Positions 1 to 64,000 of a stretch of DNA of 64,000 nucleotides are shown piece after piece. The notes beneath the pieces were generated by a model. The model ran no database searches. It was not told the origin of the DNA and saw only the letters and a list, made by a program, of their open reading frames with translations. Made by a program: the position numbers and the translations under genes. Origin of the DNA: an uncultured Anaerolineaceae bacterium (GTDB taxonomy: Bacteria; Chloroflexota; Anaerolineae; Anaerolineales; UBA11579); NCBI GenBank assembly GCA_964623375.1, contig CAZUTS010000002.1, positions 43,674 through 107,673 on the forward strand, read 5' to 3'. Position 1 is the stretch's first letter, and each line of letters opens with the position of its first letter.

Positions 1-501
1 GAAGGCCAGAATGTCCAGCGCAGCCCAGTGGACCTGGGCAGTGTCATCGATGATGCCCTCAGCCTGCTGCGCGAGCCGATGCAAGAGAAACGCATTGCTC
101 TGCGCGTGAACCTGCCGCGCCAGATGCCGCCGCTGAACACCGATCGGGACGCGCTGCAGCAGATCCTCTATCACCTGCTGCAGAATGCGGATGCCTCCAC
201 CCCGGCCGGCGGCGCCATCTCGCTGGCTGCTTTGTTTGAAGAGCAGGAAGACCTGGGCGAATATGTGCTTATCCAGGTCAGCGACAGTGGCGGCGGCATC
301 CCTGAAGAGGCGTTGCCGCGCGTCTTCTCGCGCGTCTACCGTGCTCAGAACCCGGTCATCTCTGGCGTGGGCGATAGTGGCGTGGGCCTCACCATTGCCG
401 AGACGCTCACCAAGGCGCTGGGCGGCCGCATCTGGGTCGAAAGTCAGGCCGGGGCAGGGGCAACCTTTAGCGTCTTACTGCCGCTGGCGTCCACTTCCTA
501 G
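1..501 (+). CDS. Sensor histidine kinase, C-terminal HATPase_c domain (5' partial)
   Basis: Frame open from base 1. N box (LYHLLQNA), G1 (VSDSGGGI), F (VFSRVYR) and G2 (GVGLTIA) boxes are present. Confidence 0.9.
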   Translation, partial: EGQNVQRSPVDLGSVIDDALSLLREPMQEKRIALRVNLPRQMPPLNTDRDALQQILYHLLQNADASTPAGGAISLAALFEEQEDLGEYVLIQVSDSGGGIPEEALPRVFSRVYRAQNPVISGVGDSGVGLTIAETLTKALGGRIWVESQAGAGATFSVLLPLASTS

Positions 502-594
502 GGAACAAAACCACACGTCAAGCGTTAACCCAGTGTGCAGGAAAAGCGGCTATTCTTATAGGCTGAGGCACAACTCTTGCACATTCAACTAGCT

Positions 595-1638
595 ATGAAG
601 CGCGTTTTGCTCGCTGTACTCCTGTTATCTACGCTACTGGCTGCCTGCCAGCCTGGCGCCTCACAAGCTACGGCAGCCGTGCTGGGTACGTCTACCCCCA
701 CACCCTTTCTGCCGGGCGGGCCAATCAGCAATGAGCCGCTGCCTACCCAGCCATCTGAGGATATGCCCTCGCTGGTCGATCTTGGTTTCGGTGAGTTTCC
801 TCCGCCCAGCGAAGCCTCGGATATCGATATCCCCAATCAAATGGGCAAGCTGCCACAGCCTGAGGGCCAGATCAACATTCTCATTCTGGGCAGCGACCAG
901 CGCCCCACGGATGGCGGCTACCGCACCGATGTGATCGAGCTGCTCACCATCAACATCCAAGACAAGACCGTCAGCCTGACTTCCTTTCCGCGTGACCTCT
1001 ACGTCTATCACCCCGGCTGGCGTATCACGCGTATCAACGCCGGCATGCAACGCGGCGATTTTGAGATGATGGCAGATACCTTTGCCTACAACTTTGGCGT
1101 CAAACCAGATTACTTTGTGCTCGTCAATTTCTCAGGTTTCACGCAGATCATCGATTCGCTGGGCGGGGTAGACGTGCAAGTCGGCCGCGCCCTGTGGGAT
1201 GAACGTGAAGGCCCCGGCGATTTCAGCGTGCCTTCCGGCAACGTGCACATGGATGGCGAGACGGCCCTGTGGTATGTACGCTCGCGCGGCACCACCAGTG
1301 ACTATGACCGCGGCCGCCGTCACCAGGAGATGATCACCGCTATCTTCTTCCGCCTGCTCAGCCTCAATGCGTTGGTGCGTGCGCCTGAGCTGTACTCGCA
1401 GTATCAGCAGATGGTGCGCACCAACATCACCCTGGCGGATGCGCTGGCGCTGCTGCCGCTGGCCAATGCCATCCGCGATAGCCAGAATATCAACCGCTAC
1501 TCGATAGGGCCGGATGATGTCACCCCCTGGCGCAACAGCGTGGGCAGCGCCGTGCTGGTGCCCAACCAAGAGCGCGTGCGCCGCATCATGCTGCAGGCAC
1601 TCAGCTCGCCTGAGTCCAGTGCAGCTGGCGGCCCGTAA
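595..1638 (+). CDS. LCP (LytR-CpsA-Psr) family protein, lipoprotein
   Basis: LILGSDQR, RTDVI, SFPRDLY, RINA, YVRSR and DYDRGRRHQ motifs. Lipobox LAAC follows the ATG at 595. Confidence 0.9.
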   Translation: MKRVLLAVLLLSTLLAACQPGASQATAAVLGTSTPTPFLPGGPISNEPLPTQPSEDMPSLVDLGFGEFPPPSEASDIDIPNQMGKLPQPEGQINILILGSDQRPTDGGYRTDVIELLTINIQDKTVSLTSFPRDLYVYHPGWRITRINAGMQRGDFEMMADTFAYNFGVKPDYFVLVNFSGFTQIIDSLGGVDVQVGRALWDEREGPGDFSVPSGNVHMDGETALWYVRSRGTTSDYDRGRRHQEMITAIFFRLLSLNALVRAPELYSQYQQMVRTNITLADALALLPLANAIRDSQNINRYSIGPDDVTPWRNSVGSAVLVPNQERVRRIMLQALSSPESSAAGGP

Positions 1639-1677
1639 TAACTTGCAGCCGCGTTTTCATGCAGGTACACTCACGTT

Positions 1678-2079
1678 ATGCTGCGTAAACTCTCCTCATG
1701 GGGATTGAATCTCACCACCAAACGCATGTGGGTAGGGCTGGGCGTACTGGCGCTGCTGATCGTGCTGTTTGGTTTCAGCCGCCGCGTGGCTGAGTTCTCG
1801 CGTCTCAGTGACCAGCTCGAGCGTGAGCAAGCTTACATCACTGAGTTGGCCGCCACGCAGCAATCGCTGCAAGACAGCATCGCCTACGCCAACTCGGAAG
1901 CTGCCGTGGAGGCCTGGGCGCGCGAGCAGGGGCGCTGGTCTCGCCCTGGAGACTTCCCCGTTATCCCGCTGCCGCCTGCCGAGTTCACCCCGCAGGCGCC
2001 AACTCCCCAGGCTGAGTTCGACACCGCCGCCAGCAACTTCGATATCTGGTGGAGCTGGTTCTTTTACCGCGGACCTTGA
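1678..2079 (+). CDS. Septum formation initiator (FtsB/DivIC-like) family protein
   Basis: One N-terminal TM helix, a coiled coil, then a VEAWAREQGRW motif like the DivIC 'IE..AR..L.' signature. Confidence 0.7.
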   Translation: MLRKLSSWGLNLTTKRMWVGLGVLALLIVLFGFSRRVAEFSRLSDQLEREQAYITELAATQQSLQDSIAYANSEAAVEAWAREQGRWSRPGDFPVIPLPPAEFTPQAPTPQAEFDTAASNFDIWWSWFFYRGP

Positions 2080-2115
2080 CGCTGCCTCCATTGCGATGGT
2101 ATTATCTCTTTTCAG

Positions 2116-2187
2116 CGCGGGGTGGAGCAGTGGCAGCTCGTCGGGCTCATAACCCGAAGGTCCCAGGTTCGAGTCCTGGCCCCGCTA
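2116..2187 (+). tRNA. tRNA-Met(CAT), initiator type; CCA not encoded
   Basis: Cloverleaf with anticodon arm TCGGG-CTCATAA-CCCGA (three G-C pairs), T arm GGTTCGAGTCC, unpaired C1:U72 and discriminator A. Confidence 0.95.
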
Positions 2188-2197
2188 CTAACTGAAT

Positions 2198-2225
2198 AAA
2201 CAGCCAAACACGTGTTTGGCTGTTT
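2198..2225 (+). terminator. Intrinsic terminator after tRNA-fMet
   Basis: Perfect 28-bp palindrome AAACAGCCAAACAC/GTGTTTGGCTGTTT ending in a T run. Confidence 0.7.
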
Positions 2226-2256
2226 TGCTATCTAGCTGCCGTAACCAAGAGCCGCC

Positions 2257-4899
2257 ATGAAACTTTCAACTTTCACTTCACACCCCCTCTATCGCATCGT
2301 GCTCTTCATCCTGCGGCGTAGTATTACTGTGGGGCTGACGATATTCTTTGGCCTGTGCCTCACGGTTGTGATTTCCAACACCAATGGCGCGTTGGAGGAG
2401 AGTTTTGCCCGCCAAATCAGCCAGGAAGCCACACGCGTTTTTCGCAACCAGCCGTTTGATTCACCTGATCGCCTCTCCCAGCAGCAGATTGAAGACAATT
2501 TGCTGGATGAGGCTGGCTTCAATGACCCGTTCTGGCTGCGCCAGGTTCGCTTGGCAGTGCGCGCACTCACCTTGGATTGGGGCGAGGTAACTTACCGTCA
2601 ACTGCGTGCACAGTTGCCCACATCTGCTCAAGCCAGCTCGGTGAATGCCATTGTGCTTACTGCATTGCCCAACACGCTCATGCTAGTGGGTTTTGCCAGC
2701 CTGATTGTGTTCGTGATCGGTTTACCGCTTGCGCTCAACCTTTCCCGCAGGCCCGGTTCCACGTTGGATCGCTTTATGTCTGTGTTGGCGCCGCTGTCAA
2801 CCTTTCCCAGTTGGGTCATTGGCCTGGTGCTGGTGCTCATCTTTGCCATCCAGCTGCGCTGGTTCCCAGCCTCGGGCATGCGCACGGCACTGCCTGGCCG
2901 CACGGAGCTGGAAGTGTTCCTGAATACGGCGCGCTTCTTTGTGCTGCCAGTAACCGCGGTTGTCATCAGCCTGTTCTTTCAATTTGTCTATACCTGGCGC
3001 TCATATTTGATTTCTTTTGCAGAAGAAGATTATGTTGAGCTGGCCAAGGCGCGCGGGCTGCCCTCCGGCATTTTGGAGCGCCGCCACATTCTGCGCCCCT
3101 CACTTTCGTTTATTGTCACCAGCTTCATGCTCACCCTGGTGAGCTTTTGGCAGATGGCCATTGCGCTGGAAGTGGTCTTCCAGTGGCCCGGCATTGGTCT
3201 GCTGTACGTAGAGTCGCTGCCTAATTTCTGGAGCGAATCCATGTTTCCGGGGGACATGGTGATCACGGTGGCCTTGGTCACCACCTTCGCCTATCTGCTA
3301 GGCGTCACCGTCATTCTGCTGGAAGTCTTCTATGCGCTGATCGATCCGCGCATCCGCGTGGACCAACCTCTGCGTTTGCGTGCCAGCCGCCCGGTGCGGG
3401 CTAGCGTGCCTGCCAGCGTGCGCAAGGCCGCTCGCCGGGGCAGCACCCCGTCCATCGGCGCGCAGCTGGCGCAATGGCTACGCAGCTTGCCAGCCGAATT
3501 GCGTCGCTCCGCAGCTGCACTGTGGCAGGTGCTGTCTCAATTTCGCAAATACCCGGCAGCCTTGTTCGGCCTGGTGGTCATCGTCATGCTCATGGTGGGG
3601 TCTTTGTATGCCGCAGTTGCCCTCCCATTGAACAAGATTGGCTTGGAGTGGTACTCCAACTCGGTGACAGGGCGCACCTATCGCCCACGCGTCAGCATGC
3701 CCAGTTGGCTCAACTGGTTTGGTGATAAGCCCTACCTTTCCACAATCATTATGGATAGCCGTGACCCGGCGTCTGGCGTCACCAAGACCGTCAGTACAGA
3801 CGCCAACGGCAACCGCGTCGTCACCCTGCTGTTTGAGTTCGAGTTTCCCTACCGTGAAATTCCTCAGGAAGTGTTCTTCTACTTCCAGCCCGATTACTCC
3901 AGCAAGCGGCCCTTTATCCTGTGGACATGGCGCACGCCCGATGGGCGTGAGGTTGAGTTGGTCTCCATGGGCGACCCAGGCTATCTGAAGATCTCCCTGG
4001 CAGACAAAGTCTTCTCTGGGCCAACCAGCGCCGCCCGCGCCGTGAGTACCTACCCAGCCCTGGCTGCCATCAAGCCAGAGACCATGCCCCTGTATTATCT
4101 GTTCACCAACCCTGAAGAGGCCAACTTGCAATTGGTTTCCGGAAAATACCAGCTGGAAATGGAAGCCATGCTGTTTGAGCCGGATGCAGATCTGGATGCT
4201 GAGTTCGTGATGCTGGGCCAGGTGTATGGCGCCGCCGGCACTGATGGCTACCGCCGCGACCTGCTCACCCCGCTGGTGTGGGGCATGCCCTTCGCGCTCT
4301 TGTTCGGCATGGGAGCCGCGCTGCTGTCTGTGTTCGTTGCCCTGGCCCTTGGCGCTGCCTCGGTCTGGTACGGTGGCATTGTGGATTGGATTACCCAACG
4401 CCTGTCCGACTTGAACATGATTATGCCGGTGCTGGCGATTGGCGTGCTGTTTTATTCGTTCTATGGCCTTAGTATTTGGTCCGTACTGTTTGTTATCGTG
4501 CTCTTCAGTTCCTTTGGCAGCCCGGTTAAAACCTTCCGCTCAGCCTTCTTGCAGGTAAAGGAATCTTCGTATATTGAATCGGCGCGCAGCTATGGCGCTT
4601 CAGACAGCCGCATCATATTCAAGTACATGATCCCCAAGATCATGCCGCTGCTGATTCCTCAGTTGATCTATCTCATCCCCACCTATATCTTCCTCGAAGC
4701 TACCTTGGGTATGTTCAACATCCGCATGATCTATCCCACCTGGGGGCGCATCATCTATGAAGCACTGAATTCTGGCCTGGTGTATGGCTCGCGCTTCTGG
4801 GTGCTGCAACCGCTGGCGCTGGTGTTCCTCACTGGCTTGGCCTTTTCCATGGTGGGGTTTGCGCTGGACAAAATTCTTAATCCCAAGCTGAACGTATAA
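2257..4899 (+). CDS. Fused ABC peptide/nickel transporter permease (OppB/DppB + OppC/DppC)
   Basis: Two EAA-type loops (DYVELAKARGL and SYIESARSYGASDSRII), an OppC-like GTDGYRRDL motif and a large extracytoplasmic insert. Confidence 0.85.
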   Translation: MKLSTFTSHPLYRIVLFILRRSITVGLTIFFGLCLTVVISNTNGALEESFARQISQEATRVFRNQPFDSPDRLSQQQIEDNLLDEAGFNDPFWLRQVRLAVRALTLDWGEVTYRQLRAQLPTSAQASSVNAIVLTALPNTLMLVGFASLIVFVIGLPLALNLSRRPGSTLDRFMSVLAPLSTFPSWVIGLVLVLIFAIQLRWFPASGMRTALPGRTELEVFLNTARFFVLPVTAVVISLFFQFVYTWRSYLISFAEEDYVELAKARGLPSGILERRHILRPSLSFIVTSFMLTLVSFWQMAIALEVVFQWPGIGLLYVESLPNFWSESMFPGDMVITVALVTTFAYLLGVTVILLEVFYALIDPRIRVDQPLRLRASRPVRASVPASVRKAARRGSTPSIGAQLAQWLRSLPAELRRSAAALWQVLSQFRKYPAALFGLVVIVMLMVGSLYAAVALPLNKIGLEWYSNSVTGRTYRPRVSMPSWLNWFGDKPYLSTIIMDSRDPASGVTKTVSTDANGNRVVTLLFEFEFPYREIPQEVFFYFQPDYSSKRPFILWTWRTPDGREVELVSMGDPGYLKISLADKVFSGPTSAARAVSTYPALAAIKPETMPLYYLFTNPEEANLQLVSGKYQLEMEAMLFEPDADLDAEFVMLGQVYGAAGTDGYRRDLLTPLVWGMPFALLFGMGAALLSVFVALALGAASVWYGGIVDWITQRLSDLNMIMPVLAIGVLFYSFYGLSIWSVLFVIVLFSSFGSPVKTFRSAFLQVKESSYIESARSYGASDSRIIFKYMIPKIMPLLIPQLIYLIPTYIFLEATLGMFNIRMIYPTWGRIIYEALNSGLVYGSRFWVLQPLALVFLTGLAFSMVGFALDKILNPKLNV

Positions 4900-4908
4900 A
4901 ATGGGGCT

Positions 4909-5874
4909 ATGCCTGCTGCTGGCGATGCCCCCAAGGTAAGCATCATCATTCCCACCTACAATCGGGCGGGGATGGTGCAGCAAGCGATTGCCAGCGTGTT
5001 GGCGCAGACCTACACAGACTTTGAGTGCATAGTGGTGGATGACGGCTCGCCCGATGACACCCAAGCCAGCCTGCAGTCGTTGGTGGCGGCTGGCCGCATC
5101 CGCTATGTACGCCAGGCCAACGCCGGGCTCTCGGCTGCCCGCAATCACGGCATCCGCGTGGCGCGCGGCGCCTATATCACCTTCCTGGATGATGACGATC
5201 TCTACGAGCCGGAAAAGCTGGCCCAGCAGGCTGCATATCTGGACGCGTACCCGGCCGCTATGCTGGTGCATTGCTGGTTCACGAAATTTAGTGAGCAGGA
5301 GGCCAATCTCGGCCTGCGTAAACCTGATTGGTTTCAAGGCCAGCTCTATCCCGCCATCCTCTCCTATTGGCGTATGCTCATGGCCACTCCGTGTCTGATG
5401 CTGCGCCGTGAGGTCTTCGATGTTGTAGGCGGGTTTGATGAAACCTTGCGCTATGCTGAAGATTTGGATATGTGGCGGCGCGTTGCGCGCCACTACAGCT
5501 TCCATATTGTGCCTGCCAGCCTGGTCCGCATTCGCCAGCAAGTTACCAGCATGTCCAGCGACAAGGCGCAGTCCGCTGCGCACTTCCGCACCATGCTGGA
5601 AAAAGCCTTCGCCGATGATCCTGCGCTGCCTGCGGCCACCCGCCGCCAGGCGCTGGCGGCCATGTACACCTCGGTGGCCCAGAATCTACTAGGCGAGGGC
5701 GGTGCGGTTGAGATTCGTATAGCACGCCAACACCTGCGCACCGCCATCGGGCTGCGCCCGTTGGCGCCCGCAGCCTGGCTCACCTTCGCGGCCAGCTTGC
5801 TGCCGCGCGGCGTGCGTTCCAGCCTGGCCGGTGCCGTGCGCCGCCTGCGCTTTCGCCGCACCGCCAATGACTGA
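4909..5874 (+). CDS. Glycosyltransferase family 2
   Basis: VSIIIPTYNR, VVDDGSPD, NAGLSAARNHG, FLDDDD and EDLDMW motifs. Confidence 0.92.
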   Translation: MPAAGDAPKVSIIIPTYNRAGMVQQAIASVLAQTYTDFECIVVDDGSPDDTQASLQSLVAAGRIRYVRQANAGLSAARNHGIRVARGAYITFLDDDDLYEPEKLAQQAAYLDAYPAAMLVHCWFTKFSEQEANLGLRKPDWFQGQLYPAILSYWRMLMATPCLMLRREVFDVVGGFDETLRYAEDLDMWRRVARHYSFHIVPASLVRIRQQVTSMSSDKAQSAAHFRTMLEKAFADDPALPAATRRQALAAMYTSVAQNLLGEGGAVEIRIARQHLRTAIGLRPLAPAAWLTFAASLLPRGVRSSLAGAVRRLRFRRTAND

Positions 5875-6373
5875 AAGCATCGTGGTGATGGGGGTATCCG
5901 GGTCTGGCAAGACCCGCGTGGGCAAAGCCTTGGCGCGCGCCTTCGAGCTGCGCTTCCTTGAGGGCGATGATTTTCATCCCACAGCCAACATCGCCAAGAT
6001 GCAGGGTGGCCAGCCGCTTACCGATGCCGACCGTAGCCCTTGGCTGGCCGCCCTCAATCAGGCCCTGCAAGAGCATCATGCTCGCGGCCAAGCCGTGGTC
6101 TTGGCCTGCTCAGCTTTGAAAGAAAGCTATCGCCAGCAGTTGCAGCAAGGTGTGGTGAAACTACGCTTTGTCTACCTGCACTCTAATGTAGGCCAGCTGC
6201 TCCCGCGCGTAGAGAATCGCCGCGCCCATTTTATGCCCGCCAGTCTGCTGCAAAGCCAGTTTGATGCGCTGGAGGAGCCTGAGCACGCCATCCGTGTGGA
6301 TGCCCTGTTGCCGGTGGGGGCGATTGTGCGCGAGGTGCTAGCTGCCCTGAGCGAATATCCGTCAAAGACTTAA
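5867..6373 (+). CDS. gntK: Gluconokinase (GntK/IdnK type)
   Basis: VMGVSGSGKT P-loop, EGDDFHP, LTDADRSPW, CSALK..YR and HFMPASLLQSQFDALE motifs. Start overlaps the GT2 stop. Confidence 0.92.
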   Translation: MTESIVVMGVSGSGKTRVGKALARAFELRFLEGDDFHPTANIAKMQGGQPLTDADRSPWLAALNQALQEHHARGQAVVLACSALKESYRQQLQQGVVKLRFVYLHSNVGQLLPRVENRRAHFMPASLLQSQFDALEEPEHAIRVDALLPVGAIVREVLAALSEYPSKT

Positions 6374-6470
6374 ATTTTCAACTTCACTTCAGTTTATATT
6401 CAGAGGGCTTTATTCCTGTAACATCCCCGATCATCAACGCGGGTCACACATCCCCACGCCTAAATCTCCC

Positions 6471-6590
6471 CGTCATTGCGAGGAGTAGCTGGGTATGGCA
6501 TGAAATGCCATTACTCAGCATGGACGAAGCAATCTGGTTTGATCTCCACTCATATAAAAGGCAGATTGCTTCGCTGCGCTCGCAATGGCG
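6471..6590. repeat. CGTC-type palindromic intergenic repeat (GTCATTGCGAG...GAAGCAATC...GATTGCTTCG...CTCGCAATGAC family), copy 1
   Basis: Terminal inverted repeat CGTCATTGCGAG/CTCGCAATGGCG with internal GAAGCAATC/GATTGCTTC. Confidence 0.85.
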
Positions 6591-6660
6591 GCCTTAATCA
6601 CGCTTTGAACGGTGGCGCGAAGGGATAACCGAATGCTCAGGGCAAGACATACCTCGTTCG

Positions 6661-7215
6661 CTAGGCTTCCCCGTAAGCCTGCTTCAGCCAGTCCTTCACC
6701 TGCTTATCGAACTCCTTGGCACTGCCCAGCCGCACGCGGTGTGTGCACATCCCATCCCATGCCTCCAGCCGCCCACTGGCGGGCACACCCTTCAAGATCA
6801 GCCCCAGATCGACGCGGTCTTTGCTGCTCACCTGCACAATGCCAAATTGCTTCTTGCGTCGCAGGCTCAGATACGTCTTCTTGTGCGCCAGCTCCACATC
6901 CATGCCCAGCGTCCTGGCCGCCTTGACGATGTGTGCATACAGCGGCTGCATGGCCGCTTTGGCCCCGCTGAAGTAGGCCGCCTCCAGCTCGCTATCGCTG
7001 CTCGGGCCGCCGGCCGCTTGCTGGCGGTACATGATGGCGATCGTGTTGGCAAAGCCATGCGAGACGCCGTGCTCGCCCTTCAGCAACTTCATGATCTCGC
7101 CGTGCGCTTCAATACCTTTTGACTTGATCAGCGCGAACCATTGCTCCAGGCTTTTGCCCGTCTTCTCTGGCATGTTCTTGACCATGCTTTGCAACTGCTC
7201 TTCCGGGGTAGACAT
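6661..7215 (-). CDS. DUF4287 + DUF5655 domain protein
   Basis: N-terminal KNMPEKTGKSLEQW...LKGEHGVSHGFANTI (DUF4287-like); C-terminal KKTYLSLRRKKQF and HRVRL...DKQVKDWLKQAY (DUF5655-like). Confidence 0.8.
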   Translation of the reverse strand: MSTPEEQLQSMVKNMPEKTGKSLEQWFALIKSKGIEAHGEIMKLLKGEHGVSHGFANTIAIMYRQQAAGGPSSDSELEAAYFSGAKAAMQPLYAHIVKAARTLGMDVELAHKKTYLSLRRKKQFGIVQVSSKDRVDLGLILKGVPASGRLEAWDGMCTHRVRLGSAKEFDKQVKDWLKQAYGEA

Positions 7216-7409
7216 TTGCGGCCTCCTTGCAACAGCATAGCATAAGGCGTTGCAGGCTGCCCTGCAAAAATTTCCGGCCGCAGTCTGAAGCACACCCGCA
7301 GCCGAGTAGCTTCTGCCGCGTGTGTAGCACGCAGCTTCCCAAAAAGCCGGGTCATTTGCCCCTAGGGCATCCTGTGCCTTGCTTCTATACTTTCAACAAG
7401 GAGACAACT

Positions 7410-8213
7410 ATGAAAATTCAAGGCAAAGTGTTTGTCGTCACGGGGGCGGGCAGCGGCATTGGCCGTTCCCTCACCTTGGCAATGCTGCAAGGCGGAGCCA
7501 AAGTGGCGGCGGTAGACATCAACGAAGCGAACTTGAAGGAGACCGCTGGCCTGGCGAATGCGGGCACTTCACTCTCCACGCATGTGGTCGATATCTCCAA
7601 CCGCCAGCAGATCGAAGCCCTGCGTCCCGCTGTGGTTGAGGCGCACGGCGTGGTGGACGGCATTGTCAACAACGCCGGTATCATCCAGCCCTTTGTGCCG
7701 CTCAAAGACTTGGACTACGGCGCCATTGAACGCGTGCTCAACATCAATCTGTATGGCACCATCTACATGGTGAAGACTTTCCTGCCCGAGCTGCTCAAGC
7801 GCCCCGAAGCGCACATCGTCAATGTGTCCAGCATGGGTGGTTTCTTCCCCTTCCCGGGTCAGACCCTCTATGGAGCGTCCAAGGCCGCCGTGAAGCTGCT
7901 CACCGAGGGGCTGTATGCCGAGCTGCTTGAGACGCAGGTGGGCGTGTCGGTAGTCTTCCCCGGGGCGATTGCCACCAACATCACCAAGAACTCCGGTGTG
8001 GGTAACCTTGGCGCAGAACAGGCCGGCGACTCTAAGCTGCCGATGACTTCGCCTGAGGTGGCGGCCCAGACCATCATTGGCGCTATTGAGAAGAACAAAT
8101 TCCAGGCCTATATCGGCAAAGATGCCGCCATGATGAATATTCTTTACAAGCTCAACCCGCGCGGCGCCACGCGCTTCATCCAAAAGCAAATGAAGTCGCT
8201 TTTGCCCAAGTAG
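7410..8213 (+). CDS. SDR family NAD(P)-dependent oxidoreductase
   Basis: TGAGSGIG, NNAG and YGASK motifs. RBS AAGGAG precedes the ATG at 7410. Confidence 0.93.
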   Translation: MKIQGKVFVVTGAGSGIGRSLTLAMLQGGAKVAAVDINEANLKETAGLANAGTSLSTHVVDISNRQQIEALRPAVVEAHGVVDGIVNNAGIIQPFVPLKDLDYGAIERVLNINLYGTIYMVKTFLPELLKRPEAHIVNVSSMGGFFPFPGQTLYGASKAAVKLLTEGLYAELLETQVGVSVVFPGAIATNITKNSGVGNLGAEQAGDSKLPMTSPEVAAQTIIGAIEKNKFQAYIGKDAAMMNILYKLNPRGATRFIQKQMKSLLPK

Positions 8214-8236
8214 CCTTCTCCTCACAGCTGAATCAC

Positions 8237-8265
8237 AGAAAGCGCCTGCAAAGCAGGCGCTTTCT
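8237..8265 (+). terminator. Intrinsic terminator after SDR gene
   Basis: AGAAAGCGCCTGC-aaa-GCAGGCGCTTTCT stem-loop. Confidence 0.75.
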
Positions 8266-8325
8266 TCATAACTGATTAATGCGCAGCCTGTATAGTCAGT
8301 CCAGTTAATTCAACTTGGGAGACTT

Positions 8326-9048
8326 ATGGATCGTCGAACGATTTCTGTTGTTGCAATTCTTGGCATAGGTGCGCTGGTGCTGTTTGCTGCCCTGGGTGCA
8401 TACGTCCTGCGCCCCTCGGCTGCCCCCAGCGGCGAGCTTACCGCCATCCCCGTGCTGCCATCGCCTGAGGTGCAGCAATCGGATAGCGAGAGCCAGCCGG
8501 CGGCTGTCAGCGGTGCGCTTGTCTTTGAAGTCTCGGCGGATGAAAGCCAGGCGCGCTTCCTCATTAATGAGGTGCTCAACGGCGCAGATAAGACCGTTGT
8601 AGGCACTACCAACGCCGTGGCCGCCCAAATCCTGATCGATCCGGCCAGCCCGGCGGATGTTCAGCTGGGTACCGTGCAGGTGAATGCGCGCACCTTCATC
8701 ACCGATAGCGGTAGCCGCAACCGCGCCATCCAGAACTTGATCCTGCAGACCAACACCTATGAGCTGGTCACGTTTGCCCCAACGGCCTACGCTGGGTTGC
8801 CCACCAACATCGCCGTGGGCGACACCTTCAGCTTCCAGGTCACTGGTGATCTCGCCATTCGTGATATCACCAGCCAGGTCACCTTTGATGTCACCGTAAC
8901 CGTGGAGTCTGACAGCCGCATCAGCGGCCTGGCCAGCACCACGATCGACCGTGCCACCTATGACCTGCAGATCCCCAGTGTGCCGCAAGTGGCCTCGGTG
9001 GAGCAGACCATCATCCTCGAGCTGGAATTTGTCGCCCTGGCGCAATAA
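8326..9048 (+). CDS. YceI-like lipid/isoprenoid-binding protein with N-terminal TM anchor
   Basis: SQARFLINE, SGSRNR, VTGDLAIRDITSQVTFDV and IDRATYDL match the YceI beta-barrel pattern. Confidence 0.85.
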   Translation: MDRRTISVVAILGIGALVLFAALGAYVLRPSAAPSGELTAIPVLPSPEVQQSDSESQPAAVSGALVFEVSADESQARFLINEVLNGADKTVVGTTNAVAAQILIDPASPADVQLGTVQVNARTFITDSGSRNRAIQNLILQTNTYELVTFAPTAYAGLPTNIAVGDTFSFQVTGDLAIRDITSQVTFDVTVTVESDSRISGLASTTIDRATYDLQIPSVPQVASVEQTIILELEFVALAQ

Positions 9049-9063
9049 GCTGCACAGTCACGC

Positions 9064-9097
9064 AATAAAAAGACGGCCGCAAGGCCGTCTTTTTTAT
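9064..9097. terminator. Bidirectional terminator between convergent yceI and mfd
   Basis: AATAAAAGACGGCC-gcaa-GGCCGTCTTTTTTATT. Confidence 0.8.
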
Positions 9098-12000
9098 TCG
9101 CGCTCGTTCTGCTCTTGGCGCACCACCGCACGCAAGGCGTGCTGCGCCACCAGCGCTTCCAGCAGGCTCAGCAAGCGTGTGCGCCAGTCTGCGGAATCCA
9201 GATGGCCCAGCCACACCGTGTTCTTGCTGGTACGCGTGCCCGCTGGCAGGGTGGAAAACTCCATCGGCTGCTCTTTCTTGCGCGGCGGCGGGAAGCGCAG
9301 GGCAAGTTGCTGGTTCTCTACATTGATTGTGGTCAGCCCGGTGCGTTCGGCCAGTACGCGCACCTGCAACTGGAACAACAGGTTCTGCACTTCGGCGGGT
9401 GGCGGGCCGAAGCGGTCACGGAACTCTTCCTTCAGCGCCTCGATCTCGCTCACATCGTGAATATCCGCCAGGCGGCGGTACAGCTTTAGGCGCATGGCCT
9501 TGTCGCTCACATAGTTGGCCGGAATACCCACCTCGATGGGCAGGTCTACGTTGATGAGCGGGTGATACAAGGTCACGCTCAGTGCACCGGCCTCTGCGCC
9601 AAACCCGCCGGCGCGCTTGATGTCATCCACTGCCTTGGAAAGCAGCCGTGTATATAAATGAAAACCCACAGAGGCGATGAGACCGTGCTGGCGTACGCCC
9701 AATAGGTCGCCTGCGCCGCGTATTTCGAGGTCGCGCATCGCCACGGAGAAGCCCGCGCCGTGCTGCGTGTTCTCGGCGATCGTCTCCAGGCGCTGGCGGC
9801 CTTCGTCGGTCAGGCCGTTCTCCGCATGGCGGAAGAAGTAAGCATAGGCGCGCTGCGCGCCGCGCCCTACGCGCCCGCGTAGCTGGTATAGCTGCGCCAG
9901 ACCGAAGGCATCCGCCCGGTCTACGATGAGCGTGTTGGCGTTGGGAATATCCAGGCCCGATTCGATGATGGTAGTGGTTAGCAACAGGTCGATCTCGCCA
10001 CCCGAGAATTCATTCATGCGTGCCGCCAGTTGGCCTTCGGCCATCTGGCCGTGTGCTACGCCAATACGCACTTCGGGCACCACGCGCTGCAAATGGCCGC
10101 GCATCGCCTCGATGCTGTGCACACGGTTGTGCACAAAGAAGATCTGCCCGCCGCGGTCCAGCTCCCGCAACACGGCGCGCCGCACCAGTTGCTCTGAGTA
10201 GGGGCCAACGTGTGTGACGATCGGCAGGCGCTCTTCTGGCGGCGTGCTAATGGTCGAGATGTCACGCACGCCCGTCAACGCCATATACAGCGTGCGCGGG
10301 ATGGGTGTCGCCGTCATCGTCAGCACATCCACTTCGGTGCGCAGCTTCTTGAGGTGCTCTTTGTGCGCCACACCGAAGTGTTGCTCTTCGTCAATGATCA
10401 CCAGGCCGAGGTCTTTGAACTTGACGTCGGCTTGCACCAGGCGGTGCGTGCCGATGACAATGTCCATCTCGCCCGCGGCCAGCTTGCGAATGGTGTCCTG
10501 TTGCTGCTTGGCATCCCTAAAGCGCGAGAGCATCTCGATGCGCACGGGGAAGGCCGCCAACCGTTGGCGGAAGGTCTCGTAGTGTTGTTGCGCCAGCACG
10601 GTGGTGGGCACCAGCATGGCCACCTGCTTGCCGTCCATCACGGCCTTGAAGGCCGCCCGCAGCGCAATCTCGGTCTTGCCGTAGCCCGCATCACCGCATA
10701 CCAGGCGGTCCATCGGGCGCAGGTTCTGCATGTCCTGCTTTACTTCGGCCAGCACGCGCAGCTGGTCTTCTGTCTCCACGTAGGGGAAGCTGGCTTCAAG
10801 CTCATACTGCCACGGCGAATCAGGCGGGAAGGCGTGTCCCTGCGCCATCTCGCGCTTGGCGTACAGTTCCAACAAGTCTTCGGCGATGGCTTCCACCGCC
10901 CGGCGCACGCGTGATTTGGTGGTGCGCCATTCCTGGCCGCCCAGCCGGTTCAGCGTGGGCGTCTCGCCGCGCGAGCCGATGTAGCGGCTCAGCCGGTCCG
11001 CCTGGTGCACGGGCACATACAGTTGATCGCCGCCGGCATATTCCACCCGCAAGAACTCGCGGGCATTGCCTTCGATCTTGGCTTCCACCAAGCCACGGAA
11101 GATGCCGATGCCGTGGTCAATGTGCACCACCAGCTCTTCGTTCTGCAGGTCTACATAGCCAGCCTCTGGCGCCTGGCTCTCGGCACGCGGCTGGCGGCGC
11201 GGCTGCGGCCGCTCCCAGCCGAAGATTTCGCCATCCGTCAGCAGATGCAGGCGCGGCTCTTTCGCCCCGGCTGCTTCTAGGCTCCAACCCTCGGCCAGGC
11301 TGCCTTCGGCAAACTGCGGGTCGGCCAGGTTGCCGGCGCCATAATTGCGCTCGGCCCACATGTCGCTCAGGCGCGGCGTCTGGCGTGAGACGATGAGCAC
11401 CTCATCGCCCGCATCCAGCGTGTGTTCCACATGGTCCAGCATGGGTTTAAGCTGGCCGCCAAAGCGCGGCCCGGGGCGGAACATGCCGCTCACCGAAGCG
11501 GCGTCTTCGATGGGCAGGGTGGGGCCGAGCTCGATCACGCCGCGCTCGGAGAGTAGCTCTTCCAGCTCAGAGAGTGAGAGGTACGGAGCAGGGTAATCTG
11601 CCGTGAGCGTGCCGGCTTCCAGGTTTTCGTTGCGCAGTTGCAGCGCCTGCGTTTCCAGCTCGCTGATCTGCTCACGCAGCGCGTCCATATCATCCACAAG
11701 GATGAGCGCATCGGCTGGCAAGTAATCGAGCAAGCCGGCGGGTTCTGGGTGCAGCAGCGGAATATGAAATTCGGTGAGGGCGCGCGCTTCCAGGCCCTCA
11801 GGCAACACATCGCCGAGAATGAATTCACGCGCCGGCGGAATCAGCAGCTCGTCAATGGCGTTGATCGTGCGCTGCGTGGCCGGGTCAAAGCGACGCAGGC
11901 TGTCCAGCTCGTCACCAAAATATTCCAGGCGCGCTGGCAGCTCGTCGTGCATCGGCCACAGGTCCAAAATGCCGCCGCGCCGCGCAAACTGGCCGGGGGC

Positions 12001-12537
12001 AATCACGTTCTGGGCGGCTTCGTAGCCCAGGCGCGCCAGCTGCGCTGCTAGCTCGGCTGGCTGGCTGCGCGCCCCGCGCTGCAAGCGCTGCGCCGCCGCA
12101 GCAAATTCAGCCGGCGCCAGCGTGCGCGACATCAGCGCGCGTGCGCTGGCTGTGATGAAGTTTGCCTTCGACCCACTCGCGTCGCCAGGCAACGCCAACC
12201 GCGCCAGAGCGGCCAGGCGCTCGCGCCGTGCCGTTTCGCTCCACGGTGCATTCTCGTAAAACAGTGAGCTGGGTTCAGGGAAATACAACCGCTCCATCGC
12301 TGGCGCCCAGAATCCCAACTCCTCAAAATAGGCCAGAGCGCGGTCACGCCGGTGCGTTAGCAGCAGTACCGTGCGCCCGCTGGCCGCGGCCAGGGCCGCC
12401 GCCAACGGCAGGCGCGCCGAACGGATCAGCCCCAGTTGTAGCGGGCTGTTGCCTGCTTGCGGGCCATCGTCACGGCTCTTCGCCAGCAGCTGCTGGAAGG
12501 CAGGCTGGCGTTGGATGCGCTGCAGCAATTCGCTCAT
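9094..12537 (-). CDS. mfd: Transcription-repair coupling factor
   Basis: 1147 aa with UvrB-homology N-terminus (RRGGILD), CarD-like RID (VVHIDHGIG), [37 protein letters not shown] and a TRCF domain. Confidence 0.97.
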
Positions 12538-13142
12538 TCGCCGCCGTTGAACTTGTTCATCGCCGCCACGATGCCTTCATTCACAAAGGTTTGCATGGCG
12601 TCGCTACAGCGCTTGAGCACGAAGGGCAGCGCCTGTTGCTCGCTGCGCGAAAAGTCTTGCAACACATGGTTGGGCGTACTCATGCGCCCTTTGGGGCGGC
12701 CAACGCCAATGCGCAGGCGCGCAAACTCCTGCGAGCCCAATTTTTGAATGATCGATTTCATGCCGTTCTGCCCACCGGAGCTGCCCTCAGAGCGCAGACG
12801 CAGCGTTTCAAAGGGCAGGTCTACATCGTCAAAGGCCACCAGCAGCTTTTCCATGGGCACTTTGTAGAAGCGCACCAGCTGGCTCACCGAGACGCCGGAG
12901 TTGTTCATGAACGTGCGCGGCTTGGCCAACACAATGCGCCCTTCGCCCGTGCCAGCCTGCGCCACCATCGCCTCGTTCTGCACCTTGGCAAACTTCACCC
13001 CCAGGTCCTCGGCCAGCTTCTCAACGGCCATGAACCCAGCGTTGTGGCGGTTCTCGCGGTACTCTGGCCCCGGGTTTCCGAGGCCGACGATCAAGTAGGG
13101 CGGGTTGCCGCTTTCAGTTTCTTTTGTGCGCTTTCGAAACAT
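12534..13142 (-). CDS. pth: Peptidyl-tRNA hydrolase
   Basis: LIVGLGNPG..Y..NRHNAGF, KPRTFMNNSG and RLRIGVGRP motifs. 4-bp overlap with the mfd start. Confidence 0.96.
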   Translation of the reverse strand: MFRKRTKETESGNPPYLIVGLGNPGPEYRENRHNAGFMAVEKLAEDLGVKFAKVQNEAMVAQAGTGEGRIVLAKPRTFMNNSGVSVSQLVRFYKVPMEKLLVAFDDVDLPFETLRLRSEGSSGGQNGMKSIIQKLGSQEFARLRIGVGRPKGRMSTPNHVLQDFSRSEQQALPFVLKRCSDAMQTFVNEGIVAAMNKFNGGE

Positions 13143-13316
13143 ACATCCTCGTTAAAACCACCTAACCACCACAGCCTGTGCTGGGGTGGTTGTGAATGCA
13201 CCTATTTTAGCATTTTTGTTCTCAAATCTGTGCTTGCCCTGATTCACCTGTAGCTTTCTTTAGAATGAGGTTATGTAGGGTCGTAGCATCTGCGCCGTCA
13301 TGATTGCGGGAGTCGT

Positions 13317-13610
13317 TGTCATCCCGAACGAGGCCGTAAGGCCGAGGAGGGATCCGTCAAAGGTCTGTTCCAAACAATACACATCTGGCAGAAGGGTGGT
13401 ATTGGTTCTTTGTACACATATCAGGTGGCAAATGAAGGGCGTAGCACGGATTCCTCGCTGCGCTCGGAATGACACAAAGTTGGGTTGCTACCCAGATCCA
13501 GCTTCTCGCAAACTCAGGATTCTATGGCGCAGCATGCCCGTAGCTTGTCATTGCGAGGAGTATTACCGCTAAACGGTGCCGCTTTGCGGAAAACTGAGAA
13601 GCAAATCCCC
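13317..13610. repeat. Composite cluster of CGTC-type repeats
   Basis: TGTCATCCCGAACGAG...GGATTCCTCGCTGCGCTCGGAATGACA (13317-13474) followed by a half element TGTCATTGCGAGGAG...GAAGCAAATCCCC (13546-13610). Confidence 0.8.
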
Positions 13611-13640
13611 ACTCCACCCCTGCTTTGCTGTATCACCCAA

Positions 13641-13675
13641 AACAAAAAGCCCAGCCATATGGCTGGGCTTTTGTT
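13641..13675 (-). terminator. Intrinsic terminator after small membrane protein gene
   Basis: AACAAAAAGCCCAGCC-atat-GGCTGGGCTTTTGTT. Confidence 0.75.
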
Positions 13676-13693
13676 GTAAACAATCCTGCAGAG

Positions 13694-13894
13694 CTAGATG
13701 CCCTTAAACGCGGTGGCCACTGCCAGCAGCATAAAGCCAATCAGCACCAGGCCAAAGGCCGAGATGCCCACAGACAGCACGCTTAGCTGGGTCAAAATCC
13801 CCAAAGCACCAAGAATCACTGCGATTACCCAGGTCACTTCCTTTGGCGCAGACAGCACGAGACCCTTGTTGCTTGAACGCTTCTTCTTAGCCAT
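13694..13894 (-). CDS. Small two-TM membrane protein of unknown function
   Basis: 66 aa with a basic N-terminus and two hydrophobic helices. Strong RBS (AAGGAG) and its own terminator. Confidence 0.75.
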   Translation of the reverse strand: MAKKKRSSNKGLVLSAPKEVTWVIAVILGALGILTQLSVLSVGISAFGLVLIGFMLLAVATAFKGI

Positions 13895-13966
13895 AGCTCT
13901 CCTTAGAAAATAGCGGGATATTTCATTCTAGCACCTGCAAAACATCCCCGCGATTACAATCGCCCT

Positions 13967-14848
13967 ATGCAACTGCACCTGGTGGACGGCACCTACGAGC
14001 TCTACCGTAACTATTTCGGCGCGCCGCCGCGCAAAGCGCCAGACGGCCGCGAGATCGGCGCCGCCATCGGCCTGCTGCGCAGCCTGATGGCCATGCTCGA
14101 GCATCCGGATGTTACGCACGTGGCCTATGCCTTCGACCACATCATCGAATCCTTCCGCAATGATCTCTACCTTGGCTACAAAACGGGCGATGGCATTGAG
14201 CCGGACCTGTGGAATCAGTTCCAGATCGCCGAGGACCTGGTAGCCGCCTTCGGCGTCACCGTCTGGTCTATGGTCGAGTTTGAAGCAGACGATGCCCTGG
14301 CCGCCGGCGCCGCCCGCTGGGCCGCTGAGCCGGATGTGGAGCGCATCCTGCTCTGCTCGCCGGATAAAGATCTGATGCAGATGGTGGGCGGCAAAACCGT
14401 GGCCTGGGACCGTCGCCGTGACCTCATTCTGGATGCCGAAGCCGTGCAGGCCAAGTTTGGCGTGCCGCCCGCCAGCATCCCCGATTATCTGGCCCTCGTC
14501 GGCGACTCTGCCGATGGTTATCCCGGCCTGCCGGGGTGGGGCGCCAAATCCGCGGCCAGTGTGCTAGCCGTCTATGGCAGCATCACTAGCATTCCAACCG
14601 ACCCAGCCGCATGGCAGGTGCCTGGCCTCAGCGCCATCCGTGCCGCCAAGCTGGCCGCCACGTTGCAAGCCCAGCACGCCGATGCGCTGCTGTTCCGCAC
14701 CCTGGCTACCCTGCGCACGGATGTGCCGCTGCCGCAAAGCCTGGCCGATCTTGAATGGCGCGGCGCGCGCCCGCAACTGCGCCAGTTGCTAGCCGAGCTC
14801 GGCGCCGAAACCATCGCCGAACGCATTACCCGCTGGCAAAACCCCTAA
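13967..14848 (+). CDS. Stand-alone 5'-3' exonuclease / flap endonuclease
   Basis: LVDGT, AFD..SFRN, EADD, SPDKDL.Q and LVGDSADGYPGLPGWGAKSA (H3TH) motifs. Confidence 0.92.
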   Translation: MQLHLVDGTYELYRNYFGAPPRKAPDGREIGAAIGLLRSLMAMLEHPDVTHVAYAFDHIIESFRNDLYLGYKTGDGIEPDLWNQFQIAEDLVAAFGVTVWSMVEFEADDALAAGAARWAAEPDVERILLCSPDKDLMQMVGGKTVAWDRRRDLILDAEAVQAKFGVPPASIPDYLALVGDSADGYPGLPGWGAKSAASVLAVYGSITSIPTDPAAWQVPGLSAIRAAKLAATLQAQHADALLFRTLATLRTDVPLPQSLADLEWRGARPQLRQLLAELGAETIAERITRWQNP

Positions 14849-14921
14849 CCACAAAGTCACAAAGGCCACAAAGACATCAATTGCATTTCCAACCCTTTGT
14901 GGTCTTCGTGTCTTTGTGGTT
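14847..14921. repeat. CACAAAG-unit palindromic repeat, copy 1
   Basis: AACCACAAAGTCACAAAGGCCACAAAG...CTTTGTGGTCTTCGTGTCTTTGTGGTT, beginning in the exonuclease stop codon. Confidence 0.8.
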
Positions 14922-14958
14922 CATTTTTCCTTATGGTATAGTGTTCACAACTGTTGCT

Positions 14959-15333
14959 ATGTCTGATTCTCGCTCGACCCAAATTGTGAACCGCCTTCGG
15001 GATCTGCAAGCGTCAGCTCCAGACATCATCGCCTCGGCCGTCGTCACCGCAGACGGCCTTTCGCTTGCCTCCAACTTGCCCTCCAATGTAGAAGAAGAGC
15101 GCGTGGCCGCTATGAGCGCCGCCATGCTCAGCCTGGGTGAGCGCATTGCCCAGGAGCTGCAACGCGGCAACATGGAGGAAGTTTACATTCGCGGCGAGGA
15201 GGGTTTGGTGCTGCTCACCGCCATCGGGCGGGATGCCGTGCTCACCACCTTGGCGCGCAGCGAGGCCAAGCTCGGCCTCATGCTGATGGAGATGCGGCGC
15301 ACCGCCGCCGAACTGGAGCCCTATGTCGCATAA
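14959..15333 (+). CDS. Roadblock/LC7 domain protein (MglB-like)
   Basis: SAVVTADGL.LAS, RVAAMSAAMLSLGERIAQEL.RG and AKLGL pattern. Confidence 0.88.
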   Translation: MSDSRSTQIVNRLRDLQASAPDIIASAVVTADGLSLASNLPSNVEEERVAAMSAAMLSLGERIAQELQRGNMEEVYIRGEEGLVLLTAIGRDAVLTTLARSEAKLGLMLMEMRRTAAELEPYVA

Positions 15334-15507
15334 ATGCGGCAGTGCCAACGCCTCCACTGCTTCGCCACTCTACGGAGAGGGGCTCATTCAAGACCCCTCT
15401 CCGTTTCGTTTAACACCCGGTGCGCACATCAGTCGGCGTTGCGTTACTCGACGTGAGCCGAGTAGCAAGGCCAACGCGTGGGCGCAGCCCACGCAAGGAG
15501 TCATGTC

Positions 15508-17154
15508 ATGACGATTAAGTACATATTTGTTACCGGGGGCGTAGTAAGCTCCGTTGGCAAAGGCGTCACCACTGCCGCCATTGGGCGTCTCCTCAAAGAG
15601 CGCGGCTTCAGCGTCGCCGTGCAAAAGCTCGATCCCTACATCAACGTAGACCCGGGCACCATGAGCCCCTATCAGCACGGCGAGGTCTTCGTCCTCAATG
15701 ACGGCTCCGAGACTGACCTCGACCTGGGCCACTACGAGCGCTTCGTAGACATCAACCTCTCCAAGGTCAGCACGCTCACCACCGGCCAGGTGTATGCCGA
15801 GGTCATCGCTAAGGAGCGCCGCGGTGATTACCTCGGCGGCACGATCCAAGTTATCCCGCAAATTACGGATGAGATCAAGCGCCGCGTCGGTATGGTGCCC
15901 GAAAGCACCGGCGCTGAGATCGTCCTCGTCGAGGTTGGCGGCACCGTGGGCGACATCGAGTCGCTACCCTTCATCGAAGCGCTGCGCCAGATCCGTACCG
16001 ATGTCGGACGCGAGAACATCTTCTATATCCACACCACCTGGCTGCCGCACATCGGCGCTACCAACGAGCTCAAGACCAAGCCCACGCAGCACTCCGTGCG
16101 TGAGCTGCGATCGCTGGGCATCTCGCCGCAAATGATCATTGCCCGCGCCGACAAGACCATCACGCCCGACCTCACCGAAAAGATTGCCAAGTTCTGTGAT
16201 GTTGACCGCCGCGGCGTGGTGCCCGTGCCCACCATCGATGTGATGTATGAGATCCCGCTGTTGCTCGAGCGCCTCGGTGTAGCCGACTACATCGTCGACA
16301 CACTCGGCCTGCAGGCGCGGTACAAGCCAGACCTCAGCGCTTGGGAGGCCATCAGTAAATCGGCCCACAAGGACAAGCCCACCGTGCGCATTGCCCTCGT
16401 CGGCAAATATGTTGAGCTGCATGATGCCTACCTCAGCGTCAAAGAGGCCCTGGTGCACGCCGGCCTCGCCCTCGGTGTGGAAATTGAAATTGACTGGATC
16501 CACGCCAGCGAGGTGGAAAAGGGCCGCGGCTGGGATGAGATCCACGCCGCCGACGGTATCCTGGTGCCCGGCGGCTTCGACAGCCGCGGCATCGAAGGCA
16601 AGATTGCCGCCGCCAAGTACGCTCGCGAGAATAAAGTGCCCTACTTCGGCCTGTGCCTCGGCATGCAAATCATGGCCATCGAGTTTGCCCGCAATGTGCT
16701 CGGCTACGGCGAGGCCAACTCCACTGAGTTTGACCCGGCTTCGCCGTATCCCGTGATCGACCTCATGCCGGACCAGCGCGGCATCGCCGAGAAGGGCGCC
16801 ACTATGCGCCTCGGCGTATACCCTTGCCAGCTGGAGCCCGGCAGCGTCGCCGCCGCCGCCTACGGCCAGCCGGTCGTCGAGGAGCGCCACCGCCACCGCT
16901 ACGAGTTCAACAACACCGCCCGCGAGGCGTTTGCTGAGCATGGCATGCGCTTCTCCGGCACCTCGCCGGACAATCGCCTGGTCGAGATCATCGAGGTCGC
17001 CGAGCACCCATACATGCTCGGCACGCAGTTCCATCCTGAGTTCCTCTCGCGCCCCACGCGCCCGCACCCGCTGTTTGCCGCATTCGTCCAAGCCGCGGTA
17101 GAGAAGGCCGCCGCCAAGCTGGAGCTGCCCGCCTCGGTTTCCAGCAGTAGCTAG
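15508..17154 (+). CDS. pyrG: CTP synthase
   Basis: KYIFVTGGVVSSVGKG, KLDPYINVDPGTMSP, GLCLGMQ, ERHRHRYE and QFHPEF motifs. Confidence 0.98.
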   Translation: MTIKYIFVTGGVVSSVGKGVTTAAIGRLLKERGFSVAVQKLDPYINVDPGTMSPYQHGEVFVLNDGSETDLDLGHYERFVDINLSKVSTLTTGQVYAEVIAKERRGDYLGGTIQVIPQITDEIKRRVGMVPESTGAEIVLVEVGGTVGDIESLPFIEALRQIRTDVGRENIFYIHTTWLPHIGATNELKTKPTQHSVRELRSLGISPQMIIARADKTITPDLTEKIAKFCDVDRRGVVPVPTIDVMYEIPLLLERLGVADYIVDTLGLQARYKPDLSAWEAISKSAHKDKPTVRIALVGKYVELHDAYLSVKEALVHAGLALGVEIEIDWIHASEVEKGRGWDEIHAADGILVPGGFDSRGIEGKIAAAKYARENKVPYFGLCLGMQIMAIEFARNVLGYGEANSTEFDPASPYPVIDLMPDQRGIAEKGATMRLGVYPCQLEPGSVAAAAYGQPVVEERHRHRYEFNNTAREAFAEHGMRFSGTSPDNRLVEIIEVAEHPYMLGTQFHPEFLSRPTRPHPLFAAFVQAAVEKAAAKLELPASVSSSS

Positions 17155-17166
17155 CCGCGCCAAATT

Positions 17167-17300
17167 CGTCATTGCGAGGATGGCTGAAAGTTGTATGTTC
17201 ATGCAACTTTCAGCAGACGAAGCAATCCCCAAGCCCATTTTTTGCAACTACATCTTGGAGATTGCTTCGTGCGCAGGCAAGCCTGCGCCTCGCAAAGACG
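17167..17300. repeat. CGTC-type palindromic repeat
   Basis: CGTCATTGCGAG...GACGAAGCAATCCCC...GATTGCTTCG...CTCGCAAAGACG with internal hairpin GCTGAAAGTTG/CAACTTTCAGC. Confidence 0.85.
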
Positions 17301-17337
17301 AACTAAGCCAGGATAAGCACGCGGTCTGGTGTTGGTT

Positions 17338-17372
17338 CTAAAATCTAAAATCTGAAATCAGAAATCTAAAAT
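17338..17372. repeat. Heptamer tandem array
   Basis: TCTAAAA TCTAAAA TCTGAAA TCAGAAA TCTAAAA. Confidence 0.75.
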
Positions 17373-17381
17373 TGGATTTAG

Positions 17382-18683
<1,302 letters not shown>

Positions 18684-18727
18684 AGGTGCCCCAGGGTCTG
18701 GGTGGGGGCTTTACCCCACTCAATCTG

Positions 18728-18865
18728 TTGTCATGCTGAATGAGCGTGCGCAGCAAGCGATATGAAGCATCCATTATTCACCGGGAACTTGCTTGGGTGT
18801 CTGGCTATAAACGAAGCATCCAATGGGGAATTGGGCTTACAAGCTGCTCAATGACTTGAAGCATC
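18728..18865. repeat. Degenerate GTCATGCTGA...GAAGCATC repeat cluster at the left edge of an AT-rich insert
   Basis: TGTCATGCTGAA followed by three GAAGCATC(C/T)A units roughly 45-50 bp apart. Confidence 0.5.
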
Positions 18866-19029
18866 TAATCAAAGGACTTCGTGTAAATTTTGCAGAATTA
18901 GCCTAAGCGCAGTCAGTAGCACTTGAGCGCTTAACACTTATGAAAACTGGGGAAATTCGTAGGTAGCATCCTTAAAGGGAGAGTCCATAATGAGTTAACA
19001 ATTGTTCATCAGAGATATGGAGAGCAGAG

Positions 19030-19860
19030 ATGATTGCCGAGAGAAAAACTGCTTTTACTCTTCTTTTGTTGCTAAGCATATTGCTTTCTGCTGCATTACC
19101 CTTTGAAACAAGGAAAGCGCAAGATCCAATAGATGGCAATGATCTCTCAGAGGGGGATTTGGCTGTTTCAGGCCGTAAGGTTAACGGAACACAATGCCAG
19201 TTTGAAGAGTTTGCGGTTTCAACAACTCCCTTAGGTGATGGTTCAATTACTTGGCTGGGTTTAAGACTAGACGAGAACTGTAACCTAATAGTAGGTGCAA
19301 AATGGATAGGATTATTGGAAGATGGTCCTGCCGAAGTGGTTGATCCGCTGTTTGCGTTGTTACCAAATGCAACTGAACCAGCCCGCGAGGCGCCCATCTC
19401 AGAAAGTAACTTTACTAGTCTAGTTTCCTATCGCCAACAAACATGTAAAACTAGCAATCAGTACATTTATATGTATGGCCTCGCCGGGTCAGGGGATAAG
19501 CTTACTCACAAATGGGGCAGCCTAACCTTCTGCTATAACGGTACAACCGCCACTATTAGCTCTCATACTGGCTCATGCAATGGTTCACAACCATTTTCAT
19601 GGACTTGGGTGTTGGATGGATGCGTAACAACATTTGTCGTTCCCGGGCCTGCTGCTACTGTTTACCGTGCGGGCCGCGGGGACTATCATTGCTCTCCAAT
19701 TAGTCAATTCCCTTGTAATGCTTCCAACCCGGATGGGTATTTTCATAATTTGCAGGATACTGAATACGGAAACTCCAATGGGTCTTCCACGTGTGTTTAC
19801 AGCTATGGCGGGGTCATAGTTTTGGGGGTTGGCAGGGATATTCTCCAAGGCTGTAGTTAA
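19030..19860 (+). CDS. Secreted Cys-rich protein of unknown function
   Basis: Signal-peptide-like N-terminus and 10 Cys, 8 of them in the C-terminal half. DNA is visibly AT-richer than flanking eno. Confidence 0.75.
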   Translation: MIAERKTAFTLLLLLSILLSAALPFETRKAQDPIDGNDLSEGDLAVSGRKVNGTQCQFEEFAVSTTPLGDGSITWLGLRLDENCNLIVGAKWIGLLEDGPAEVVDPLFALLPNATEPAREAPISESNFTSLVSYRQQTCKTSNQYIYMYGLAGSGDKLTHKWGSLTFCYNGTTATISSHTGSCNGSQPFSWTWVLDGCVTTFVVPGPAATVYRAGRGDYHCSPISQFPCNASNPDGYFHNLQDTEYGNSNGSSTCVYSYGGVIVLGVGRDILQGCS

Positions 19861-20246
19861 TGGAGGGTTCTGCTCGTAACGATAAAAGGAATTTCCTTTT
19901 TAGATTTGTCAGAGTGGTTGCATTTCTGCTATGCACTATAGTAGTACTGTATTCCGCTTGGTTGTTCGTGGTTGGGCAGCCAGGTTTTTTGGTGTTTGAG
20001 AACTCAGATACGGGCTTTGTGACTTACACTCCTTCGCCAATAGCGATAGTTCCATTTTTTGCAGGTCTGCTGACTTTCTGGGGGTTGGTTAAAAAGAACT
20101 CCACCACTTCGTGGATCGGTGCAATTCTCTTATCTGTCTTTTCTCTACTAGCTTTATTTGGAGTAGGGAGCTACTTCATAGTGCCGGCCTTGCTGCTGCT
20201 CGCCAGCCTAGTGATTTTTTATCTGTATGATCAACAAGTTCCTTAA
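19860..20246 (+). CDS. Small multi-TM membrane protein of unknown function
   Basis: Three to four hydrophobic helices. TAATG stop/start overlap with the upstream gene. Confidence 0.75.
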   Translation: MEGSARNDKRNFLFRFVRVVAFLLCTIVVLYSAWLFVVGQPGFLVFENSDTGFVTYTPSPIAIVPFFAGLLTFWGLVKKNSTTSWIGAILLSVFSLLALFGVGSYFIVPALLLLASLVIFYLYDQQVP

Positions 20247-20337
20247 AGGCATACGAGTACAAATGTCTATATATTGCAAAAGACCCTTGGGGGTATTCTA
20301 TAGTTATGTCTAAGTTCTATAAAGGCAGTTTTGAATA

Positions 20338-20538
20338 GTGGGGCAAATTAGCTTTACGGAGCGGGAAAAGGAAATACTTTTTCAGCTCTCTCTTGGAAAA
20401 TCAAATAGGAGCATTGGGCTTGAACTAAAAATTACTGAAAGCACTGTTGAATTTCATTTGCGCAATATCTTTACAAAACTTCAAGTAAGCAATAGGGCAG
20501 AAGCAATAATCTGGTACTTAAGCCGCCAGAACGGATAA
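20338..20538 (+). CDS. Solo LuxR/GerE-type helix-turn-helix protein
   Basis: FTEREKEIL..LSLGKSNRSI..ELKITESTVEFHLRNIFTKLQVSNRAEA is a complete LuxR HTH with no receiver domain. Confidence 0.88.
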   Translation: MGQISFTEREKEILFQLSLGKSNRSIGLELKITESTVEFHLRNIFTKLQVSNRAEAIIWYLSRQNG

Positions 20539-20706
20539 TTGCCTGAGCAACCCTTGACACCGCGCCCCAATCTGCCGGCCGCCCCCGCCATTCATGATAC
20601 ATACGTCTCGTCGCTGGCGTTTTGCGTAGCAAAACGCCATTAGCAGCGGCGTCAGCCGCTGCGTAGTAGCCACAAAATGTTTTAACTATTCACGCTAGGG
20701 GTGGGG

Positions 20707-20729
20707 ACCCATGATGATGATTAAAACTT
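20707..20729. repeat. 23-bp direct repeat, copy 1 (identical to 63708-63730)
   Basis: ACCCATGATGATGATTAAAACTT is exact in both places. Confidence 0.9.
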
Positions 20730-20730
20730 C

Positions 20731-20764
20731 AATCAGAAATCAACAATCAGCAATCAAAAATCTA
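20731..20764. repeat. Heptamer tandem array
   Basis: AATCAGA AATCAAC AATCAGC AATCAAA AATCTA. Confidence 0.7.
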
Positions 20765-20849
20765 ACTATGCTTCCCCATAATCTCTGCAGTTGCGCTAGC
20801 CACTGTAAGTGGCGCAACTGCATTAGTAGCTGCGCTAGCAGCTACGTAC

Positions 20850-21146
20850 TCATCCGTGCTTCCTTTCGCTTTCCTCAATGGCCCGCAATAACGCTTCTTC
20901 CTCCAGGGTCAGCAAGTACTCCTCTTCCAGCGTGCGCTGTGGGCGCAGCAGGATATAGATGAGCACTCCCGGGATGAAAAGTATCACCGAGAGCAGCACC
21001 GCCAGCAGCCGGCGGCTGGGCTCTCGCAGCCTGGCCGCCGCGTCGCGGTGGGTCCAGTACACCAAGCTGGCCCACAGGGCCAGCAGGAAAACGCCGCCCC
21101 AGATCGTCAGGGCGGTGGCAAGCGTCTGCAATGTGTTCGCATCCAT
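20850..21146 (-). CDS. Small two-TM membrane protein resembling the N-terminus of Chloroflexota zinc-ribbon proteins
   Basis: WASLVYWTHRDA...LFIPGVLIYILLRPQRTLEEEY..TLEEEALL pattern; no CxxC knuckles before the stop. Confidence 0.7.
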   Translation of the reverse strand: MDANTLQTLATALTIWGGVFLLALWASLVYWTHRDAAARLREPSRRLLAVLLSVILFIPGVLIYILLRPQRTLEEEYLLTLEEEALLRAIEESERKHG

Positions 21147-21474
21147 GCCAAAAATTATAGTGATTTCGCCGCGCTGCGCTGAAAACTGGCACTATGTGGA
21201 AGATGAGGCAACAAGGATTCCTCGCTGGTCGGGGTTCGGCGTTCTGGTGCCGCTTTCAAAACCCGCTCGCTCTGCCAGTCTGGTCTTGCATCTCGTGCCA
21301 GCCAGGCGAAGCTGCCTTTGCTTCGCCCGCGCTGCGCAGCAGCGCACCTTGCCTTTCCCTTCCCCACATGCTAAACTTGCTCACGCCACGCGCGGGAGAA
21401 CGCTCTCGATACCCGAGGGCGTTTTTGTGTGTATTCGCCACAAAACTCCACCCCCGCCGTGGGCGAGGCACACA

Positions 21475-22437
21475 ATGGATGTACTCATTACCGGCTCCGT
21501 AGCCTACGATTACCTCATGACCTTCCCGGGTCTCTTCAAAGAGCACCTGCTAGCCGAACACCTCGAGAAAATCTCCCTCTCGTTCCTGGTAGAAAAGCTG
21601 GACCGCCGCCGCGGCGGCATCGCCCCCAACATCGCCTACACCATGGCCCTGCTCGGCGGCAGCCCCCGCGTCATGGCCGCCGTTGGCGAAGACTTTGCCG
21701 ATTACCGTGCCTTCCTCAAGACCCACGGCGTAGACACCACCAATATGGAAGTCATCGAGGGCACCTTCACCGCCTCGTTCTTCGCCACCACAGACCGCTC
21801 CAACGCCCAGGTCGCCAGCTTCTACCCCGGCGCCATGGCCCACGCCAGCCAGCTCTCGCTCAAAACGGTCAAGGGCGGCACGCCTCAGCTCGTCATCATC
21901 TCTCCTAACGACCCGGCCGCCATGCAGCAATATGTCGCCGAGTGCCAGGAGCTCAACATCCCCTACGTCTACGACCCCAGCCAACAGATCGTGCGCTTTG
22001 ACGGCAGCATTCTGCGCACCGGGGTAGAGGCCGCCCACGCCATGTTCATGAACGAGTACGAGTTTGAGCTCGTCAAAGACAAGACTGGCATGGATGACCA
22101 GGCCATCCTCTCGCACCTTGACTATATGGTCGTCACCCTCGGCCCTAAGGGCGCCGATATCTACACCAAAGACGGCAAAACCTGGGTCGAAGCGGTGCCC
22201 ACCGACACCATCGTAGACCCCACCGGCGGCGGTGATGCCTTCCGCGCCGGCTTCCTCACCGGCGTCAGCCTCGGCCTCGATTGGGAGACCTGCGGCCGCA
22301 TCGGCTCCCTCGCCGCCACCTACTGCCTGGAGCAGGCCGGCCCGCAGACGCACCACTTCTCCCCGGCCGATTTCGTCACCCGCTATCGTGAACACTATGA
22401 CGATGCGGGCAAGCTGGATGGTTTAGGGCAAAATTGA
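21475..22437 (+). CDS. PfkB-family carbohydrate kinase, probable adenosine kinase
   Basis: GSVAYD, RRGGIAPNIAY, YDPSQQ, NEYE and VDPTGGGDAFRAG motifs, resembling bacterial adenosine kinases. Lies directly upstream of ahcY. Confidence 0.8.
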   Translation: MDVLITGSVAYDYLMTFPGLFKEHLLAEHLEKISLSFLVEKLDRRRGGIAPNIAYTMALLGGSPRVMAAVGEDFADYRAFLKTHGVDTTNMEVIEGTFTASFFATTDRSNAQVASFYPGAMAHASQLSLKTVKGGTPQLVIISPNDPAAMQQYVAECQELNIPYVYDPSQQIVRFDGSILRTGVEAAHAMFMNEYEFELVKDKTGMDDQAILSHLDYMVVTLGPKGADIYTKDGKTWVEAVPTDTIVDPTGGGDAFRAGFLTGVSLGLDWETCGRIGSLAATYCLEQAGPQTHHFSPADFVTRYREHYDDAGKLDGLGQN

Positions 22438-22487
22438 TTAACCGATTATCGGATTAATCGATTAATCTGTTAATCGATTAACCGTTT
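22435..22487. repeat. Octamer tandem/inverted array (CGATTAA[C/T])
   Basis: TGATTAAC CGATTATC GGATTAAT CGATTAAT CTGTTAAT CGATTAAC. Confidence 0.7.
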
Positions 22488-22515
22488 CGAAACAAACTTA
22501 GGAATGGAGTACTAA

Positions 22516-23784
<1,269 letters not shown>

Positions 23785-23785
23785 G

Positions 23786-23821
23786 AAACAAAAAGACCGG
23801 CGAAAGCCGGTCTTTTTGTTT
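23786..23821. terminator. Terminator after ahcY
   Basis: AAACAAAAAGACCGGC-gaaa-GCCGGTCTTTTTGTTT. Confidence 0.85.
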
Positions 23822-23825
23822 CAAT

Positions 23826-24013
23826 TGTCATTGCGAGGAGTGCTGAAAGTTGCATGTTCATGCAACTTTCAGCCGACGAAGCAATCTAGCCTTGTCATTC
23901 CGAACGAGCCGCGTAGTGGCGAGGAGGAATCCTTTAGGGCATTCGAAACCAAGTTGAGCTTGTGTGTTCTGAAGGCTTCCTCATCCTTGTTTGCGCTCAG
24001 GTTCGGAATAACA
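23826..24013. repeat. Composite CGTC-type repeat cluster
   Basis: TGTCATTGCGAGGAG...GACGAAGCAATCT abuts TGTCATTCCGAACGAG...TTCGGAATAACA. Confidence 0.8.
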
Positions 24014-24035
24014 GTATGAGTATGAAGAAGGCGCA

Positions 24036-24533
24036 CTACCCGTGCACCCGGATCACCTTGCCGCCGCTGATGCGCTGCAGCGCATCCGGCGGCAACGGAA
24101 ACACCGCGTGCGGCGTACCGGCCGCCGCCCATACTTCGGCGTACTGCAGCAAGTCCTCGTCGATGTAGGTCTTCGCCGGCTGCAGGTTGGCGGCCAGCGG
24201 CTGGTGCCCAAAAGGCGGTACCCCGCCGATGGCGAAGCCGGTCAGCGTGCGCACAAAGTCGGCGTCCGCCTTTCCCAGCGTCTCACCGGTGGCCTCGGCC
24301 ACCAGGGCCTCGTCCACCCGGTTGCTGCCGCTGGTCAGGATGATGACACCCTCATCTTCCGCATTGCGGAAGATGAGGGATTTCACGATCTGGCCCAGCT
24401 CGCAGCCAATAGCAGCGGCCGCATCGGCTGCGGTGCGGGTGGTGATCTCGAATTCCACCACTTCGCCCGGCAGCCCGTGCTGGCGAATGGTGTCCTGGAA
24501 GGCGATGGCTGTGGCGTTGGTGGGGGTGCGCAT
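24036..24533 (-). CDS. YbaK/EbsC (aminoacyl-tRNA deacylase-like) protein
   Basis: TRTAADAAAAIGC..GQIVKSL, GFAIGGVPPFGH and WAAAGTP motifs. Confidence 0.9.
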   Translation of the reverse strand: MRTPTNATAIAFQDTIRQHGLPGEVVEFEITTRTAADAAAAIGCELGQIVKSLIFRNAEDEGVIILTSGSNRVDEALVAEATGETLGKADADFVRTLTGFAIGGVPPFGHQPLAANLQPAKTYIDEDLLQYAEVWAAAGTPHAVFPLPPDALQRISGGKVIRVHG

Positions 24534-24534
24534 C

Positions 24535-25083
24535 CTACTCCGAAACGGTGATATCTAGATAGAAGCCCACGCCGAACAGGTTGCCGTCAAAATCGTGGGC
24601 CTTCCACAGGCTGCGATAGTTGCCGGGCTCGCTGGGCGCGGTAAATTGAATGGTCAGCACAATGCTTTCGCCGGGCTGCGCAGGCGGCAGCGGGTGGCGC
24701 GGTACAGCGCCCAAGCCGATGCTGCCGGCTTGCAGCTCCACAATGTAGCCTTGGATCCAGGCACAGGTGCCATCATTGCGCAACTCCCAGCTCTTCTCGA
24801 CGGAGGCACCCGGTGCGAAGCGTGTGCCATCCGGCACATTCACATCGCGCAGAAAAACGAGATTGTTTTCGCATTCCGGGGTGGGGCTGGGCGGTGGCGA
24901 GGTGGGCGTTTCCAGTTGGATGGCTTGTGAGTTGCCCACCACGGTGGGCGCAATGAAAAAGCCTTGCTCGCTGGGCAACACGCTGCGGCTGCATGCGGTA
25001 ACAAACAACGCGCCGATCAAGAGCAGGGCAGCTCTTGATACGGCGCGTTGTGTAGCAAAGCTAGGCGAGAGTTGGCTGCGCAA
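24535..25083 (-). CDS. NBR1-Ig-like domain lipoprotein (start uncertain; TTG assumed)
   Basis: Lipobox VTAC, DVNVPDGT.FAPG....KSWELRNDGTCAW and PGNYRSLW pattern. Confidence 0.75.
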   Translation of the reverse strand: MRSQLSPSFATQRAVSRAALLLIGALFVTACSRSVLPSEQGFFIAPTVVGNSQAIQLETPTSPPPSPTPECENNLVFLRDVNVPDGTRFAPGASVEKSWELRNDGTCAWIQGYIVELQAGSIGLGAVPRHPLPPAQPGESIVLTIQFTAPSEPGNYRSLWKAHDFDGNLFGVGFYLDITVSE

Positions 25084-25093
25084 ACTCTGGGAC

Positions 25094-26182
25094 TTAAACT
25101 TCCACTGCCTCCAATTCGGCGTTTTCTGGTTCAAGGATGGCACTCTCTTCGGTCTCAATGTAGCCAACAGGGTCCTGGGTGAGCACCTTCTCGCGGATCT
25201 GCTGCTCGATCACATCAGCAATTTCAGGGTGGTCTCGCAGGTAATCCTTGGCGTTTTCGCGGCCCTGGCCCAGGCGATCATCGCCATAGTTGTAGAACGA
25301 GCCACGCTTGGCGATGATCTCGTAATTCACGGCCAAGTCGAGCAGGTCACCGCTCTTGGAGATGCCTTCATTATACATAATGTCAAATTCGGCTACTTGG
25401 AAGGGCGCGGCCACCTTGTTCTTGACCACGCGCACACGTGTGCGGTTGCCAACAACATCTTGGCCCGTCTTGATGGATTGAATGCGGCGCACATCCATAC
25501 GCACGGAGGCGTAGAACTTGAGCGCCATGCCACCGGTGGTAGTCTCAGGGTTGCCGAACATCACACCGATCTTTTGGCGCAGCTGGTTGGTGAAGACCAC
25601 CGCTGTGTTGGTCTGCTTGATGACGCCAGACATCTTGCGCAGCGCCTGCGACATCAGGCGGGCTTGCATACCCATCGTGGCGTCACCCATGTCGCCTTCG
25701 ATCTCGGAGCGGGGCACCAGCGCCGCCACCGAGTCAACCACGACCAGGTCCACGGCACCCGAACGCACCAGCGCCTCGGCGATCTCGAGTGCCTGCTCGC
25801 CAGTGTCCGGCTGGGCCACCAGCAGCTTCTCAACGTCTACGCCGCACTTGGCCGCGTAGTTGGGGTCGAGGGCGTGTTCCATGTCAATGAAGGCTGCCGT
25901 GCCGCCGCGCTTCTGTACCTCAGCCACGATGTGTTGGCAGATGGTGGTCTTGCCCGAAGATTCCGGGCCATAGATCTCGGTGACGCGGCCGCGGGGAATG
26001 CCGCCAACGCCGAGCGCAATATCCAGTGAAAGCGAGCTGGTCGGGATGGCCTCAACCTGCATGCCGTGGGCTTCGCCCAGGCGCATGATGCTGCCTTCGC
26101 CGTAACGCTTGGTGATCTCGCCCAGGGTCTTGAGTAAAACCTTGTTGCGCTCGTCTGCGTGTCCGTTGTCTGTTGCCATCAT
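25094..26182 (-). CDS. recA: Recombinase RecA
   Basis: [37 protein letters not shown] and [10 protein letters not shown] motifs. RBS AGGAG. Confidence 0.98.
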
Positions 26183-26192
26183 CTTCTCCTGT

Positions 26193-26248
26193 AGTACAAT
26201 CGTTCTATAAAGTGTTCTAAATATAGAACAAATGTTTATCTGTGTCAA
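26193..26248 (-). promoter_or_regulatory. recA promoter (TTGACA-N17-TATATT) with two LexA (SOS) boxes
   Basis: On the minus strand, -35 at 26248-26243 and -10 at 26225-26220. Boxes AGAAC-AAAT-GTTTA (26225-26238) and AGTAC-AATC-GTTCT (26193-26206) match GAAC-N4-GTTC. Confidence 0.75.
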
Positions 26249-26309
26249 GGCATCTTTAGGGCAGATTGGGGCTGTTCAAAACGGGCAAGTGCATGTATCA
26301 TCTTGCGGC

Positions 26310-26378
26310 GCTGTTGCCCCTTTCAGCAATGCGCGCATTTGTTCAGGCTGTTGGTGCGCTCCGCGGCAAACTGGCAGC
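26310..26378 (+). promoter_or_regulatory. Candidate structured rpsD 5' leader
   Basis: Starts just after a TATCAT -10 (26296-26301). Nested pairings GCTG/CAGC, TTGCC/GGCAA and GCGCA/TGCGC. Confidence 0.4.
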
Positions 26379-26402
26379 TAAGTACAAACATAAGGAAGCA
26401 GA

Positions 26403-27002
26403 ATGAAGGAATCAAAGGTTAAACGCTCTCGGGCGCTGGGCATCCCCCTGACCCCGAAGGCCATCAAAGTCATGGAGCGCCGCCCGAATCCCCCGGGGCA
26501 GCACGGTAGCCAGAACCAGTGGCGCCGCAGCTCTGACTATAAGATGCAGTTGCTGCAGAAGCAGCGCCTGCGCTACCAGTACAACATCCGTGAGAAGCAG
26601 ATGCTGGGCTACATGAAGAAGGCGCTCAAGGGCTCCGGCCTGACGTCTGAGCATCTGATCGCGCTGCTCGAGTCTCGCCTGGATGCGCTGGTGCTGCGCG
26701 CTGGCTTTGCCCGCACCATCTACGCCGCCCGTCAGTTTGTGTCTCACCGTCACGTTACCGTGAACGGCGAGCGCATCAACATCCCTTCGTACTCCGTGAA
26801 GCCCGGTGATGTCATCGCCATTCACGAGAAGAGCCGCAAGATCGCAGCCTTCACCGAAGCGATGGAGAGTGTGGGCAACGTGCCCCCGTACTTGGAAGTG
26901 GACAAGAAGAACATGGCCGCCAAGTATGTGCGCCTGCCCGAACTGCAGGAAGTGCCCATTATCTGTGAACTGAACCAGGTGGTTGAGTACTACTCCCGCT
27001 AG
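26403..27002 (+). CDS. rpsD: 30S ribosomal protein S4, Cys-free, stand-alone
   Basis: PPGQHG, SDY..QL..KQRLR..Y, LESRLDALVLRAGFA.TI.AARQFVSHRH and VVEYYSR motifs. Confidence 0.95.
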   Translation: MKESKVKRSRALGIPLTPKAIKVMERRPNPPGQHGSQNQWRRSSDYKMQLLQKQRLRYQYNIREKQMLGYMKKALKGSGLTSEHLIALLESRLDALVLRAGFARTIYAARQFVSHRHVTVNGERINIPSYSVKPGDVIAIHEKSRKIAAFTEAMESVGNVPPYLEVDKKNMAAKYVRLPELQEVPIICELNQVVEYYSR

Positions 27003-27020
27003 TCTGCACCACAACACAAT

Positions 27021-27050
27021 AAAAACGGCCAGCATTTGCTGGCCGTTTTT
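27021..27050. terminator. Bidirectional terminator between rpsD and M23 gene
   Basis: AAAAACGGCCAGC-attt-GCTGGCCGTTTTT. Confidence 0.85.
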
Positions 27051-27052
27051 GT

Positions 27053-28165
27053 TTACTGGTCTGGCACACCCACCAGCGGCGTCTGCGCTGGCAGGCTGAA
27101 GTCGAAACCTTCGTTGCCTTCAAAATGAAAATAGGTCACCGCACCCGGCAGAATCTCCACCTCTACGCGGCGCCAGGTGCCGCGGTAGGGCACAGACACT
27201 TCGTAGAGGCCAGCGGGCAGGTTGGTCAGCACTATATTCTCTTTGTAATACGGGTCAGGCTGAATGCGATTGCCCGTGAAATAAGTGTATGTGCTCCACA
27301 GTTGTTCCGTTTCGGCAGAACGCACTTCGATCAGCCAGTTGAGCAGCACTTGATTGCGTTCGTTGGTGACACGGCCCACCAGCACGCCGTAGCCTTCAGG
27401 GGGGGCCAGCCATAGCTCCGGGTTGTAGGTGTTGTAAGTATTGTTCTCACCACTACGCACTTCAAAGTGCAAGTGCGGCCCGGTGGAGAGGCCGGTGTTG
27501 CCAGACATGGCGATCACTTCGCCTTGCTGCACGCGCTGGCCAACTTCAACATTCACCTCGCGCAAGTGCGCGTACACCGTCCAGATGCGGCCACCGTCGT
27601 AACCGAAATTATGGCGAATGACGATGGAGATGCCATAGGGATCATCCAGAAAATAGGGCGAGTTGTAGGTTTGGCCATAGCTGGCCCACACGATGGTGCC
27701 GTCTCCGGCGGCGCGCACCGGTGTGCCTGCATCCATGCCCACATCCAAGCCCATGTGCGGCTCATTGGGATTGCTGCTGGCGTCCTGGCGCACGCCGTAG
27801 CGTTGGCTGGGTGAATACAGGCCCAGGTGCACATTGGCCACGGGGAAGGTGAAATAGAAGTGGTCGTTCGGGCTGAGCGCCAAAGGAGCCTGGATAGCAG
27901 GAAAGCCGCTATACGGCTCCGGCGTGCTGGCGAACTGCGCCTCATTGATGGGGAAGGGCGCCAGGGTGGGCTGCTCGTAGGTGGGCCAGGCGATGCTGGG
28001 TAGCTCGATTGTGGCGCCGGGGGTGCTGCTGGGCGCCTCAGTGAGTGTTGGCGCGGCGGTTGCGCTGGGAGCCGGCGTGTCACTGGGCACGGGCGTAGGC
28101 TGCGGCGCACAGGCGGCGAGCAGCCCGGCGAGCCAGATCAGTTCGAGCGCGCGCACGGGCTTCAT
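27053..28165 (-). CDS. M23 family metallopeptidase lipoprotein
   Basis: Lipobox LAAC, HMGLD (HxxxD) and GPHLHFEVR (HxH) motifs, plus a C-terminal beta domain. Confidence 0.92.
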   Translation of the reverse strand: MKPVRALELIWLAGLLAACAPQPTPVPSDTPAPSATAAPTLTEAPSSTPGATIELPSIAWPTYEQPTLAPFPINEAQFASTPEPYSGFPAIQAPLALSPNDHFYFTFPVANVHLGLYSPSQRYGVRQDASSNPNEPHMGLDVGMDAGTPVRAAGDGTIVWASYGQTYNSPYFLDDPYGISIVIRHNFGYDGGRIWTVYAHLREVNVEVGQRVQQGEVIAMSGNTGLSTGPHLHFEVRSGENNTYNTYNPELWLAPPEGYGVLVGRVTNERNQVLLNWLIEVRSAETEQLWSTYTYFTGNRIQPDPYYKENIVLTNLPAGLYEVSVPYRGTWRRVEVEILPGAVTYFHFEGNEGFDFSLPAQTPLVGVPDQ

Positions 28166-29910
28166 GGGCGCGGTGTGTTGATCTGTTCCAGCGTATATAG
28201 CTGCTGCATAGCCGCCTGCCAGCTCAAGCCTTCACGCAGGGCGAACTGAGTCAGCAGTGTGGATGGGAAGAAGTTGCGCCAGTTACCCTGCGCGGGCAAA
28301 CGGTCAAAGCCGTATTCAGCCGCCAGGGCGGTGAAATCGAGCCAATAGCCATCGGGCAGCTCAGTGGCCAGCTTGCCGCCATCTTGATAGCTGTCTTCAA
28401 TGCCAGAATAACGCGCGACAAAATCCCACGGGTGCTGTGTTAGTGGCTGGCCCAGGCCGCCAGTATCAGCAACTGTGCGCAGGTAGATGCGCCAGTAGGT
28501 CTGCCCGCCGATCTCCTCACGCACGGCGGCCAGCCATCCTGCGTTGAGCAGGCCGCTGCGCAGCTCAAAGGCGCGGCCGGTGTACAGCCAGCTCTCGTAC
28601 TGACCCGGCGGCAGCGGCACACTGAGCGGGGTGAGCGCATTGTCCAGGCTCGATAGCGCATCCCATCCCAACAGTTGCGCCGTGCGCTGGCGCAATGCTT
28701 CAAAGCGCAAGATAGCCGCGTTGCTCAGTTGTGGGGTGGGTGCAAAGACATCGGTGAGAGGCGTGGCCTGGAAGTTGGCGCTCATGGGCTGTGCCCACAG
28801 GGGCTGACTCTGGGCCACGGCGGCGGCTTGCAGCGGCGGTGCTAAAGCCGCCGGCCATTCGCCTGCGCCCCAGGTTGCGCCGTGCAAATTGCCCGGCAGG
28901 GCTTGCGGCGCCAGCGCCAGCTGCCCGTCCAGCGTATAGGCAGTGAGGTAGCTCTCGCCCTGGTTGCTCACCTCCGCCAGCAGCACATCCCCCGCCGGGC
29001 TCCAGCGTGGCTGTTGGCCAGCGCCAACGTAGCGCGGCGCACTCAGCAGATCGCTGACGTAGAGGTTCCACACACCATTACTGTCCTGCTCGGCCCAGGC
29101 CAGCCAGCGGCCGTCCGGCGACCAGGCCGGGGCGGCCTGCGCGCCGCTGGCCTGGGCCAGTTGGGCGAAGCGACCGTCGCCTTCCTGATCCAGGTTGAGC
29201 AGCCACAGCGCGGCAACGCCGCTGCGGTCAGAAATAAAGGCCAGTTGCTGCGCCCCGGGCCGCCAGGCAGGCGAATGGTCACGCGCCGGCGAGAGGCTGA
29301 CGTAGATTGGCTCGACGGAGCCATCCAGCGGGCGAATGGCGACTTCAAGGTTGCCGTCATGGTCGTGTGTGTAGGCCAACCAGCCATTGTCTGACCAGCT
29401 TGGGCTGCCGTCATAGGCGGCATCGTTAGTGAGCTGGGCGGTGATACCGGTAGCCAGCTCCAGCACGTACAGATCCCAATTGCCGCCGCGGTTGGAGGCG
29501 AAGGCCACCAGGTTGTCACGCGGGGACAACGCCGGGCTGAGGTCATCCCATTCGCCATAGGTCAGGTGCGTCAGCGGCTGGCCCAGTAGTTGATGGCTGA
29601 AGAGGCGCGTGTAGCCGTGTTCGCTCAGGCTGAGGATGCGCAAGCCATCCAGCGAGCGGCCCGCGCCCACCACTTGGGGAGCGATAGTCTGCGTAGCCTT
29701 GGCCGTGGGCGTAGGTTCAATGAGTTCAGGTGTAACGGTCTCAGTGCTGAGTGCGGCGGCCTGGCCGCTTTCAGGAGCATACCAATCCGCCAGCAGCGGG
29801 CCGGCGAAGAGGAACAGCAGCACGATGGCGAGGAAGACGCCGGCGGCGGCCAGGCGCAGCCAATAGCCTAGCGAGTGACGTAGCGGGGAGGGGGTGGGGT
29901 CTGAAAGCAT
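28162..29910 (-). CDS. TolB-like PD40/beta-propeller membrane-anchored protein
   Basis: Repeated PALSP/PSWS/PAWRP/PAWSPDG units, N-terminal TM, extra C-terminal domain. Confidence 0.8.
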   Translation of the reverse strand: MLSDPTPSPLRHSLGYWLRLAAAGVFLAIVLLFLFAGPLLADWYAPESGQAAALSTETVTPELIEPTPTAKATQTIAPQVVGAGRSLDGLRILSLSEHGYTRLFSHQLLGQPLTHLTYGEWDDLSPALSPRDNLVAFASNRGGNWDLYVLELATGITAQLTNDAAYDGSPSWSDNGWLAYTHDHDGNLEVAIRPLDGSVEPIYVSLSPARDHSPAWRPGAQQLAFISDRSGVAALWLLNLDQEGDGRFAQLAQASGAQAAPAWSPDGRWLAWAEQDSNGVWNLYVSDLLSAPRYVGAGQQPRWSPAGDVLLAEVSNQGESYLTAYTLDGQLALAPQALPGNLHGATWGAGEWPAALAPPLQAAAVAQSQPLWAQPMSANFQATPLTDVFAPTPQLSNAAILRFEALRQRTAQLLGWDALSSLDNALTPLSVPLPPGQYESWLYTGRAFELRSGLLNAGWLAAVREEIGGQTYWRIYLRTVADTGGLGQPLTQHPWDFVARYSGIEDSYQDGGKLATELPDGYWLDFTALAAEYGFDRLPAQGNWRNFFPSTLLTQFALREGLSWQAAMQQLYTLEQINTPRP

Positions 29911-29933
29911 GGAACGAGAAGCTCTGGCGTTGT

Positions 29934-30344
29934 TTACTCTGTGACGATGAAATCGATGGCGTGCTCGTGCACGATCTCCTTGGCATTGTTGAGCAACTCA
30001 CCGGAGCTGCTCTCCAGCGGGCTCTCGGTCTGCTGCGCTTCAATGTCAGCATAGAAGACCCGCGCTTTCAGCGTGTAGCGGCCGGGGGTGCGCGGCTGGC
30101 GCAAGTGCATCACGAATTCCATGATGGGGTCGATCGCCTCCACCACGCTGACGGTGGCGAGGGTCTGCCCGGCCTCATTGACGACGATGGCCTCGACGTT
30201 GGGGCGTTTTTGGAAGGGCGTGATGTCAATGCGCACCTGGATGCGCACACCATCCGGGCGTGGCTGGGCTTCCAGCTCGCGGATACGTACTTCGTTAGGG
30301 GGCACGGGGGCCTCGCCCGCTTCGGTAAAGAAGATGTCTGACAT
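29934..30344 (-). CDS. Conserved hypothetical protein
   Basis: MSDIFF...PPNEVRIREL...DG.RI.V.IDITPFQKRPN. Co-oriented and closely packed with the TolB-like gene. Confidence 0.7.
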   Translation of the reverse strand: MSDIFFTEAGEAPVPPNEVRIRELEAQPRPDGVRIQVRIDITPFQKRPNVEAIVVNEAGQTLATVSVVEAIDPIMEFVMHLRQPRTPGRYTLKARVFYADIEAQQTESPLESSSGELLNNAKEIVHEHAIDFIVTE

Positions 30345-30463
30345 AGCGGGTGGATTATAGCGGGTGGGAAGGGCTGGTAATTGGCAATAGTGATTACCCT
30401 TCCCACCTACTGTTGGTGCTTTATCCGTCGAGGATGAAGATTCGGGGTTTTCTGGGGTGCACC

Positions 30464-32515
30464 CTACAGCTTGGCCCGGCGAAGCAGCTGCGCGTTGAAG
30501 GCTACGATGATGGTGCTGGCAGACATGAGCACCGCGCCCAGCGCGGGTGAGAGCAGGATGCCGCGGCCTGCCAACACGCCCGCCGCCAACGGAATGGCAA
30601 TGACGTTGTACCCGGTGGCCCACAGCAGGTTCTGCACCATTTTGGCGTAGCTTGCGCGGCTAAGACGGAAGATCTTCAGCACATCCTGTGGGTCATTGTC
30701 CACCAGAATGATGCCAGCAGACTCTACTGCAACATCGGTACCGCTGCCAATGGCAATGCCCACATCGGCGCGCGCCAAGGCGGGCGCATCATTGACGCCG
30801 TCTCCCACCATGGCCACCTTGCGACCCTGGGACTGCAGTTCGGCAATCTTCTTTTCCTTATCTGCGGGAAGCACTTCTGCGAAGAATTCGTTAATGCCCA
30901 GTTCGGCTGCAACTGCCGCTGCTACCGGGGTGCTGTCTCCGGTCAGCATTGCTGCACGGATGCCGAGTTTTTGCAAGTCTTCGATCACGCGTTTGCTCTC
31001 TGGGCGTATTTCGTCTGCGATAGCGAAAACAGCCACCGGCTGCCCACCTGCCAGCAGGTAAATGGCGCTTTGGCCTTTGTTCCCGGCGTCTTCGCCAAAG
31101 GCGGCCAGCTCCGGAGGCAGGCTGGCGCCCAGCGACTCGAGCAGGCGCGGGCCGCCGAGGTGGTAGCGCTGCCCGCCCACCTGCGCTTGCACGCCCAGGC
31201 CCTTCATGGCCTGGAACTCCGTCACCGTGGCGGCGGCCAGGCCGCGCCCGGCAGCTGCGGAGCGGATGGCGCGGGCCAGACTGTGCTCCGAATCACCTTC
31301 CAGCCCGGCGGCCAGGCGCAGCGCTTCATCTTCGTCTTGGCCAGCGATGGTGCGCACCGCAACCACACCCATCTCGCCTTTGGTAAGCGTGCCCGTTTTG
31401 TCAAACACAACTGTATCCACCAAGCGAGCTTCTTCTAGCGCCAAGCGGTCTTTAACCAGCAAGCCGTGTGCTGCGGCTTGCGTTGTGCTGATGGCAACGA
31501 CAAGCGGTACCGCCAAGCCTAACGCGTGGGGGCATGCGATGATGAGCACAGTTACTACGCGCTCCAGTACGAACAGGTCAAATCCACGCGCCAGCCCCCA
31601 TGCCACAGCTGTTAGCGCTGCTGCGAGCAGGGCGAGGTTAAACAGCCAGCCCGCGGCGCGGTCTGCCAGAATTTGAGTCTGTGATTTGCTGAGTTGCGCT
31701 TGCTGTACCAGGCGCATGATGCCGGCCAGCGCCGTGGCGCCGCCCACGGCGGTGACACGCACTCGCAGGCTGCCCTCGCCGTTGATGGCGCCGGCAATCA
31801 CGCGGTCACCCGGCGCTTTGGACACCGGCTTCGATTCACCGCTGAGCATCGATTCGTTTATTTGCGATTTACCCTCAATCACTTCACCATCGGCTGGAAT
31901 GCTGGCGCCTGGCCGAACAAGGAGTACATCACCTATGGCAAGCTCGCTGACAGCTACAGTCTTGGTTTGCCCATCTGTGCTCAGGCGCTCGGCTTGGTCT
32001 GGCAGCAATTTGGCGAGCTCGTCCAAGCTGCTGGAGGCGCGGCGCACGCTTCGCATCTCTATCCAATGGCCTAGAAGCATGATGTCGATGAGCGTGGCTA
32101 ACTCCCAATAGAAACCCTCGCCAAGCGCGAAAAGGAAGGCTGCCGTGCTGTAGACGAAGGATACTGAGATCGCCAGGCTGATTAGCATCATCATTCCCGG
32201 TTTGCGCGCGCGCACCTCAGGAATAGCCATTTGCAGGAAAGGCAGACCGCCATAAAAGAAGATAACTGTGGCAAAGATGGGGGCAATGTAGAGTGAGCCG
32301 GCGAAGGCCGGTGGTGAGATACCAAGCCAGCGCTGGGTCATCTCGCTGTATAGGATTACAGGGATGGTGAGCACCAGCGAGACAAAGAAGCGCGTGCGGA
32401 ACATGGCCTCGTGGCCGCTGTGCTGCGCACCGTTGTGTGCCGAATCCTTGCCGGGCTGTTTGTGTTGAACAGCCTCAGGATTATGGTGGTGTGTGTGGTG
32501 TGTGTGCTCGTCCAT
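30464..32515 (-). CDS. Copper-translocating P1B-type ATPase, His-rich N-terminus (CopB/P1B-3-like)
   Basis: [24 protein letters not shown] and MSAS motifs. His-rich N-terminus with no CxxC metal-binding domain; SGES replaces TGES. Confidence 0.93.
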
Positions 32516-32535
32516 CCCTGTATGTCCTTAATCTT

Positions 32536-32958
32536 CTATGGAATAACTGTAATCTTGGCGTACATACCAGCCGCGTAGTGCCCAGGAAGGTGACAGCCAA
32601 ACTCGTATTCGCCGGGTTCTGTGAAGGTGTGTTCGATGGAAACACTAGCCCCGGGCGTGAGCTGGCTCTCGCCAACATGCAACATGCTGCCTGTGGTGCT
32701 CTCGCCGTGGCCATCTTCTGCCTCAGTGTTACCTTGCATGTCGTGCTCTTCATTCTCGGCCAGCATGACAAACTCATGGTTGATCGCGCCGGGGTTGCTG
32801 ATCACGAAACGATAGGGTGTGCCCACTTTGAATACAGTGAGCGGGGACTCGATGGCGAACTCGGTGAGCTCAATCGGCACTACCTGAGCGGCGGTAGGTT
32901 GGCTACCGCAGGCAGTGAGCAACAGAGCCAGAACCAAAAATGCTGCCATTCTCAACAT
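32536..32958 (-). CDS. Cupredoxin (type-1 copper) lipoprotein
   Basis: Lipobox LTAC, NPGAINHEF and CHLPGHYAAGM (His...Cys-x4-His-x4-Met). Confidence 0.88.
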   Translation of the reverse strand: MLRMAAFLVLALLLTACGSQPTAAQVVPIELTEFAIESPLTVFKVGTPYRFVISNPGAINHEFVMLAENEEHDMQGNTEAEDGHGESTTGSMLHVGESQLTPGASVSIEHTFTEPGEYEFGCHLPGHYAAGMYAKITVIP

Positions 32959-32980
32959 ACAAACTGTCTCCTTACTTAGT

Positions 32981-33007
32981 ATACCCTCCCCCTGTGGGAG
33001 GGGTTAT
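32981..33007 (-). promoter_or_regulatory. Possible CsoR-type operator abutting the TATACT -10 of the copper operon
   Basis: ATACCCTCCC-cctgt-GGGAGGGGTTAT C/G-tract inverted repeat. It could instead be a CCCTCCCC-type repeat. Confidence 0.45.
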
Positions 33008-33146
33008 GCCTAATTTATATTGTTTGTTCTAAGCAGTCAATGAAGAGGAGGATGAGAAGAAGCCTGCTCTTGGCTTAAGGCAGCCCGGATGCAGGTTAGA
33101 TCTCTAAGTTCTTCGTGTCCCCAGTACAATGAGGGCAGGAGAACTC

Positions 33147-34292
33147 ATGCCAGACCAATTTGAAACTCTAGCCATCCATGCCGGCCAGCAGCCTGACCCC
33201 AGCACTGGCGCGGTGATGACCCCCATCTACCAAACCAGCACCTTCGTGCAAGACGCCGTGGGCGTGCACAAGGGCTACGAATATTCGCGCAGCGGCAACC
33301 CCACGCGCAGCGCGCTGCAGGATTGTTTCGCTGCGCTGGAAGCCGCCAAGCACGGCCTGGCCTTCGCCTCGGGCCTGGCAGCCAGCGACACCATCATCCG
33401 CCAGTTTGCACCGGGTGACCATATCCTGGTGGGTGGTGATGTGTACGGCGGCACCTTCCGCTTGTTCGAGAAGGAGTACAAAGACTTCGGCATTGAGTTC
33501 AGCTATGTTGATATGGATGATGTGCAGGCGGTGCAAGCCAACCTGCGCGCCAACACTAAGCTGGTCTGGCTGGAGACGCCCACCAACCCCTACTTGGGCC
33601 TGGCAGACATTGCTGCCATTGCCGCGCTGCTGAAGCAGCACGGCAGCAAGCCGCTGTTCGCCGTGGATAACACCTTTGCCTCGCCGTACTTGCAGCAGCC
33701 ACTAGTGCTGGGGGCAGATCTTGTCATTCATTCCGCCACCAAGTATCTCGGCGGCCACTCAGACGTGGTGCTGGGGCTGGTTGGGGTCAACGATGATGAT
33801 CTGCACGCCAAGCTGGCCTTTACGCAAAATGCGGCCGGCGCCGTGCCCGGGCCGATGGACAGCTTCCTGGTGTTGCGCGGCATCAAGACCCTGCATCTGC
33901 GTATGGAGCGCCATGCGCACAATGCCGCCGCCATTGCCGAGCATCTGGTGGTGCACCCCAAGGTGAGCCAGATCTATTACCCGTACCACGAGAGCCACCC
34001 GCAGCACGCCCTGGCGCGCAAACAGATGCGCAACGGCGGCGGCATGCTTTCGTTTGAACTCAAGGGCGGTGAAGCGGCTGCGCGTACGGTGGCCGAAAAT
34101 ACACGCCTGTTTGCCCTGGCCGAGTCGCTTGGCGGGGTAGAGTCGCTGATTGAAGTCCCTGCGGTGATGACGCATCTCTCGGTGGCCAACTCGCCCCTGG
34201 CGGTGGACCCCGGGTTGGTGCGCCTCTCGGTGGGCGTTGAAAACGTGGCTGACCTGATTGCAGACCTGGAACAAGCGTTGGCGAAAGCGTAG
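33147..34292 (+). CDS. Cystathionine gamma-lyase/gamma-synthase family PLP enzyme
   Basis: YEYSRSGNPTR, FASGLAA, ETPTNP, DNTFASP, HSATKYLGGHSD and LAESLGGVESL motifs. Confidence 0.93.
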   Translation: MPDQFETLAIHAGQQPDPSTGAVMTPIYQTSTFVQDAVGVHKGYEYSRSGNPTRSALQDCFAALEAAKHGLAFASGLAASDTIIRQFAPGDHILVGGDVYGGTFRLFEKEYKDFGIEFSYVDMDDVQAVQANLRANTKLVWLETPTNPYLGLADIAAIAALLKQHGSKPLFAVDNTFASPYLQQPLVLGADLVIHSATKYLGGHSDVVLGLVGVNDDDLHAKLAFTQNAAGAVPGPMDSFLVLRGIKTLHLRMERHAHNAAAIAEHLVVHPKVSQIYYPYHESHPQHALARKQMRNGGGMLSFELKGGEAAARTVAENTRLFALAESLGGVESLIEVPAVMTHLSVANSPLAVDPGLVRLSVGVENVADLIADLEQALAKA

Positions 34293-34314
34293 GCGCAAAG
34301 CCAAGGAGGCAGTG

Positions 34315-34665
34315 ATGGCCGGAAAAGAGAAGAAAGACAAGAGCCCGGATGCGATGGATGCCGCCGCAGAGGGCATGGGCTATGCCATCGGCGGGCTGGA
34401 AACCAGCTCGGCGGAGTTCACCGAGTTCTTAGCCAAAGTTATCAAAGAGTTCAAAGAAGATTCGCCCGGCGCCACGCTGCGTGATGCCGCCCGCATTGTG
34501 CTGGAACGCGAGGGGCTGGAGCGGTATGCTGGCCGCGTTGAAGAGATCAACGTGTTCTTGAAAGCCTTCCTGGGCGGCAAGAACACGGAATGGGATGAAC
34601 TGGTGGAAGAAGACGCCCGCCGCCGTCTGAAAATTGACAAGACGCTCGGCGGCACGCCGGGCTGA
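34315..34665 (+). CDS. Hypothetical protein (116 aa, charged, helical)
   Basis: RBS AAGGAGG, host-like codon usage, terminator directly after. Confidence 0.75.
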   Translation: MAGKEKKDKSPDAMDAAAEGMGYAIGGLETSSAEFTEFLAKVIKEFKEDSPGATLRDAARIVLEREGLERYAGRVEEINVFLKAFLGGKNTEWDELVEEDARRRLKIDKTLGGTPG

Positions 34666-34680
34666 ACATGGGCTGGCTGC

Positions 34681-34714
34681 AAAAAAAAAGAGCGTGCACA
34701 GCACGCTCTTTTTT
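34681..34714. terminator. Terminator after hypothetical gene
   Basis: A-run AAAAGAGCGTGC-aca-GCACGCTCTTTTTT. Confidence 0.8.
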
Positions 34715-34761
34715 GCGCAGTTAGCTGGTCAACTTGGTCAGCTAGTAAGATCTATCCCCGC

Positions 34762-34882
34762 TGTCTTTACGAGCTGGCGGCATGGAATGCCGCCACGCGA
34801 AGCAATCTCCGATCTGGTCAGGCTAATAGGCTTGGGGATTGCTTCGCTAGCACTGCTACGCAGTGCAACGCTCGCAAAGACG
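34762..34882. repeat. CGTC-type palindromic repeat (reverse orientation relative to the 56720 copy)
   Basis: TGTCTTTACGAG...CGAAGCAATCTCC...GGGGATTGCTTCGCTAGCACTGC...CTCGCAAAGACG. Confidence 0.85.
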
Positions 34883-34947
34883 GGGCGCGGCGCAGTATTA
34901 ATTGACTAACCGACTAATAGACCAAGCGACCGTCTTCGATTAACTGA

Positions 34948-35784
34948 TTACTCGTCGTACAGCACCGTCGGCTCGGCGTAGTAGCGCACCCCTTTGCGTG
35001 CGGTGCGCTCATTCACCCATTGCTGCAGGGCGGCGTTCTTTTCTTCGAGCGATTTGTCCGCCGAGAGCTCATCCAGCGGGTAGTTGACGCGCAGCGCACG
35101 CGGTGACACCGCGAAGCGCGTGATGCCCGGCGGCAGCAGCACGCCGGCAGCGCACAGCTGCAGCACTTCGCTGACTTTGAAGGGGGGGTAGACCACGATA
35201 GCGGTTAGATTATCGTACTTGCCGTGCAGCTCGCGCACTTGCTGGGCCGTGGTGCGGTCGATCACGGCCTTCTTGGCGTACAGCTCGGTAATCTTGTTCA
35301 GCGCCCGCGTGCGGCTGGCCAGGTCGCCCGGCACGCTGCGCGCTACATAGGCCTGGCCGTCCTGAGTCTGCACCCACACAAGGGTTTTGATGGGCCAGCG
35401 GCTCTGCGGCTTCTTCACACTGGAATCGATATCACGCAGCGTGACATCTGGTAGATCGCCAAGGGCGGCTAGAAACTCGTCGCCATCCCAATCCCACAGT
35501 ACATGGTTCCAAGTGTGCAGGTCGAGGCCCGGCGAGTCGGCCTCGACGACTTGCACCAGGGCATGCGGGATGCCCATGTGGTTGAGTGCGCTGGTGCGGT
35601 TGGCGCCATCCAGCACCATGTAGCGCCCGCTGCCATCCGGCAGCGGCGTCACCATGGGCGGATTGCGCAGCACACCGCTGGCGCGCAAGCGCTCCACGAG
35701 CGGCTTGCTGCGCTGGTCATCGTGCCACTCGTGCGGCACCAGGTCAGGCGAGGGGACGATGCGAAGGATTGGAAGAGTAGGCAT
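34948..35784 (-). CDS. ParB/sulfiredoxin-fold protein, SbnI-like free L-serine kinase candidate
   Basis: PHE..D..R, RYMVLDGANR, HTWNH, LPPGITRF.VSPRALRVNYPL and VRYYAEPTVLYDE follow, in order and length, the S. aureus SbnI motifs as I recall them (LHE, RYMVIDGVHR, STWQH, VPAGVTRF.ISGR, MRCYTEKV). Confidence 0.75.
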   Translation of the reverse strand: MPTLPILRIVPSPDLVPHEWHDDQRSKPLVERLRASGVLRNPPMVTPLPDGSGRYMVLDGANRTSALNHMGIPHALVQVVEADSPGLDLHTWNHVLWDWDGDEFLAALGDLPDVTLRDIDSSVKKPQSRWPIKTLVWVQTQDGQAYVARSVPGDLASRTRALNKITELYAKKAVIDRTTAQQVRELHGKYDNLTAIVVYPPFKVSEVLQLCAAGVLLPPGITRFAVSPRALRVNYPLDELSADKSLEEKNAALQQWVNERTARKGVRYYAEPTVLYDE

Positions 35785-35893
35785 GATGGATTTATCGACT
35801 AATCGATTAGTCAGTTAATCACTTAGTCCGTTGGTTGCCTGTTTACTGTTCACTAATCCCTGCTCACTTCTGTTGGCTGTCAACTGCAAACTG

Positions 35894-37300
35894 TCAACCA
35901 TTAATGAAATCAAGCACATCGATTTTCGTCAAAATGCCGACCACGCGGCCGCCCTCGTTCACCAAGACGGCATTGTTGCGCACGATCTCGTGCATAGCAT
36001 CGGGCAGCAGCGTGCTGGCAGGCAGGCTGTTGGGCGCCGGCTGCAGCAGGGTGGCGATGCTGTCTTCGCCGGGGCGGCCGGTTTTGGCCTCCAGTAGGTG
36101 GGTGAGCAGGTCGCCCTCGCGCACGATGCCAGTCACCTCGCTGGCCGCGTCTACCACGGGCAGCTGCGAGATGCCGTATTCCTTCATCTTGTTGACCACA
36201 TCGGCGATGCGGTCTTCGGCGGAGGCCGAGATGAGCTCGCTCATGCTCTTGCCGCCCAGCACCTCGCGCAGGGTGGCCTCACTCCACTCGGAGTCCATGA
36301 AGCCGTTCTCGCGCATCCACTTGTCGTCGAACAGTTTGGTGAGGTAACGGTTGCCCGAGTCAGGCAGAATGACCACGGCCACGCGGTCGGCCGGCAGGCT
36401 CTTGAGGTACTTGAGCGCCCCGGCTACGGCTGCGCCGGCCGAACCGCCAGCGAAGATTCCTTCTTCGCTGACCAGGCGGCGCGTCATCACGAAGCACTCT
36501 TTATCGGTCACGCGGATGATCTCATCCACCACGCTCAGGTCGGTGGTGCTGGGCAGGAAGTCTTCGCCGATGCCCTCAACCTTGTAGGTGATGGCTTCAA
36601 CACCGGGCGGGATCTTGCCCTTGTTCTCCCAAATTTCCTTGAGGATCGAGCCCACCGGATCCACGCCAACGATGCGAATATCCGGGTTCTTTTCTTTGAG
36701 GTACTTGCCCACGCCGCTGATCGTGCCACCCGTGCCCATGGCGATGATGACATCGGTCACCTTGCCGCCGGTTTGCTCCCAGATCTCAGGGCCAGTGGTC
36801 AGGTAGTGGCTGCGCGGGTTCTCAGGGTTGTGATACTGGTTGGCCAGGATGGTGTTGGGGTTCTCGGTGGCCAGGCGTTGGGCTACTTTGTAATAGGAAC
36901 GTGGGTCTTCGGGGGCGACGGCGGTGGGGGTGATCACTACTTTGGCGCCATACGCACGCAGGAGCTGAATTTTCTCCTGGCTCATCTTGTCTGGCATGAC
37001 GAAGATGCACTTGTAGCCGCGCATGCCCGCCACGATGGCCAGGCCCACGCCCGTATTGCCCGAGGTGGCCTCTACGATGGTGCCGCCCGGCTTCAGGCGG
37101 CCACTGGCTTCGGCCTCGTCAATGATGTTTTTGCCAATACGGTCTTTGACCGAGCCGCCTGGGTTAAAGAACTCCACTTTGGCGTATAAGGGCACGCTGT
37201 GGCCTTTGGTTACCCGGTTGAGGCGCACCAGTGGCGTATTGCCAATGGTGCCAATAATGTCGTCAAAAACACGCAGGTCTTGGGATTGGGGAAGGCTCAT
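35894..37300 (-). CDS. Cystathionine beta-synthase with C-terminal CBS domain pair
   Basis: NPGGSVKDR (PLP Lys), EATSGNTG, PEDPRSYY, NQYHNP, GTGGT, KVEGIGEDF and a C-terminal CBS pair (ISQLPVV...GILTKID). Confidence 0.92.
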   Translation of the reverse strand: MSLPQSQDLRVFDDIIGTIGNTPLVRLNRVTKGHSVPLYAKVEFFNPGGSVKDRIGKNIIDEAEASGRLKPGGTIVEATSGNTGVGLAIVAGMRGYKCIFVMPDKMSQEKIQLLRAYGAKVVITPTAVAPEDPRSYYKVAQRLATENPNTILANQYHNPENPRSHYLTTGPEIWEQTGGKVTDVIIAMGTGGTISGVGKYLKEKNPDIRIVGVDPVGSILKEIWENKGKIPPGVEAITYKVEGIGEDFLPSTTDLSVVDEIIRVTDKECFVMTRRLVSEEGIFAGGSAGAAVAGALKYLKSLPADRVAVVILPDSGNRYLTKLFDDKWMRENGFMDSEWSEATLREVLGGKSMSELISASAEDRIADVVNKMKEYGISQLPVVDAASEVTGIVREGDLLTHLLEAKTGRPGEDSIATLLQPAPNSLPASTLLPDAMHEIVRNNAVLVNEGGRVVGILTKIDVLDFING

Positions 37301-37348
37301 AAACCAAGTTTATCAGATGGCAGAAAAGCCGAGGATACAACACATGCG

Positions 37349-37419
37349 AACCACAAAGACACAAAGAACAAAGAACACAAAGAACATACTTTTCTTGTGT
37401 ACTTTGTGTCTTTGTGGTT
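37349..37419. repeat. CACAAAG-unit palindromic repeat, copy 2
   Basis: AACCACAAAGACACAAAGAACAAAG...CTTTGTGTCTTTGTGGTT, just after the mltG stop. Confidence 0.85.
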
Positions 37420-37423
37420 GGGT

Positions 37424-38533
37424 TTAGCAGTTATTAGCCAAATGCTCCTCGTACGTCACCGCAAACACATGCGCCCCGGAGCCATCACACACGGCCTGGA
37501 AGAAGTAGTAGGGTGAGGTGGCGGGGAAGGCAACGGCATACAAGGCTTCGGCGCTGGGGGCCGCAATCGGGGTGGGCGGTAGGCCGTTGTAGACGTAGGT
37601 GTTGTAGGGCGAGTTGGTTTGCAAGTCCGCAGCCGTGAGCGGGCTGGGCCACCACTGGCCGCGGCCGTCATAGCCCACGGCGTACTGCACCGTGGGGTCG
37701 GCTTGCAGCATCATGCCAATATCCAGCCGGTTGTGGAATACCGAAGCGATCAGCGGCATCTCGGAATTGACGACGGCCTCACGCTCCACGATGGAAGCCA
37801 GAATCAGCGCATCGTAAACACTCAGCCCTTGGGCCTGGAAGCTGGCCAGCAGCTCCGGCGTCATCGTGCTCGAGAATACGTCGCTCTGCAGCAGGGTCAG
37901 CAGCAGGGTTGTGGCATCCGCGCCGCGCGGGATCTCGTAGCTGCCGGGCAGCAGGAAGCCTTCCAGCGAGGAGCCGATGGGCATCTCGGCGTACAGCGCC
38001 AGCTCGTTGGGCGTATTGCTGGCCAGGCGCACAAATTCTTCCGGCGCCACCTGCATGCCAGCGCTGGGCAGGCTGGCGGCAATCTCTTCCAAGCGCCAGC
38101 CGGGCAGAATCACCAGGGTCACATGATCGGGCGTTGGGTCGAGCAGGGCAGTAGCCAGCTCCACGCCGCTCATCGCCGCGCTGAGCTCAAAGCGTCCGGA
38201 TTGCAGCTGCGTATCGCGCCCGCTATAGACCAGATAATTGCTGAACAGGCCTGCATCCCGAATCAGGCCGGCAGCTTGCAGGCGCGCTACCAGCGTGCCG
38301 GTTGGCTCGCCCGCCGTGATAGTGAACTCCTGTGGCGTAGCCGCAGCATTCAGCGGGCGCAGCGCCTCGGCACGCCAGCCCAGCTCAGCGCCCAGGCGCA
38401 GCGCCTGCAACGGGCCGAGCTGAGCCGAGGGCGGGCCGAAGTGTTGCTCGGCGCGTGTTACCAACGTGCTGCCGCCGAGGAAGGCCAGAAAAGCCAGTAT
38501 GGCGATGAGACCGAGAATGATGAAGGAGCGCAT
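37424..38533 (-). CDS. mltG: Endolytic murein transglycosylase MltG
   Basis: LEGFLLPGSY, LASIVERE, IASVFHNRL...LQADPTVQY, SPYNTY..GLPPTPI and YYFFQA motifs. Confidence 0.93.
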   Translation of the reverse strand: MRSFIILGLIAILAFLAFLGGSTLVTRAEQHFGPPSAQLGPLQALRLGAELGWRAEALRPLNAAATPQEFTITAGEPTGTLVARLQAAGLIRDAGLFSNYLVYSGRDTQLQSGRFELSAAMSGVELATALLDPTPDHVTLVILPGWRLEEIAASLPSAGMQVAPEEFVRLASNTPNELALYAEMPIGSSLEGFLLPGSYEIPRGADATTLLLTLLQSDVFSSTMTPELLASFQAQGLSVYDALILASIVEREAVVNSEMPLIASVFHNRLDIGMMLQADPTVQYAVGYDGRGQWWPSPLTAADLQTNSPYNTYVYNGLPPTPIAAPSAEALYAVAFPATSPYYFFQAVCDGSGAHVFAVTYEEHLANNC

Positions 38534-38543
38534 GTAAACCAGT

Positions 38544-38625
38544 TAACCACAAAGACACAAAGAGCACAAAGGAAATTAGTTAATAGCCTACGAAGTTCTT
38601 TGTGTGCTTTGTGCCTTCGTGGTTA
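38544..38625. repeat. CACAAAG-unit palindromic repeat, copy 3
   Basis: TAACCACAAAGACACAAAGAGCACAAAG...CTTTGTGTGCTTTGTGCCTTCGTGGTTA; includes the ruvX stop codon. Confidence 0.85.
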
Positions 38626-39024
38626 GGTAGTTTGATTATCTAAATAATCTTGCAAAATCACCGCCGCAGCACTGGCGTCGATATCCTGTGTGCTGGCGCC
38701 AAGTGCACGGCGTGCGGCCAGCGCCTCCTGCGTGCTGTAGCTTTCTTCCCATAGGTGCACCGGGATGCTGGTAGCGGCCCGCAAGGCACCAGCCAGGCGG
38801 GCGGCTTTGCGCCCACTGTAGTTGGGCTGGCCATCCTCGCCGAAGGCTTGCCCGACTACAATGCGCTCGGCGCCGTGCTCGGCGGCCAGGGCCGTGATGT
38901 GCGCGGCATCGGCAGCGCGGCTCTCGTGCGCCAGCACCTGCAAGGGGCTGGCGATGGTGCCGCTGGCATCGCTCAGGGCTATGCCAATGCGCTTGTCACC
39001 AGGGTCAACGGCGAGGATTCTCAC
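38623..39024 (-). CDS. ruvX: YqgF/RuvX pre-16S rRNA nuclease / resolvase-like protein
   Basis: ILAVDPGDKRIGIALSD, WEESYST and IDASAAAVILQDYLD motifs. Confidence 0.93.
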   Translation of the reverse strand: MRILAVDPGDKRIGIALSDASGTIASPLQVLAHESRAADAAHITALAAEHGAERIVVGQAFGEDGQPNYSGRKAARLAGALRAATSIPVHLWEESYSTQEALAARRALGASTQDIDASAAAVILQDYLDNQTT

Positions 39025-39059
39025 TAACGTAGTGTACCTATAGTTGAATAGCTCGTGAG

Positions 39060-39140
39060 CAGTGATTAGGAAACAGTGAACAGGAGAACATGCATTGGTT
39101 CAGTTGCCTGCTCACAGTTAACTACTCACTGTTCACTGTC
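39060..39140. repeat. Inverted heptamer arrays
   Basis: CAGTGATT...AACAGTGAACAGG versus CTACTCACTGTTCACTGTC; the right arm encodes the end and stop of the upstream gene. Confidence 0.6.
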
Positions 39141-39514
39141 CCCATAAACTTTGCCCGCCGCTCCTCGGCCATGATACGCAGATAGATGCCTTCCATGCTC
39201 AAGGCTGACTTTGGCATCATTACTTTCGGAGGTAGATCCCACACCTCTTTACGTGCCTGGCGCGCAGAGGTGAACACTGGCAGGCCAAACTCCTGCGCCA
39301 GCAAGCGGATATCCGCCTTGCTGGTCACCAGGGCCAGCGGCACGTTGAGTTGCTGGCAGCGGCGGGCCGCCAACTGCAACACCAGTCGCGGCGCACGCGG
39401 CTCGCCGCGCTCCGGCCACAGCAGGATCACGCGGCCTTGCGCCCCGCCGCGGATACGCGCCAGCGCACCGCGCCAATCGCCATCCGGCGAGAGCTGTATC
39501 TGCGAAGTCTTCAC
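39122..39514 (-). CDS. Short protein matching the N-terminal domain of Chloroflexota baseplate-J/gp47-annotated proteins found upstream of ruvX
   Basis: MKTSQIQL...GRVILLWP.RG...LALVT...LAQEFGLPVF...A pattern and its position before ruvX-mltG. Only 130 aa. Confidence 0.6.
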   Translation of the reverse strand: MKTSQIQLSPDGDWRGALARIRGGAQGRVILLWPERGEPRAPRLVLQLAARRCQQLNVPLALVTSKADIRLLAQEFGLPVFTSARQARKEVWDLPPKVMMPKSALSMEGIYLRIMAEERRAKFMGTVNSE

Positions 39515-39574
39515 CGCACGAGTATAGAGTTAGGGAGGCTAGTTTGCTAGCTGATTGATAAGGAATTTGAGCGC

Positions 39575-40255
39575 TTATTTCGGATTTCTTCCAAGAAGAA
39601 GCTCCAGTAGGCTCATTTTGCGTGCGATACCGATAGCCTCAATGCTCATAAACTCATCACCGGATGAAAGGCAATTTCTCAGAAAGGAAGACATGGAGAA
39701 AACATGTACATGAGTGAATGGCTGTGCGTTAACTTCGACTTCAAAAAACGGGTCGTCTTCTCCAGTTGGATGCATGGCATCCCAAAAGCATATTAGTGGC
39801 ATAAGACGACCACTCATCCCTTTTGGTACGCGCATTGGAGTAAGGACTTTCTTTACCCCAGGCTTTATAAAGGTTTCACCATTCCACTCCCTTGACCACC
39901 TCTCAATTTTGTGGGATTGGACTGTAAGCTTATCTGCAGCGATTGGTAACCTTCTGCCCCCGATAGCGTGCGCGCCAGAATTTTTGATTTCAACCTGATA
40001 GAGTACTGGCCCTGATGGAAACTCTACTTGTAACCATCTGTCGAGTCTGCTTCCCTTGTTTGTTCCTTGAGTGACTTTATCTCCCATAATCTTGGCCGGA
40101 TTCCCTTGCCGCAAAAAATAGTTGACAAGGAGACTTGATCCTAGGTCTTCACCGATTACGCTGGATATTGCGGAGAATTGCTTAAAAGCAGACTTTGCGG
40201 GATCATCACAAAATTCCAGTAGAGACCGAATAGGGATGTTAAATGTCGAGTTCAT
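39575..40255 (-). CDS. Orphan PD-(D/E)XK restriction-endonuclease-like protein
   Basis: GE(helix)...LD.W...QVEIK arrangement fits E...PD...(D/E)xK. AT-rich single-gene insert. Confidence 0.6.
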   Translation of the reverse strand: MNSTFNIPIRSLLEFCDDPAKSAFKQFSAISSVIGEDLGSSLLVNYFLRQGNPAKIMGDKVTQGTNKGSRLDRWLQVEFPSGPVLYQVEIKNSGAHAIGGRRLPIAADKLTVQSHKIERWSREWNGETFIKPGVKKVLTPMRVPKGMSGRLMPLICFWDAMHPTGEDDPFFEVEVNAQPFTHVHVFSMSSFLRNCLSSGDEFMSIEAIGIARKMSLLELLLGRNPK

Positions 40256-40272
40256 TGGATATCCCCTAAAGC

Positions 40273-40299
40273 AGACTGCCCAGCATCGCTGGGCAGTCT
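40273..40299 (-). terminator. Stem-loop after aminotransferase gene
   Basis: AGACTGCCCAGC-atc-GCTGGGCAGTCT. Confidence 0.65.
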
Positions 40300-40313
40300 A
40301 GAAGTTTAGATTA

Positions 40314-41441
40314 TTACGCGCTTTCCAGAATCTCGCGCATGGCCGCCAACACGAGCGTGACATATTCCTTGCGGCTGCTGTGGCCCATCAGGCCGATGCG
40401 CCAGATCTGGCCCTTCAGCGGGCCGAGACCTGCGCCCACTTCGATGCCGTAATCGCTCAGCAGGCGGTTCTTGACCAAATCGTGCACCGCTACCGAGGGC
40501 GCCTTCACGGCGGTTACCGTGTGCAGGCGGTTCTCACGCGCTACCAGCATGCTCATATCCAGCGCTTCCACGCCCTTCCACAGGGTCTCTGCGTTCTCCT
40601 GATGGCGGGCAAAGCGATTCTCCAAGCCTTCTTCGGCCACGATGCGCAGCGCTTCGCGCATGGCATAGTTAAGTTGAATAGGCGCGGTGTGATGGTAGGT
40701 GCGCTCCTTGCCCCAATACTTGTGCACCTCGTCCAGCGAGAGGTACCAGTTACCCACGCCCACTTTGCGCTCGGCCAGCGCCTTCTCGGCGCGCGGGCCA
40801 ACCGTGAGCGGAGCCAGGCCGGGTGAAGCGGAGAGGCCCTTCTGCGAGCCGCTGAAGGCCACGTCTACATCCCAATTGTCCACTTCAACCGGCACACCGC
40901 CCAACGAGGCAACCGTGTCCAAAATGAACAGCGCACCCGCTTCATGCGCCGCGGCGGCTAGCTCCTTGATGTAAGGCTGCTTGGCGCCGCTGGAGGTTTC
41001 ACCGTGCACCACCGCCAGGAACTTGTACTTGTGCTGGCTGAGCTGCCTTTTGACTTCGTCAACATCCAGCACCTGGCCCCACGGCACTTCGATGCGGTCC
41101 ACAATGGCGCCGTAGCGGCCGCACATGCTGTAGATACGCTCGCCAAAGTAGCCGATGATGCCGATCAGCACGCGGTCGCCAGGCTCGATCATGTTGCTCA
41201 GCGCGGCTTCCATACCTGCGCTGCCGGTGCCGGAGACGGGGATGGTGAGGCGGTTCTTGGTCTGGAAGGCGAAGCGCAGCAGCTCCTGCACGTCATCCAT
41301 GATCTGCAAAAAGGCCGGGTCCAGGTGGCCGATGACCGGCATGGCCATCGCCTGCAGCACACGCGCCGGCATTTCGCTGGGGCCGGGGCCGAGCAGCACG
41401 CGCTCAGGTACATTCAGATCGTGGAATTGTTTGGGGTCCAT
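40314..41441 (-). CDS. Alanine-glyoxylate/serine-pyruvate aminotransferase family (class V PLP)
   Basis: LLGPGPS, GHLDP.F, SGTGSAGMEA, HGETSSG, DTVASLGG, SGSQKGL and YHHTAP motifs. Confidence 0.93.
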   Translation of the reverse strand: MDPKQFHDLNVPERVLLGPGPSEMPARVLQAMAMPVIGHLDPAFLQIMDDVQELLRFAFQTKNRLTIPVSGTGSAGMEAALSNMIEPGDRVLIGIIGYFGERIYSMCGRYGAIVDRIEVPWGQVLDVDEVKRQLSQHKYKFLAVVHGETSSGAKQPYIKELAAAAHEAGALFILDTVASLGGVPVEVDNWDVDVAFSGSQKGLSASPGLAPLTVGPRAEKALAERKVGVGNWYLSLDEVHKYWGKERTYHHTAPIQLNYAMREALRIVAEEGLENRFARHQENAETLWKGVEALDMSMLVARENRLHTVTAVKAPSVAVHDLVKNRLLSDYGIEVGAGLGPLKGQIWRIGLMGHSSRKEYVTLVLAAMREILESA

Positions 41442-41536
41442 GCACTCTCCTTATTTTCAAAAAGTTATTGTACACCCTTGCGATTTGGGTCTGCTTTTAC
41501 CCCAGCCGCCCGCCAAAATATGCGAGAATCGGCGGC

Positions 41537-43861
41537 GTGTCACAGCCCCCGCAGATATTGCAGGTATATGAGCTGGTCAAGCGCCGCAAAGCGCGCCGAG
41601 CCACGGCTCGCCGCAGCCCGGCGGCGCTGGCGCTGAAGGCCGCCGCGGCCCTGTTTGCCGCTGCCAGCGTGCTGGCGGCGTTATTGGCGCTGGCCGCTTT
41701 GCCAGCCTATCACTGGCTGACGCAAGACCTGCCGGAGGTAAGCGCTGTGCCGGTACTGATGGATGCGCAGCGCGGCTTGCTCTTGCAGCCCAGCCGTCTG
41801 CAAGAGCGCAGCGGCAGCCAGACCTTGTTGCAGCTCGCTCCGCCAGGCGCGCCGCGCCAGTTTGTGGCACTGGGGCAGGCGGCTATCTTTGAGCAGGCTT
41901 TGATAGCCAGCAGCGACCCTGGTTTTTGGCAGCACGGCGGCAGCGCCTGGCTGCACAGCCAGCCGGTGCCTCACACCCTGGCTGAGCGTGTGGCCTCCAG
42001 CTTGCTGCTCGCCGATGAGCCGGAGGGTTGGCGCAAGGCATTGCGCACGCGCATTCTGGCCAGCGAGCTCACCGCGCGCTTCGGCCGCCAGCAGGTGTTG
42101 GCCTGGGCAGTGAACAGCGCCCAATTCGGCTACTGGGCCTTTGGCGTAGAGAGTGCCGCACAGTTCTATTTTGGTATTCCCGCCAGCCAACTGACCCATG
42201 CCCAAGCGGCGGCGTTGGCCGCTATCTACAACACGCCAGCGCTGCAAGCTGTATATAACCCCACCGCGTTGCAAAACCTGGCGCATCTGATTCTGGTGGC
42301 GATGCACAGCCAAGCCATGCTGGATGATGCCCAACTGGCTGCCGCGCTCACCCAGCCATTGCAATTCAGCGATGCCACCACGCCGCTGGCGCTCGACGCG
42401 TTCCAAACGCTGGCCGTGCACCAAGCGCAGACCGCCGTCGGCAAAGCCCTGCTGGAACGCGGTGGCCTGACCCTTATCACCACCCAAGACGCGCCCATGC
42501 AGGCCGCTTTTGCCGGGCAGGGCCAGGCCGCGTTGGCGCTGGACGCACCCAATGGCCGCATCCTCGCCCTCAGCGGTGACGTTGCCGCCACCATGCCGGC
42601 TGGCAATGTGCTCTTGCCCTTCATATATTTGGATGCGTTCGCGGCGGGCCGCGCCCCCGCCACGCTGACCTGGAACTTTGACCCGGCCAGCCGTACTGAC
42701 CTGCGCGGCCCGCTCAGCACCCGCAGCGCGCTATCCAATGGCCTGCAGCAGGCCGCCGAAGACGCCCTGGCTCAGGCCGGAGCGCACCATACCGCCGGGG
42801 TATTGGCCGCGGCCGGTCTCGAAGCGTTCCGCAGCTCACTCAGCGCCACGCAAGCGGCAGATTATCTGCTGGGTGATGCGCCGTTGGCTCCGTTGGAGTT
42901 GGCGGCTGCCTACGCCAGCTTTGGCAACGGCCAATTGGCCGGCCAATGGCTGGATGGCCGCGTGCAGCCGGTGGCGCTGCTCTTTATTACCGATGAGCTT
43001 GGCCGCGTGGTGCTGGATTGGAGCCAGCCGCAATTCGATTCGCTGGCCAGCGCCGAGCTGGCCTTTCTGGTGAGCCATAGCCTGAGCGATGTCAGCGTGC
43101 GCCCCACGGCCACGCGCCAGCTCATGCTGGCGCTGGGCCGCCCAGCGGCCTTGGCACCCGAGCAGGGCGCGTGGCAACTGGCCTATACGCCTCAGCGCGT
43201 TGTGCTCAGCCTGGGCGCGGCGAATTGGCCGGCGCTGTTCACTGCAGCCCACGCCAACTTGCCCATCCGCGATTGGCAGGCGCCCGGCGGCCTGAGCTCG
43301 GTGATGGTGTGCGTGCCCTCCGGCCAATTGCCCGATGAGGACTGCCCGCAGACGCGCCGCGAATACTTCGTCAACGGCAGCGAACCGCGTTTTGCAGACT
43401 CGTTGTATCAACGCCTGGCGGTGAACTCACTCAACGGCCGCTTGGCCACAGTCTTTACCCCGGCTGAATTTATCCATGAAGCATTATTCGTGAACGTGCC
43501 TCAGGCGCTGCTGCCCGCCGCCCTGGCGGACGGGCTGCCGCTGGCGCCAGAGGATTTTGACAGTGTGCCTGCCTATGAAGGTAGCACAGCTCCCAGCATT
43601 CAGCAGCCGCAGCGCTTCGCCGCGGTGAGCGGTACGCTGAGTGTGCGAGGCACTGCGGGTGAAGGCGCGTCAGGCTGGGATTTGCAAATAGGGCAGGGCT
43701 TGTACCCGCAGCGTTGGTTGCAGTTGGCTGCCGGTACAAGTACACAGCCGCGCGCTCAATGGGACACACGCGGCTTGAGCGGTGTGTGGGTGATTCAATT
43801 ACAGGTATGGGATGAGGACGGCGGCGTGCAGCGCGCCTATACAGTCGTAAGCATTGAGTAG
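41537..43861 (+). CDS. Class A PBP-like protein with degenerate transglycosylase and transpeptidase motifs (start uncertain)
   Basis: PBP1A architecture: TM, TG domain (SDPGFWQHGG, RK, AVNSAQFG), TP domain (PLELAAAYASF.NG, AYTP), C..SG.LP...C segment and C-terminal Ig-like domain. Confidence 0.75.
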   Translation: MSQPPQILQVYELVKRRKARRATARRSPAALALKAAAALFAAASVLAALLALAALPAYHWLTQDLPEVSAVPVLMDAQRGLLLQPSRLQERSGSQTLLQLAPPGAPRQFVALGQAAIFEQALIASSDPGFWQHGGSAWLHSQPVPHTLAERVASSLLLADEPEGWRKALRTRILASELTARFGRQQVLAWAVNSAQFGYWAFGVESAAQFYFGIPASQLTHAQAAALAAIYNTPALQAVYNPTALQNLAHLILVAMHSQAMLDDAQLAAALTQPLQFSDATTPLALDAFQTLAVHQAQTAVGKALLERGGLTLITTQDAPMQAAFAGQGQAALALDAPNGRILALSGDVAATMPAGNVLLPFIYLDAFAAGRAPATLTWNFDPASRTDLRGPLSTRSALSNGLQQAAEDALAQAGAHHTAGVLAAAGLEAFRSSLSATQAADYLLGDAPLAPLELAAAYASFGNGQLAGQWLDGRVQPVALLFITDELGRVVLDWSQPQFDSLASAELAFLVSHSLSDVSVRPTATRQLMLALGRPAALAPEQGAWQLAYTPQRVVLSLGAANWPALFTAAHANLPIRDWQAPGGLSSVMVCVPSGQLPDEDCPQTRREYFVNGSEPRFADSLYQRLAVNSLNGRLATVFTPAEFIHEALFVNVPQALLPAALADGLPLAPEDFDSVPAYEGSTAPSIQQPQRFAAVSGTLSVRGTAGEGASGWDLQIGQGLYPQRWLQLAAGTSTQPRAQWDTRGLSGVWVIQLQVWDEDGGVQRAYTVVSIE

Positions 43862-43885
43862 GGGCGAGGCATGCCTCGCCCCTAC
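43858..43885. repeat. GTAG-tagged REP palindrome; degenerate second copy at 43984-44009
   Basis: GTAGGGGCGAGGCATGCCTCGCCCCTAC is a perfect 28-bp palindrome containing the upstream stop codon. Confidence 0.85.
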
Positions 43886-43905
43886 TGGGTGTAATCTTCG
43901 CCAAG

Positions 43906-44063
43906 CGTGCATCCTGAGCGAAGCGAAGGATACTTGCAAGCGTATCTTCTATACAGCGCGTGAATTGTATCTCGCCGGGAACTATAGGGGCGCAGCATGC
44001 TGCCCCTATGCATTGTCATTGCGAGGAGTATTGCCGCTTTGCGGCAAACGGACGAAGCAATCT
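43906..44063. repeat. CGTC-type half elements
   Basis: GCATCCTGAGCGAAGCGAAGGATAC, and TGTCATTGCGAGGAGTATTGCCGC...GACGAAGCAATCT (44014-44063). Confidence 0.7.
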
Positions 44064-44066
44064 TAG

Positions 44067-44723
44067 CTACTCCACACCGCGCCGCTCCGGCACCACATAG
44101 ATCAGCGGCAGGCTCACCAGCGTCACCGCGTACTTCACCAGCAAGTTCACCACAAAGATGCCCCACACCGTAGCCCACGGCAACAGGCCGCCGAAAGCGC
44201 CCACGGCAAAGATGAGATTGTCCACCGGCACGCTCAGGCTGTTGCTCACCAGCACCCGCGCCCACTGGTAGCGGCGCGTAATGCGCGTCACGAACAGGTG
44301 GTACAGCTCCGTGTCCAGCAGCTCACTCACTACCTCAGCAACAATCGAGGCCAGCGTGATGCGCCACACCGGCGCCAGCACGGCGGCGAACTCGGCGCCC
44401 AACCCCCAGCTGGCGTCACTGGGGAAGTTGGCCGCCCACACCAGGTAGGCCGCCATGCCCAGGTTGATGGCGCCCGCTGCCACCACCAGCGTGCGCGCCA
44501 CGCTGCGCCCCAGCAGCTTGTGCACCACATCGCGCAGCGTAAACGTGATCGGGTAGATGAACGTGCCCATATCCACGGCCAGGCTGCCCAACGCCGGCAG
44601 GGTCAACGTGCCGATTTTGACACTGGCCACATCCGCCAGCATCTGTGCCGCAATGTAACTGGCAATCACCACCACTGCGGCGCGGGAGATAGGGGAGGGG
44701 ATTGATATGGTTTTTTTTGTCAC
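44067..44723 (-). CDS. Queuosine precursor transporter (VUT/YhhQ family)
   Basis: FIYPITFTLRDVV, RITLASIVAEVVSELLD and LVSNSLSVPVDNLIF motifs; preQ1 riboswitch upstream. Confidence 0.88.
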   Translation of the reverse strand: MTKKTISIPSPISRAAVVVIASYIAAQMLADVASVKIGTLTLPALGSLAVDMGTFIYPITFTLRDVVHKLLGRSVARTLVVAAGAINLGMAAYLVWAANFPSDASWGLGAEFAAVLAPVWRITLASIVAEVVSELLDTELYHLFVTRITRRYQWARVLVSNSLSVPVDNLIFAVGAFGGLLPWATVWGIFVVNLLVKYAVTLVSLPLIYVVPERRGVE

Positions 44724-44747
44724 GTTTCTCCTAAATCTGTAACGGGA

Positions 44748-44790
44748 GTAGCAATTACCAGTTACTAATCACTAATCACTAATCACTGAC
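44748..44790. repeat. Heptamer tandem array in the transporter 5' UTR
   Basis: TAGCAAT TACCAGT TACTAAT CACTAAT CACTAAT CACTGAC. Confidence 0.75.
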
Positions 44791-44800
44791 TACTTGACTT

Positions 44801-44826
44801 AAAAACAATGAGGACGCCAAGTCCTC
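44801..44826 (-). terminator. Riboswitch expression-platform terminator
   Basis: Minus strand GAGGAC-ttggc-GTCCTC followed by ATTGTTTTT. Confidence 0.65.
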
Positions 44827-44829
44827 GCC

Positions 44830-44863
44830 GCAGTTTTGATAAGCCGGGTGCGCTGCAACCGGC
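44830..44863 (-). ncRNA. preQ1 class I riboswitch aptamer
   Basis: GCCGG-UUGCAGCGCAC-CCGGC-UUAUCAAAACUGC: 5-bp P1, A-rich tail, loop GCAG pairs with 3' CUGC (pseudoknot). Same layout as the T. tengcongensis aptamer; sits upstream of the VUT transporter. Confidence 0.85.
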
Positions 44864-44918
44864 GCGTAGCTTAAGTCCATCTAAGCTACGCACGCTACCT
44901 GAACATTATAATCATCCT

Positions 44919-45266
44919 ATGAGCGCACACATGCCGCTGGCACAGCAAAGCTGTGCCGCCTGCCGTGGCGATGAACCCACGCTGACCCAGCCTGAGATCG
45001 AGCGCATGCTGCCACAGGTGCCCGAGTGGCAGGTCGTCACAGTGGGCAACGTACCGCGCCTGCGCCGCACCTTTCGCTTCGATGATTTCGTCGCTGCGCT
45101 GGCCTTCACCCAGAAAGTGGGCGAGCTGGCCGAGGCCCAGGGCCATCACCCCGTGCTGCGTACGGAGTGGGGCAAGGTGCGCGTGGATTGGTGGTCGCAC
45201 AAGATCAATGGCCTGCACAATAACGACTTTGTGATGGCGGCCAAAACCGACGCACTCGCCGGGTAG
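44919..45266 (+). CDS. phhB: Pterin-4-alpha-carbinolamine dehydratase
   Basis: CAAC, LRRTFRFDDF..ALAF...VGELAE.QGHHP and WWSHKINGLHNNDFVMAAK motifs. Confidence 0.92.
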   Translation: MSAHMPLAQQSCAACRGDEPTLTQPEIERMLPQVPEWQVVTVGNVPRLRRTFRFDDFVAALAFTQKVGELAEAQGHHPVLRTEWGKVRVDWWSHKINGLHNNDFVMAAKTDALAG

Positions 45267-46478
45267 ATGCACGCTCTTCGCCACTTTCTATTTTTGCTTG
45301 CCATCGCTCCATTGGCCTTGGCCGCCTGCCAGCCTGCCCAAGCATCACCGCTGCCGGTCACCCCGCCGCCCACACCAACTCCGTTCACCTTTTCCAGCCT
45401 CTACGGCCAGCAACAAATCGCTACCTATACGCCCACCGCGCCGCCCGCGCCTACGCTTACGCCAACGGCCAGCTTTAGTGGCGAAACCTTCACCCTGCAC
45501 CTGTTCTGCGCCCTGAGTGGCCCGCTGCCTGAGCTGGCCGCCACGCGTGCCGCCGCCTTTGAGGCCGCGGTTGCGGCCCAAAACGCGGCCGGCGGCGTGC
45601 ATGGCGCACACCTGGCCACACAAATCGTAGATACGAGCAGCGATGCCGAAGCCGCCTTCCAAGCGCTGCCGGCCGCTCCCATGCTGGCGGTATTCTGTGA
45701 TGCCGCCAGCGAAATGGCCCTCAGCGAGACACTACGCCAGCAGCGCATCCCTGCCATCGGCCTCGGCGTGCAGGACACTGCCGGCGGCCGTTTGTTCGCC
45801 ATTCAAGCCGCTCCGGCCGAGGCGCTCAGTTTTGCGCTGCAGGATCTCAGCGCCAACTGGCGTCAGCGCCAGCCGCTCAGTGCTGGCAGCCAGTTGCGCT
45901 TGGCGCTGCTCAGTTGGCCCGCAGCGTTCAGTGGCTTTGCCCTTTCAGCGCAGGTGCAATCCTATGCCGCCACCCTTGGCGTGGAGCTTGCCTATCAGGC
46001 CGAACTCAGCCCACAGCCAGACCTCAACGTTTACGATGCCGTCTTCGCTATGCGAGACGCGCAGGTCAATGTTGTCTACGTCAATGCCGATTCGTTCGGC
46101 CTGGCTTATGTGCTCAATGCGCTCAATCATCTGGGCTTGCGCGGCCGTATTGTTGTAGTGGCACCCGCTGCTGCCTATGAGCCGGTGCTCTACAGCTACC
46201 TTGCTGATTCTGCTTTTGCGGATGGGCTGTACTTGGTGAACGCGGGGCCACTGCCCACTGAGACCTGGCAGCAGCACAGCATGCAGGCCGCACGGCAGGC
46301 GGCCGTACTCACGCTGGATGCTGCCATCGAGCAGGCTGGCAGCGTGGCTGCGCTCTCCACCGCCAGCCTCAGCCAGGCGTTGGCGGCCCTGCCACCAGCT
46401 GGCGCTCTTACGCTCTGGCAGGTCGGCACTACTCCCGGTGAGCTTCGCCAGGTCAGCGAAGCGGCCGAGTTGCCCTAG
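45267..46478 (+). CDS. Divergent ABC substrate-binding lipoprotein (LivJ/Peripla_BP_6-like)
   Basis: Lipobox LAAC, LSGPL, NAAGGVHG.HL...VDT pattern. Confidence 0.6.
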   Translation: MHALRHFLFLLAIAPLALAACQPAQASPLPVTPPPTPTPFTFSSLYGQQQIATYTPTAPPAPTLTPTASFSGETFTLHLFCALSGPLPELAATRAAAFEAAVAAQNAAGGVHGAHLATQIVDTSSDAEAAFQALPAAPMLAVFCDAASEMALSETLRQQRIPAIGLGVQDTAGGRLFAIQAAPAEALSFALQDLSANWRQRQPLSAGSQLRLALLSWPAAFSGFALSAQVQSYAATLGVELAYQAELSPQPDLNVYDAVFAMRDAQVNVVYVNADSFGLAYVLNALNHLGLRGRIVVVAPAAAYEPVLYSYLADSAFADGLYLVNAGPLPTETWQQHSMQAARQAAVLTLDAAIEQAGSVAALSTASLSQALAALPPAGALTLWQVGTTPGELRQVSEAAELP

Positions 46479-47731
46479 CGTTCGGCTAACTTAATCATCT
46501 GCTTGAGCGCGCCATCGCGTTTGAGTGCCGGCGCCAATGCGAAACCTTCAGCCCCAAGATACGCGCCGAACGCCCGCAGGCACTGAGCCAATGGCGTCAG
46601 CGCGGCTTCATCTGTGCGCGGTGCGCTCGCTTGCCACCACCAGCCCTTAAGCGTGAAGATCTTGCTGGCGCGGTCAAAGCCGGGGTCAAGCCGTGCGATC
46701 AACTGGTTGCCATACAGCACCGGCAAGACGTAATAGCCGTACTGGCGTTTGGGGGCAGGCACATACACTTCCCAACGATAGAAAAAATCAAACACATGCT
46801 CAATGAGCGTGCGATCCCATAGAAAATTATCCAGCGGCGCCAAATAGGCGGCTTGCGGGCGGCTACTGCGTGCTCGTGCCTGCAGCGCATCCAACTCAGC
46901 GCGCGGCGCATACAGCACCTGCCGCGGCCACTCGGCTACATGCACGCGGGCCAGCTCGCCCTGTTCGTGCAGCTTTGCAAAATAGGGCAGCAGTGAGCCG
47001 TTGCGGTTCACGCCCACCCACTGGTCTGCGCCAATGGGGCGCGCTAACCCCAAGCTGTGTACGCGGCGCAGCACATGCCACTGGCGGTAGGCCTCCACGC
47101 TGCCGTGCGGGTCCTCTGCTGCCGCCAAGGCTGCGGGCAGCAGGCGCTCTGTCAGGTTGAAGTAGCGCCGCGTGCCCACGCGGTGATTGACCACCACTTC
47201 GCCCCCATAAAAGAGAATATCCAGCGCAATACGCGCTGCCCGCGCCGAGTTGGTCAGCCACCAGTCCATCTTGGTGTCATCTTCCAGCTCCAGCGCAGAC
47301 AGTGGGCCGCGGCTGCGCACTTCCTCGCGCACCCAATCCAGCAGTTTGGTTGCCTTTTGCGTGCTGCTGGCGTGCTTGTAGCGTTGGCCCATGCGGCTGC
47401 GGTAGCCTGCGAACAACGGCCAATCTTCGGCAGGATAGATCGACATCACCTTGTCGAAGCCATCCACCAGTTTGCGGTCGCTATACAGCAGCTCGTTCAG
47501 CATATGCGGCTTGTAGTTGCGCACGCGTGATTGCAGCACCAAATGTGGGTTCTGGCCCACCACATTGATCGGGTCGTATTGAATGCAGTTCACCCGTCGG
47601 ATGTAATCCAGCGCTCCGGCTTTGCCAGCCAGCTTGCGTGGCGGGGCCAGGCGGTGGTAGCTCACCAAATAGCGGCGTGCCTGCTCCTTGCTGATGATGA
47701 CATCAGCTGGCGCAGCGGCCTTGGCCATCAC
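46475..47731 (-). CDS. YcaQ/AlkZ-like winged-helix DNA glycosylase family protein
   Basis: IQYDPINVVGQNPHLVLQSR, LAPLDNFLWDR, FYRWEVYVPAPKRQYGYYVLP motifs. Confidence 0.9.
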   Translation of the reverse strand: MMAKAAAPADVIISKEQARRYLVSYHRLAPPRKLAGKAGALDYIRRVNCIQYDPINVVGQNPHLVLQSRVRNYKPHMLNELLYSDRKLVDGFDKVMSIYPAEDWPLFAGYRSRMGQRYKHASSTQKATKLLDWVREEVRSRGPLSALELEDDTKMDWWLTNSARAARIALDILFYGGEVVVNHRVGTRRYFNLTERLLPAALAAAEDPHGSVEAYRQWHVLRRVHSLGLARPIGADQWVGVNRNGSLLPYFAKLHEQGELARVHVAEWPRQVLYAPRAELDALQARARSSRPQAAYLAPLDNFLWDRTLIEHVFDFFYRWEVYVPAPKRQYGYYVLPVLYGNQLIARLDPGFDRASKIFTLKGWWWQASAPRTDEAALTPLAQCLRAFGAYLGAEGFALAPALKRDGALKQMIKLAER

Positions 47732-48318
47732 AGCAGACCCTGCAGCGCCGCGCCCACCGCTCTGGCAATGATGGCATGCCCGGCCGGGGTGGGGTGCAAC
47801 CCGTCTGAGGTCAACTGCGCTGCGCCGCCCGCCTGCTCGAAGGCGGGCATCAGCGCCACATAGCCGTAGCCGTGTTGCGCCGCGAAGCGCTGCAAGGCCG
47901 CGTCGTAGTCATTGGCGGCGATCTGCGTGTAGTGCAAATCCTCGGCAATCGGCAGGGTACGCGGTTCGTCTACTGGCGTCAGGCCTACGATGATGATCTT
48001 GGTTGCGTAGGCGGCCATGCGATGGGCAAATTCGGCCAACCCGCGCTCAAAGTCCTCCAGCGTCACTTCGTAGCGCCCGGCGGTGTAGCGCCGCGAGTCG
48101 TTGATGCCCACCGCCAACACAAGAATATCTGGTGAGTAGATCAGCGCATCCTGCTCCAGCCGCTCGAGGATCAAATAGATCGTATCGCCACCCACACCCG
48201 CATGCACGGCTTCCCAGTCTTGGGGCAGGGTGGCGGCCAGGCGGCGCGTCCAGCCACCGCGCTCGTGGTCTGCGGCGCCTTCGGTTATCGAATCGCCAAT
48301 GAATATGATTGTTTGCAT
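47728..48318 (-). CDS. SGNH/GDSL hydrolase
   Basis: GDSIT, AGVGGD, GIND and DGLHP blocks. Confidence 0.92.
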   Translation of the reverse strand: MQTIIFIGDSITEGAADHERGGWTRRLAATLPQDWEAVHAGVGGDTIYLILERLEQDALIYSPDILVLAVGINDSRRYTAGRYEVTLEDFERGLAEFAHRMAAYATKIIIVGLTPVDEPRTLPIAEDLHYTQIAANDYDAALQRFAAQHGYGYVALMPAFEQAGGAAQLTSDGLHPTPAGHAIIARAVGAALQGLL

Positions 48319-48337
48319 GGACGGGGTATTATATGAA

Positions 48338-48391
48338 ATAATCTCTAATCTCCAATCTCGAACCTAGATGGAGATTAGAGATTGGAGATTC
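48338..48391. repeat. Inverted heptamer arrays
   Basis: AATCTCT AATCTCC AATCTC ... GAGATTA GAGATTG GAGATT. Confidence 0.75.
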
Positions 48392-48397
48392 ATGCCT

Positions 48398-48781
48398 ATG
48401 TCATCTGAGCTCCCCCAGCGCGTCCTCGCTATCTCCAATGACCTATTCTTCATGCCGCAAATTGAAGGCGCCGCTAAGGCAGCCGGCTTCACGTTCGATT
48501 GGATCGATACACCATTATCCGATGAGGCGTTTGTAGCCCGCCTGGCCGCCGTGCCCACCACGCTGGTGGTGCTGGAGCTGGCCACGCGCCTGCCCTGGCA
48601 GCAGTGGCTGCCTGCCGCCAGACAGCAGGCGGCGCTGGCCGGCATCCGCTGGCTGGCCTTCGGCCCGCACACGGATGCCAAGCTGTTGTCCGCCGCTCGC
48701 AAAGTCGGCGTGCATAAAGTGGTGGCGCGCTCGCAGTTTGCCACCACCCTGCGCGAGATGCTCACGGGAACCAAAGCTTAG
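48398..48781 (+). CDS. Atypical stand-alone receiver (CheY-like) domain protein
   Basis: VLAISNDLFF, LVVLEL (Glu at the phospho-Asp position), AFGPH and VVARSQF. Confidence 0.6.
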   Translation: MSSELPQRVLAISNDLFFMPQIEGAAKAAGFTFDWIDTPLSDEAFVARLAAVPTTLVVLELATRLPWQQWLPAARQQAALAGIRWLAFGPHTDAKLLSAARKVGVHKVVARSQFATTLREMLTGTKA

Positions 48782-48823
48782 CCACAAAGACGCAGAACAC
48801 AAAGTTTATTGTGTCTTGTGGTG
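48781..48823. repeat. CACAAAG-unit palindromic repeat, short copy 4
   Basis: CCACAAAGACGCAGAACACAAAG...TTGTGTCTTGTGG right after a stop codon. Confidence 0.65.
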
Positions 48824-48839
48824 AGGTTTAGCTACATGT

Positions 48840-48880
48840 AAAAAGAGGCGGCCCGTGAAAAGCAAGGGCCGCCTCTTTTT
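48840..48880. terminator. Bidirectional terminator
   Basis: AAAAAGAGGCGGCCC...GGGCCGCCTCTTTTT. Confidence 0.85.
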
Positions 48881-48899
48881 AGATCACTTTCGAAATCGC

Positions 48900-49520
48900 T
48901 TATGGAGCAATCTGGCGCAACTGTTCCATCAACAGCGAGCCACCGCCCGCCGCCAGGCCCACGGCAGCCAGCACCATGCCGCCCAGCAGGCCGGAGACAA
49001 AGAAGCTCACGATCCAGCCTACGATCACCGTGATGGCCGTCTGGGCAGTGTCCAGGTCCAGCGCCTCTTGAGCCGCTATGAACCAGGAGACCAGGCCCAG
49101 GATCGCGCCGATGCAAGCGATCGGGGCAGTGATGCATGCCAGCAGCGGCACGAACGCGCCTGCAACGCCCACCACGCCGACCAGGCTCCAGATCTGCGCC
49201 AGGCCCAAAGTGCGCACCAACTCCTCAAAGGTTACATCCGCTTTGAACAGAGATTTGCCCAGCCAGGTGATCAGATAGGCGCCCAGGGCAAAGCCCGCCA
49301 CAGTGATGACTGCGCCCACCACGCCGCCCAGCAACCAGCTGGCAATATCCAGTTGCCCGCTTTCGCCGTAGGCCAGGCTGGCCGCGCTGCCCAACTGGCT
49401 GAGCAGGCCCACCACCGCCACAATGCCCCAGGCGGTCTGGGTAAAGCTGGTGTCCTTCTCTACATCTGCATAGACTTGACGCTTGAATGTAAGTGCGCCG
49501 ATGATACGTTCCATCAACAT
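48900..49520 (-). CDS. Yip1-domain membrane protein
   Basis: MLMERIIGAL...YADVEKD...QTAWGIV, FEELVRTLGLAQ; five TM helices. Confidence 0.75.
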   Translation of the reverse strand: MLMERIIGALTFKRQVYADVEKDTSFTQTAWGIVAVVGLLSQLGSAASLAYGESGQLDIASWLLGGVVGAVITVAGFALGAYLITWLGKSLFKADVTFEELVRTLGLAQIWSLVGVVGVAGAFVPLLACITAPIACIGAILGLVSWFIAAQEALDLDTAQTAITVIVGWIVSFFVSGLLGGMVLAAVGLAAGGGSLLMEQLRQIAP

Positions 49521-49583
49521 AGGTATTCCTCCTAGTGGAAAGATGTTGAATTCACTAGTGTTAACACGCGTTTCGTGAATCCG

Positions 49584-50573
49584 TTACCGTAGGTCCTGCA
49601 AGCTTGGCACCCCCGCCAGCTGGCGGGCCGCCTGCAGGGCGTTATATACCGCCTGCACCACCGCCTCGGCGGCAAACGCGCCCACAATGTTGACGTCCGC
49701 CTTCTTGCGCCCCGTGCTAAGCGCAAAGAGGGTATCGCCATCCAGCATCGTATTCGCCGGGCGCAGGCAGCGCGCCAGCCCGTTGCTGGCCATGGCAGCG
49801 ACTTTTGTCGCCCCTTCCTTGTCCAGCTCAGCGTTGGTGGCCACCACGCCGATGACCGTGTTGCTGCCCTGGGCCAGGCCCATCACGCTGCGCCCTGCTG
49901 TGGTTCGCAATAGTTGCAGGCTGTCGGCGAACTGGCCTTTACCGATCTTGACCGGGCCTTTCCTCACCGAACGCACGCCCGCCAGGATCTCGCCATCCGG
50001 CCCGATGACATCGCCAAAGGCGTTCACTGCGATCAACGCGCCCACCTTGACCCCGCCGCCCGCATCCAGCAGCGCGTTGCCCACGCCAGCCTTCACCGAC
50101 TGGCCCATGCCCAGCAGCTTGCCCACCGTGGCGCCCATGCCAGCGCCGGCGTTGCCCTGCGCGGGCTCCTCGGCGCTGGCGTTCTGGCAGGCCAGATACC
50201 CCATCTCTGCATCGGGGCGTCGTTTGGCTGAGCCAATGCCGAGGTCAAACAGGATGGCGCTCGGCACGATGGGCACGCGGGCCACCCCTACATTGAGACC
50301 CACTTTGCGCTCCTCGAGGTAGCGCATCGCCCCGCCCGCCGCATCCAGGCCGAAGGCCGAGCCGCCCGCCAGCATGATGGCGTGGACTTTGCTAACCAAA
50401 TGCGCAGGCCGCAATGCGTCCGTCTCACGCGTGCCCGGCGCGCCGCCGCGCTGGTCTACGCCAGCCACCGCACCTTTCTCAGTCAGGATGACGGTGCAGC
50501 CGGTGGCCGCCGCTTCGTCATGGGCGTGGCCAACTTTGATACCGGGAATGGCAGTGATGGAGTTGTTTGGCAT
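49584..50573 (-). CDS. P1/S58 (DmpA-like) aminopeptidase
   Basis: IPGIKVGH, GGAPGTRET, GGSAFGLDA, GNAGAGMG, NAFGD, SNTVIGVVATN and DGDTLFALST motifs. Confidence 0.9.
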   Translation of the reverse strand: MPNNSITAIPGIKVGHAHDEAAATGCTVILTEKGAVAGVDQRGGAPGTRETDALRPAHLVSKVHAIMLAGGSAFGLDAAGGAMRYLEERKVGLNVGVARVPIVPSAILFDLGIGSAKRRPDAEMGYLACQNASAEEPAQGNAGAGMGATVGKLLGMGQSVKAGVGNALLDAGGGVKVGALIAVNAFGDVIGPDGEILAGVRSVRKGPVKIGKGQFADSLQLLRTTAGRSVMGLAQGSNTVIGVVATNAELDKEGATKVAAMASNGLARCLRPANTMLDGDTLFALSTGRKKADVNIVGAFAAEAVVQAVYNALQAARQLAGVPSLQDLR

Positions 50574-50628
50574 GGGAGTCTCCTAGTGTGGGAGTGTATC
50601 AGAGGACAGTCAGCATTCAGCTAGGGTC

Positions 50629-50858
50629 TGTCTTTGCGAGCGTTGCGCTGCGCAGCAGCGCTGGCGAAGCAATCCCCAGGCTATGGTTGTAAGACCGCTG
50701 CTTTTCTTGTCATTGCCAGGAGTGCTGCCGCTTGTGGCAAACGGACGAAGCAATCTAGCTTTGCGCGCTGACTTAAAACCAGATTGCTTCGCTGCGCTCG
50801 CAAAAATGACGTTGTCCCTTCTGTCTTGCGATCAAGTGGAACGAGCGAAGCAATCCCC
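50629..50858. repeat. Composite cluster of three CGTC-type units
   Basis: TGTCTTTGCGAG...GAAGCAATCCCC; TGTCATTGCCAGGAG...GATTGCTTCGCTGCGCTCGCAAAAATGAC; TGTCTTGCGATC...GAAGCAATCCCC. Confidence 0.8.
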
Positions 50859-50862
50859 ACCT

Positions 50863-52089
50863 TCATAGCGCGGCGGCCTTGGCGCGCAGCACCTCGCCTT
50901 CACGCGCATTGCCAGCCATGCTGGCCGCACGCATCAACTCAGAACGCGCCTCGTCCAGGCGGCCGAGTTGGGCCAGCAGCTCGCCGCGTACACTGGGGAG
51001 CAAGTGCGAGCTGTGCAACTCTCCCTGCGTGGACAACTGATCGACGATGGTTAGCGCCGCGGCCGGGCCACTCGCCATAGATACTGCCACCGCGCGGTTG
51101 AGCTCAACTACCGGGTTGGGAGCCAGCCGGCCGAGCGTCTCGTACAACAGCACGATCTGCTCCCAATCCGTCTCCTCAACATTTGGCGCAATGGCGTGGC
51201 ACTCGGCAATTGCCGCCTGCAGCGCGTAGTTCCCGCGGCCACGGCCCAGCCTGTCTGCCCGCTGCAGCGCGGCGCGGCCGCGCTGGATCTGCATGCGGTC
51301 CCACTCGGCCCGGTTCTGGTTCATTAGCAGAATAGGGGTGCCGTCCGCAGCCACTCGCGCTGCAAAGCGTGATGCTTGCAGCTCCATCAGCGCCACCAGG
51401 CCGTGTACCTCCGGCTCGTGAGGCAGCAGCCCAGCCAGCACGCGCCCCAGGCGCAGAGCCTCGTTGGCGAGTTCAGTGCGTATCCATCGCTCACCGGATG
51501 TGGCTGCGTAGCCTTCGGTGAAGAGTAGATACACCACGCCCAATACCGCGCTGAGACGCGCACCCCACTCATTCGGCTCTGGCGTTTCAAAAGGCACCTG
51601 CGCCGCCGAGAGTGTTTTCTTGGCGCGCACAATGCGTTGTTGCACCGTCGTCACGGGGAGCAGCAGCAAGCGGGCGATCTCCTCCGTGGTCAAGCCCGCC
51701 ACCACGCGCAAGGTCAGCGTTACTTGCGCTTCGCGCGAGAGCACAGGGTGACACGCGGTGAACACCAGGCGCACCACATCATCATCGATTGGTTGCCAGT
51801 CGTCTTGGGTGCTCTCCGCTAGTGTGTGGGCAATGGCACGGTAGCGCTGGTCCAGCCGCTGTTTTCGTCGCCAGCCATCTATGGCTTTGCGCTTGGCTAC
51901 CGCCGTAAGCCAGGCGGCCGCGTTGTGCGGCACGCCAGCCTCAGGCCATTGGTTCAGCGCATCCACTAGTGCCTCCTGAGCCAGGTCTTCGGCCTGGCTC
52001 AGGTCGCCGGTCATCTTGGCCAGGCTGGCAACGATGCGCGCACTCTCGATGCGCCACACCGCCTCAATGGTTCGCTGCAAATCGCTCAC
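50863..52089 (-). CDS. ECF sigma factor with C-terminal TPR-like extension (ECF42-like)
   Basis: Sigma2 (AEDLAQEAL, WLTAVAKRKAID), sigma4 (GLTTEEIAR...QRIVRAK), LFTEGY and YALQAAIA motifs; follows a YciI gene. Confidence 0.88.
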   Translation of the reverse strand: MSDLQRTIEAVWRIESARIVASLAKMTGDLSQAEDLAQEALVDALNQWPEAGVPHNAAAWLTAVAKRKAIDGWRRKQRLDQRYRAIAHTLAESTQDDWQPIDDDVVRLVFTACHPVLSREAQVTLTLRVVAGLTTEEIARLLLLPVTTVQQRIVRAKKTLSAAQVPFETPEPNEWGARLSAVLGVVYLLFTEGYAATSGERWIRTELANEALRLGRVLAGLLPHEPEVHGLVALMELQASRFAARVAADGTPILLMNQNRAEWDRMQIQRGRAALQRADRLGRGRGNYALQAAIAECHAIAPNVEETDWEQIVLLYETLGRLAPNPVVELNRAVAVSMASGPAAALTIVDQLSTQGELHSSHLLPSVRGELLAQLGRLDEARSELMRAASMAGNAREGEVLRAKAAAL

Positions 52090-52111
52090 CTGCGATCCCC
52101 TGTGAGCGGTC

Positions 52112-52525
52112 TTAGCTTGCGTCGCTAGGGCGGCTCTTCTTGACGTACTCGTTGTCGGCATAGTCAGCGAAGGCTTCTTCAGCCGTGGGGATCCGGCGCA
52201 CTTCAAGCTTGGAGCCTGGCCCAAGCGGGGCGCGGCTCGCCCATTCAATCGCCTCTTCCTTACTGGAGACTTCCAGGATCCAAAAGCCGTTGAACAGCTC
52301 ATGCGTTTCGCCGTAAGGCCCGTCCGTCACAATGGGCGGCTCGCTGGCGAAATCCACTACAAATCCTTCGCTGGCAGGCGCCAACCCCTCAACGCCAGCC
52401 AGTACGCCCGCCTTGGCGAGCGATTCGTTGTATGCCCCCATGGCATTGATGATCTCTTCAAAGTCAACCTTCTGGCTGGCTTCGAATGCCTCTTGGGTGT
52501 CGCGCATGATCAGCATGTACTTCAT
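52112..52525 (-). CDS. YciI/DGPF-family protein
   Basis: MKYML, TDGPYGETHEL.NGFW and EVRRI motifs. Confidence 0.9.
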   Translation of the reverse strand: MKYMLIMRDTQEAFEASQKVDFEEIINAMGAYNESLAKAGVLAGVEGLAPASEGFVVDFASEPPIVTDGPYGETHELFNGFWILEVSSKEEAIEWASRAPLGPGSKLEVRRIPTAEEAFADYADNEYVKKSRPSDAS

Positions 52526-52606
52526 GGCAGTTCTCCTTTCGTGCGAGGCCGCCCGTTGCGGCCTGCTACTATCACGTCGAACAGGATCACCCAAAATCGA
52601 CAGCCG

Positions 52607-53074
52607 CTAATCGTCACTCTCATCCTCACGGATCTCTTGCATACGCCGCGAGAGATCCGGCACCTTGCGCCCGTACTCGTGTGCCAGCAAGGGGGAGCTG
52701 ATGATGAAGTCCGCCGTAGCCCTGTTCGAGGCGGTGGGAATGTTGTGCAGCACCGCCAGGCGCAGCAAAGCCTTCACATCCGGGTCGTGCGGCTGCGGCT
52801 CCAACGGGTCCCAAAAGAAGATGAGCATATCGATCTCGGCCACGGCGATTGCCGCACCCAGCTGCTGGTCACCGCCCAACGGGCCGCTCAGGAAGCGTGT
52901 GACGTGCAGCCCGGTCGCCTCGCCAATGCGTGTGCCGGTGCCGCCGGTGCCATACAGCTCGTGATTGGCCAGCGTGTCTTTGTTATATACCGCCCATTTG
53001 ATCAGGTCTTTCTTGCGGCCGTCATGCGCCACCAAGGCGATGCGTTTTCTGGCTGGTAGTGTGTGGATTGGCAT
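52607..53074 (-). CDS. mgsA: Methylglyoxal synthase
   Basis: IALVAHD..K, TGGTG, SGPLGGDQQ, FFWDPL..QPHDPDVKAL and NRATA motifs. Confidence 0.96.
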   Translation of the reverse strand: MPIHTLPARKRIALVAHDGRKKDLIKWAVYNKDTLANHELYGTGGTGTRIGEATGLHVTRFLSGPLGGDQQLGAAIAVAEIDMLIFFWDPLEPQPHDPDVKALLRLAVLHNIPTASNRATADFIISSPLLAHEYGRKVPDLSRRMQEIREDESDD

Positions 53075-53076
53075 AC

Positions 53077-54258
53077 TTACCCCGCGTAGATCAATTCGGT
53101 TTGCGGCGCGCCCAGGAACTCACAGCCGTTCTCAGTCACCACGATGTCTTCTTCCAGCCCAATGCAGCCGTAGCCCGGCACCATCAAGGTCGGCTCGATC
53201 GTATAGACCTGACCCAGTTCCAACGGCAGGGTGGGGGTTTCGCCGTACTTCTCCCACAGCGGGCCGATCAGGCCGCCGCCGTCATGCACGCTGCGGCCCA
53301 TCTGGTGGCCGAGGGCGTGCTTGAACTCAATGAAGCCGCCGTCCGTAACGATCTTGCGTGCCACGCTATCGATCTCTACGCCGCGCACGCCCGGCTTGAT
53401 CATCGCCACCGCCGCCTCCAGCGCGGCACGCGCCGTATCAAAGCCGTGCTGCACTTCTTTGGGCGCTTGGCTCTCGCCCGGGCGCAGGACATACATCACC
53501 CGCTGAATGTCTGAGGTGTAGTCTTCCTGCAGCACGCCAAAATCAAAATGCAGAATATGGCCGGGCTCTACTTGGATGTCCGTAGGCGCAGCGTGCCCAA
53601 TCGGGCTGTCTGGGCCGGAGTTGACCGCCGGGCAGAACTTCTGCTCCCAGGCGAAGCCCAGGCCGCGCTTGAGGGTCTCGGCATGCATATGAGCCGAGAT
53701 CTCGCGTTCGGTCTGGCCCACCTTGACGAAGGGGTATGTGGCGGCGTAGATCTCGGCGGTGCTGGTGATTGCCGCACGAATGCGGCGCTGCTCCTCGGCC
53801 GTCTTGCGCCCGCGCACGGCGTTGATCACTGGCTCGGCTGAGACGATGCGCTCGGCATAGCTGCCCAGATACTCACGCAGTAGCTCGCCCAGGCCGCTGC
53901 TCAAGCCATCGGCGAACGGGTCATTGCGTGAAACGTTGACGGCGATCTCTTTTGGATTTAGCCGCTGGATGGTCTCCTGCAGCGCTTGGCGCACCGATTG
54001 GTCATAGCCCACGATGGTCTCATACGCACCGGTGTTGTGCGCCGTGTCAGCCTCCAGGTTGCCCAGGATGGCAATGCGCTCGCCGCTGCGCGTCATGATC
54101 AAAGCACTCTGCCAGGTCAGGTCGGCGCCAAAGATGATGGGCAGCATCGGGTCGCCTGCCGCACGCGTCTCGCGCACGAAGGTCAGCCACATATCCACGC
54201 CCTTCTCCTGCAGAATACTCACCGCTTGCTGTGTTTTCTCTTGTACGAGTGTTGCCAT
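53077..54258 (-). CDS. Xaa-Pro peptidase (M24 family)
   Basis: DFG....YTSD, HALGHQMGRSVHD, TIEP and GLEED metal ligands. Confidence 0.92.
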   Translation of the reverse strand: MATLVQEKTQQAVSILQEKGVDMWLTFVRETRAAGDPMLPIIFGADLTWQSALIMTRSGERIAILGNLEADTAHNTGAYETIVGYDQSVRQALQETIQRLNPKEIAVNVSRNDPFADGLSSGLGELLREYLGSYAERIVSAEPVINAVRGRKTAEEQRRIRAAITSTAEIYAATYPFVKVGQTEREISAHMHAETLKRGLGFAWEQKFCPAVNSGPDSPIGHAAPTDIQVEPGHILHFDFGVLQEDYTSDIQRVMYVLRPGESQAPKEVQHGFDTARAALEAAVAMIKPGVRGVEIDSVARKIVTDGGFIEFKHALGHQMGRSVHDGGGLIGPLWEKYGETPTLPLELGQVYTIEPTLMVPGYGCIGLEEDIVVTENGCEFLGAPQTELIYAG

Positions 54259-54276
54259 ATGAACTCCGATTGCTAC

Positions 54277-54320
54277 TTGGTAATTAGCAACTGGTAATTA
54301 CCAATTGCCAATTACTGGTT
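54277..54320. repeat. Inverted heptamer arrays
   Basis: TTGGTAA TTAGCAA CTGGTAA TTACCAA TTGCCAA TTACT. Confidence 0.7.
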
Positions 54321-54325
54321 TGCTC

Positions 54326-55303
54326 CTACCAAGCGTACGCTTCCGGCGCCTCACCACCCGGGCCGGGCCAGATATCGTCCAGTTTCTTCAGTGCCTCTGC
54401 ATCCAGCGTGAAGGCCAGCGGCTCCAGCGCCGTCTCGAGTTGCTCCAGCGTGCGCGGCCCAATGATCGGCGCCGTCACTACGGGGTTGGCTAGCAGCCAG
54501 GCCATCGCTACCGTGGCCGGGCTGGCGCCCAGTTGCTTGCACAGCGCTTCATAATCCTTGTGCTGCTGCTCGCGGCGCTTGATCTGCTCCTGGTTGCGGT
54601 CATCCGTGCGGCGGCTGTCCTTCACCTTCTCGAAGGCGCCGGCCAGCGTGCCCGCCGCCAGTGGGCTGTACGGGATCAGGCCCAGGCCGTATTCACGGCA
54701 GGCTGGGATCAGTTCCTGCTCAATGCGGCGGGCGGCCAGGTTGTACAAGCTCTGCTCGCATACCAGGCCCATAAAGTTGCGCGCCTTGGCCTCGGCTTGC
54801 GCCTGGGCAATGTGGAAGCCGGCAAAATTGCTGCTGCCCACGTAGATCACCTTGCCCTGCTGCACCAGCACTTCCATCGCTTGCCAGATCTCCTCCCACG
54901 GCGTATTGCGGTCAATGTGGTGCATTTGGTAGAGGTCGATATAGTCGGTCTGCAAGCGCTTGAGGCTAGCGTCACACGCCTGGCGGATGTGCAGGGCAGA
55001 CAGACGCTTCTGATTGGGCCAATCGCCCATTTCGCCATAGGCCTTGGTGGCCAGCACCACTTTCTCGCGGCGGCCGCCGCCTTGGGCGAACCAGCGCCCA
55101 ATGATGTTCTCGGTAACGCCTTCGCCCTTCTTCCAGCCGTATACATTGGCGGTGTCGAAGAAGTTGATGCCCAGCTCTAGGGCGCGGTCCATGATGGCGA
55201 AGCTATCCGCTTCGCTGGTCTTAGGGCCAAAGTTCATCGTGCCCAGGCACAGGCGGCTGACTTGCAGGCCAGTTCGTCCTAAATAGGTGTATTGCATGTC
55301 CAT
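54326..55303 (-). CDS. Aldo/keto reductase
   Basis: LGRTGLQVSRLCLGTM, FDTANVYG, SLKRLQTDYIDLYQMH, YVGSSN and YSPLAAG motifs. Confidence 0.95.
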   Translation of the reverse strand: MDMQYTYLGRTGLQVSRLCLGTMNFGPKTSEADSFAIMDRALELGINFFDTANVYGWKKGEGVTENIIGRWFAQGGGRREKVVLATKAYGEMGDWPNQKRLSALHIRQACDASLKRLQTDYIDLYQMHHIDRNTPWEEIWQAMEVLVQQGKVIYVGSSNFAGFHIAQAQAEAKARNFMGLVCEQSLYNLAARRIEQELIPACREYGLGLIPYSPLAAGTLAGAFEKVKDSRRTDDRNQEQIKRREQQHKDYEALCKQLGASPATVAMAWLLANPVVTAPIIGPRTLEQLETALEPLAFTLDAEALKKLDDIWPGPGGEAPEAYAW

Positions 55304-55313
55304 AGCAGCTCCG

Positions 55314-56654
55314 TTAGTTCTGCGCCGGCACAGCGGCCGGTTGAGAGTGAGATTTCTGCGTCAGCGTATTCAGGTACAACGCCTCTGTTGCCAATGAGAG
55401 CGTCAGTCCGGCCGCGGCCAGCGGAACGCCGGGCAAGCCCAGAGCCGTGCCGCCGATCAGCACTGCGCTCAGCACCACCAGCTCCAACACCATCGAGAGC
55501 GCCAGCGGCCGCGTGTTGCGCTGCGCCGTCAGCAAGCCGCGTGAGAGCATCACCGCTGCCACCATCAGCGGCAGCAGCACGCCCAGGCGTGCGCCTGCCT
55601 CGGCCACCAGCGAGAGTTGCATGTCTACGCCAATAAGCGTCTGGAAATACACATCGGACAGCGGCGTGAAGGCTACCAGCGCCAACAGCAGCGTGCACGC
55701 CCAGCCTACGTTGTAGCTGAAGCGCCGCAAGGCGGGTTGGCTGCCGGCGATCTCGTGATGGGCGATGACCACTTCGGGGATGGCCACCACCACGGCGCGG
55801 CTGATGAAGAACAGGCCATTCAGCACCGGCCAGGCGGCCAGCGCCGTCTCAGGATCGGTGCCGCGCGCCAGCGCCGCCGCGATCAGCGGCTGGGTGAGCA
55901 GGAACAAGAGATTGCTCATCGCCAGCGGCCAGTGGAAGTTGACCAGCGCACCGTAGCTCAACTCCGGCGCACTCAGCGTGCTGGCCGCGCCGAACTTTTC
56001 GCTTACCAATGCTGCCGAAGCCATGTGAGCGTAGATCGCCTCAGCGATGACGCCCAGGCTCAGCGCCAGCGCACCAGTGGCGATGCCAGGTGCATCCGTG
56101 AACACAGCCATCACAGTGGCCACGCCCAAAGAGACCAGCAAGCGCACTAGCGTGCCTTTGCCCACCGAGGCGCTGTTGCCAAAGCGGATGAGGATGCCCT
56201 GGCGGAAGCGCCGCCAAGCGATGGCCGCGCTCCACAGCAACATGAGTTGCAAGCCCAGCTTGACCGAGGCCAGCAGGCTCTCCGGCGTGCCCATCCAACC
56301 CTTGACCACAATGTCAAACAAGGGCGACCAAGCCAGTAGTGCCTGCAGTAGGGTGGTGGCCACCATCAGTTGCACCGTGAAACGGCGCAGCATGGCATAG
56401 TTCTGCGGGCTGCGCGCCAGCGCCGTGCTGGTGGCCAACAGCGAGATCACCGGGCTCTCGATGGTGATGCTCAGCGAGGCGGCGATGCCAAAGGCAGCGA
56501 TCATGTGCACGCTCTCCGGCAACCGCGCCAGGGCGGCGTTGATGTACGGCATCTCAAGCGCCATCAAAAGCCAACTGGCCGCCAGGGGCAGCCAGGTCAG
56601 CAAAATTCGTTTTTGGGTAAGCGGTGAAGCGGGGTTTTCAGCAGTAGCGTGCAT
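55314..56654 (-). CDS. MATE/MOP-superfamily (ANKH-like) multi-TM exporter
   Basis: About 12 TM helices in two repeats; WLPLAASWLLM..E.P..NA and HWPLA motifs. Confidence 0.7.
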   Translation of the reverse strand: MHATAENPASPLTQKRILLTWLPLAASWLLMALEMPYINAALARLPESVHMIAAFGIAASLSITIESPVISLLATSTALARSPQNYAMLRRFTVQLMVATTLLQALLAWSPLFDIVVKGWMGTPESLLASVKLGLQLMLLWSAAIAWRRFRQGILIRFGNSASVGKGTLVRLLVSLGVATVMAVFTDAPGIATGALALSLGVIAEAIYAHMASAALVSEKFGAASTLSAPELSYGALVNFHWPLAMSNLLFLLTQPLIAAALARGTDPETALAAWPVLNGLFFISRAVVVAIPEVVIAHHEIAGSQPALRRFSYNVGWACTLLLALVAFTPLSDVYFQTLIGVDMQLSLVAEAGARLGVLLPLMVAAVMLSRGLLTAQRNTRPLALSMVLELVVLSAVLIGGTALGLPGVPLAAAGLTLSLATEALYLNTLTQKSHSQPAAVPAQN

Positions 56655-56674
56655 ATCTGCTGAGTGTACCAAAT

Positions 56675-56708
56675 CAGTTGACAGCTAACAGCTAACAGTT
56701 GACAGCTT
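56675..56708. repeat. Heptamer tandem array
   Basis: CAGTTGA CAGCTAA CAGCTAA CAGTTGA CAGCTT. Confidence 0.75.
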
Positions 56709-56719
56709 GCAGTACTGTT

Positions 56720-56837
56720 CGTCTTTGCGAGCGTTGCATTGCACTGCGTGGCAGTGCTAGCGAAGCAATCCCCAAGCCTATATTGCGAATAAGGTTGGAG
56801 ATTGCTTCGCCTCGCTATTGCTCGTCTCGCAAAGACG
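56720..56837. repeat. CGTC-type palindromic repeat
   Basis: CGTCTTTGCGAG...CGAAGCAATCCCC...GGAGATTGCTTCG...CTCGCAAAGACG. Confidence 0.85.
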
Positions 56838-56864
56838 TATTGGCAATGGCTCAGACACACCAAA

Positions 56865-56941
56865 CCCTCACCCGTTGAACTCAATACCGGATGATTTGCC
56901 CCCTGCCCCTCTCCCTTAGGGAGAGGGGCAGGGGGTGAGGG
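56865..56941. repeat. CCCTCACCC/CCCCTCTCCC-type palindrome
   Basis: ACCCTCACCC...CCCCCTGCCCCTCTCCC-tta-GGGAGAGGGGCAGGGGGTGAGGG. Confidence 0.75.
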
Positions 56942-56973
56942 AATGTAGCAGCCCCGCAAGATGGCTGGTCAAG

Positions 56974-57017
56974 CTCTAATCTCCAATCTCCAATTACTAA
57001 TCCTCTAATTCCCAATC
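56974..57017. repeat. Heptamer tandem array
   Basis: CTCTAAT CTCCAAT CTCCAAT TACTAAT ... Confidence 0.7.
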
Positions 57018-57054
57018 TTTGTCCTTCCCATCCCTTGATAAAATCCCATCACCC

Positions 57055-58545
57055 ATGGACGTCCAGCCCCGCTCCGGCATCCTGCTGCACATCACCAGCC
57101 TGCCCGGCCGCTTCGGCGTCGGCGACCTAGGGCCACAGGCGTATGCCTGGGTAGATTTCCTCGCCGCCAGCCGCACGCGCTGGTGGCAGACCCTGCCGCT
57201 CGGCCCCACCGGCTACGGCGAATCGCCGTACCAGTCCTACTCCTCGTTTGCCCTCAATCCGCTGCTCATCAGCCCCGAGCTGCTGGTGCAGGATGGTCTG
57301 CTCGACGCGGCGCATCTGCACAGCGCGCCCAGCTTCCCCAGCCACAGCGTAGACTTCGCCGCTGTCACACAATGGAAACGCAGCCTGTACCAGGTTGCGT
57401 ACGCGCGCGTTGAGCACGCACCCGCCTTGCAAACTGAGTTCGATGCTTTTTGCAGCGCCCAGGCCAACTGGCTGGGTGATTACAGCCTGTTCATGACCCT
57501 CAAAGATCAATACGGCCAGCAAGCCTGGCCGCATTGGCCTGCAGAGCTGCGCGGCCGCCAGCCGGCGGCTTTGGCTGCCGCCCGCCAGCAGTTCGCCGAG
57601 CCGTACCGCTTCTATGCCTTTCAGCAATTCTTGCTGTTCCGCCAATGGCAGCGCCTGCGCGCCCACATGTCCGCCCGCGGTGTGGGCGTCATCGGCGATC
57701 TGCCCATCTACGTGGCGCACGACAGCGCCGATGTGTGGTGCCGCCCAGACCTGTTCGAGCTAGACGCTGCTGGCGCACCCCTGCGCGTCGCCGGCGTGCC
57801 GCCTGATATGTTCAGCGCCACCGGCCAATTGTGGGGCAACCCGCTCTACCGTTGGGATTTACACAAGAAGGATGGCTACGCCTGGTGGCTCAATCGCCTG
57901 CGCGCCACCCTGGCGCTCTCCGATGTCATTCGCCTCGATCACTTCCGCGGCTTCGCCACCTACTACGCCATTCCCGCCAGCGAAGACACCGCCATGCACG
58001 GCACCTGGGAGTTTGGCCCGGGTGCCGATTTCTTCGACACCGTTGAGCGTGAGCTCGGCCATCTGCCGCTGATCGCCGAAGACCTCGGTGGCGAGGCCGC
58101 ACCTGAGGTCATCGCCCTGCGTGATCATTTTCATCTGCCTGGCATGAAAGTATTCCAGTTTGGCTTTGAGTCGGATCGAGAGCATCCCTTCTTGCCGCAC
58201 AACTATCCGGTCAACTGCGTGGCCTACTCTGGCACGCATGACAATGACACCTTCCTCGGCTGGTATGCGCACGCCCCGCAAGTGCAGCGCCAGTTTTGCC
58301 TGGAGTACATCGGCACGGATGAGCAGCATCTGGCGTGGGATATGCTGCGCATGTTGTGGGGCTCGCAGGCCACGCTCACCGTAGCGCCCATTCAGGATTT
58401 TCTGGAGCTTGGCAGCCCGGCGCGTATGAATGTACCCGGCACTCCGTTGGGCAACTGGCACTGGCGCGTGGATGGTGCCGCGCTCACATCTGCATTGGCT
58501 CAACGAATCGCCGAACTCAACGCGCGCAATCAGCGTACGGCTTAA
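57055..58545 (+). CDS. malQ: 4-alpha-glucanotransferase (GH77)
   Basis: GILLHITSLP, GDLPIYV, AGVPPD.FSATGQLWGNP, RLDHFRG, IAEDLG, GTHDNDT and ARMNVPG motifs. Confidence 0.97.
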   Translation: MDVQPRSGILLHITSLPGRFGVGDLGPQAYAWVDFLAASRTRWWQTLPLGPTGYGESPYQSYSSFALNPLLISPELLVQDGLLDAAHLHSAPSFPSHSVDFAAVTQWKRSLYQVAYARVEHAPALQTEFDAFCSAQANWLGDYSLFMTLKDQYGQQAWPHWPAELRGRQPAALAAARQQFAEPYRFYAFQQFLLFRQWQRLRAHMSARGVGVIGDLPIYVAHDSADVWCRPDLFELDAAGAPLRVAGVPPDMFSATGQLWGNPLYRWDLHKKDGYAWWLNRLRATLALSDVIRLDHFRGFATYYAIPASEDTAMHGTWEFGPGADFFDTVERELGHLPLIAEDLGGEAAPEVIALRDHFHLPGMKVFQFGFESDREHPFLPHNYPVNCVAYSGTHDNDTFLGWYAHAPQVQRQFCLEYIGTDEQHLAWDMLRMLWGSQATLTVAPIQDFLELGSPARMNVPGTPLGNWHWRVDGAALTSALAQRIAELNARNQRTA

Positions 58546-58552
58546 TATTTTT

Positions 58553-58632
58553 CAACACAAAGACACAAAGAGCACAAAGTTTTTTATCTGTGTTCATCTG
58601 TGGAAAACTTCCTGCTGTATCTTTTGTGGTGA
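58553..58632. repeat. CACAAAG-unit repeat, copy 5
   Basis: CAACACAAAGACACAAAGAGCACAAAG...ATCTGTGTTCATCTGTGG...CTTTTGTGGTG after the malQ stop. Confidence 0.75.
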
Positions 58633-58776
58633 GGTTTGTTTGCTGACAAAGCGCTGCCCAGAATAACAGCCTTCGGGGAGCTGTCATTCCGGGCAGCTGT
58701 GGTTGGGCAGCGCCAACCCACTAAGGAGAAGTGCACGGGGAAGGTTAGTATCCGTGCGACTTGCTCCCCAGTATAG

Positions 58777-58806
58777 AAAAAACGACCCCGTTAGGGGTCG
58801 TTTTTT
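58777..58806. terminator. Bidirectional terminator
   Basis: AAAAAACGACCCC-gtta-GGGGTCGTTTTTT. Confidence 0.85.
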
Positions 58807-58808
58807 AG

Positions 58809-59444
58809 CTACTTCTTTTTCTTGGCCGCCGCCTTTTTAGCAGGCGCCTTCTTGGCAGGCGCAGCTTTCTTGGCTACGGGCTTGGCCGCCTTCTTTGCAG
58901 GGGCTTTCTTGGCCGCCAGCTTTTTAGCCGCTGCCTTCTTCGCCGCCGGCTTAGCCGCCTTCTTCTTGACCGCTGCTGCCTTCTTCACAGCCGCCTTAGG
59001 CGCTACCTTCTTGGCCGCCGGCTTGGCTGCCGGCTTTTTAGCCGCAGCCTTCTTCGCCGCGGTCTTCTTGACCGCCGGCTTCTTGGCCGCCGCTGCCTTC
59101 TTCACGGGCGCTGCCTTCTTAGCCGCAGGCTTCGGCGCCTCCGCCTTGGGGGCAAGGGCGGCCGGGGCAGGCGTTACCGGTGCGGGCTTGGGCGCTACGG
59201 GTGCTGGAGCACTGGCGGCTGGCTTGGCTGTGCCGGAAGGCGACCCCGAAGGGGACCCCGCAGGGGACCATTCTGGGGCGAAGCGCATCAACTGGTCACG
59301 CGGCACCACATTGGTGCGGGCGCAGCGCGGGCAATAAGCGTTGTAATGCTTCCAGCCCTTGGCCTCGATCTGGTCGAGCGCGGCGTGGATCGTTTCCTGG
59401 TTCAGGGTGAAAGGGGTGTGGCAATGCGTACAGCGTACAAGCAT
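58809..59444 (-). CDS. Zinc-ribbon protein with histone-H1-like Lys/Ala/Pro tail
   Basis: CTHC...CPRC N-terminal domain, Pro/Ala linker, then about 120 aa of KKAA/AKKP/PAKK repeats. Confidence 0.8.
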   Translation of the reverse strand: MLVRCTHCHTPFTLNQETIHAALDQIEAKGWKHYNAYCPRCARTNVVPRDQLMRFAPEWSPAGSPSGSPSGTAKPAASAPAPVAPKPAPVTPAPAALAPKAEAPKPAAKKAAPVKKAAAAKKPAVKKTAAKKAAAKKPAAKPAAKKVAPKAAVKKAAAVKKKAAKPAAKKAAAKKLAAKKAPAKKAAKPVAKKAAPAKKAPAKKAAAKKKK

Positions 59445-59471
59445 GGTTAACTCCTTTGTCGGTATCTGCAA

Positions 59472-60419
59472 TTATACATCTGGCGTTTGCGCCGCAGGCT
59501 TCAGCGTCGCAATTAAGATTCCTATAAGGATCAACGCCGCACCCAGCAGCTTCACTGTGCTGGGTACTTCGCCCAGTAGCAGCACGGCCAGTATGGTCGA
59601 GCTTACCGGCTCGCCCAGCAGCGCAATCGAAACGTACGAGGCGGGCAGGTGCGCCAGCGCCCAGTTGAAGCTGGAGTGGCCGATCAGCTGCGGCAGAACC
59701 GCCAGCAGCAGCAGGTACACATAGGTCATCGGCGCAAAGCCGAAGGCCGGCTGCCCCGAGAACGGCACCAGCGCCACCAGCACCACAGCCGCCACACCAT
59801 ATACAAGGAAGATATACGCCGTCAGCGAGAGCTGCGGCCGCAGCTTGCGCCCGATGAGGATATAGCCCGCCCCGGTCCACGCACCCACCAGCGCCAAAAA
59901 ATTGCCATAAAACGCGCGCCCGGCTACAAATTCGCTCAGCGGCGGGCAGCTCAGGCTGCCGGCTGCCAGGCTGCAGCTATCGGTCAGCGCCACCACCACG
60001 CCGCCCGCCAGTGCCACCAGCATGCCCAGCAGCACGCCGCGCCCCAAACGCTCCTTCAGCACCAGCGGCGCCAGCAGCGCTACCCACAGCGGGTTGGTGG
60101 TCACCAGCACCACCGAGCTGGCCACGCTCGTATATTCCAACGAGAGGATCCAGCTGGCAAAGTGCACCGCCAGCAGCACGCCGCTCAACGCCGCCAGGGC
60201 CAGGCCCTTGCGGTTCAGCCCACGCAGCTCGCCGCTGTGGCGCGGCAGGGTCAACGGGATCAGGATTAGCGCAGACAGCGCCATGCGGTAGGCGGCGATC
60301 ACCAGCGAGCCTACCTCTTGCTGCGCATGGCGGATCAGCAACGAAGACGACGCCACGGCAAATATGCCCAGCAACAGCACCACATGCGGCGGAAATTTGG
60401 GGTGGGTGGGGTCGCTCAC
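59472..60419 (-). CDS. DMT/EamA family transporter
   Basis: Ten TM helices in two EamA repeats; HF.SWI.SL.YTSVASS, LIGHSSFNW and LLGEPV motifs. Confidence 0.92.
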   Translation of the reverse strand: MSDPTHPKFPPHVVLLLGIFAVASSSLLIRHAQQEVGSLVIAAYRMALSALILIPLTLPRHSGELRGLNRKGLALAALSGVLLAVHFASWILSLEYTSVASSVVLVTTNPLWVALLAPLVLKERLGRGVLLGMLVALAGGVVVALTDSCSLAAGSLSCPPLSEFVAGRAFYGNFLALVGAWTGAGYILIGRKLRPQLSLTAYIFLVYGVAAVVLVALVPFSGQPAFGFAPMTYVYLLLLAVLPQLIGHSSFNWALAHLPASYVSIALLGEPVSSTILAVLLLGEVPSTVKLLGAALILIGILIATLKPAAQTPDV

Positions 60420-60438
60420 GGCCGAATGTGTACTTTTC

Positions 60439-60468
60439 TTGACAAAGGGGAAAGGCAGAGACTACAAT
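60439..60468 (+). promoter_or_regulatory. Sigma70-type promoter of sodA
   Basis: TTGACA-N18-TACAAT upstream of an RBS (AAGGAG) and ATG. Confidence 0.75.
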
Positions 60469-60528
60469 CGCCTCTGGCATTGTAACTTAACCTACTTTTG
60501 GCCGTTTCTCACTTGAAAGGAGTCCTAA

Positions 60529-61131
<603 letters not shown>

Positions 61132-61172
61132 GCGCTTCCTCGCCTGAGGGCGCACTCAGCAATACGCAAGAG

Positions 61173-61203
61173 ACATGGGCCAGTAAATTTTACTGGCCCA
61201 TGT
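61173..61203 (+). terminator. Stem-loop after sodA
   Basis: ACATGGGCCAGTAA/TTACTGGCCCATGT inverted repeat. Confidence 0.7.
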
Positions 61204-61273
61204 ACTTTCCGCTAAAAGAGGGCTAGCAAAAATAACAACCAGGGTGTAGAATTGCCTCAACGGAGATTTGCAA

Positions 61274-61699
61274 ATGACCCACATCATCACTAGCTTGTGC
61301 CTGCGCGACGGTGGTTGCGTAGAGGTTTGCCCTGTTGAATGTATCGTTCCCGGTATGCCCCAGGATCAACACCCTTGGTACTACATTGATCCTAACACCT
61401 GCATTGACTGCGGTGCCTGCATCCCCGAGTGTCCCTTTGAGGCCATCTACACTGAGGATGAAGTGCCCGATGCGTACGAAGCCAAGGCGGACCAGAAGCA
61501 GGCCAAGCCGGCCGGCACCCCTGGTTTTGCTGAGCACTACGAGGGCAGCAACCACCACGGCCACGCCGTGGTGATGGAAACGGTTAAGACCCTCACCGCG
61601 GGCGAGGCGCTTAACCTCCGTGACGACATCCAGGCCAACTACGATTACTTCACCAGCGGCCCCGGTTACTGGGACGGCTGGCAGCAGCACGCCAAGTAG
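61274..61699 (+). CDS. Dicluster (7Fe-type) ferredoxin with extended C-terminus
   Basis: C.....CVEVCPVECI and CIDCGACIPECP motifs, then EDEVP and a long insert before IQANYDYF. Confidence 0.9.
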   Translation: MTHIITSLCLRDGGCVEVCPVECIVPGMPQDQHPWYYIDPNTCIDCGACIPECPFEAIYTEDEVPDAYEAKADQKQAKPAGTPGFAEHYEGSNHHGHAVVMETVKTLTAGEALNLRDDIQANYDYFTSGPGYWDGWQQHAK

Positions 61700-61717
61700 C
61701 CTGAAAGCAAAAGAATC

Positions 61718-61746
61718 AAGAGCCCGCCAATTGGCGGGCTCTTTTT
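61718..61746. terminator. Terminator after ferredoxin gene
   Basis: AAGAGCCCGCCAATTGGCGGGCTCTTTTT. Confidence 0.85.
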
Positions 61747-61757
61747 CTTGCTGCAGT

Positions 61758-62384
61758 TTACACAGTCCTACTTTTCCGCTTGCGTGGGGCAGGCCTATCA
61801 AGCATCCCAGCTCTTTTTTCGGCTAAATATCTGCCAACCATGAATTGGCCATTGACGATGGCCAAGTAATAGAAAAGCAGGCCAAAGATCCACCAAGGTG
61901 GGTCTACCCCTGCTTTCAATGATTCTCTGCCAAGTAGTCTCCCAAATTGCGCACCAAAGACAGCCAGTGCTGGAATGCTTGCCAAGGAGAAAGAAAGTAG
62001 CAACTGCCCTAGTTTGGTTTTTGGTGTTATTTGTCCCCTATACAGTTGAATCGTGAAGTCAGCAAACCTAAACTGCAACGCAATGTAGAAAATGTAAATT
62101 CCACCAAGGATCAGCAGGCTGTGTGCAAAGTTCAGAAAGAACTTGGAGGCAACCATGCGTGCTGAGGCCAGAACAAGGATGACGTTAAAGACCAATACTC
62201 CATACTGCTTCGCACGGTCAAAGGGCTTTTTGTAATAGATGATCCCAACTGCAATGGAACATAACAAGCAAATTATGAACAAGCCCATAGAGAAGGATGG
62301 AATGCCATAGCTTAATGCGGAGACAATGATCAAGACCAAAGAAATAAGGACTGGAGAAACCCTTGGTGTTTTTTGAGGTTTCAT
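61758..62384 (-). CDS. Multi-TM membrane protein of unknown function (immunity-like)
   Basis: About 6 TM helices, RBS AAGGAG, AT-rich. Confidence 0.75.
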   Translation of the reverse strand: MKPQKTPRVSPVLISLVLIIVSALSYGIPSFSMGLFIICLLCSIAVGIIYYKKPFDRAKQYGVLVFNVILVLASARMVASKFFLNFAHSLLILGGIYIFYIALQFRFADFTIQLYRGQITPKTKLGQLLLSFSLASIPALAVFGAQFGRLLGRESLKAGVDPPWWIFGLLFYYLAIVNGQFMVGRYLAEKRAGMLDRPAPRKRKSRTV

Positions 62385-62415
62385 GGTTTCTATACTAACT
62401 CCTTATTCTGAATCT

Positions 62416-62754
62416 TCATCCAGTTGGCGAGAAATCTTCTATCCCTCTGATGTATTCGCTTAGTGCATCTTTCATTTGCTGGATTTGATCTGGATAGAAG
62501 ATGCTCACTCCTATTCCAAAGAAAATCGAACCAATAAGCACAGCTGTACCTGCGGCGGCGGCTGTTAAAAAACCTGCGCTTACTAAAAGCGCTGCTACAA
62601 CTGCCACAGCTGCGCCAATAACTAGGTTGACGCCAATGTCAACCAAGGTTGAACTCACAAAGTCATGTTTATCTCCACCTGCCTTATCCCTGAGAGTGAA
62701 ATCATAAAGGTTCAAAGCTAGAGAGCTGTAAATAGAAGACCCGCTAAAGTCCAA
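62416..62754 (-). pseudogene. Probable orphan C-terminal fragment of a polymorphic toxin (hydrophobic hairpin)
   Basis: No ATG or RBS; the frame is open upstream into the neighbouring gene. Contains a long Gly/Ala/Val hydrophobic stretch. Confidence 0.45.
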
Positions 62755-62785
62755 ACGGAGTGTTGGACTAAAAGAGTAGGCATCC

Positions 62786-63487
62786 TTAATGCGTTCCTTT
62801 GAGTTTTCTTGTACGTAGAACGAGAATAGTTCTATGACCTGCTATTATCGTTATCAGGATCAGAAAACAAGAACCTAGAAAGATAAGGAATGAGAGGCCA
62901 ATGTGGATAGTTTCTATTCTTGCGGCTACTCTTACCAGAGTGAAAATTCCACACCCTATTGCCAGTATCTGAAGGAATTTTCCGTATCCTATTAGCCTCC
63001 CTTGTTTCTTTTTTGTTCCTAGATTGAATTCCGGATATGATCTCGGAGCCCAATAAACTCCCATCAATGTGATGGCTGTAAAGATGGCAAGATACTCCAG
63101 CCTTGTGCTCTCCTGATGTTCAAAACCAGGCGCTATTGTTAGAACATCCATTGATAGTTTGAGAAACAACAAGGTCAAAACTAGTAGCCAAGCGATACTG
63201 AAGTTTGCAAATAGCAGAGCTTTCTGCTCTGCTCGCACGTTGGCATGCTTTGCCTGCTTGATACTCCAGAACTTGAATGTCATAAGTGCTTGGGCAAAGA
63301 GTAGTAATCCATACGTAGTGGCGTAGGAAGCAGAAAAAATGTGTTCTTGAGCCAGCAGGGCGGAAATTGGAAGAAGCACATAAAGGATCAGGAACCTAAT
63401 GGATATTTCGCTACAGCCCCTATCATGCCAGTAGGCTACTTGGCGTCGGAAAGTTTCTTCTGCTTCGTTTAGATAAAAATTGCTCAT
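62786..63487 (-). CDS. Multi-TM membrane protein of unknown function (immunity-like)
   Basis: About 6 TM helices, basic C-terminus, AT-rich. ATG at 63487 preferred over TTG at 63595. Confidence 0.7.
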   Translation of the reverse strand: MSNFYLNEAEETFRRQVAYWHDRGCSEISIRFLILYVLLPISALLAQEHIFSASYATTYGLLLFAQALMTFKFWSIKQAKHANVRAEQKALLFANFSIAWLLVLTLLFLKLSMDVLTIAPGFEHQESTRLEYLAIFTAITLMGVYWAPRSYPEFNLGTKKKQGRLIGYGKFLQILAIGCGIFTLVRVAARIETIHIGLSFLIFLGSCFLILITIIAGHRTILVLRTRKLKGTH

Positions 63488-63707
63488 GTGTACTCTTCCC
63501 CAGCTAAAGCAACCATAACAAACAACTGGGATTAACCAGCTTGCAATATTGCCAGCATGGATATCCGCAGACGTAATCCTTGACGCCTTGCACAAAGTAC
63601 GAATGCTTCTTCAAATTCACTGCTATACCCGCCAGCATGCCGCGCATCCACGTACACCGCCTCCCCATCAAGGCCCTTGAAGTTTAACGCCTGCCGCCCG
63701 CACCCTC

Positions 63708-63730
63708 ACCCATGATGATGATTAAAACTT
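63708..63730. repeat. 23-bp direct repeat, copy 2 (identical to 20707-20729)
   Basis: ACCCATGATGATGATTAAAACTT. Confidence 0.9.
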
Positions 63731-63808
63731 TTCAATGGACTAAAATGGGTGTGCGCCCATGGCCCAGTGCCAGCGGCCATAACACCACTACTTATCTCAA
63801 AGGACAGT

Positions 63809-64000
63809 ATGAGCCAAGACGTACGTATTGAACGTGACTCCCTCGGCGAAGTGAAAGTGCCTGCCGGGGCCTTCTATGGCGCACAGACCCAGCGTGCCGT
63901 AGAGAATTTCCCAGTCTCCGGTCTCAAGCCGTGGCGCGCCTTCGTATGGTCCATGGCCGCCATCAAGCGTGCCGCCGCCGATGTCAACACCGGCCTCGGC
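63809..64000 (+). CDS. fumC: Class II fumarate hydratase (fumarase/aspartase superfamily), 3' partial
   Basis: [29 protein letters not shown]; RBS AAGGA. AspA is not fully excluded. Confidence 0.75.

Follow-up and report, generated by a model that had tools for sequence, protein, structure and literature searches.

SbnI, from Staphylococcus aureus and S. pseudintermedius, is an ATP-dependent free serine kinase of staphyloferrin B biosynthesis that feeds O-phospho-L-serine (OPS) to SbnA, a pyridoxal phosphate (PLP) enzyme of the CysK/CBS superfamily. The ADP-dependent SerK of Thermococcus kodakarensis (TK0378) likewise supplies OPS to an enzyme of this superfamily, an OPS-dependent CysK; a dual role in cysteine synthesis and serine assimilation has been proposed for it, and the archaeal serK gene adjoins genes for phosphoglycerate dehydrogenase (PGDH) and an aminotransferase (PMC5120207). 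DUF1015 proteins, termed "SerBK", have also been proposed to be serine kinases and have an SbnI-like predicted fold, with no CBS link reported (GapMind 2026 preprint).

Among the PLP enzymes, the products of the Mycobacterium tuberculosis cbs (Rv1077) and metB (Rv1079) pair are close to those of the locus described here. We know of no serine kinase in this system. Rv1077 is a biochemically characterised cystathionine beta-synthase (CBS) according to a PLP-enzyme census of M. tuberculosis from 2026, where it is catalogued as conventional (EC 4.2.1.22), and the pathway logic of the pair, from methionine through homocysteine and cystathionine to cysteine, is also that of the present cluster (PMC12910592). 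The CapA-type cysteate synthase of Bacteroidota, which uses sulfite, makes cysteate from phosphoserine and shows that an enzyme of the CBS clade can take phosphoserine as beta-replacement donor (PMC10191378). No paper on the pairing of an SbnI-like protein with a CBS was found in the literature, in agreement with an earlier note on this DNA, which knew of no description of such a route.

Organisation of the cluster

In the window, that is the whole stretch of 64,000 nucleotides that was analysed, cbs, a kinase-like gene and a convergent cystathionine gamma-lyase-family gene (cgl) make up a reverse-transsulfuration cluster (Table 1). An ORF check recovered all three genes where the earlier note had placed them; its start for cgl, 33147, is the second in-frame ATG of the longer ORF, and conservation among relatives begins at about this position, which may be the actual start. 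The cluster differs from the M. tuberculosis pair in the gene of SerK/SbnI fold that lies between cbs and cgl and in the convergent orientation of cgl. It is probable that cbs and the kinase-like gene are co-transcribed, since a pattern scan of 32900-37600 found no terminator-like site on the minus strand. Like SbnI, the kinase-like gene adjoins a gene for a CysK/CBS-superfamily PLP enzyme, but the partner is a full-length CBS in place of SbnA, and the SbnI context of sbnA, sbnB and siderophore synthetase is absent around it. Among the window's remaining large ORFs, Pfam scans returned neither an SbnB-like dehydrogenase nor a siderophore synthetase, as the earlier note had observed. The AhcY that it had proposed as homocysteine supply is indeed encoded here and is a source of homocysteine, but this is a housekeeping gene outside the cluster, 11 kb away, and adds little.

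Table 1. Features of the cluster and its surroundings (window coordinates)
Feature	Position	Strand	Remarks
cbs	35894..37300	(-)	468 aa; ORF, Pfam and NCBIfam TIGR01137
Spacer between cbs and kinase-like gene	35785..35893	(-)	109 nt
SbnI/SerK-fold protein, candidate free L-serine kinase	34948..35784	(-)	278 aa
Cystathionine gamma-lyase/gamma-synthase-family PLP enzyme (cgl)	33129..34292	(+)	Pfam, NCBIfam
Small Lys/Glu-rich ORF	34258..34665	(+)	Overlaps the cgl stop codon, just downstream of cgl
AhcY (S-adenosylhomocysteine hydrolase)	22522..23784	(+)	Pfam AdoHcyase and AdoHcyase_NAD

The arrangement hints at phosphoserine-driven transsulfuration but does not show it. The kinase would phosphorylate free L-serine with a nucleotide donor to give OPS, the co-transcribed CBS would join OPS and homocysteine to form cystathionine and phosphate, and the gamma-lyase would split cystathionine to release cysteine; the kinase activity, its direction, the nucleotide and the acceptance of OPS by the CBS are what we infer in this scheme. 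As a whole, the kinase-activated CBS mechanism is the leading single reading of the locus, held only tentatively. If true, it would represent a third module of a free serine kinase and a fold-type-II PLP beta-replacement enzyme, after SbnI-SbnA and SerK-CysK, and would differ from the latter in that the partner of SerK is a sulfide-using sulfhydrylase, whereas CBS and the gamma-lyase would work with homocysteine as sulfur donor.

The kinase-like protein

The 278-aa protein has no Pfam match, and its sequence identity to SbnI is only about 20%. The NCBIfam SbnI model nevertheless covers residues 7-273 (model positions 8-249 of 254; E 2.5e-17; 63 bits with a cut-off of 350), which bears out the earlier note's description of motifs that track SbnI from end to end, while the match to the NCBIfam SerK model is confined to the N-terminal domain (33.8 bits, cut-off 380). 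A profile of the family gave the same picture in the PDB, finding SbnI over the full length (E about 1e-19) and SerK over the N-terminal domain (E 7.5e-5). Since the protein falls below the NCBIfam cut-offs of both SbnI and SerK, it appears to represent a third subfamily of the SerK/SbnI fold, mainly from Chloroflexota, whereas SbnI belongs to Bacillota and SerK, unlike the bacterial and mesophile-like window protein, is archaeal.

The AlphaFold model (pLDDT 87.7, pTM 0.85) covers both domains of SbnI and of SerK, and the fold is common to all three as a whole. Foldseek returned SbnI with E 2e-15 and SerK with E 1e-12, at target-length-normalised TM-scores of up to 0.77 over 258-277 alignment columns and 0.78 over 240-244 columns, respectively; structures of ParB, Noc and Srx match over only about 80 residues. 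Residues common to SbnI and the window protein are, in the numbering of the latter, His18, Glu19, Arg25, Asp59, Gly60, Arg63, Trp92, His94, Tyr169, Arg177, Thr222, Arg223, Phe224, Arg229, Arg267, Tyr269 and Glu271. Glu19 of the HEW motif (codon 35728-35730) and Asp59 of the LDGANR motif (codon 35608-35610) align with Glu20 and Asp58 of SbnI, which were reportedly found essential by Verstraete in 2018, and the catalytic Glu of the HE motif is present in SerK as well. Core residues including Glu19 and Asp59 are invariant across the 80 loci surveyed below, six fusion proteins and SbnI. Throughout the family an Asn (Asn62-Arg63, 35596-35601) replaces the His of the SbnI/SerK DGxHR motif, which reads DGVHR in SbnI and DGANR in the window protein. 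The protein is likely to belong to a new subfamily of bacterial free serine kinases with a coupling to reverse transsulfuration, and we consider it fairly probable that it is a free serine/OPS enzyme with a functional connection to cbs and cgl.

It is very unlikely that the protein is mainly a regulator, as SbnI also is, sensing a ligand such as serine, OPS or a nucleotide and controlling cbs/cgl expression or CBS activity. SbnI carries the NCBIfam name bifunctional transcriptional regulator/O-phospho-L-serine synthase, proteins of ParB fold often act as nucleotide-dependent switches (PMC12704722), and the C-terminal tail, which is conserved and modelled with low confidence, could be an interaction peptide. 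However, the catalytic Glu, the Asp and a set of Arg are invariant in about 86 sequences, pointing to chemistry, family members are fused to metabolic enzymes, Pfam detected no helix-turn-helix domain in the window protein, and the gene is kept in loci that offer no regulatory target in its vicinity.

Conservation of the linkage

The linkage seen in the earlier note was surveyed in 80 species-level genome loci of the kinase-like gene and is conserved. In 32 of these (about 40%) the kinase-like gene directly follows cbs on the same strand, at a distance of 13-244 nt (median 53.5), and cbs-linked members fall into two deep clades of the kinase phylogeny, where identity drops to about 46%. Of the 32 loci with cbs, 24 also have a cgl gene within 6.3 kb of the kinase gene; none of the 48 loci without cbs does (Fisher p = 6e-14). 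In 11 loci the arrangement is compact, with 15-160 nt separating the kinase gene from the convergent cgl. The cbs-kinase-cgl arrangement is more than chance, and the cluster is conserved across deeply diverged Anaerolineales. Among 80 diverse metagenome CBS loci the kinase gene lay downstream only once, in L084, which of all these loci comes closest to the Anaerolineales query CBS, and cbs-cgl adjacency without the kinase gene was common.

In the 48 loci without an adjacent cbs (39 of which offered 1.5 kb or more of upstream sequence for the check) the kinase-like gene sits in a housekeeping block whose members include MltG, RuvX, DegV, RluA and an M23 peptidase, with no change in its core residues. 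The gene thus has a function for which this CBS is not needed; this weakens the earlier reading of it as a kinase for CBS and favours a general Anaerolineales serine kinase, with OPS passing to sinks other than CBS and CBS using plain L-serine. One sink would lead from serine through OPS and 3-phosphohydroxypyruvate to 3-phosphoglycerate, as proposed for SerK, whose suggested dual role fits the distribution of the family; a second would be an OPS-dependent cysteine synthase whose gene lies elsewhere. The adjacency to cbs would then reflect co-regulation in cysteine/serine metabolism or inherited gene order. This is regarded as rather unlikely: the kinase and a co-transcribed CBS, both consuming serine, would compete for substrate, the spacers to the flanking cbs and cgl are very short in a trio that is kept across deep divergence, and around the kinase gene of the unlinked loci no gene for a different OPS-using enzyme is conserved.

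Fusion proteins

An N-terminal 2-hydroxyacid dehydrogenase domain is present in 12 of the top 150 cluster representatives of the kinase-like family, and the fusion checked against NCBIfam (P0252) has phosphoglycerate dehydrogenase as its best match (TIGR01327, 384 bits). Because members are fused to SerA-like PGDH, the family is tied to serine/phosphoserine. Being linked or fused to PGDH, they echo the archaeal clusters in which serK adjoins the PGDH and aminotransferase genes, and as these have been interpreted as serine assimilation the match also speaks for a general kinase (PMC5120207).

The SerA fusions would also be explained if the protein supplied serine, converting OPS to serine by reverse phosphotransfer or hydrolysis in place of phosphoserine phosphatase, since SerA is the first enzyme of the same pathway. 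Such a protein would round off the phosphorylated serine pathway and provide a canonical CBS with its co-substrate, and would account for the occurrence of the family throughout the Anaerolineales loci sampled, for the housekeeping gene order and for the normal-looking CBS. DUF1015 proteins, whose predicted fold is SbnI-like, offer a precedent of sorts in having rescued an E. coli serB mutant, but the reaction from OPS and ADP to serine and ATP is unfavourable, with an estimated K of about 4e-4 (bioRxiv 10.1101/2024.10.14.618325). Both characterised relatives run from serine to OPS, and the window protein, without a Pfam match to DUF1015, belongs to another sequence family. Weak side activities, moreover, commonly rescue serB mutants, and a serine-supplying role is improbable.

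The CBS and its donor substrate

The cbs product scores 541 bits on the TIGR01137 cystathionine beta-synthase model (cut-off 510) and comprises a PLP catalytic domain (Pfam PALP, E 1.4e-82) and a Bateman module of two CBS domains, without a haem domain. The Schiff-base Lys52 (codon 37145-37147) and the SVKDR motif were confirmed. Rv1077 (398 bits) and human CBS (360 bits) match over the full length, and the active-site motifs (the Lys, TSGNTG, QY, GTGGT, EGIGED and GGS) are identical to those of Rv1077.

A group-specific residue comparison of 34 kinase-linked with 79 unlinked CBSs found only five catalytic-domain positions that set the linked enzymes apart. None of the five adds positive charge or falls in a substrate motif, and all are also present in a close relative (L085) that has cgl, not the kinase gene, downstream of cbs; by this comparison no residue is specific to kinase-linked CBSs. 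The best solved-structure match of the catalytic domain is the CapA-type enzyme 9k2p (357 bits), which passes the NCBIfam CapA cut-off (633 vs 600), whereas the window CBS scores 395 bits on that model; as the CapA family uses phosphoserine, the structural match speaks for the OPS route. CapA lacks the Bateman module and has GHSAK, SSGNT and EGIGKN where the window CBS has GGSVK, TSGNT and EGIGED, so that Lys-Asn after the GIG motif stands against Glu-Asp.

Entry of OPS into the window CBS is thus not supported at the sequence level, and the CBS enzymes of human, fly and yeast "could barely utilize" O-acetylserine or OPS (PMC4133348). The motifs, the five positions and these canonical enzymes all argue against the central proposal of the earlier note, that the CBS takes OPS, and for a general kinase beside a CBS that has no OPS-type adaptation; the two-domain SerK/SbnI fold, the retained catalytic Glu and Asp, the cbs linkage and the tie of the family to serine/phosphoserine are supported.

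The cgl gene and the adjacent ORF

The cgl product matches Pfam Cys_Met_Meta_PP over its full length (E 7.6e-145) and scores 559.6 bits on NCBIfam PRK07811 (cut-off 513), which we take to be the model of Rv1079-type enzymes; it is predicted to be of the orthologue type of M. tuberculosis MetB Rv1079. Its best-scoring model is named cystathionine gamma-synthase, and plant cystathionine gamma-synthase uses O-phosphohomoserine. Another hydroxy-amino acid, such as L-homoserine or L-threonine, might accordingly be phosphorylated to feed the gamma-synthase-family or another PLP enzyme and not CBS, and one fusion, P0274, whose PLP-enzyme part is similar to CobD (L-threonine-O-3-phosphate decarboxylase) and HisC, suggests that the substrate range varies in the family. 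Such a substrate is nonetheless highly improbable here, as the tight same-strand linkage is with cbs and not cgl, fusions are most often to the serine-pathway dehydrogenase, and forward and reverse transsulfuration in one cluster would be incoherent.

The small Lys/Glu-rich ORF has no Pfam or NCBIfam family, its likely start is an internal ATG near 34315, and it is an uncertain member of the cluster. It is kept directly 3' of cgl in six loci (L001-L005 and L010) at 77-97% identity.

The gene cluster

A gene for a 278-residue protein of the SbnI/SerK fold (the kinase-like protein) lies directly behind a cystathionine beta-synthase gene, cbs, and a gene for a Cys/Met-metabolism PLP enzyme, cgl, converges on the pair. 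The window comes from an uncultured Anaerolineales bacterium (Chloroflexota). All the ORFs described in the earlier note are present where it places them, and they have counterparts of 98-100% protein identity on DAOMSJ010000001.1, the closest public contig. The CBS passes the test for cystathionine beta-synthase, with 541.4 bits over the full length against the TIGR01137 equivalog (cut-off 510). The cgl product likewise passes NCBIfam PRK07811 (559.6 bits, cut-off 513), a model that we take to represent the Rv1079 type of Mycobacterium tuberculosis. Rv1079 is a bifunctional cystathionine gamma-lyase/synthase that shows both activities in vitro and acts as a lyase in vivo (PMC12910592); for the cgl product the lyase or synthase direction cannot be read from the sequence. 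A pattern scan found no terminator-like site in the interval between cbs and the kinase-like gene. AhcY, proposed earlier as the source of homocysteine (Hcy), is indeed encoded in the window, at a distance of 11 kb.

Features of the window in and around the cluster
Feature	Position	Strand	Description
tRNA	2116-2187		
PfkB-family kinase	20959-22437	+	492 aa; directly upstream of AhcY
AhcY	22522-23784	+	
M23 peptidase/TolB-like pair	27053-29910		
Cupredoxin-like protein and P1B-type (heavy-metal) ATPase	30464-32958	-	between cgl and the M23/TolB-like pair
cgl	33129-34292	+	Cys/Met-metabolism PLP enzyme; PRK07811
Small ORF	34258-34665	+	Lys/Glu-rich; overlaps cgl stop codon; no known family
Kinase-like gene	34948-35784	-	begins 109 nt downstream of cbs
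C-terminal tail of kinase-like protein	34948-34992	-	residues 264-278; KGVRYYAEPTVLYDE
cbs	35894-37300	-	468 aa; PALP and two CBS domains (C-terminal Bateman module); TIGR01137
Class-V aminotransferase	40314-41441	-	3 kb from cluster
HC2-like protein	58809-59471		Lys-rich
Four consecutive ORFs	60487-63595	-	no Pfam family
Window end	60487-64000		G+C falls from ~0.60 to 0.46 over final 2 kb

As had been stated, no SbnB-like dehydrogenase or siderophore synthetase was found in the 64-kb window; nothing of the sbn operon context (sbnA, sbnB, siderophore synthetases) was found either there or among the conserved neighbours in 80 related loci. A search of Rfam at the gathering threshold for a riboswitch or other RNA element gave only a tRNA, and control of the cluster by an RNA element was dropped as a candidate. 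Promoter-like and terminator-like matches were no commoner than in shuffled sequence.

The small ORF behind cgl is kept directly 3' of that gene in six related loci (L001-L005 and L010). The class-V aminotransferase gene holds its place only in the closest relatives (L001-L005), and its product, which best matches aspartate-glyoxylate, pyridoxamine-pyruvate and PhnW-type enzymes with a weak serC_3 match, could be linked to serine or hydroxypyruvate metabolism. The M23 peptidase/TolB-like pair is the usual downstream neighbour of the kinase-like gene in other Anaerolineales, and the intervening genes for the cupredoxin-like protein and P1B-type ATPase therefore look like a local insertion.

The kinase-like protein

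The kinase-like protein has no match to a Pfam family. It aligns with the NCBIfam SbnI equivalog NF033589 from residue 7 to 273 (model 8-249 of 254; 63.1 bits, E 2.5e-17) and falls far below the cut-off of 350 bits, which by sequence makes it a homologue of SbnI, not an SbnI equivalog. The SerK equivalog NF053625 is also failed (33.8 bits, cut-off 380), with a match confined to the N-terminal 80 residues. A profile built from 18 homologues recovers the three SbnI structures, aligned over the full length, at E ~1e-19, whereas SerK is reached at E 7.5e-5. The description of the protein as tracking SbnI end to end is borne out. The suggested structural comparison agrees with it: the AlphaFold model (pLDDT 87.7, pTM 0.85) aligns with SbnI and with SerK through both domains, in alignments of 240-277 columns whose target-length-normalised TM scores reach 0.77-0.78. 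The model thus has the two-domain architecture of the SerK/SbnI fold, a ParB/Srx-like N-terminal domain followed by the C-terminal domain specific to SerK and SbnI. Structures of ParB, Noc and sulfiredoxin (Srx) match only ~80 N-terminal residues of the model.

The catalytic acidic residues are presumed to be Glu20 and Asp58 in SbnI (Verstraete 2018) and Glu30 in SerK (Nagata 2017), E30 mutants of the latter being named in PDB titles. Glu19 (in HEW) and Asp59 (in LDGANR) of the kinase-like protein align with Glu20 and Asp58 of SbnI, and Glu19 also with Glu30 of SerK. Both are invariant throughout the 80 species loci, six fusion proteins and SbnI, as are a number of further Arg, Trp, His and Tyr residues. 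The DGxHR motif is not conserved, the family having DGANR instead: Asn62 is found in 79 of the 80 loci, is mostly Thr in the fusion proteins and is His in SbnI and SerK. Because both equivalog cut-offs are failed and Asn replaces the His of DGxHR, the kinase-like protein is treated here as a putative third subfamily of the free-serine-kinase fold, neither SbnI nor SerK. It is very probably an enzyme acting on free serine or O-phospho-L-serine (OPS). That the protein is a regulator is very improbable.

The C-terminal tail of the protein is nearly invariant across the family and partly retained in SbnI, where its Arg, Tyr and Glu recur. The tail may be a dimerisation or partner-docking peptide; over residues 270-278 the model is of very low confidence (pLDDT < 50).

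Linkage with cbs and cgl

In a collection that represents each species by one genome, 231 matched stretches were confirmed to hold relatives of the kinase-like protein, and 80 loci, all from Chloroflexota and mostly Anaerolineales, were kept for the study of linkage. Of the 80, 32 have cbs as the next gene upstream in the same orientation (31 of 70 when only loci with 1.5 kb or more of sequence on that side are counted), across gaps of 13-244 nt (median 53.5). A cgl gene no more than 6.3 kb away accompanies 24 of these 32, compared with none of the other 48 (p = 6e-14), and in 11 loci the arrangement is compact, with 15-160 nt between the kinase-like gene and the convergent cgl. The pairing of cbs with the kinase-like gene is therefore real, conserved and lineage-specific, and the conserved, tightly spaced position of the latter between cbs and cgl argues for functional coupling with both.

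The proposed linkage is conserved only in part, as 48 of the 80 kinase-like genes have no adjacent cbs. When the kinase-like proteins are arranged by neighbour joining, linkage to cbs is nearly universal in one clade, varies within a second and is missing throughout a third, which holds 28 loci. The unlinked genes reside in the same housekeeping block (for example beside RuvX, MltG, DegV, RluA, M23 peptidase and a TolB-like gene) with their core residues unchanged, and the kinase-like gene does not depend on an adjacent cbs. Other PLP enzymes near unlinked genes (in L051 and L052 a ThrC-like protein encoded 3.6 kb upstream, in L062 a PALP protein of 532 residues) were considered as partners and rejected as one-off occurrences that are not conserved. 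Viewed from the CBS side, the kinase-like gene follows cbs in one of 80 diverse metagenome CBS loci, L084, which is the locus most similar to the Anaerolineales query CBS; in L085 (69% identity) cbs is followed directly by cgl with no kinase-like gene. A cgl gene lies within ~4 kb of cbs in ~30 of the 80 CBS loci, most of them with a CBS only 42-58% identical to the query.

The CBS as a possible user of O-phosphoserine

The earlier note proposed that the kinase-like protein makes OPS, which CBS joins with Hcy to form cystathionine. Its observation of the cluster stands, as do the serine-kinase fold and the conservation of the cluster, while the entry of OPS into CBS finds no support in the sequence. 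In favour of OPS use, the best solved-structure match of the CBS catalytic domain is 9k2p (357 bits), which itself passes the NCBIfam model for the cysteate synthase CapA (633 bits, cut-off 600). CapA makes cysteate by sulfonation of phosphoserine (PMC10191378), and hence an OPS-using enzyme of the CBS clade exists. Against it, the active-site motifs of the window CBS are the same as those of M. tuberculosis Rv1077; directly after the GIG motif both have Glu-Asp, whereas CapA has Lys-Asn.

The idea of a CBS signature that goes with the kinase-like gene was rejected. The Lys in YK(V/I)EGIG (YKVEGIG in the window CBS) and the long loop that precedes it, considered as a kinase-linked feature shared with CapA, are widespread among CBSs from other phyla whose loci lack a neighbouring kinase-like gene. 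When 34 linked CBSs were compared with 79 unlinked ones, just five catalytic-domain positions proved group-specific (Q112, D183, V184, V277 and W339), none of them basic and all shared with the CBS of L085, and these are lineage markers only. At the sequence level the kinase-linked CBSs show no lineage-specific positively charged residue or other active-site change that would recognise phosphate, as in OPS-dependent beta-replacement enzymes (OPS sulfhydrylase, CysM/CysK2, SbnA, CapA), and the window CBS shows no sign of phosphate adaptation. If it does use OPS, the same capacity must exist in ordinary M. tuberculosis-type CBSs of bacteria; no test of OPS use by these enzymes was found in the literature. 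The CBSs of human, fly and yeast make scarcely any use of O-acetylserine (OAS) or OPS with sulfide (PMC4133348). That OPS goes to other sinks and CBS uses serine is rated somewhat less probable than the mechanism set out below.

Family size and fusion proteins

A library of 1.84 billion proteins yields 1360 cluster representatives of the family at E <= 0.001, of which 348 reach E <= 1e-30. Twelve of the best 150 representatives have a D-2-hydroxyacid dehydrogenase domain at the N-terminus; four (P0252, P0251, P0254 and P0236; 582-605 aa) are full-length, and the other eight are cut off by contig ends. These are fusions of a SerA-like phosphoglycerate dehydrogenase (PGDH) with a C-terminal SbnI-like domain (loci L083 and L164-L167), and the best NCBIfam match of the dehydrogenase domain of P0252 is phosphoglycerate dehydrogenase TIGR01327 (384 bits). 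They resemble the archaeal serK genes, which adjoin genes for PGDH and an aminotransferase (PMC5120207). The putative phosphorylation of free L-serine by the kinase-like protein is supported indirectly by these fusions. It is unlikely that the protein instead supplies serine as a substitute for SerB, a reading that fits the SerA fusions and the DUF1015 precedent (bioRxiv 10.1101/2024.10.14.618325) but is thermodynamically awkward. The gene context of two SerA fusions, P0254 and P0270, was examined for a clue and is uninformative since no serC or OPS-using enzyme is adjacent; the neighbours of the SerA fusions include LysW/LysX genes and a pterin-binding protein, which give no further clue.

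A further fusion, P0274 (856 aa, HZB96656.1, Herpetosiphonaceae; L168 780-3350), joins a CobD/HisC-like PLP enzyme of the class I/II aminotransferase fold to an SbnI-like domain; behind it lies a gene of the ParA/CbiA family. CobD (threonine-phosphate decarboxylase) and HisC both act on phospho-amino compounds. P0274 could be a hydroxy-amino-acid kinase joined to the PLP enzyme that consumes its phospho-product, which might be L-threonine phosphate on the way to cobamides; for the kinase-like protein of the window a hydroxy-amino acid other than serine is a highly improbable substrate. Together the fusions are evidence, obtained independently of homology, that the family acts on O-phospho-amino acids, with serine/OPS the likeliest.

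P0231 (438 aa; L081 8001-9317) combines a Prok-JAB domain with an SbnI-like domain; its gene lies between a molybdopterin oxidoreductase operon on the upstream side and a response regulator on the downstream side. A tie to the CysO/Mec/CysM OPS pathway was dropped, there being no cysO or cysM at the locus.

Proposed mechanism and significance

The leading single mechanism, which is held tentatively, is the one proposed in the earlier note. A dedicated free serine kinase would convert L-serine to OPS at the expense of ATP, an ordinary-looking Bateman-domain CBS would take OPS in place of serine and join it with Hcy to give cystathionine and phosphate, making the step irreversible, and cystathionine would then be converted to cysteine. 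This mechanism has precedents, since the pairs SbnI-SbnA and SerK-CysK are known. We know of no EC entry for a CBS reaction on OPS. In Thermococcus kodakarensis a single kinase is proposed to act in cysteine synthesis as well as in serine assimilation, and such a dual role would explain the kinase-like genes that have no adjacent cbs. Equally tentative is the wider proposal of an ATP-driven reverse transsulfuration together with a subfamily of free hydroxy-amino-acid kinases, including the SerA- and CobD/HisC-fused forms, that pre-activate the substrates of PLP enzymes across the Chloroflexota.

The module of a free serine kinase with a PLP beta-replacement enzyme is established; its occurrence with CBS/CGL as the partner, and in a large Chloroflexota subfamily that includes SerA fusions, would be a new version of it. 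The earlier remark that such a route is not known to be described agrees with the literature, in which, with subscription journals thinly covered, neither an SbnI/SerK-like gene paired with cbs nor an OPS-using CBS was found. To our knowledge the only characterised free serine kinases are SerK, from a few hyperthermophilic archaea, and SbnI, from staphylococci, and the family would form a third and much larger bacterial branch. Should it feed CBS, OPS would be a third activated-serine currency of transsulfuration beside serine and O-acetylserine, and the scoring of cysteine biosynthesis and of the serine/OPS steps would change in genome-based predictions for the Chloroflexota, which are abundant in wastewater, sediments and soils. 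A role in serine assimilation or supply would still fill a step of the phosphorylated serine pathway, and steps of phosphate gain or loss are those most often unexplained in a recent survey of gaps in amino-acid biosynthesis.

Other features of the window

The end of the window, with its falling G+C content and its four ORFs lacking a Pfam family, may be foreign DNA; the Lys-rich HC2-like protein is encoded just before it. In the PfkB-family kinase the PfkB domain covers residues 205-464 only, the N-terminal extension of ~200 residues having no Pfam match, and together with AhcY this kinase looks like the adenosine kinase/SAH hydrolase pair of the methyl cycle.
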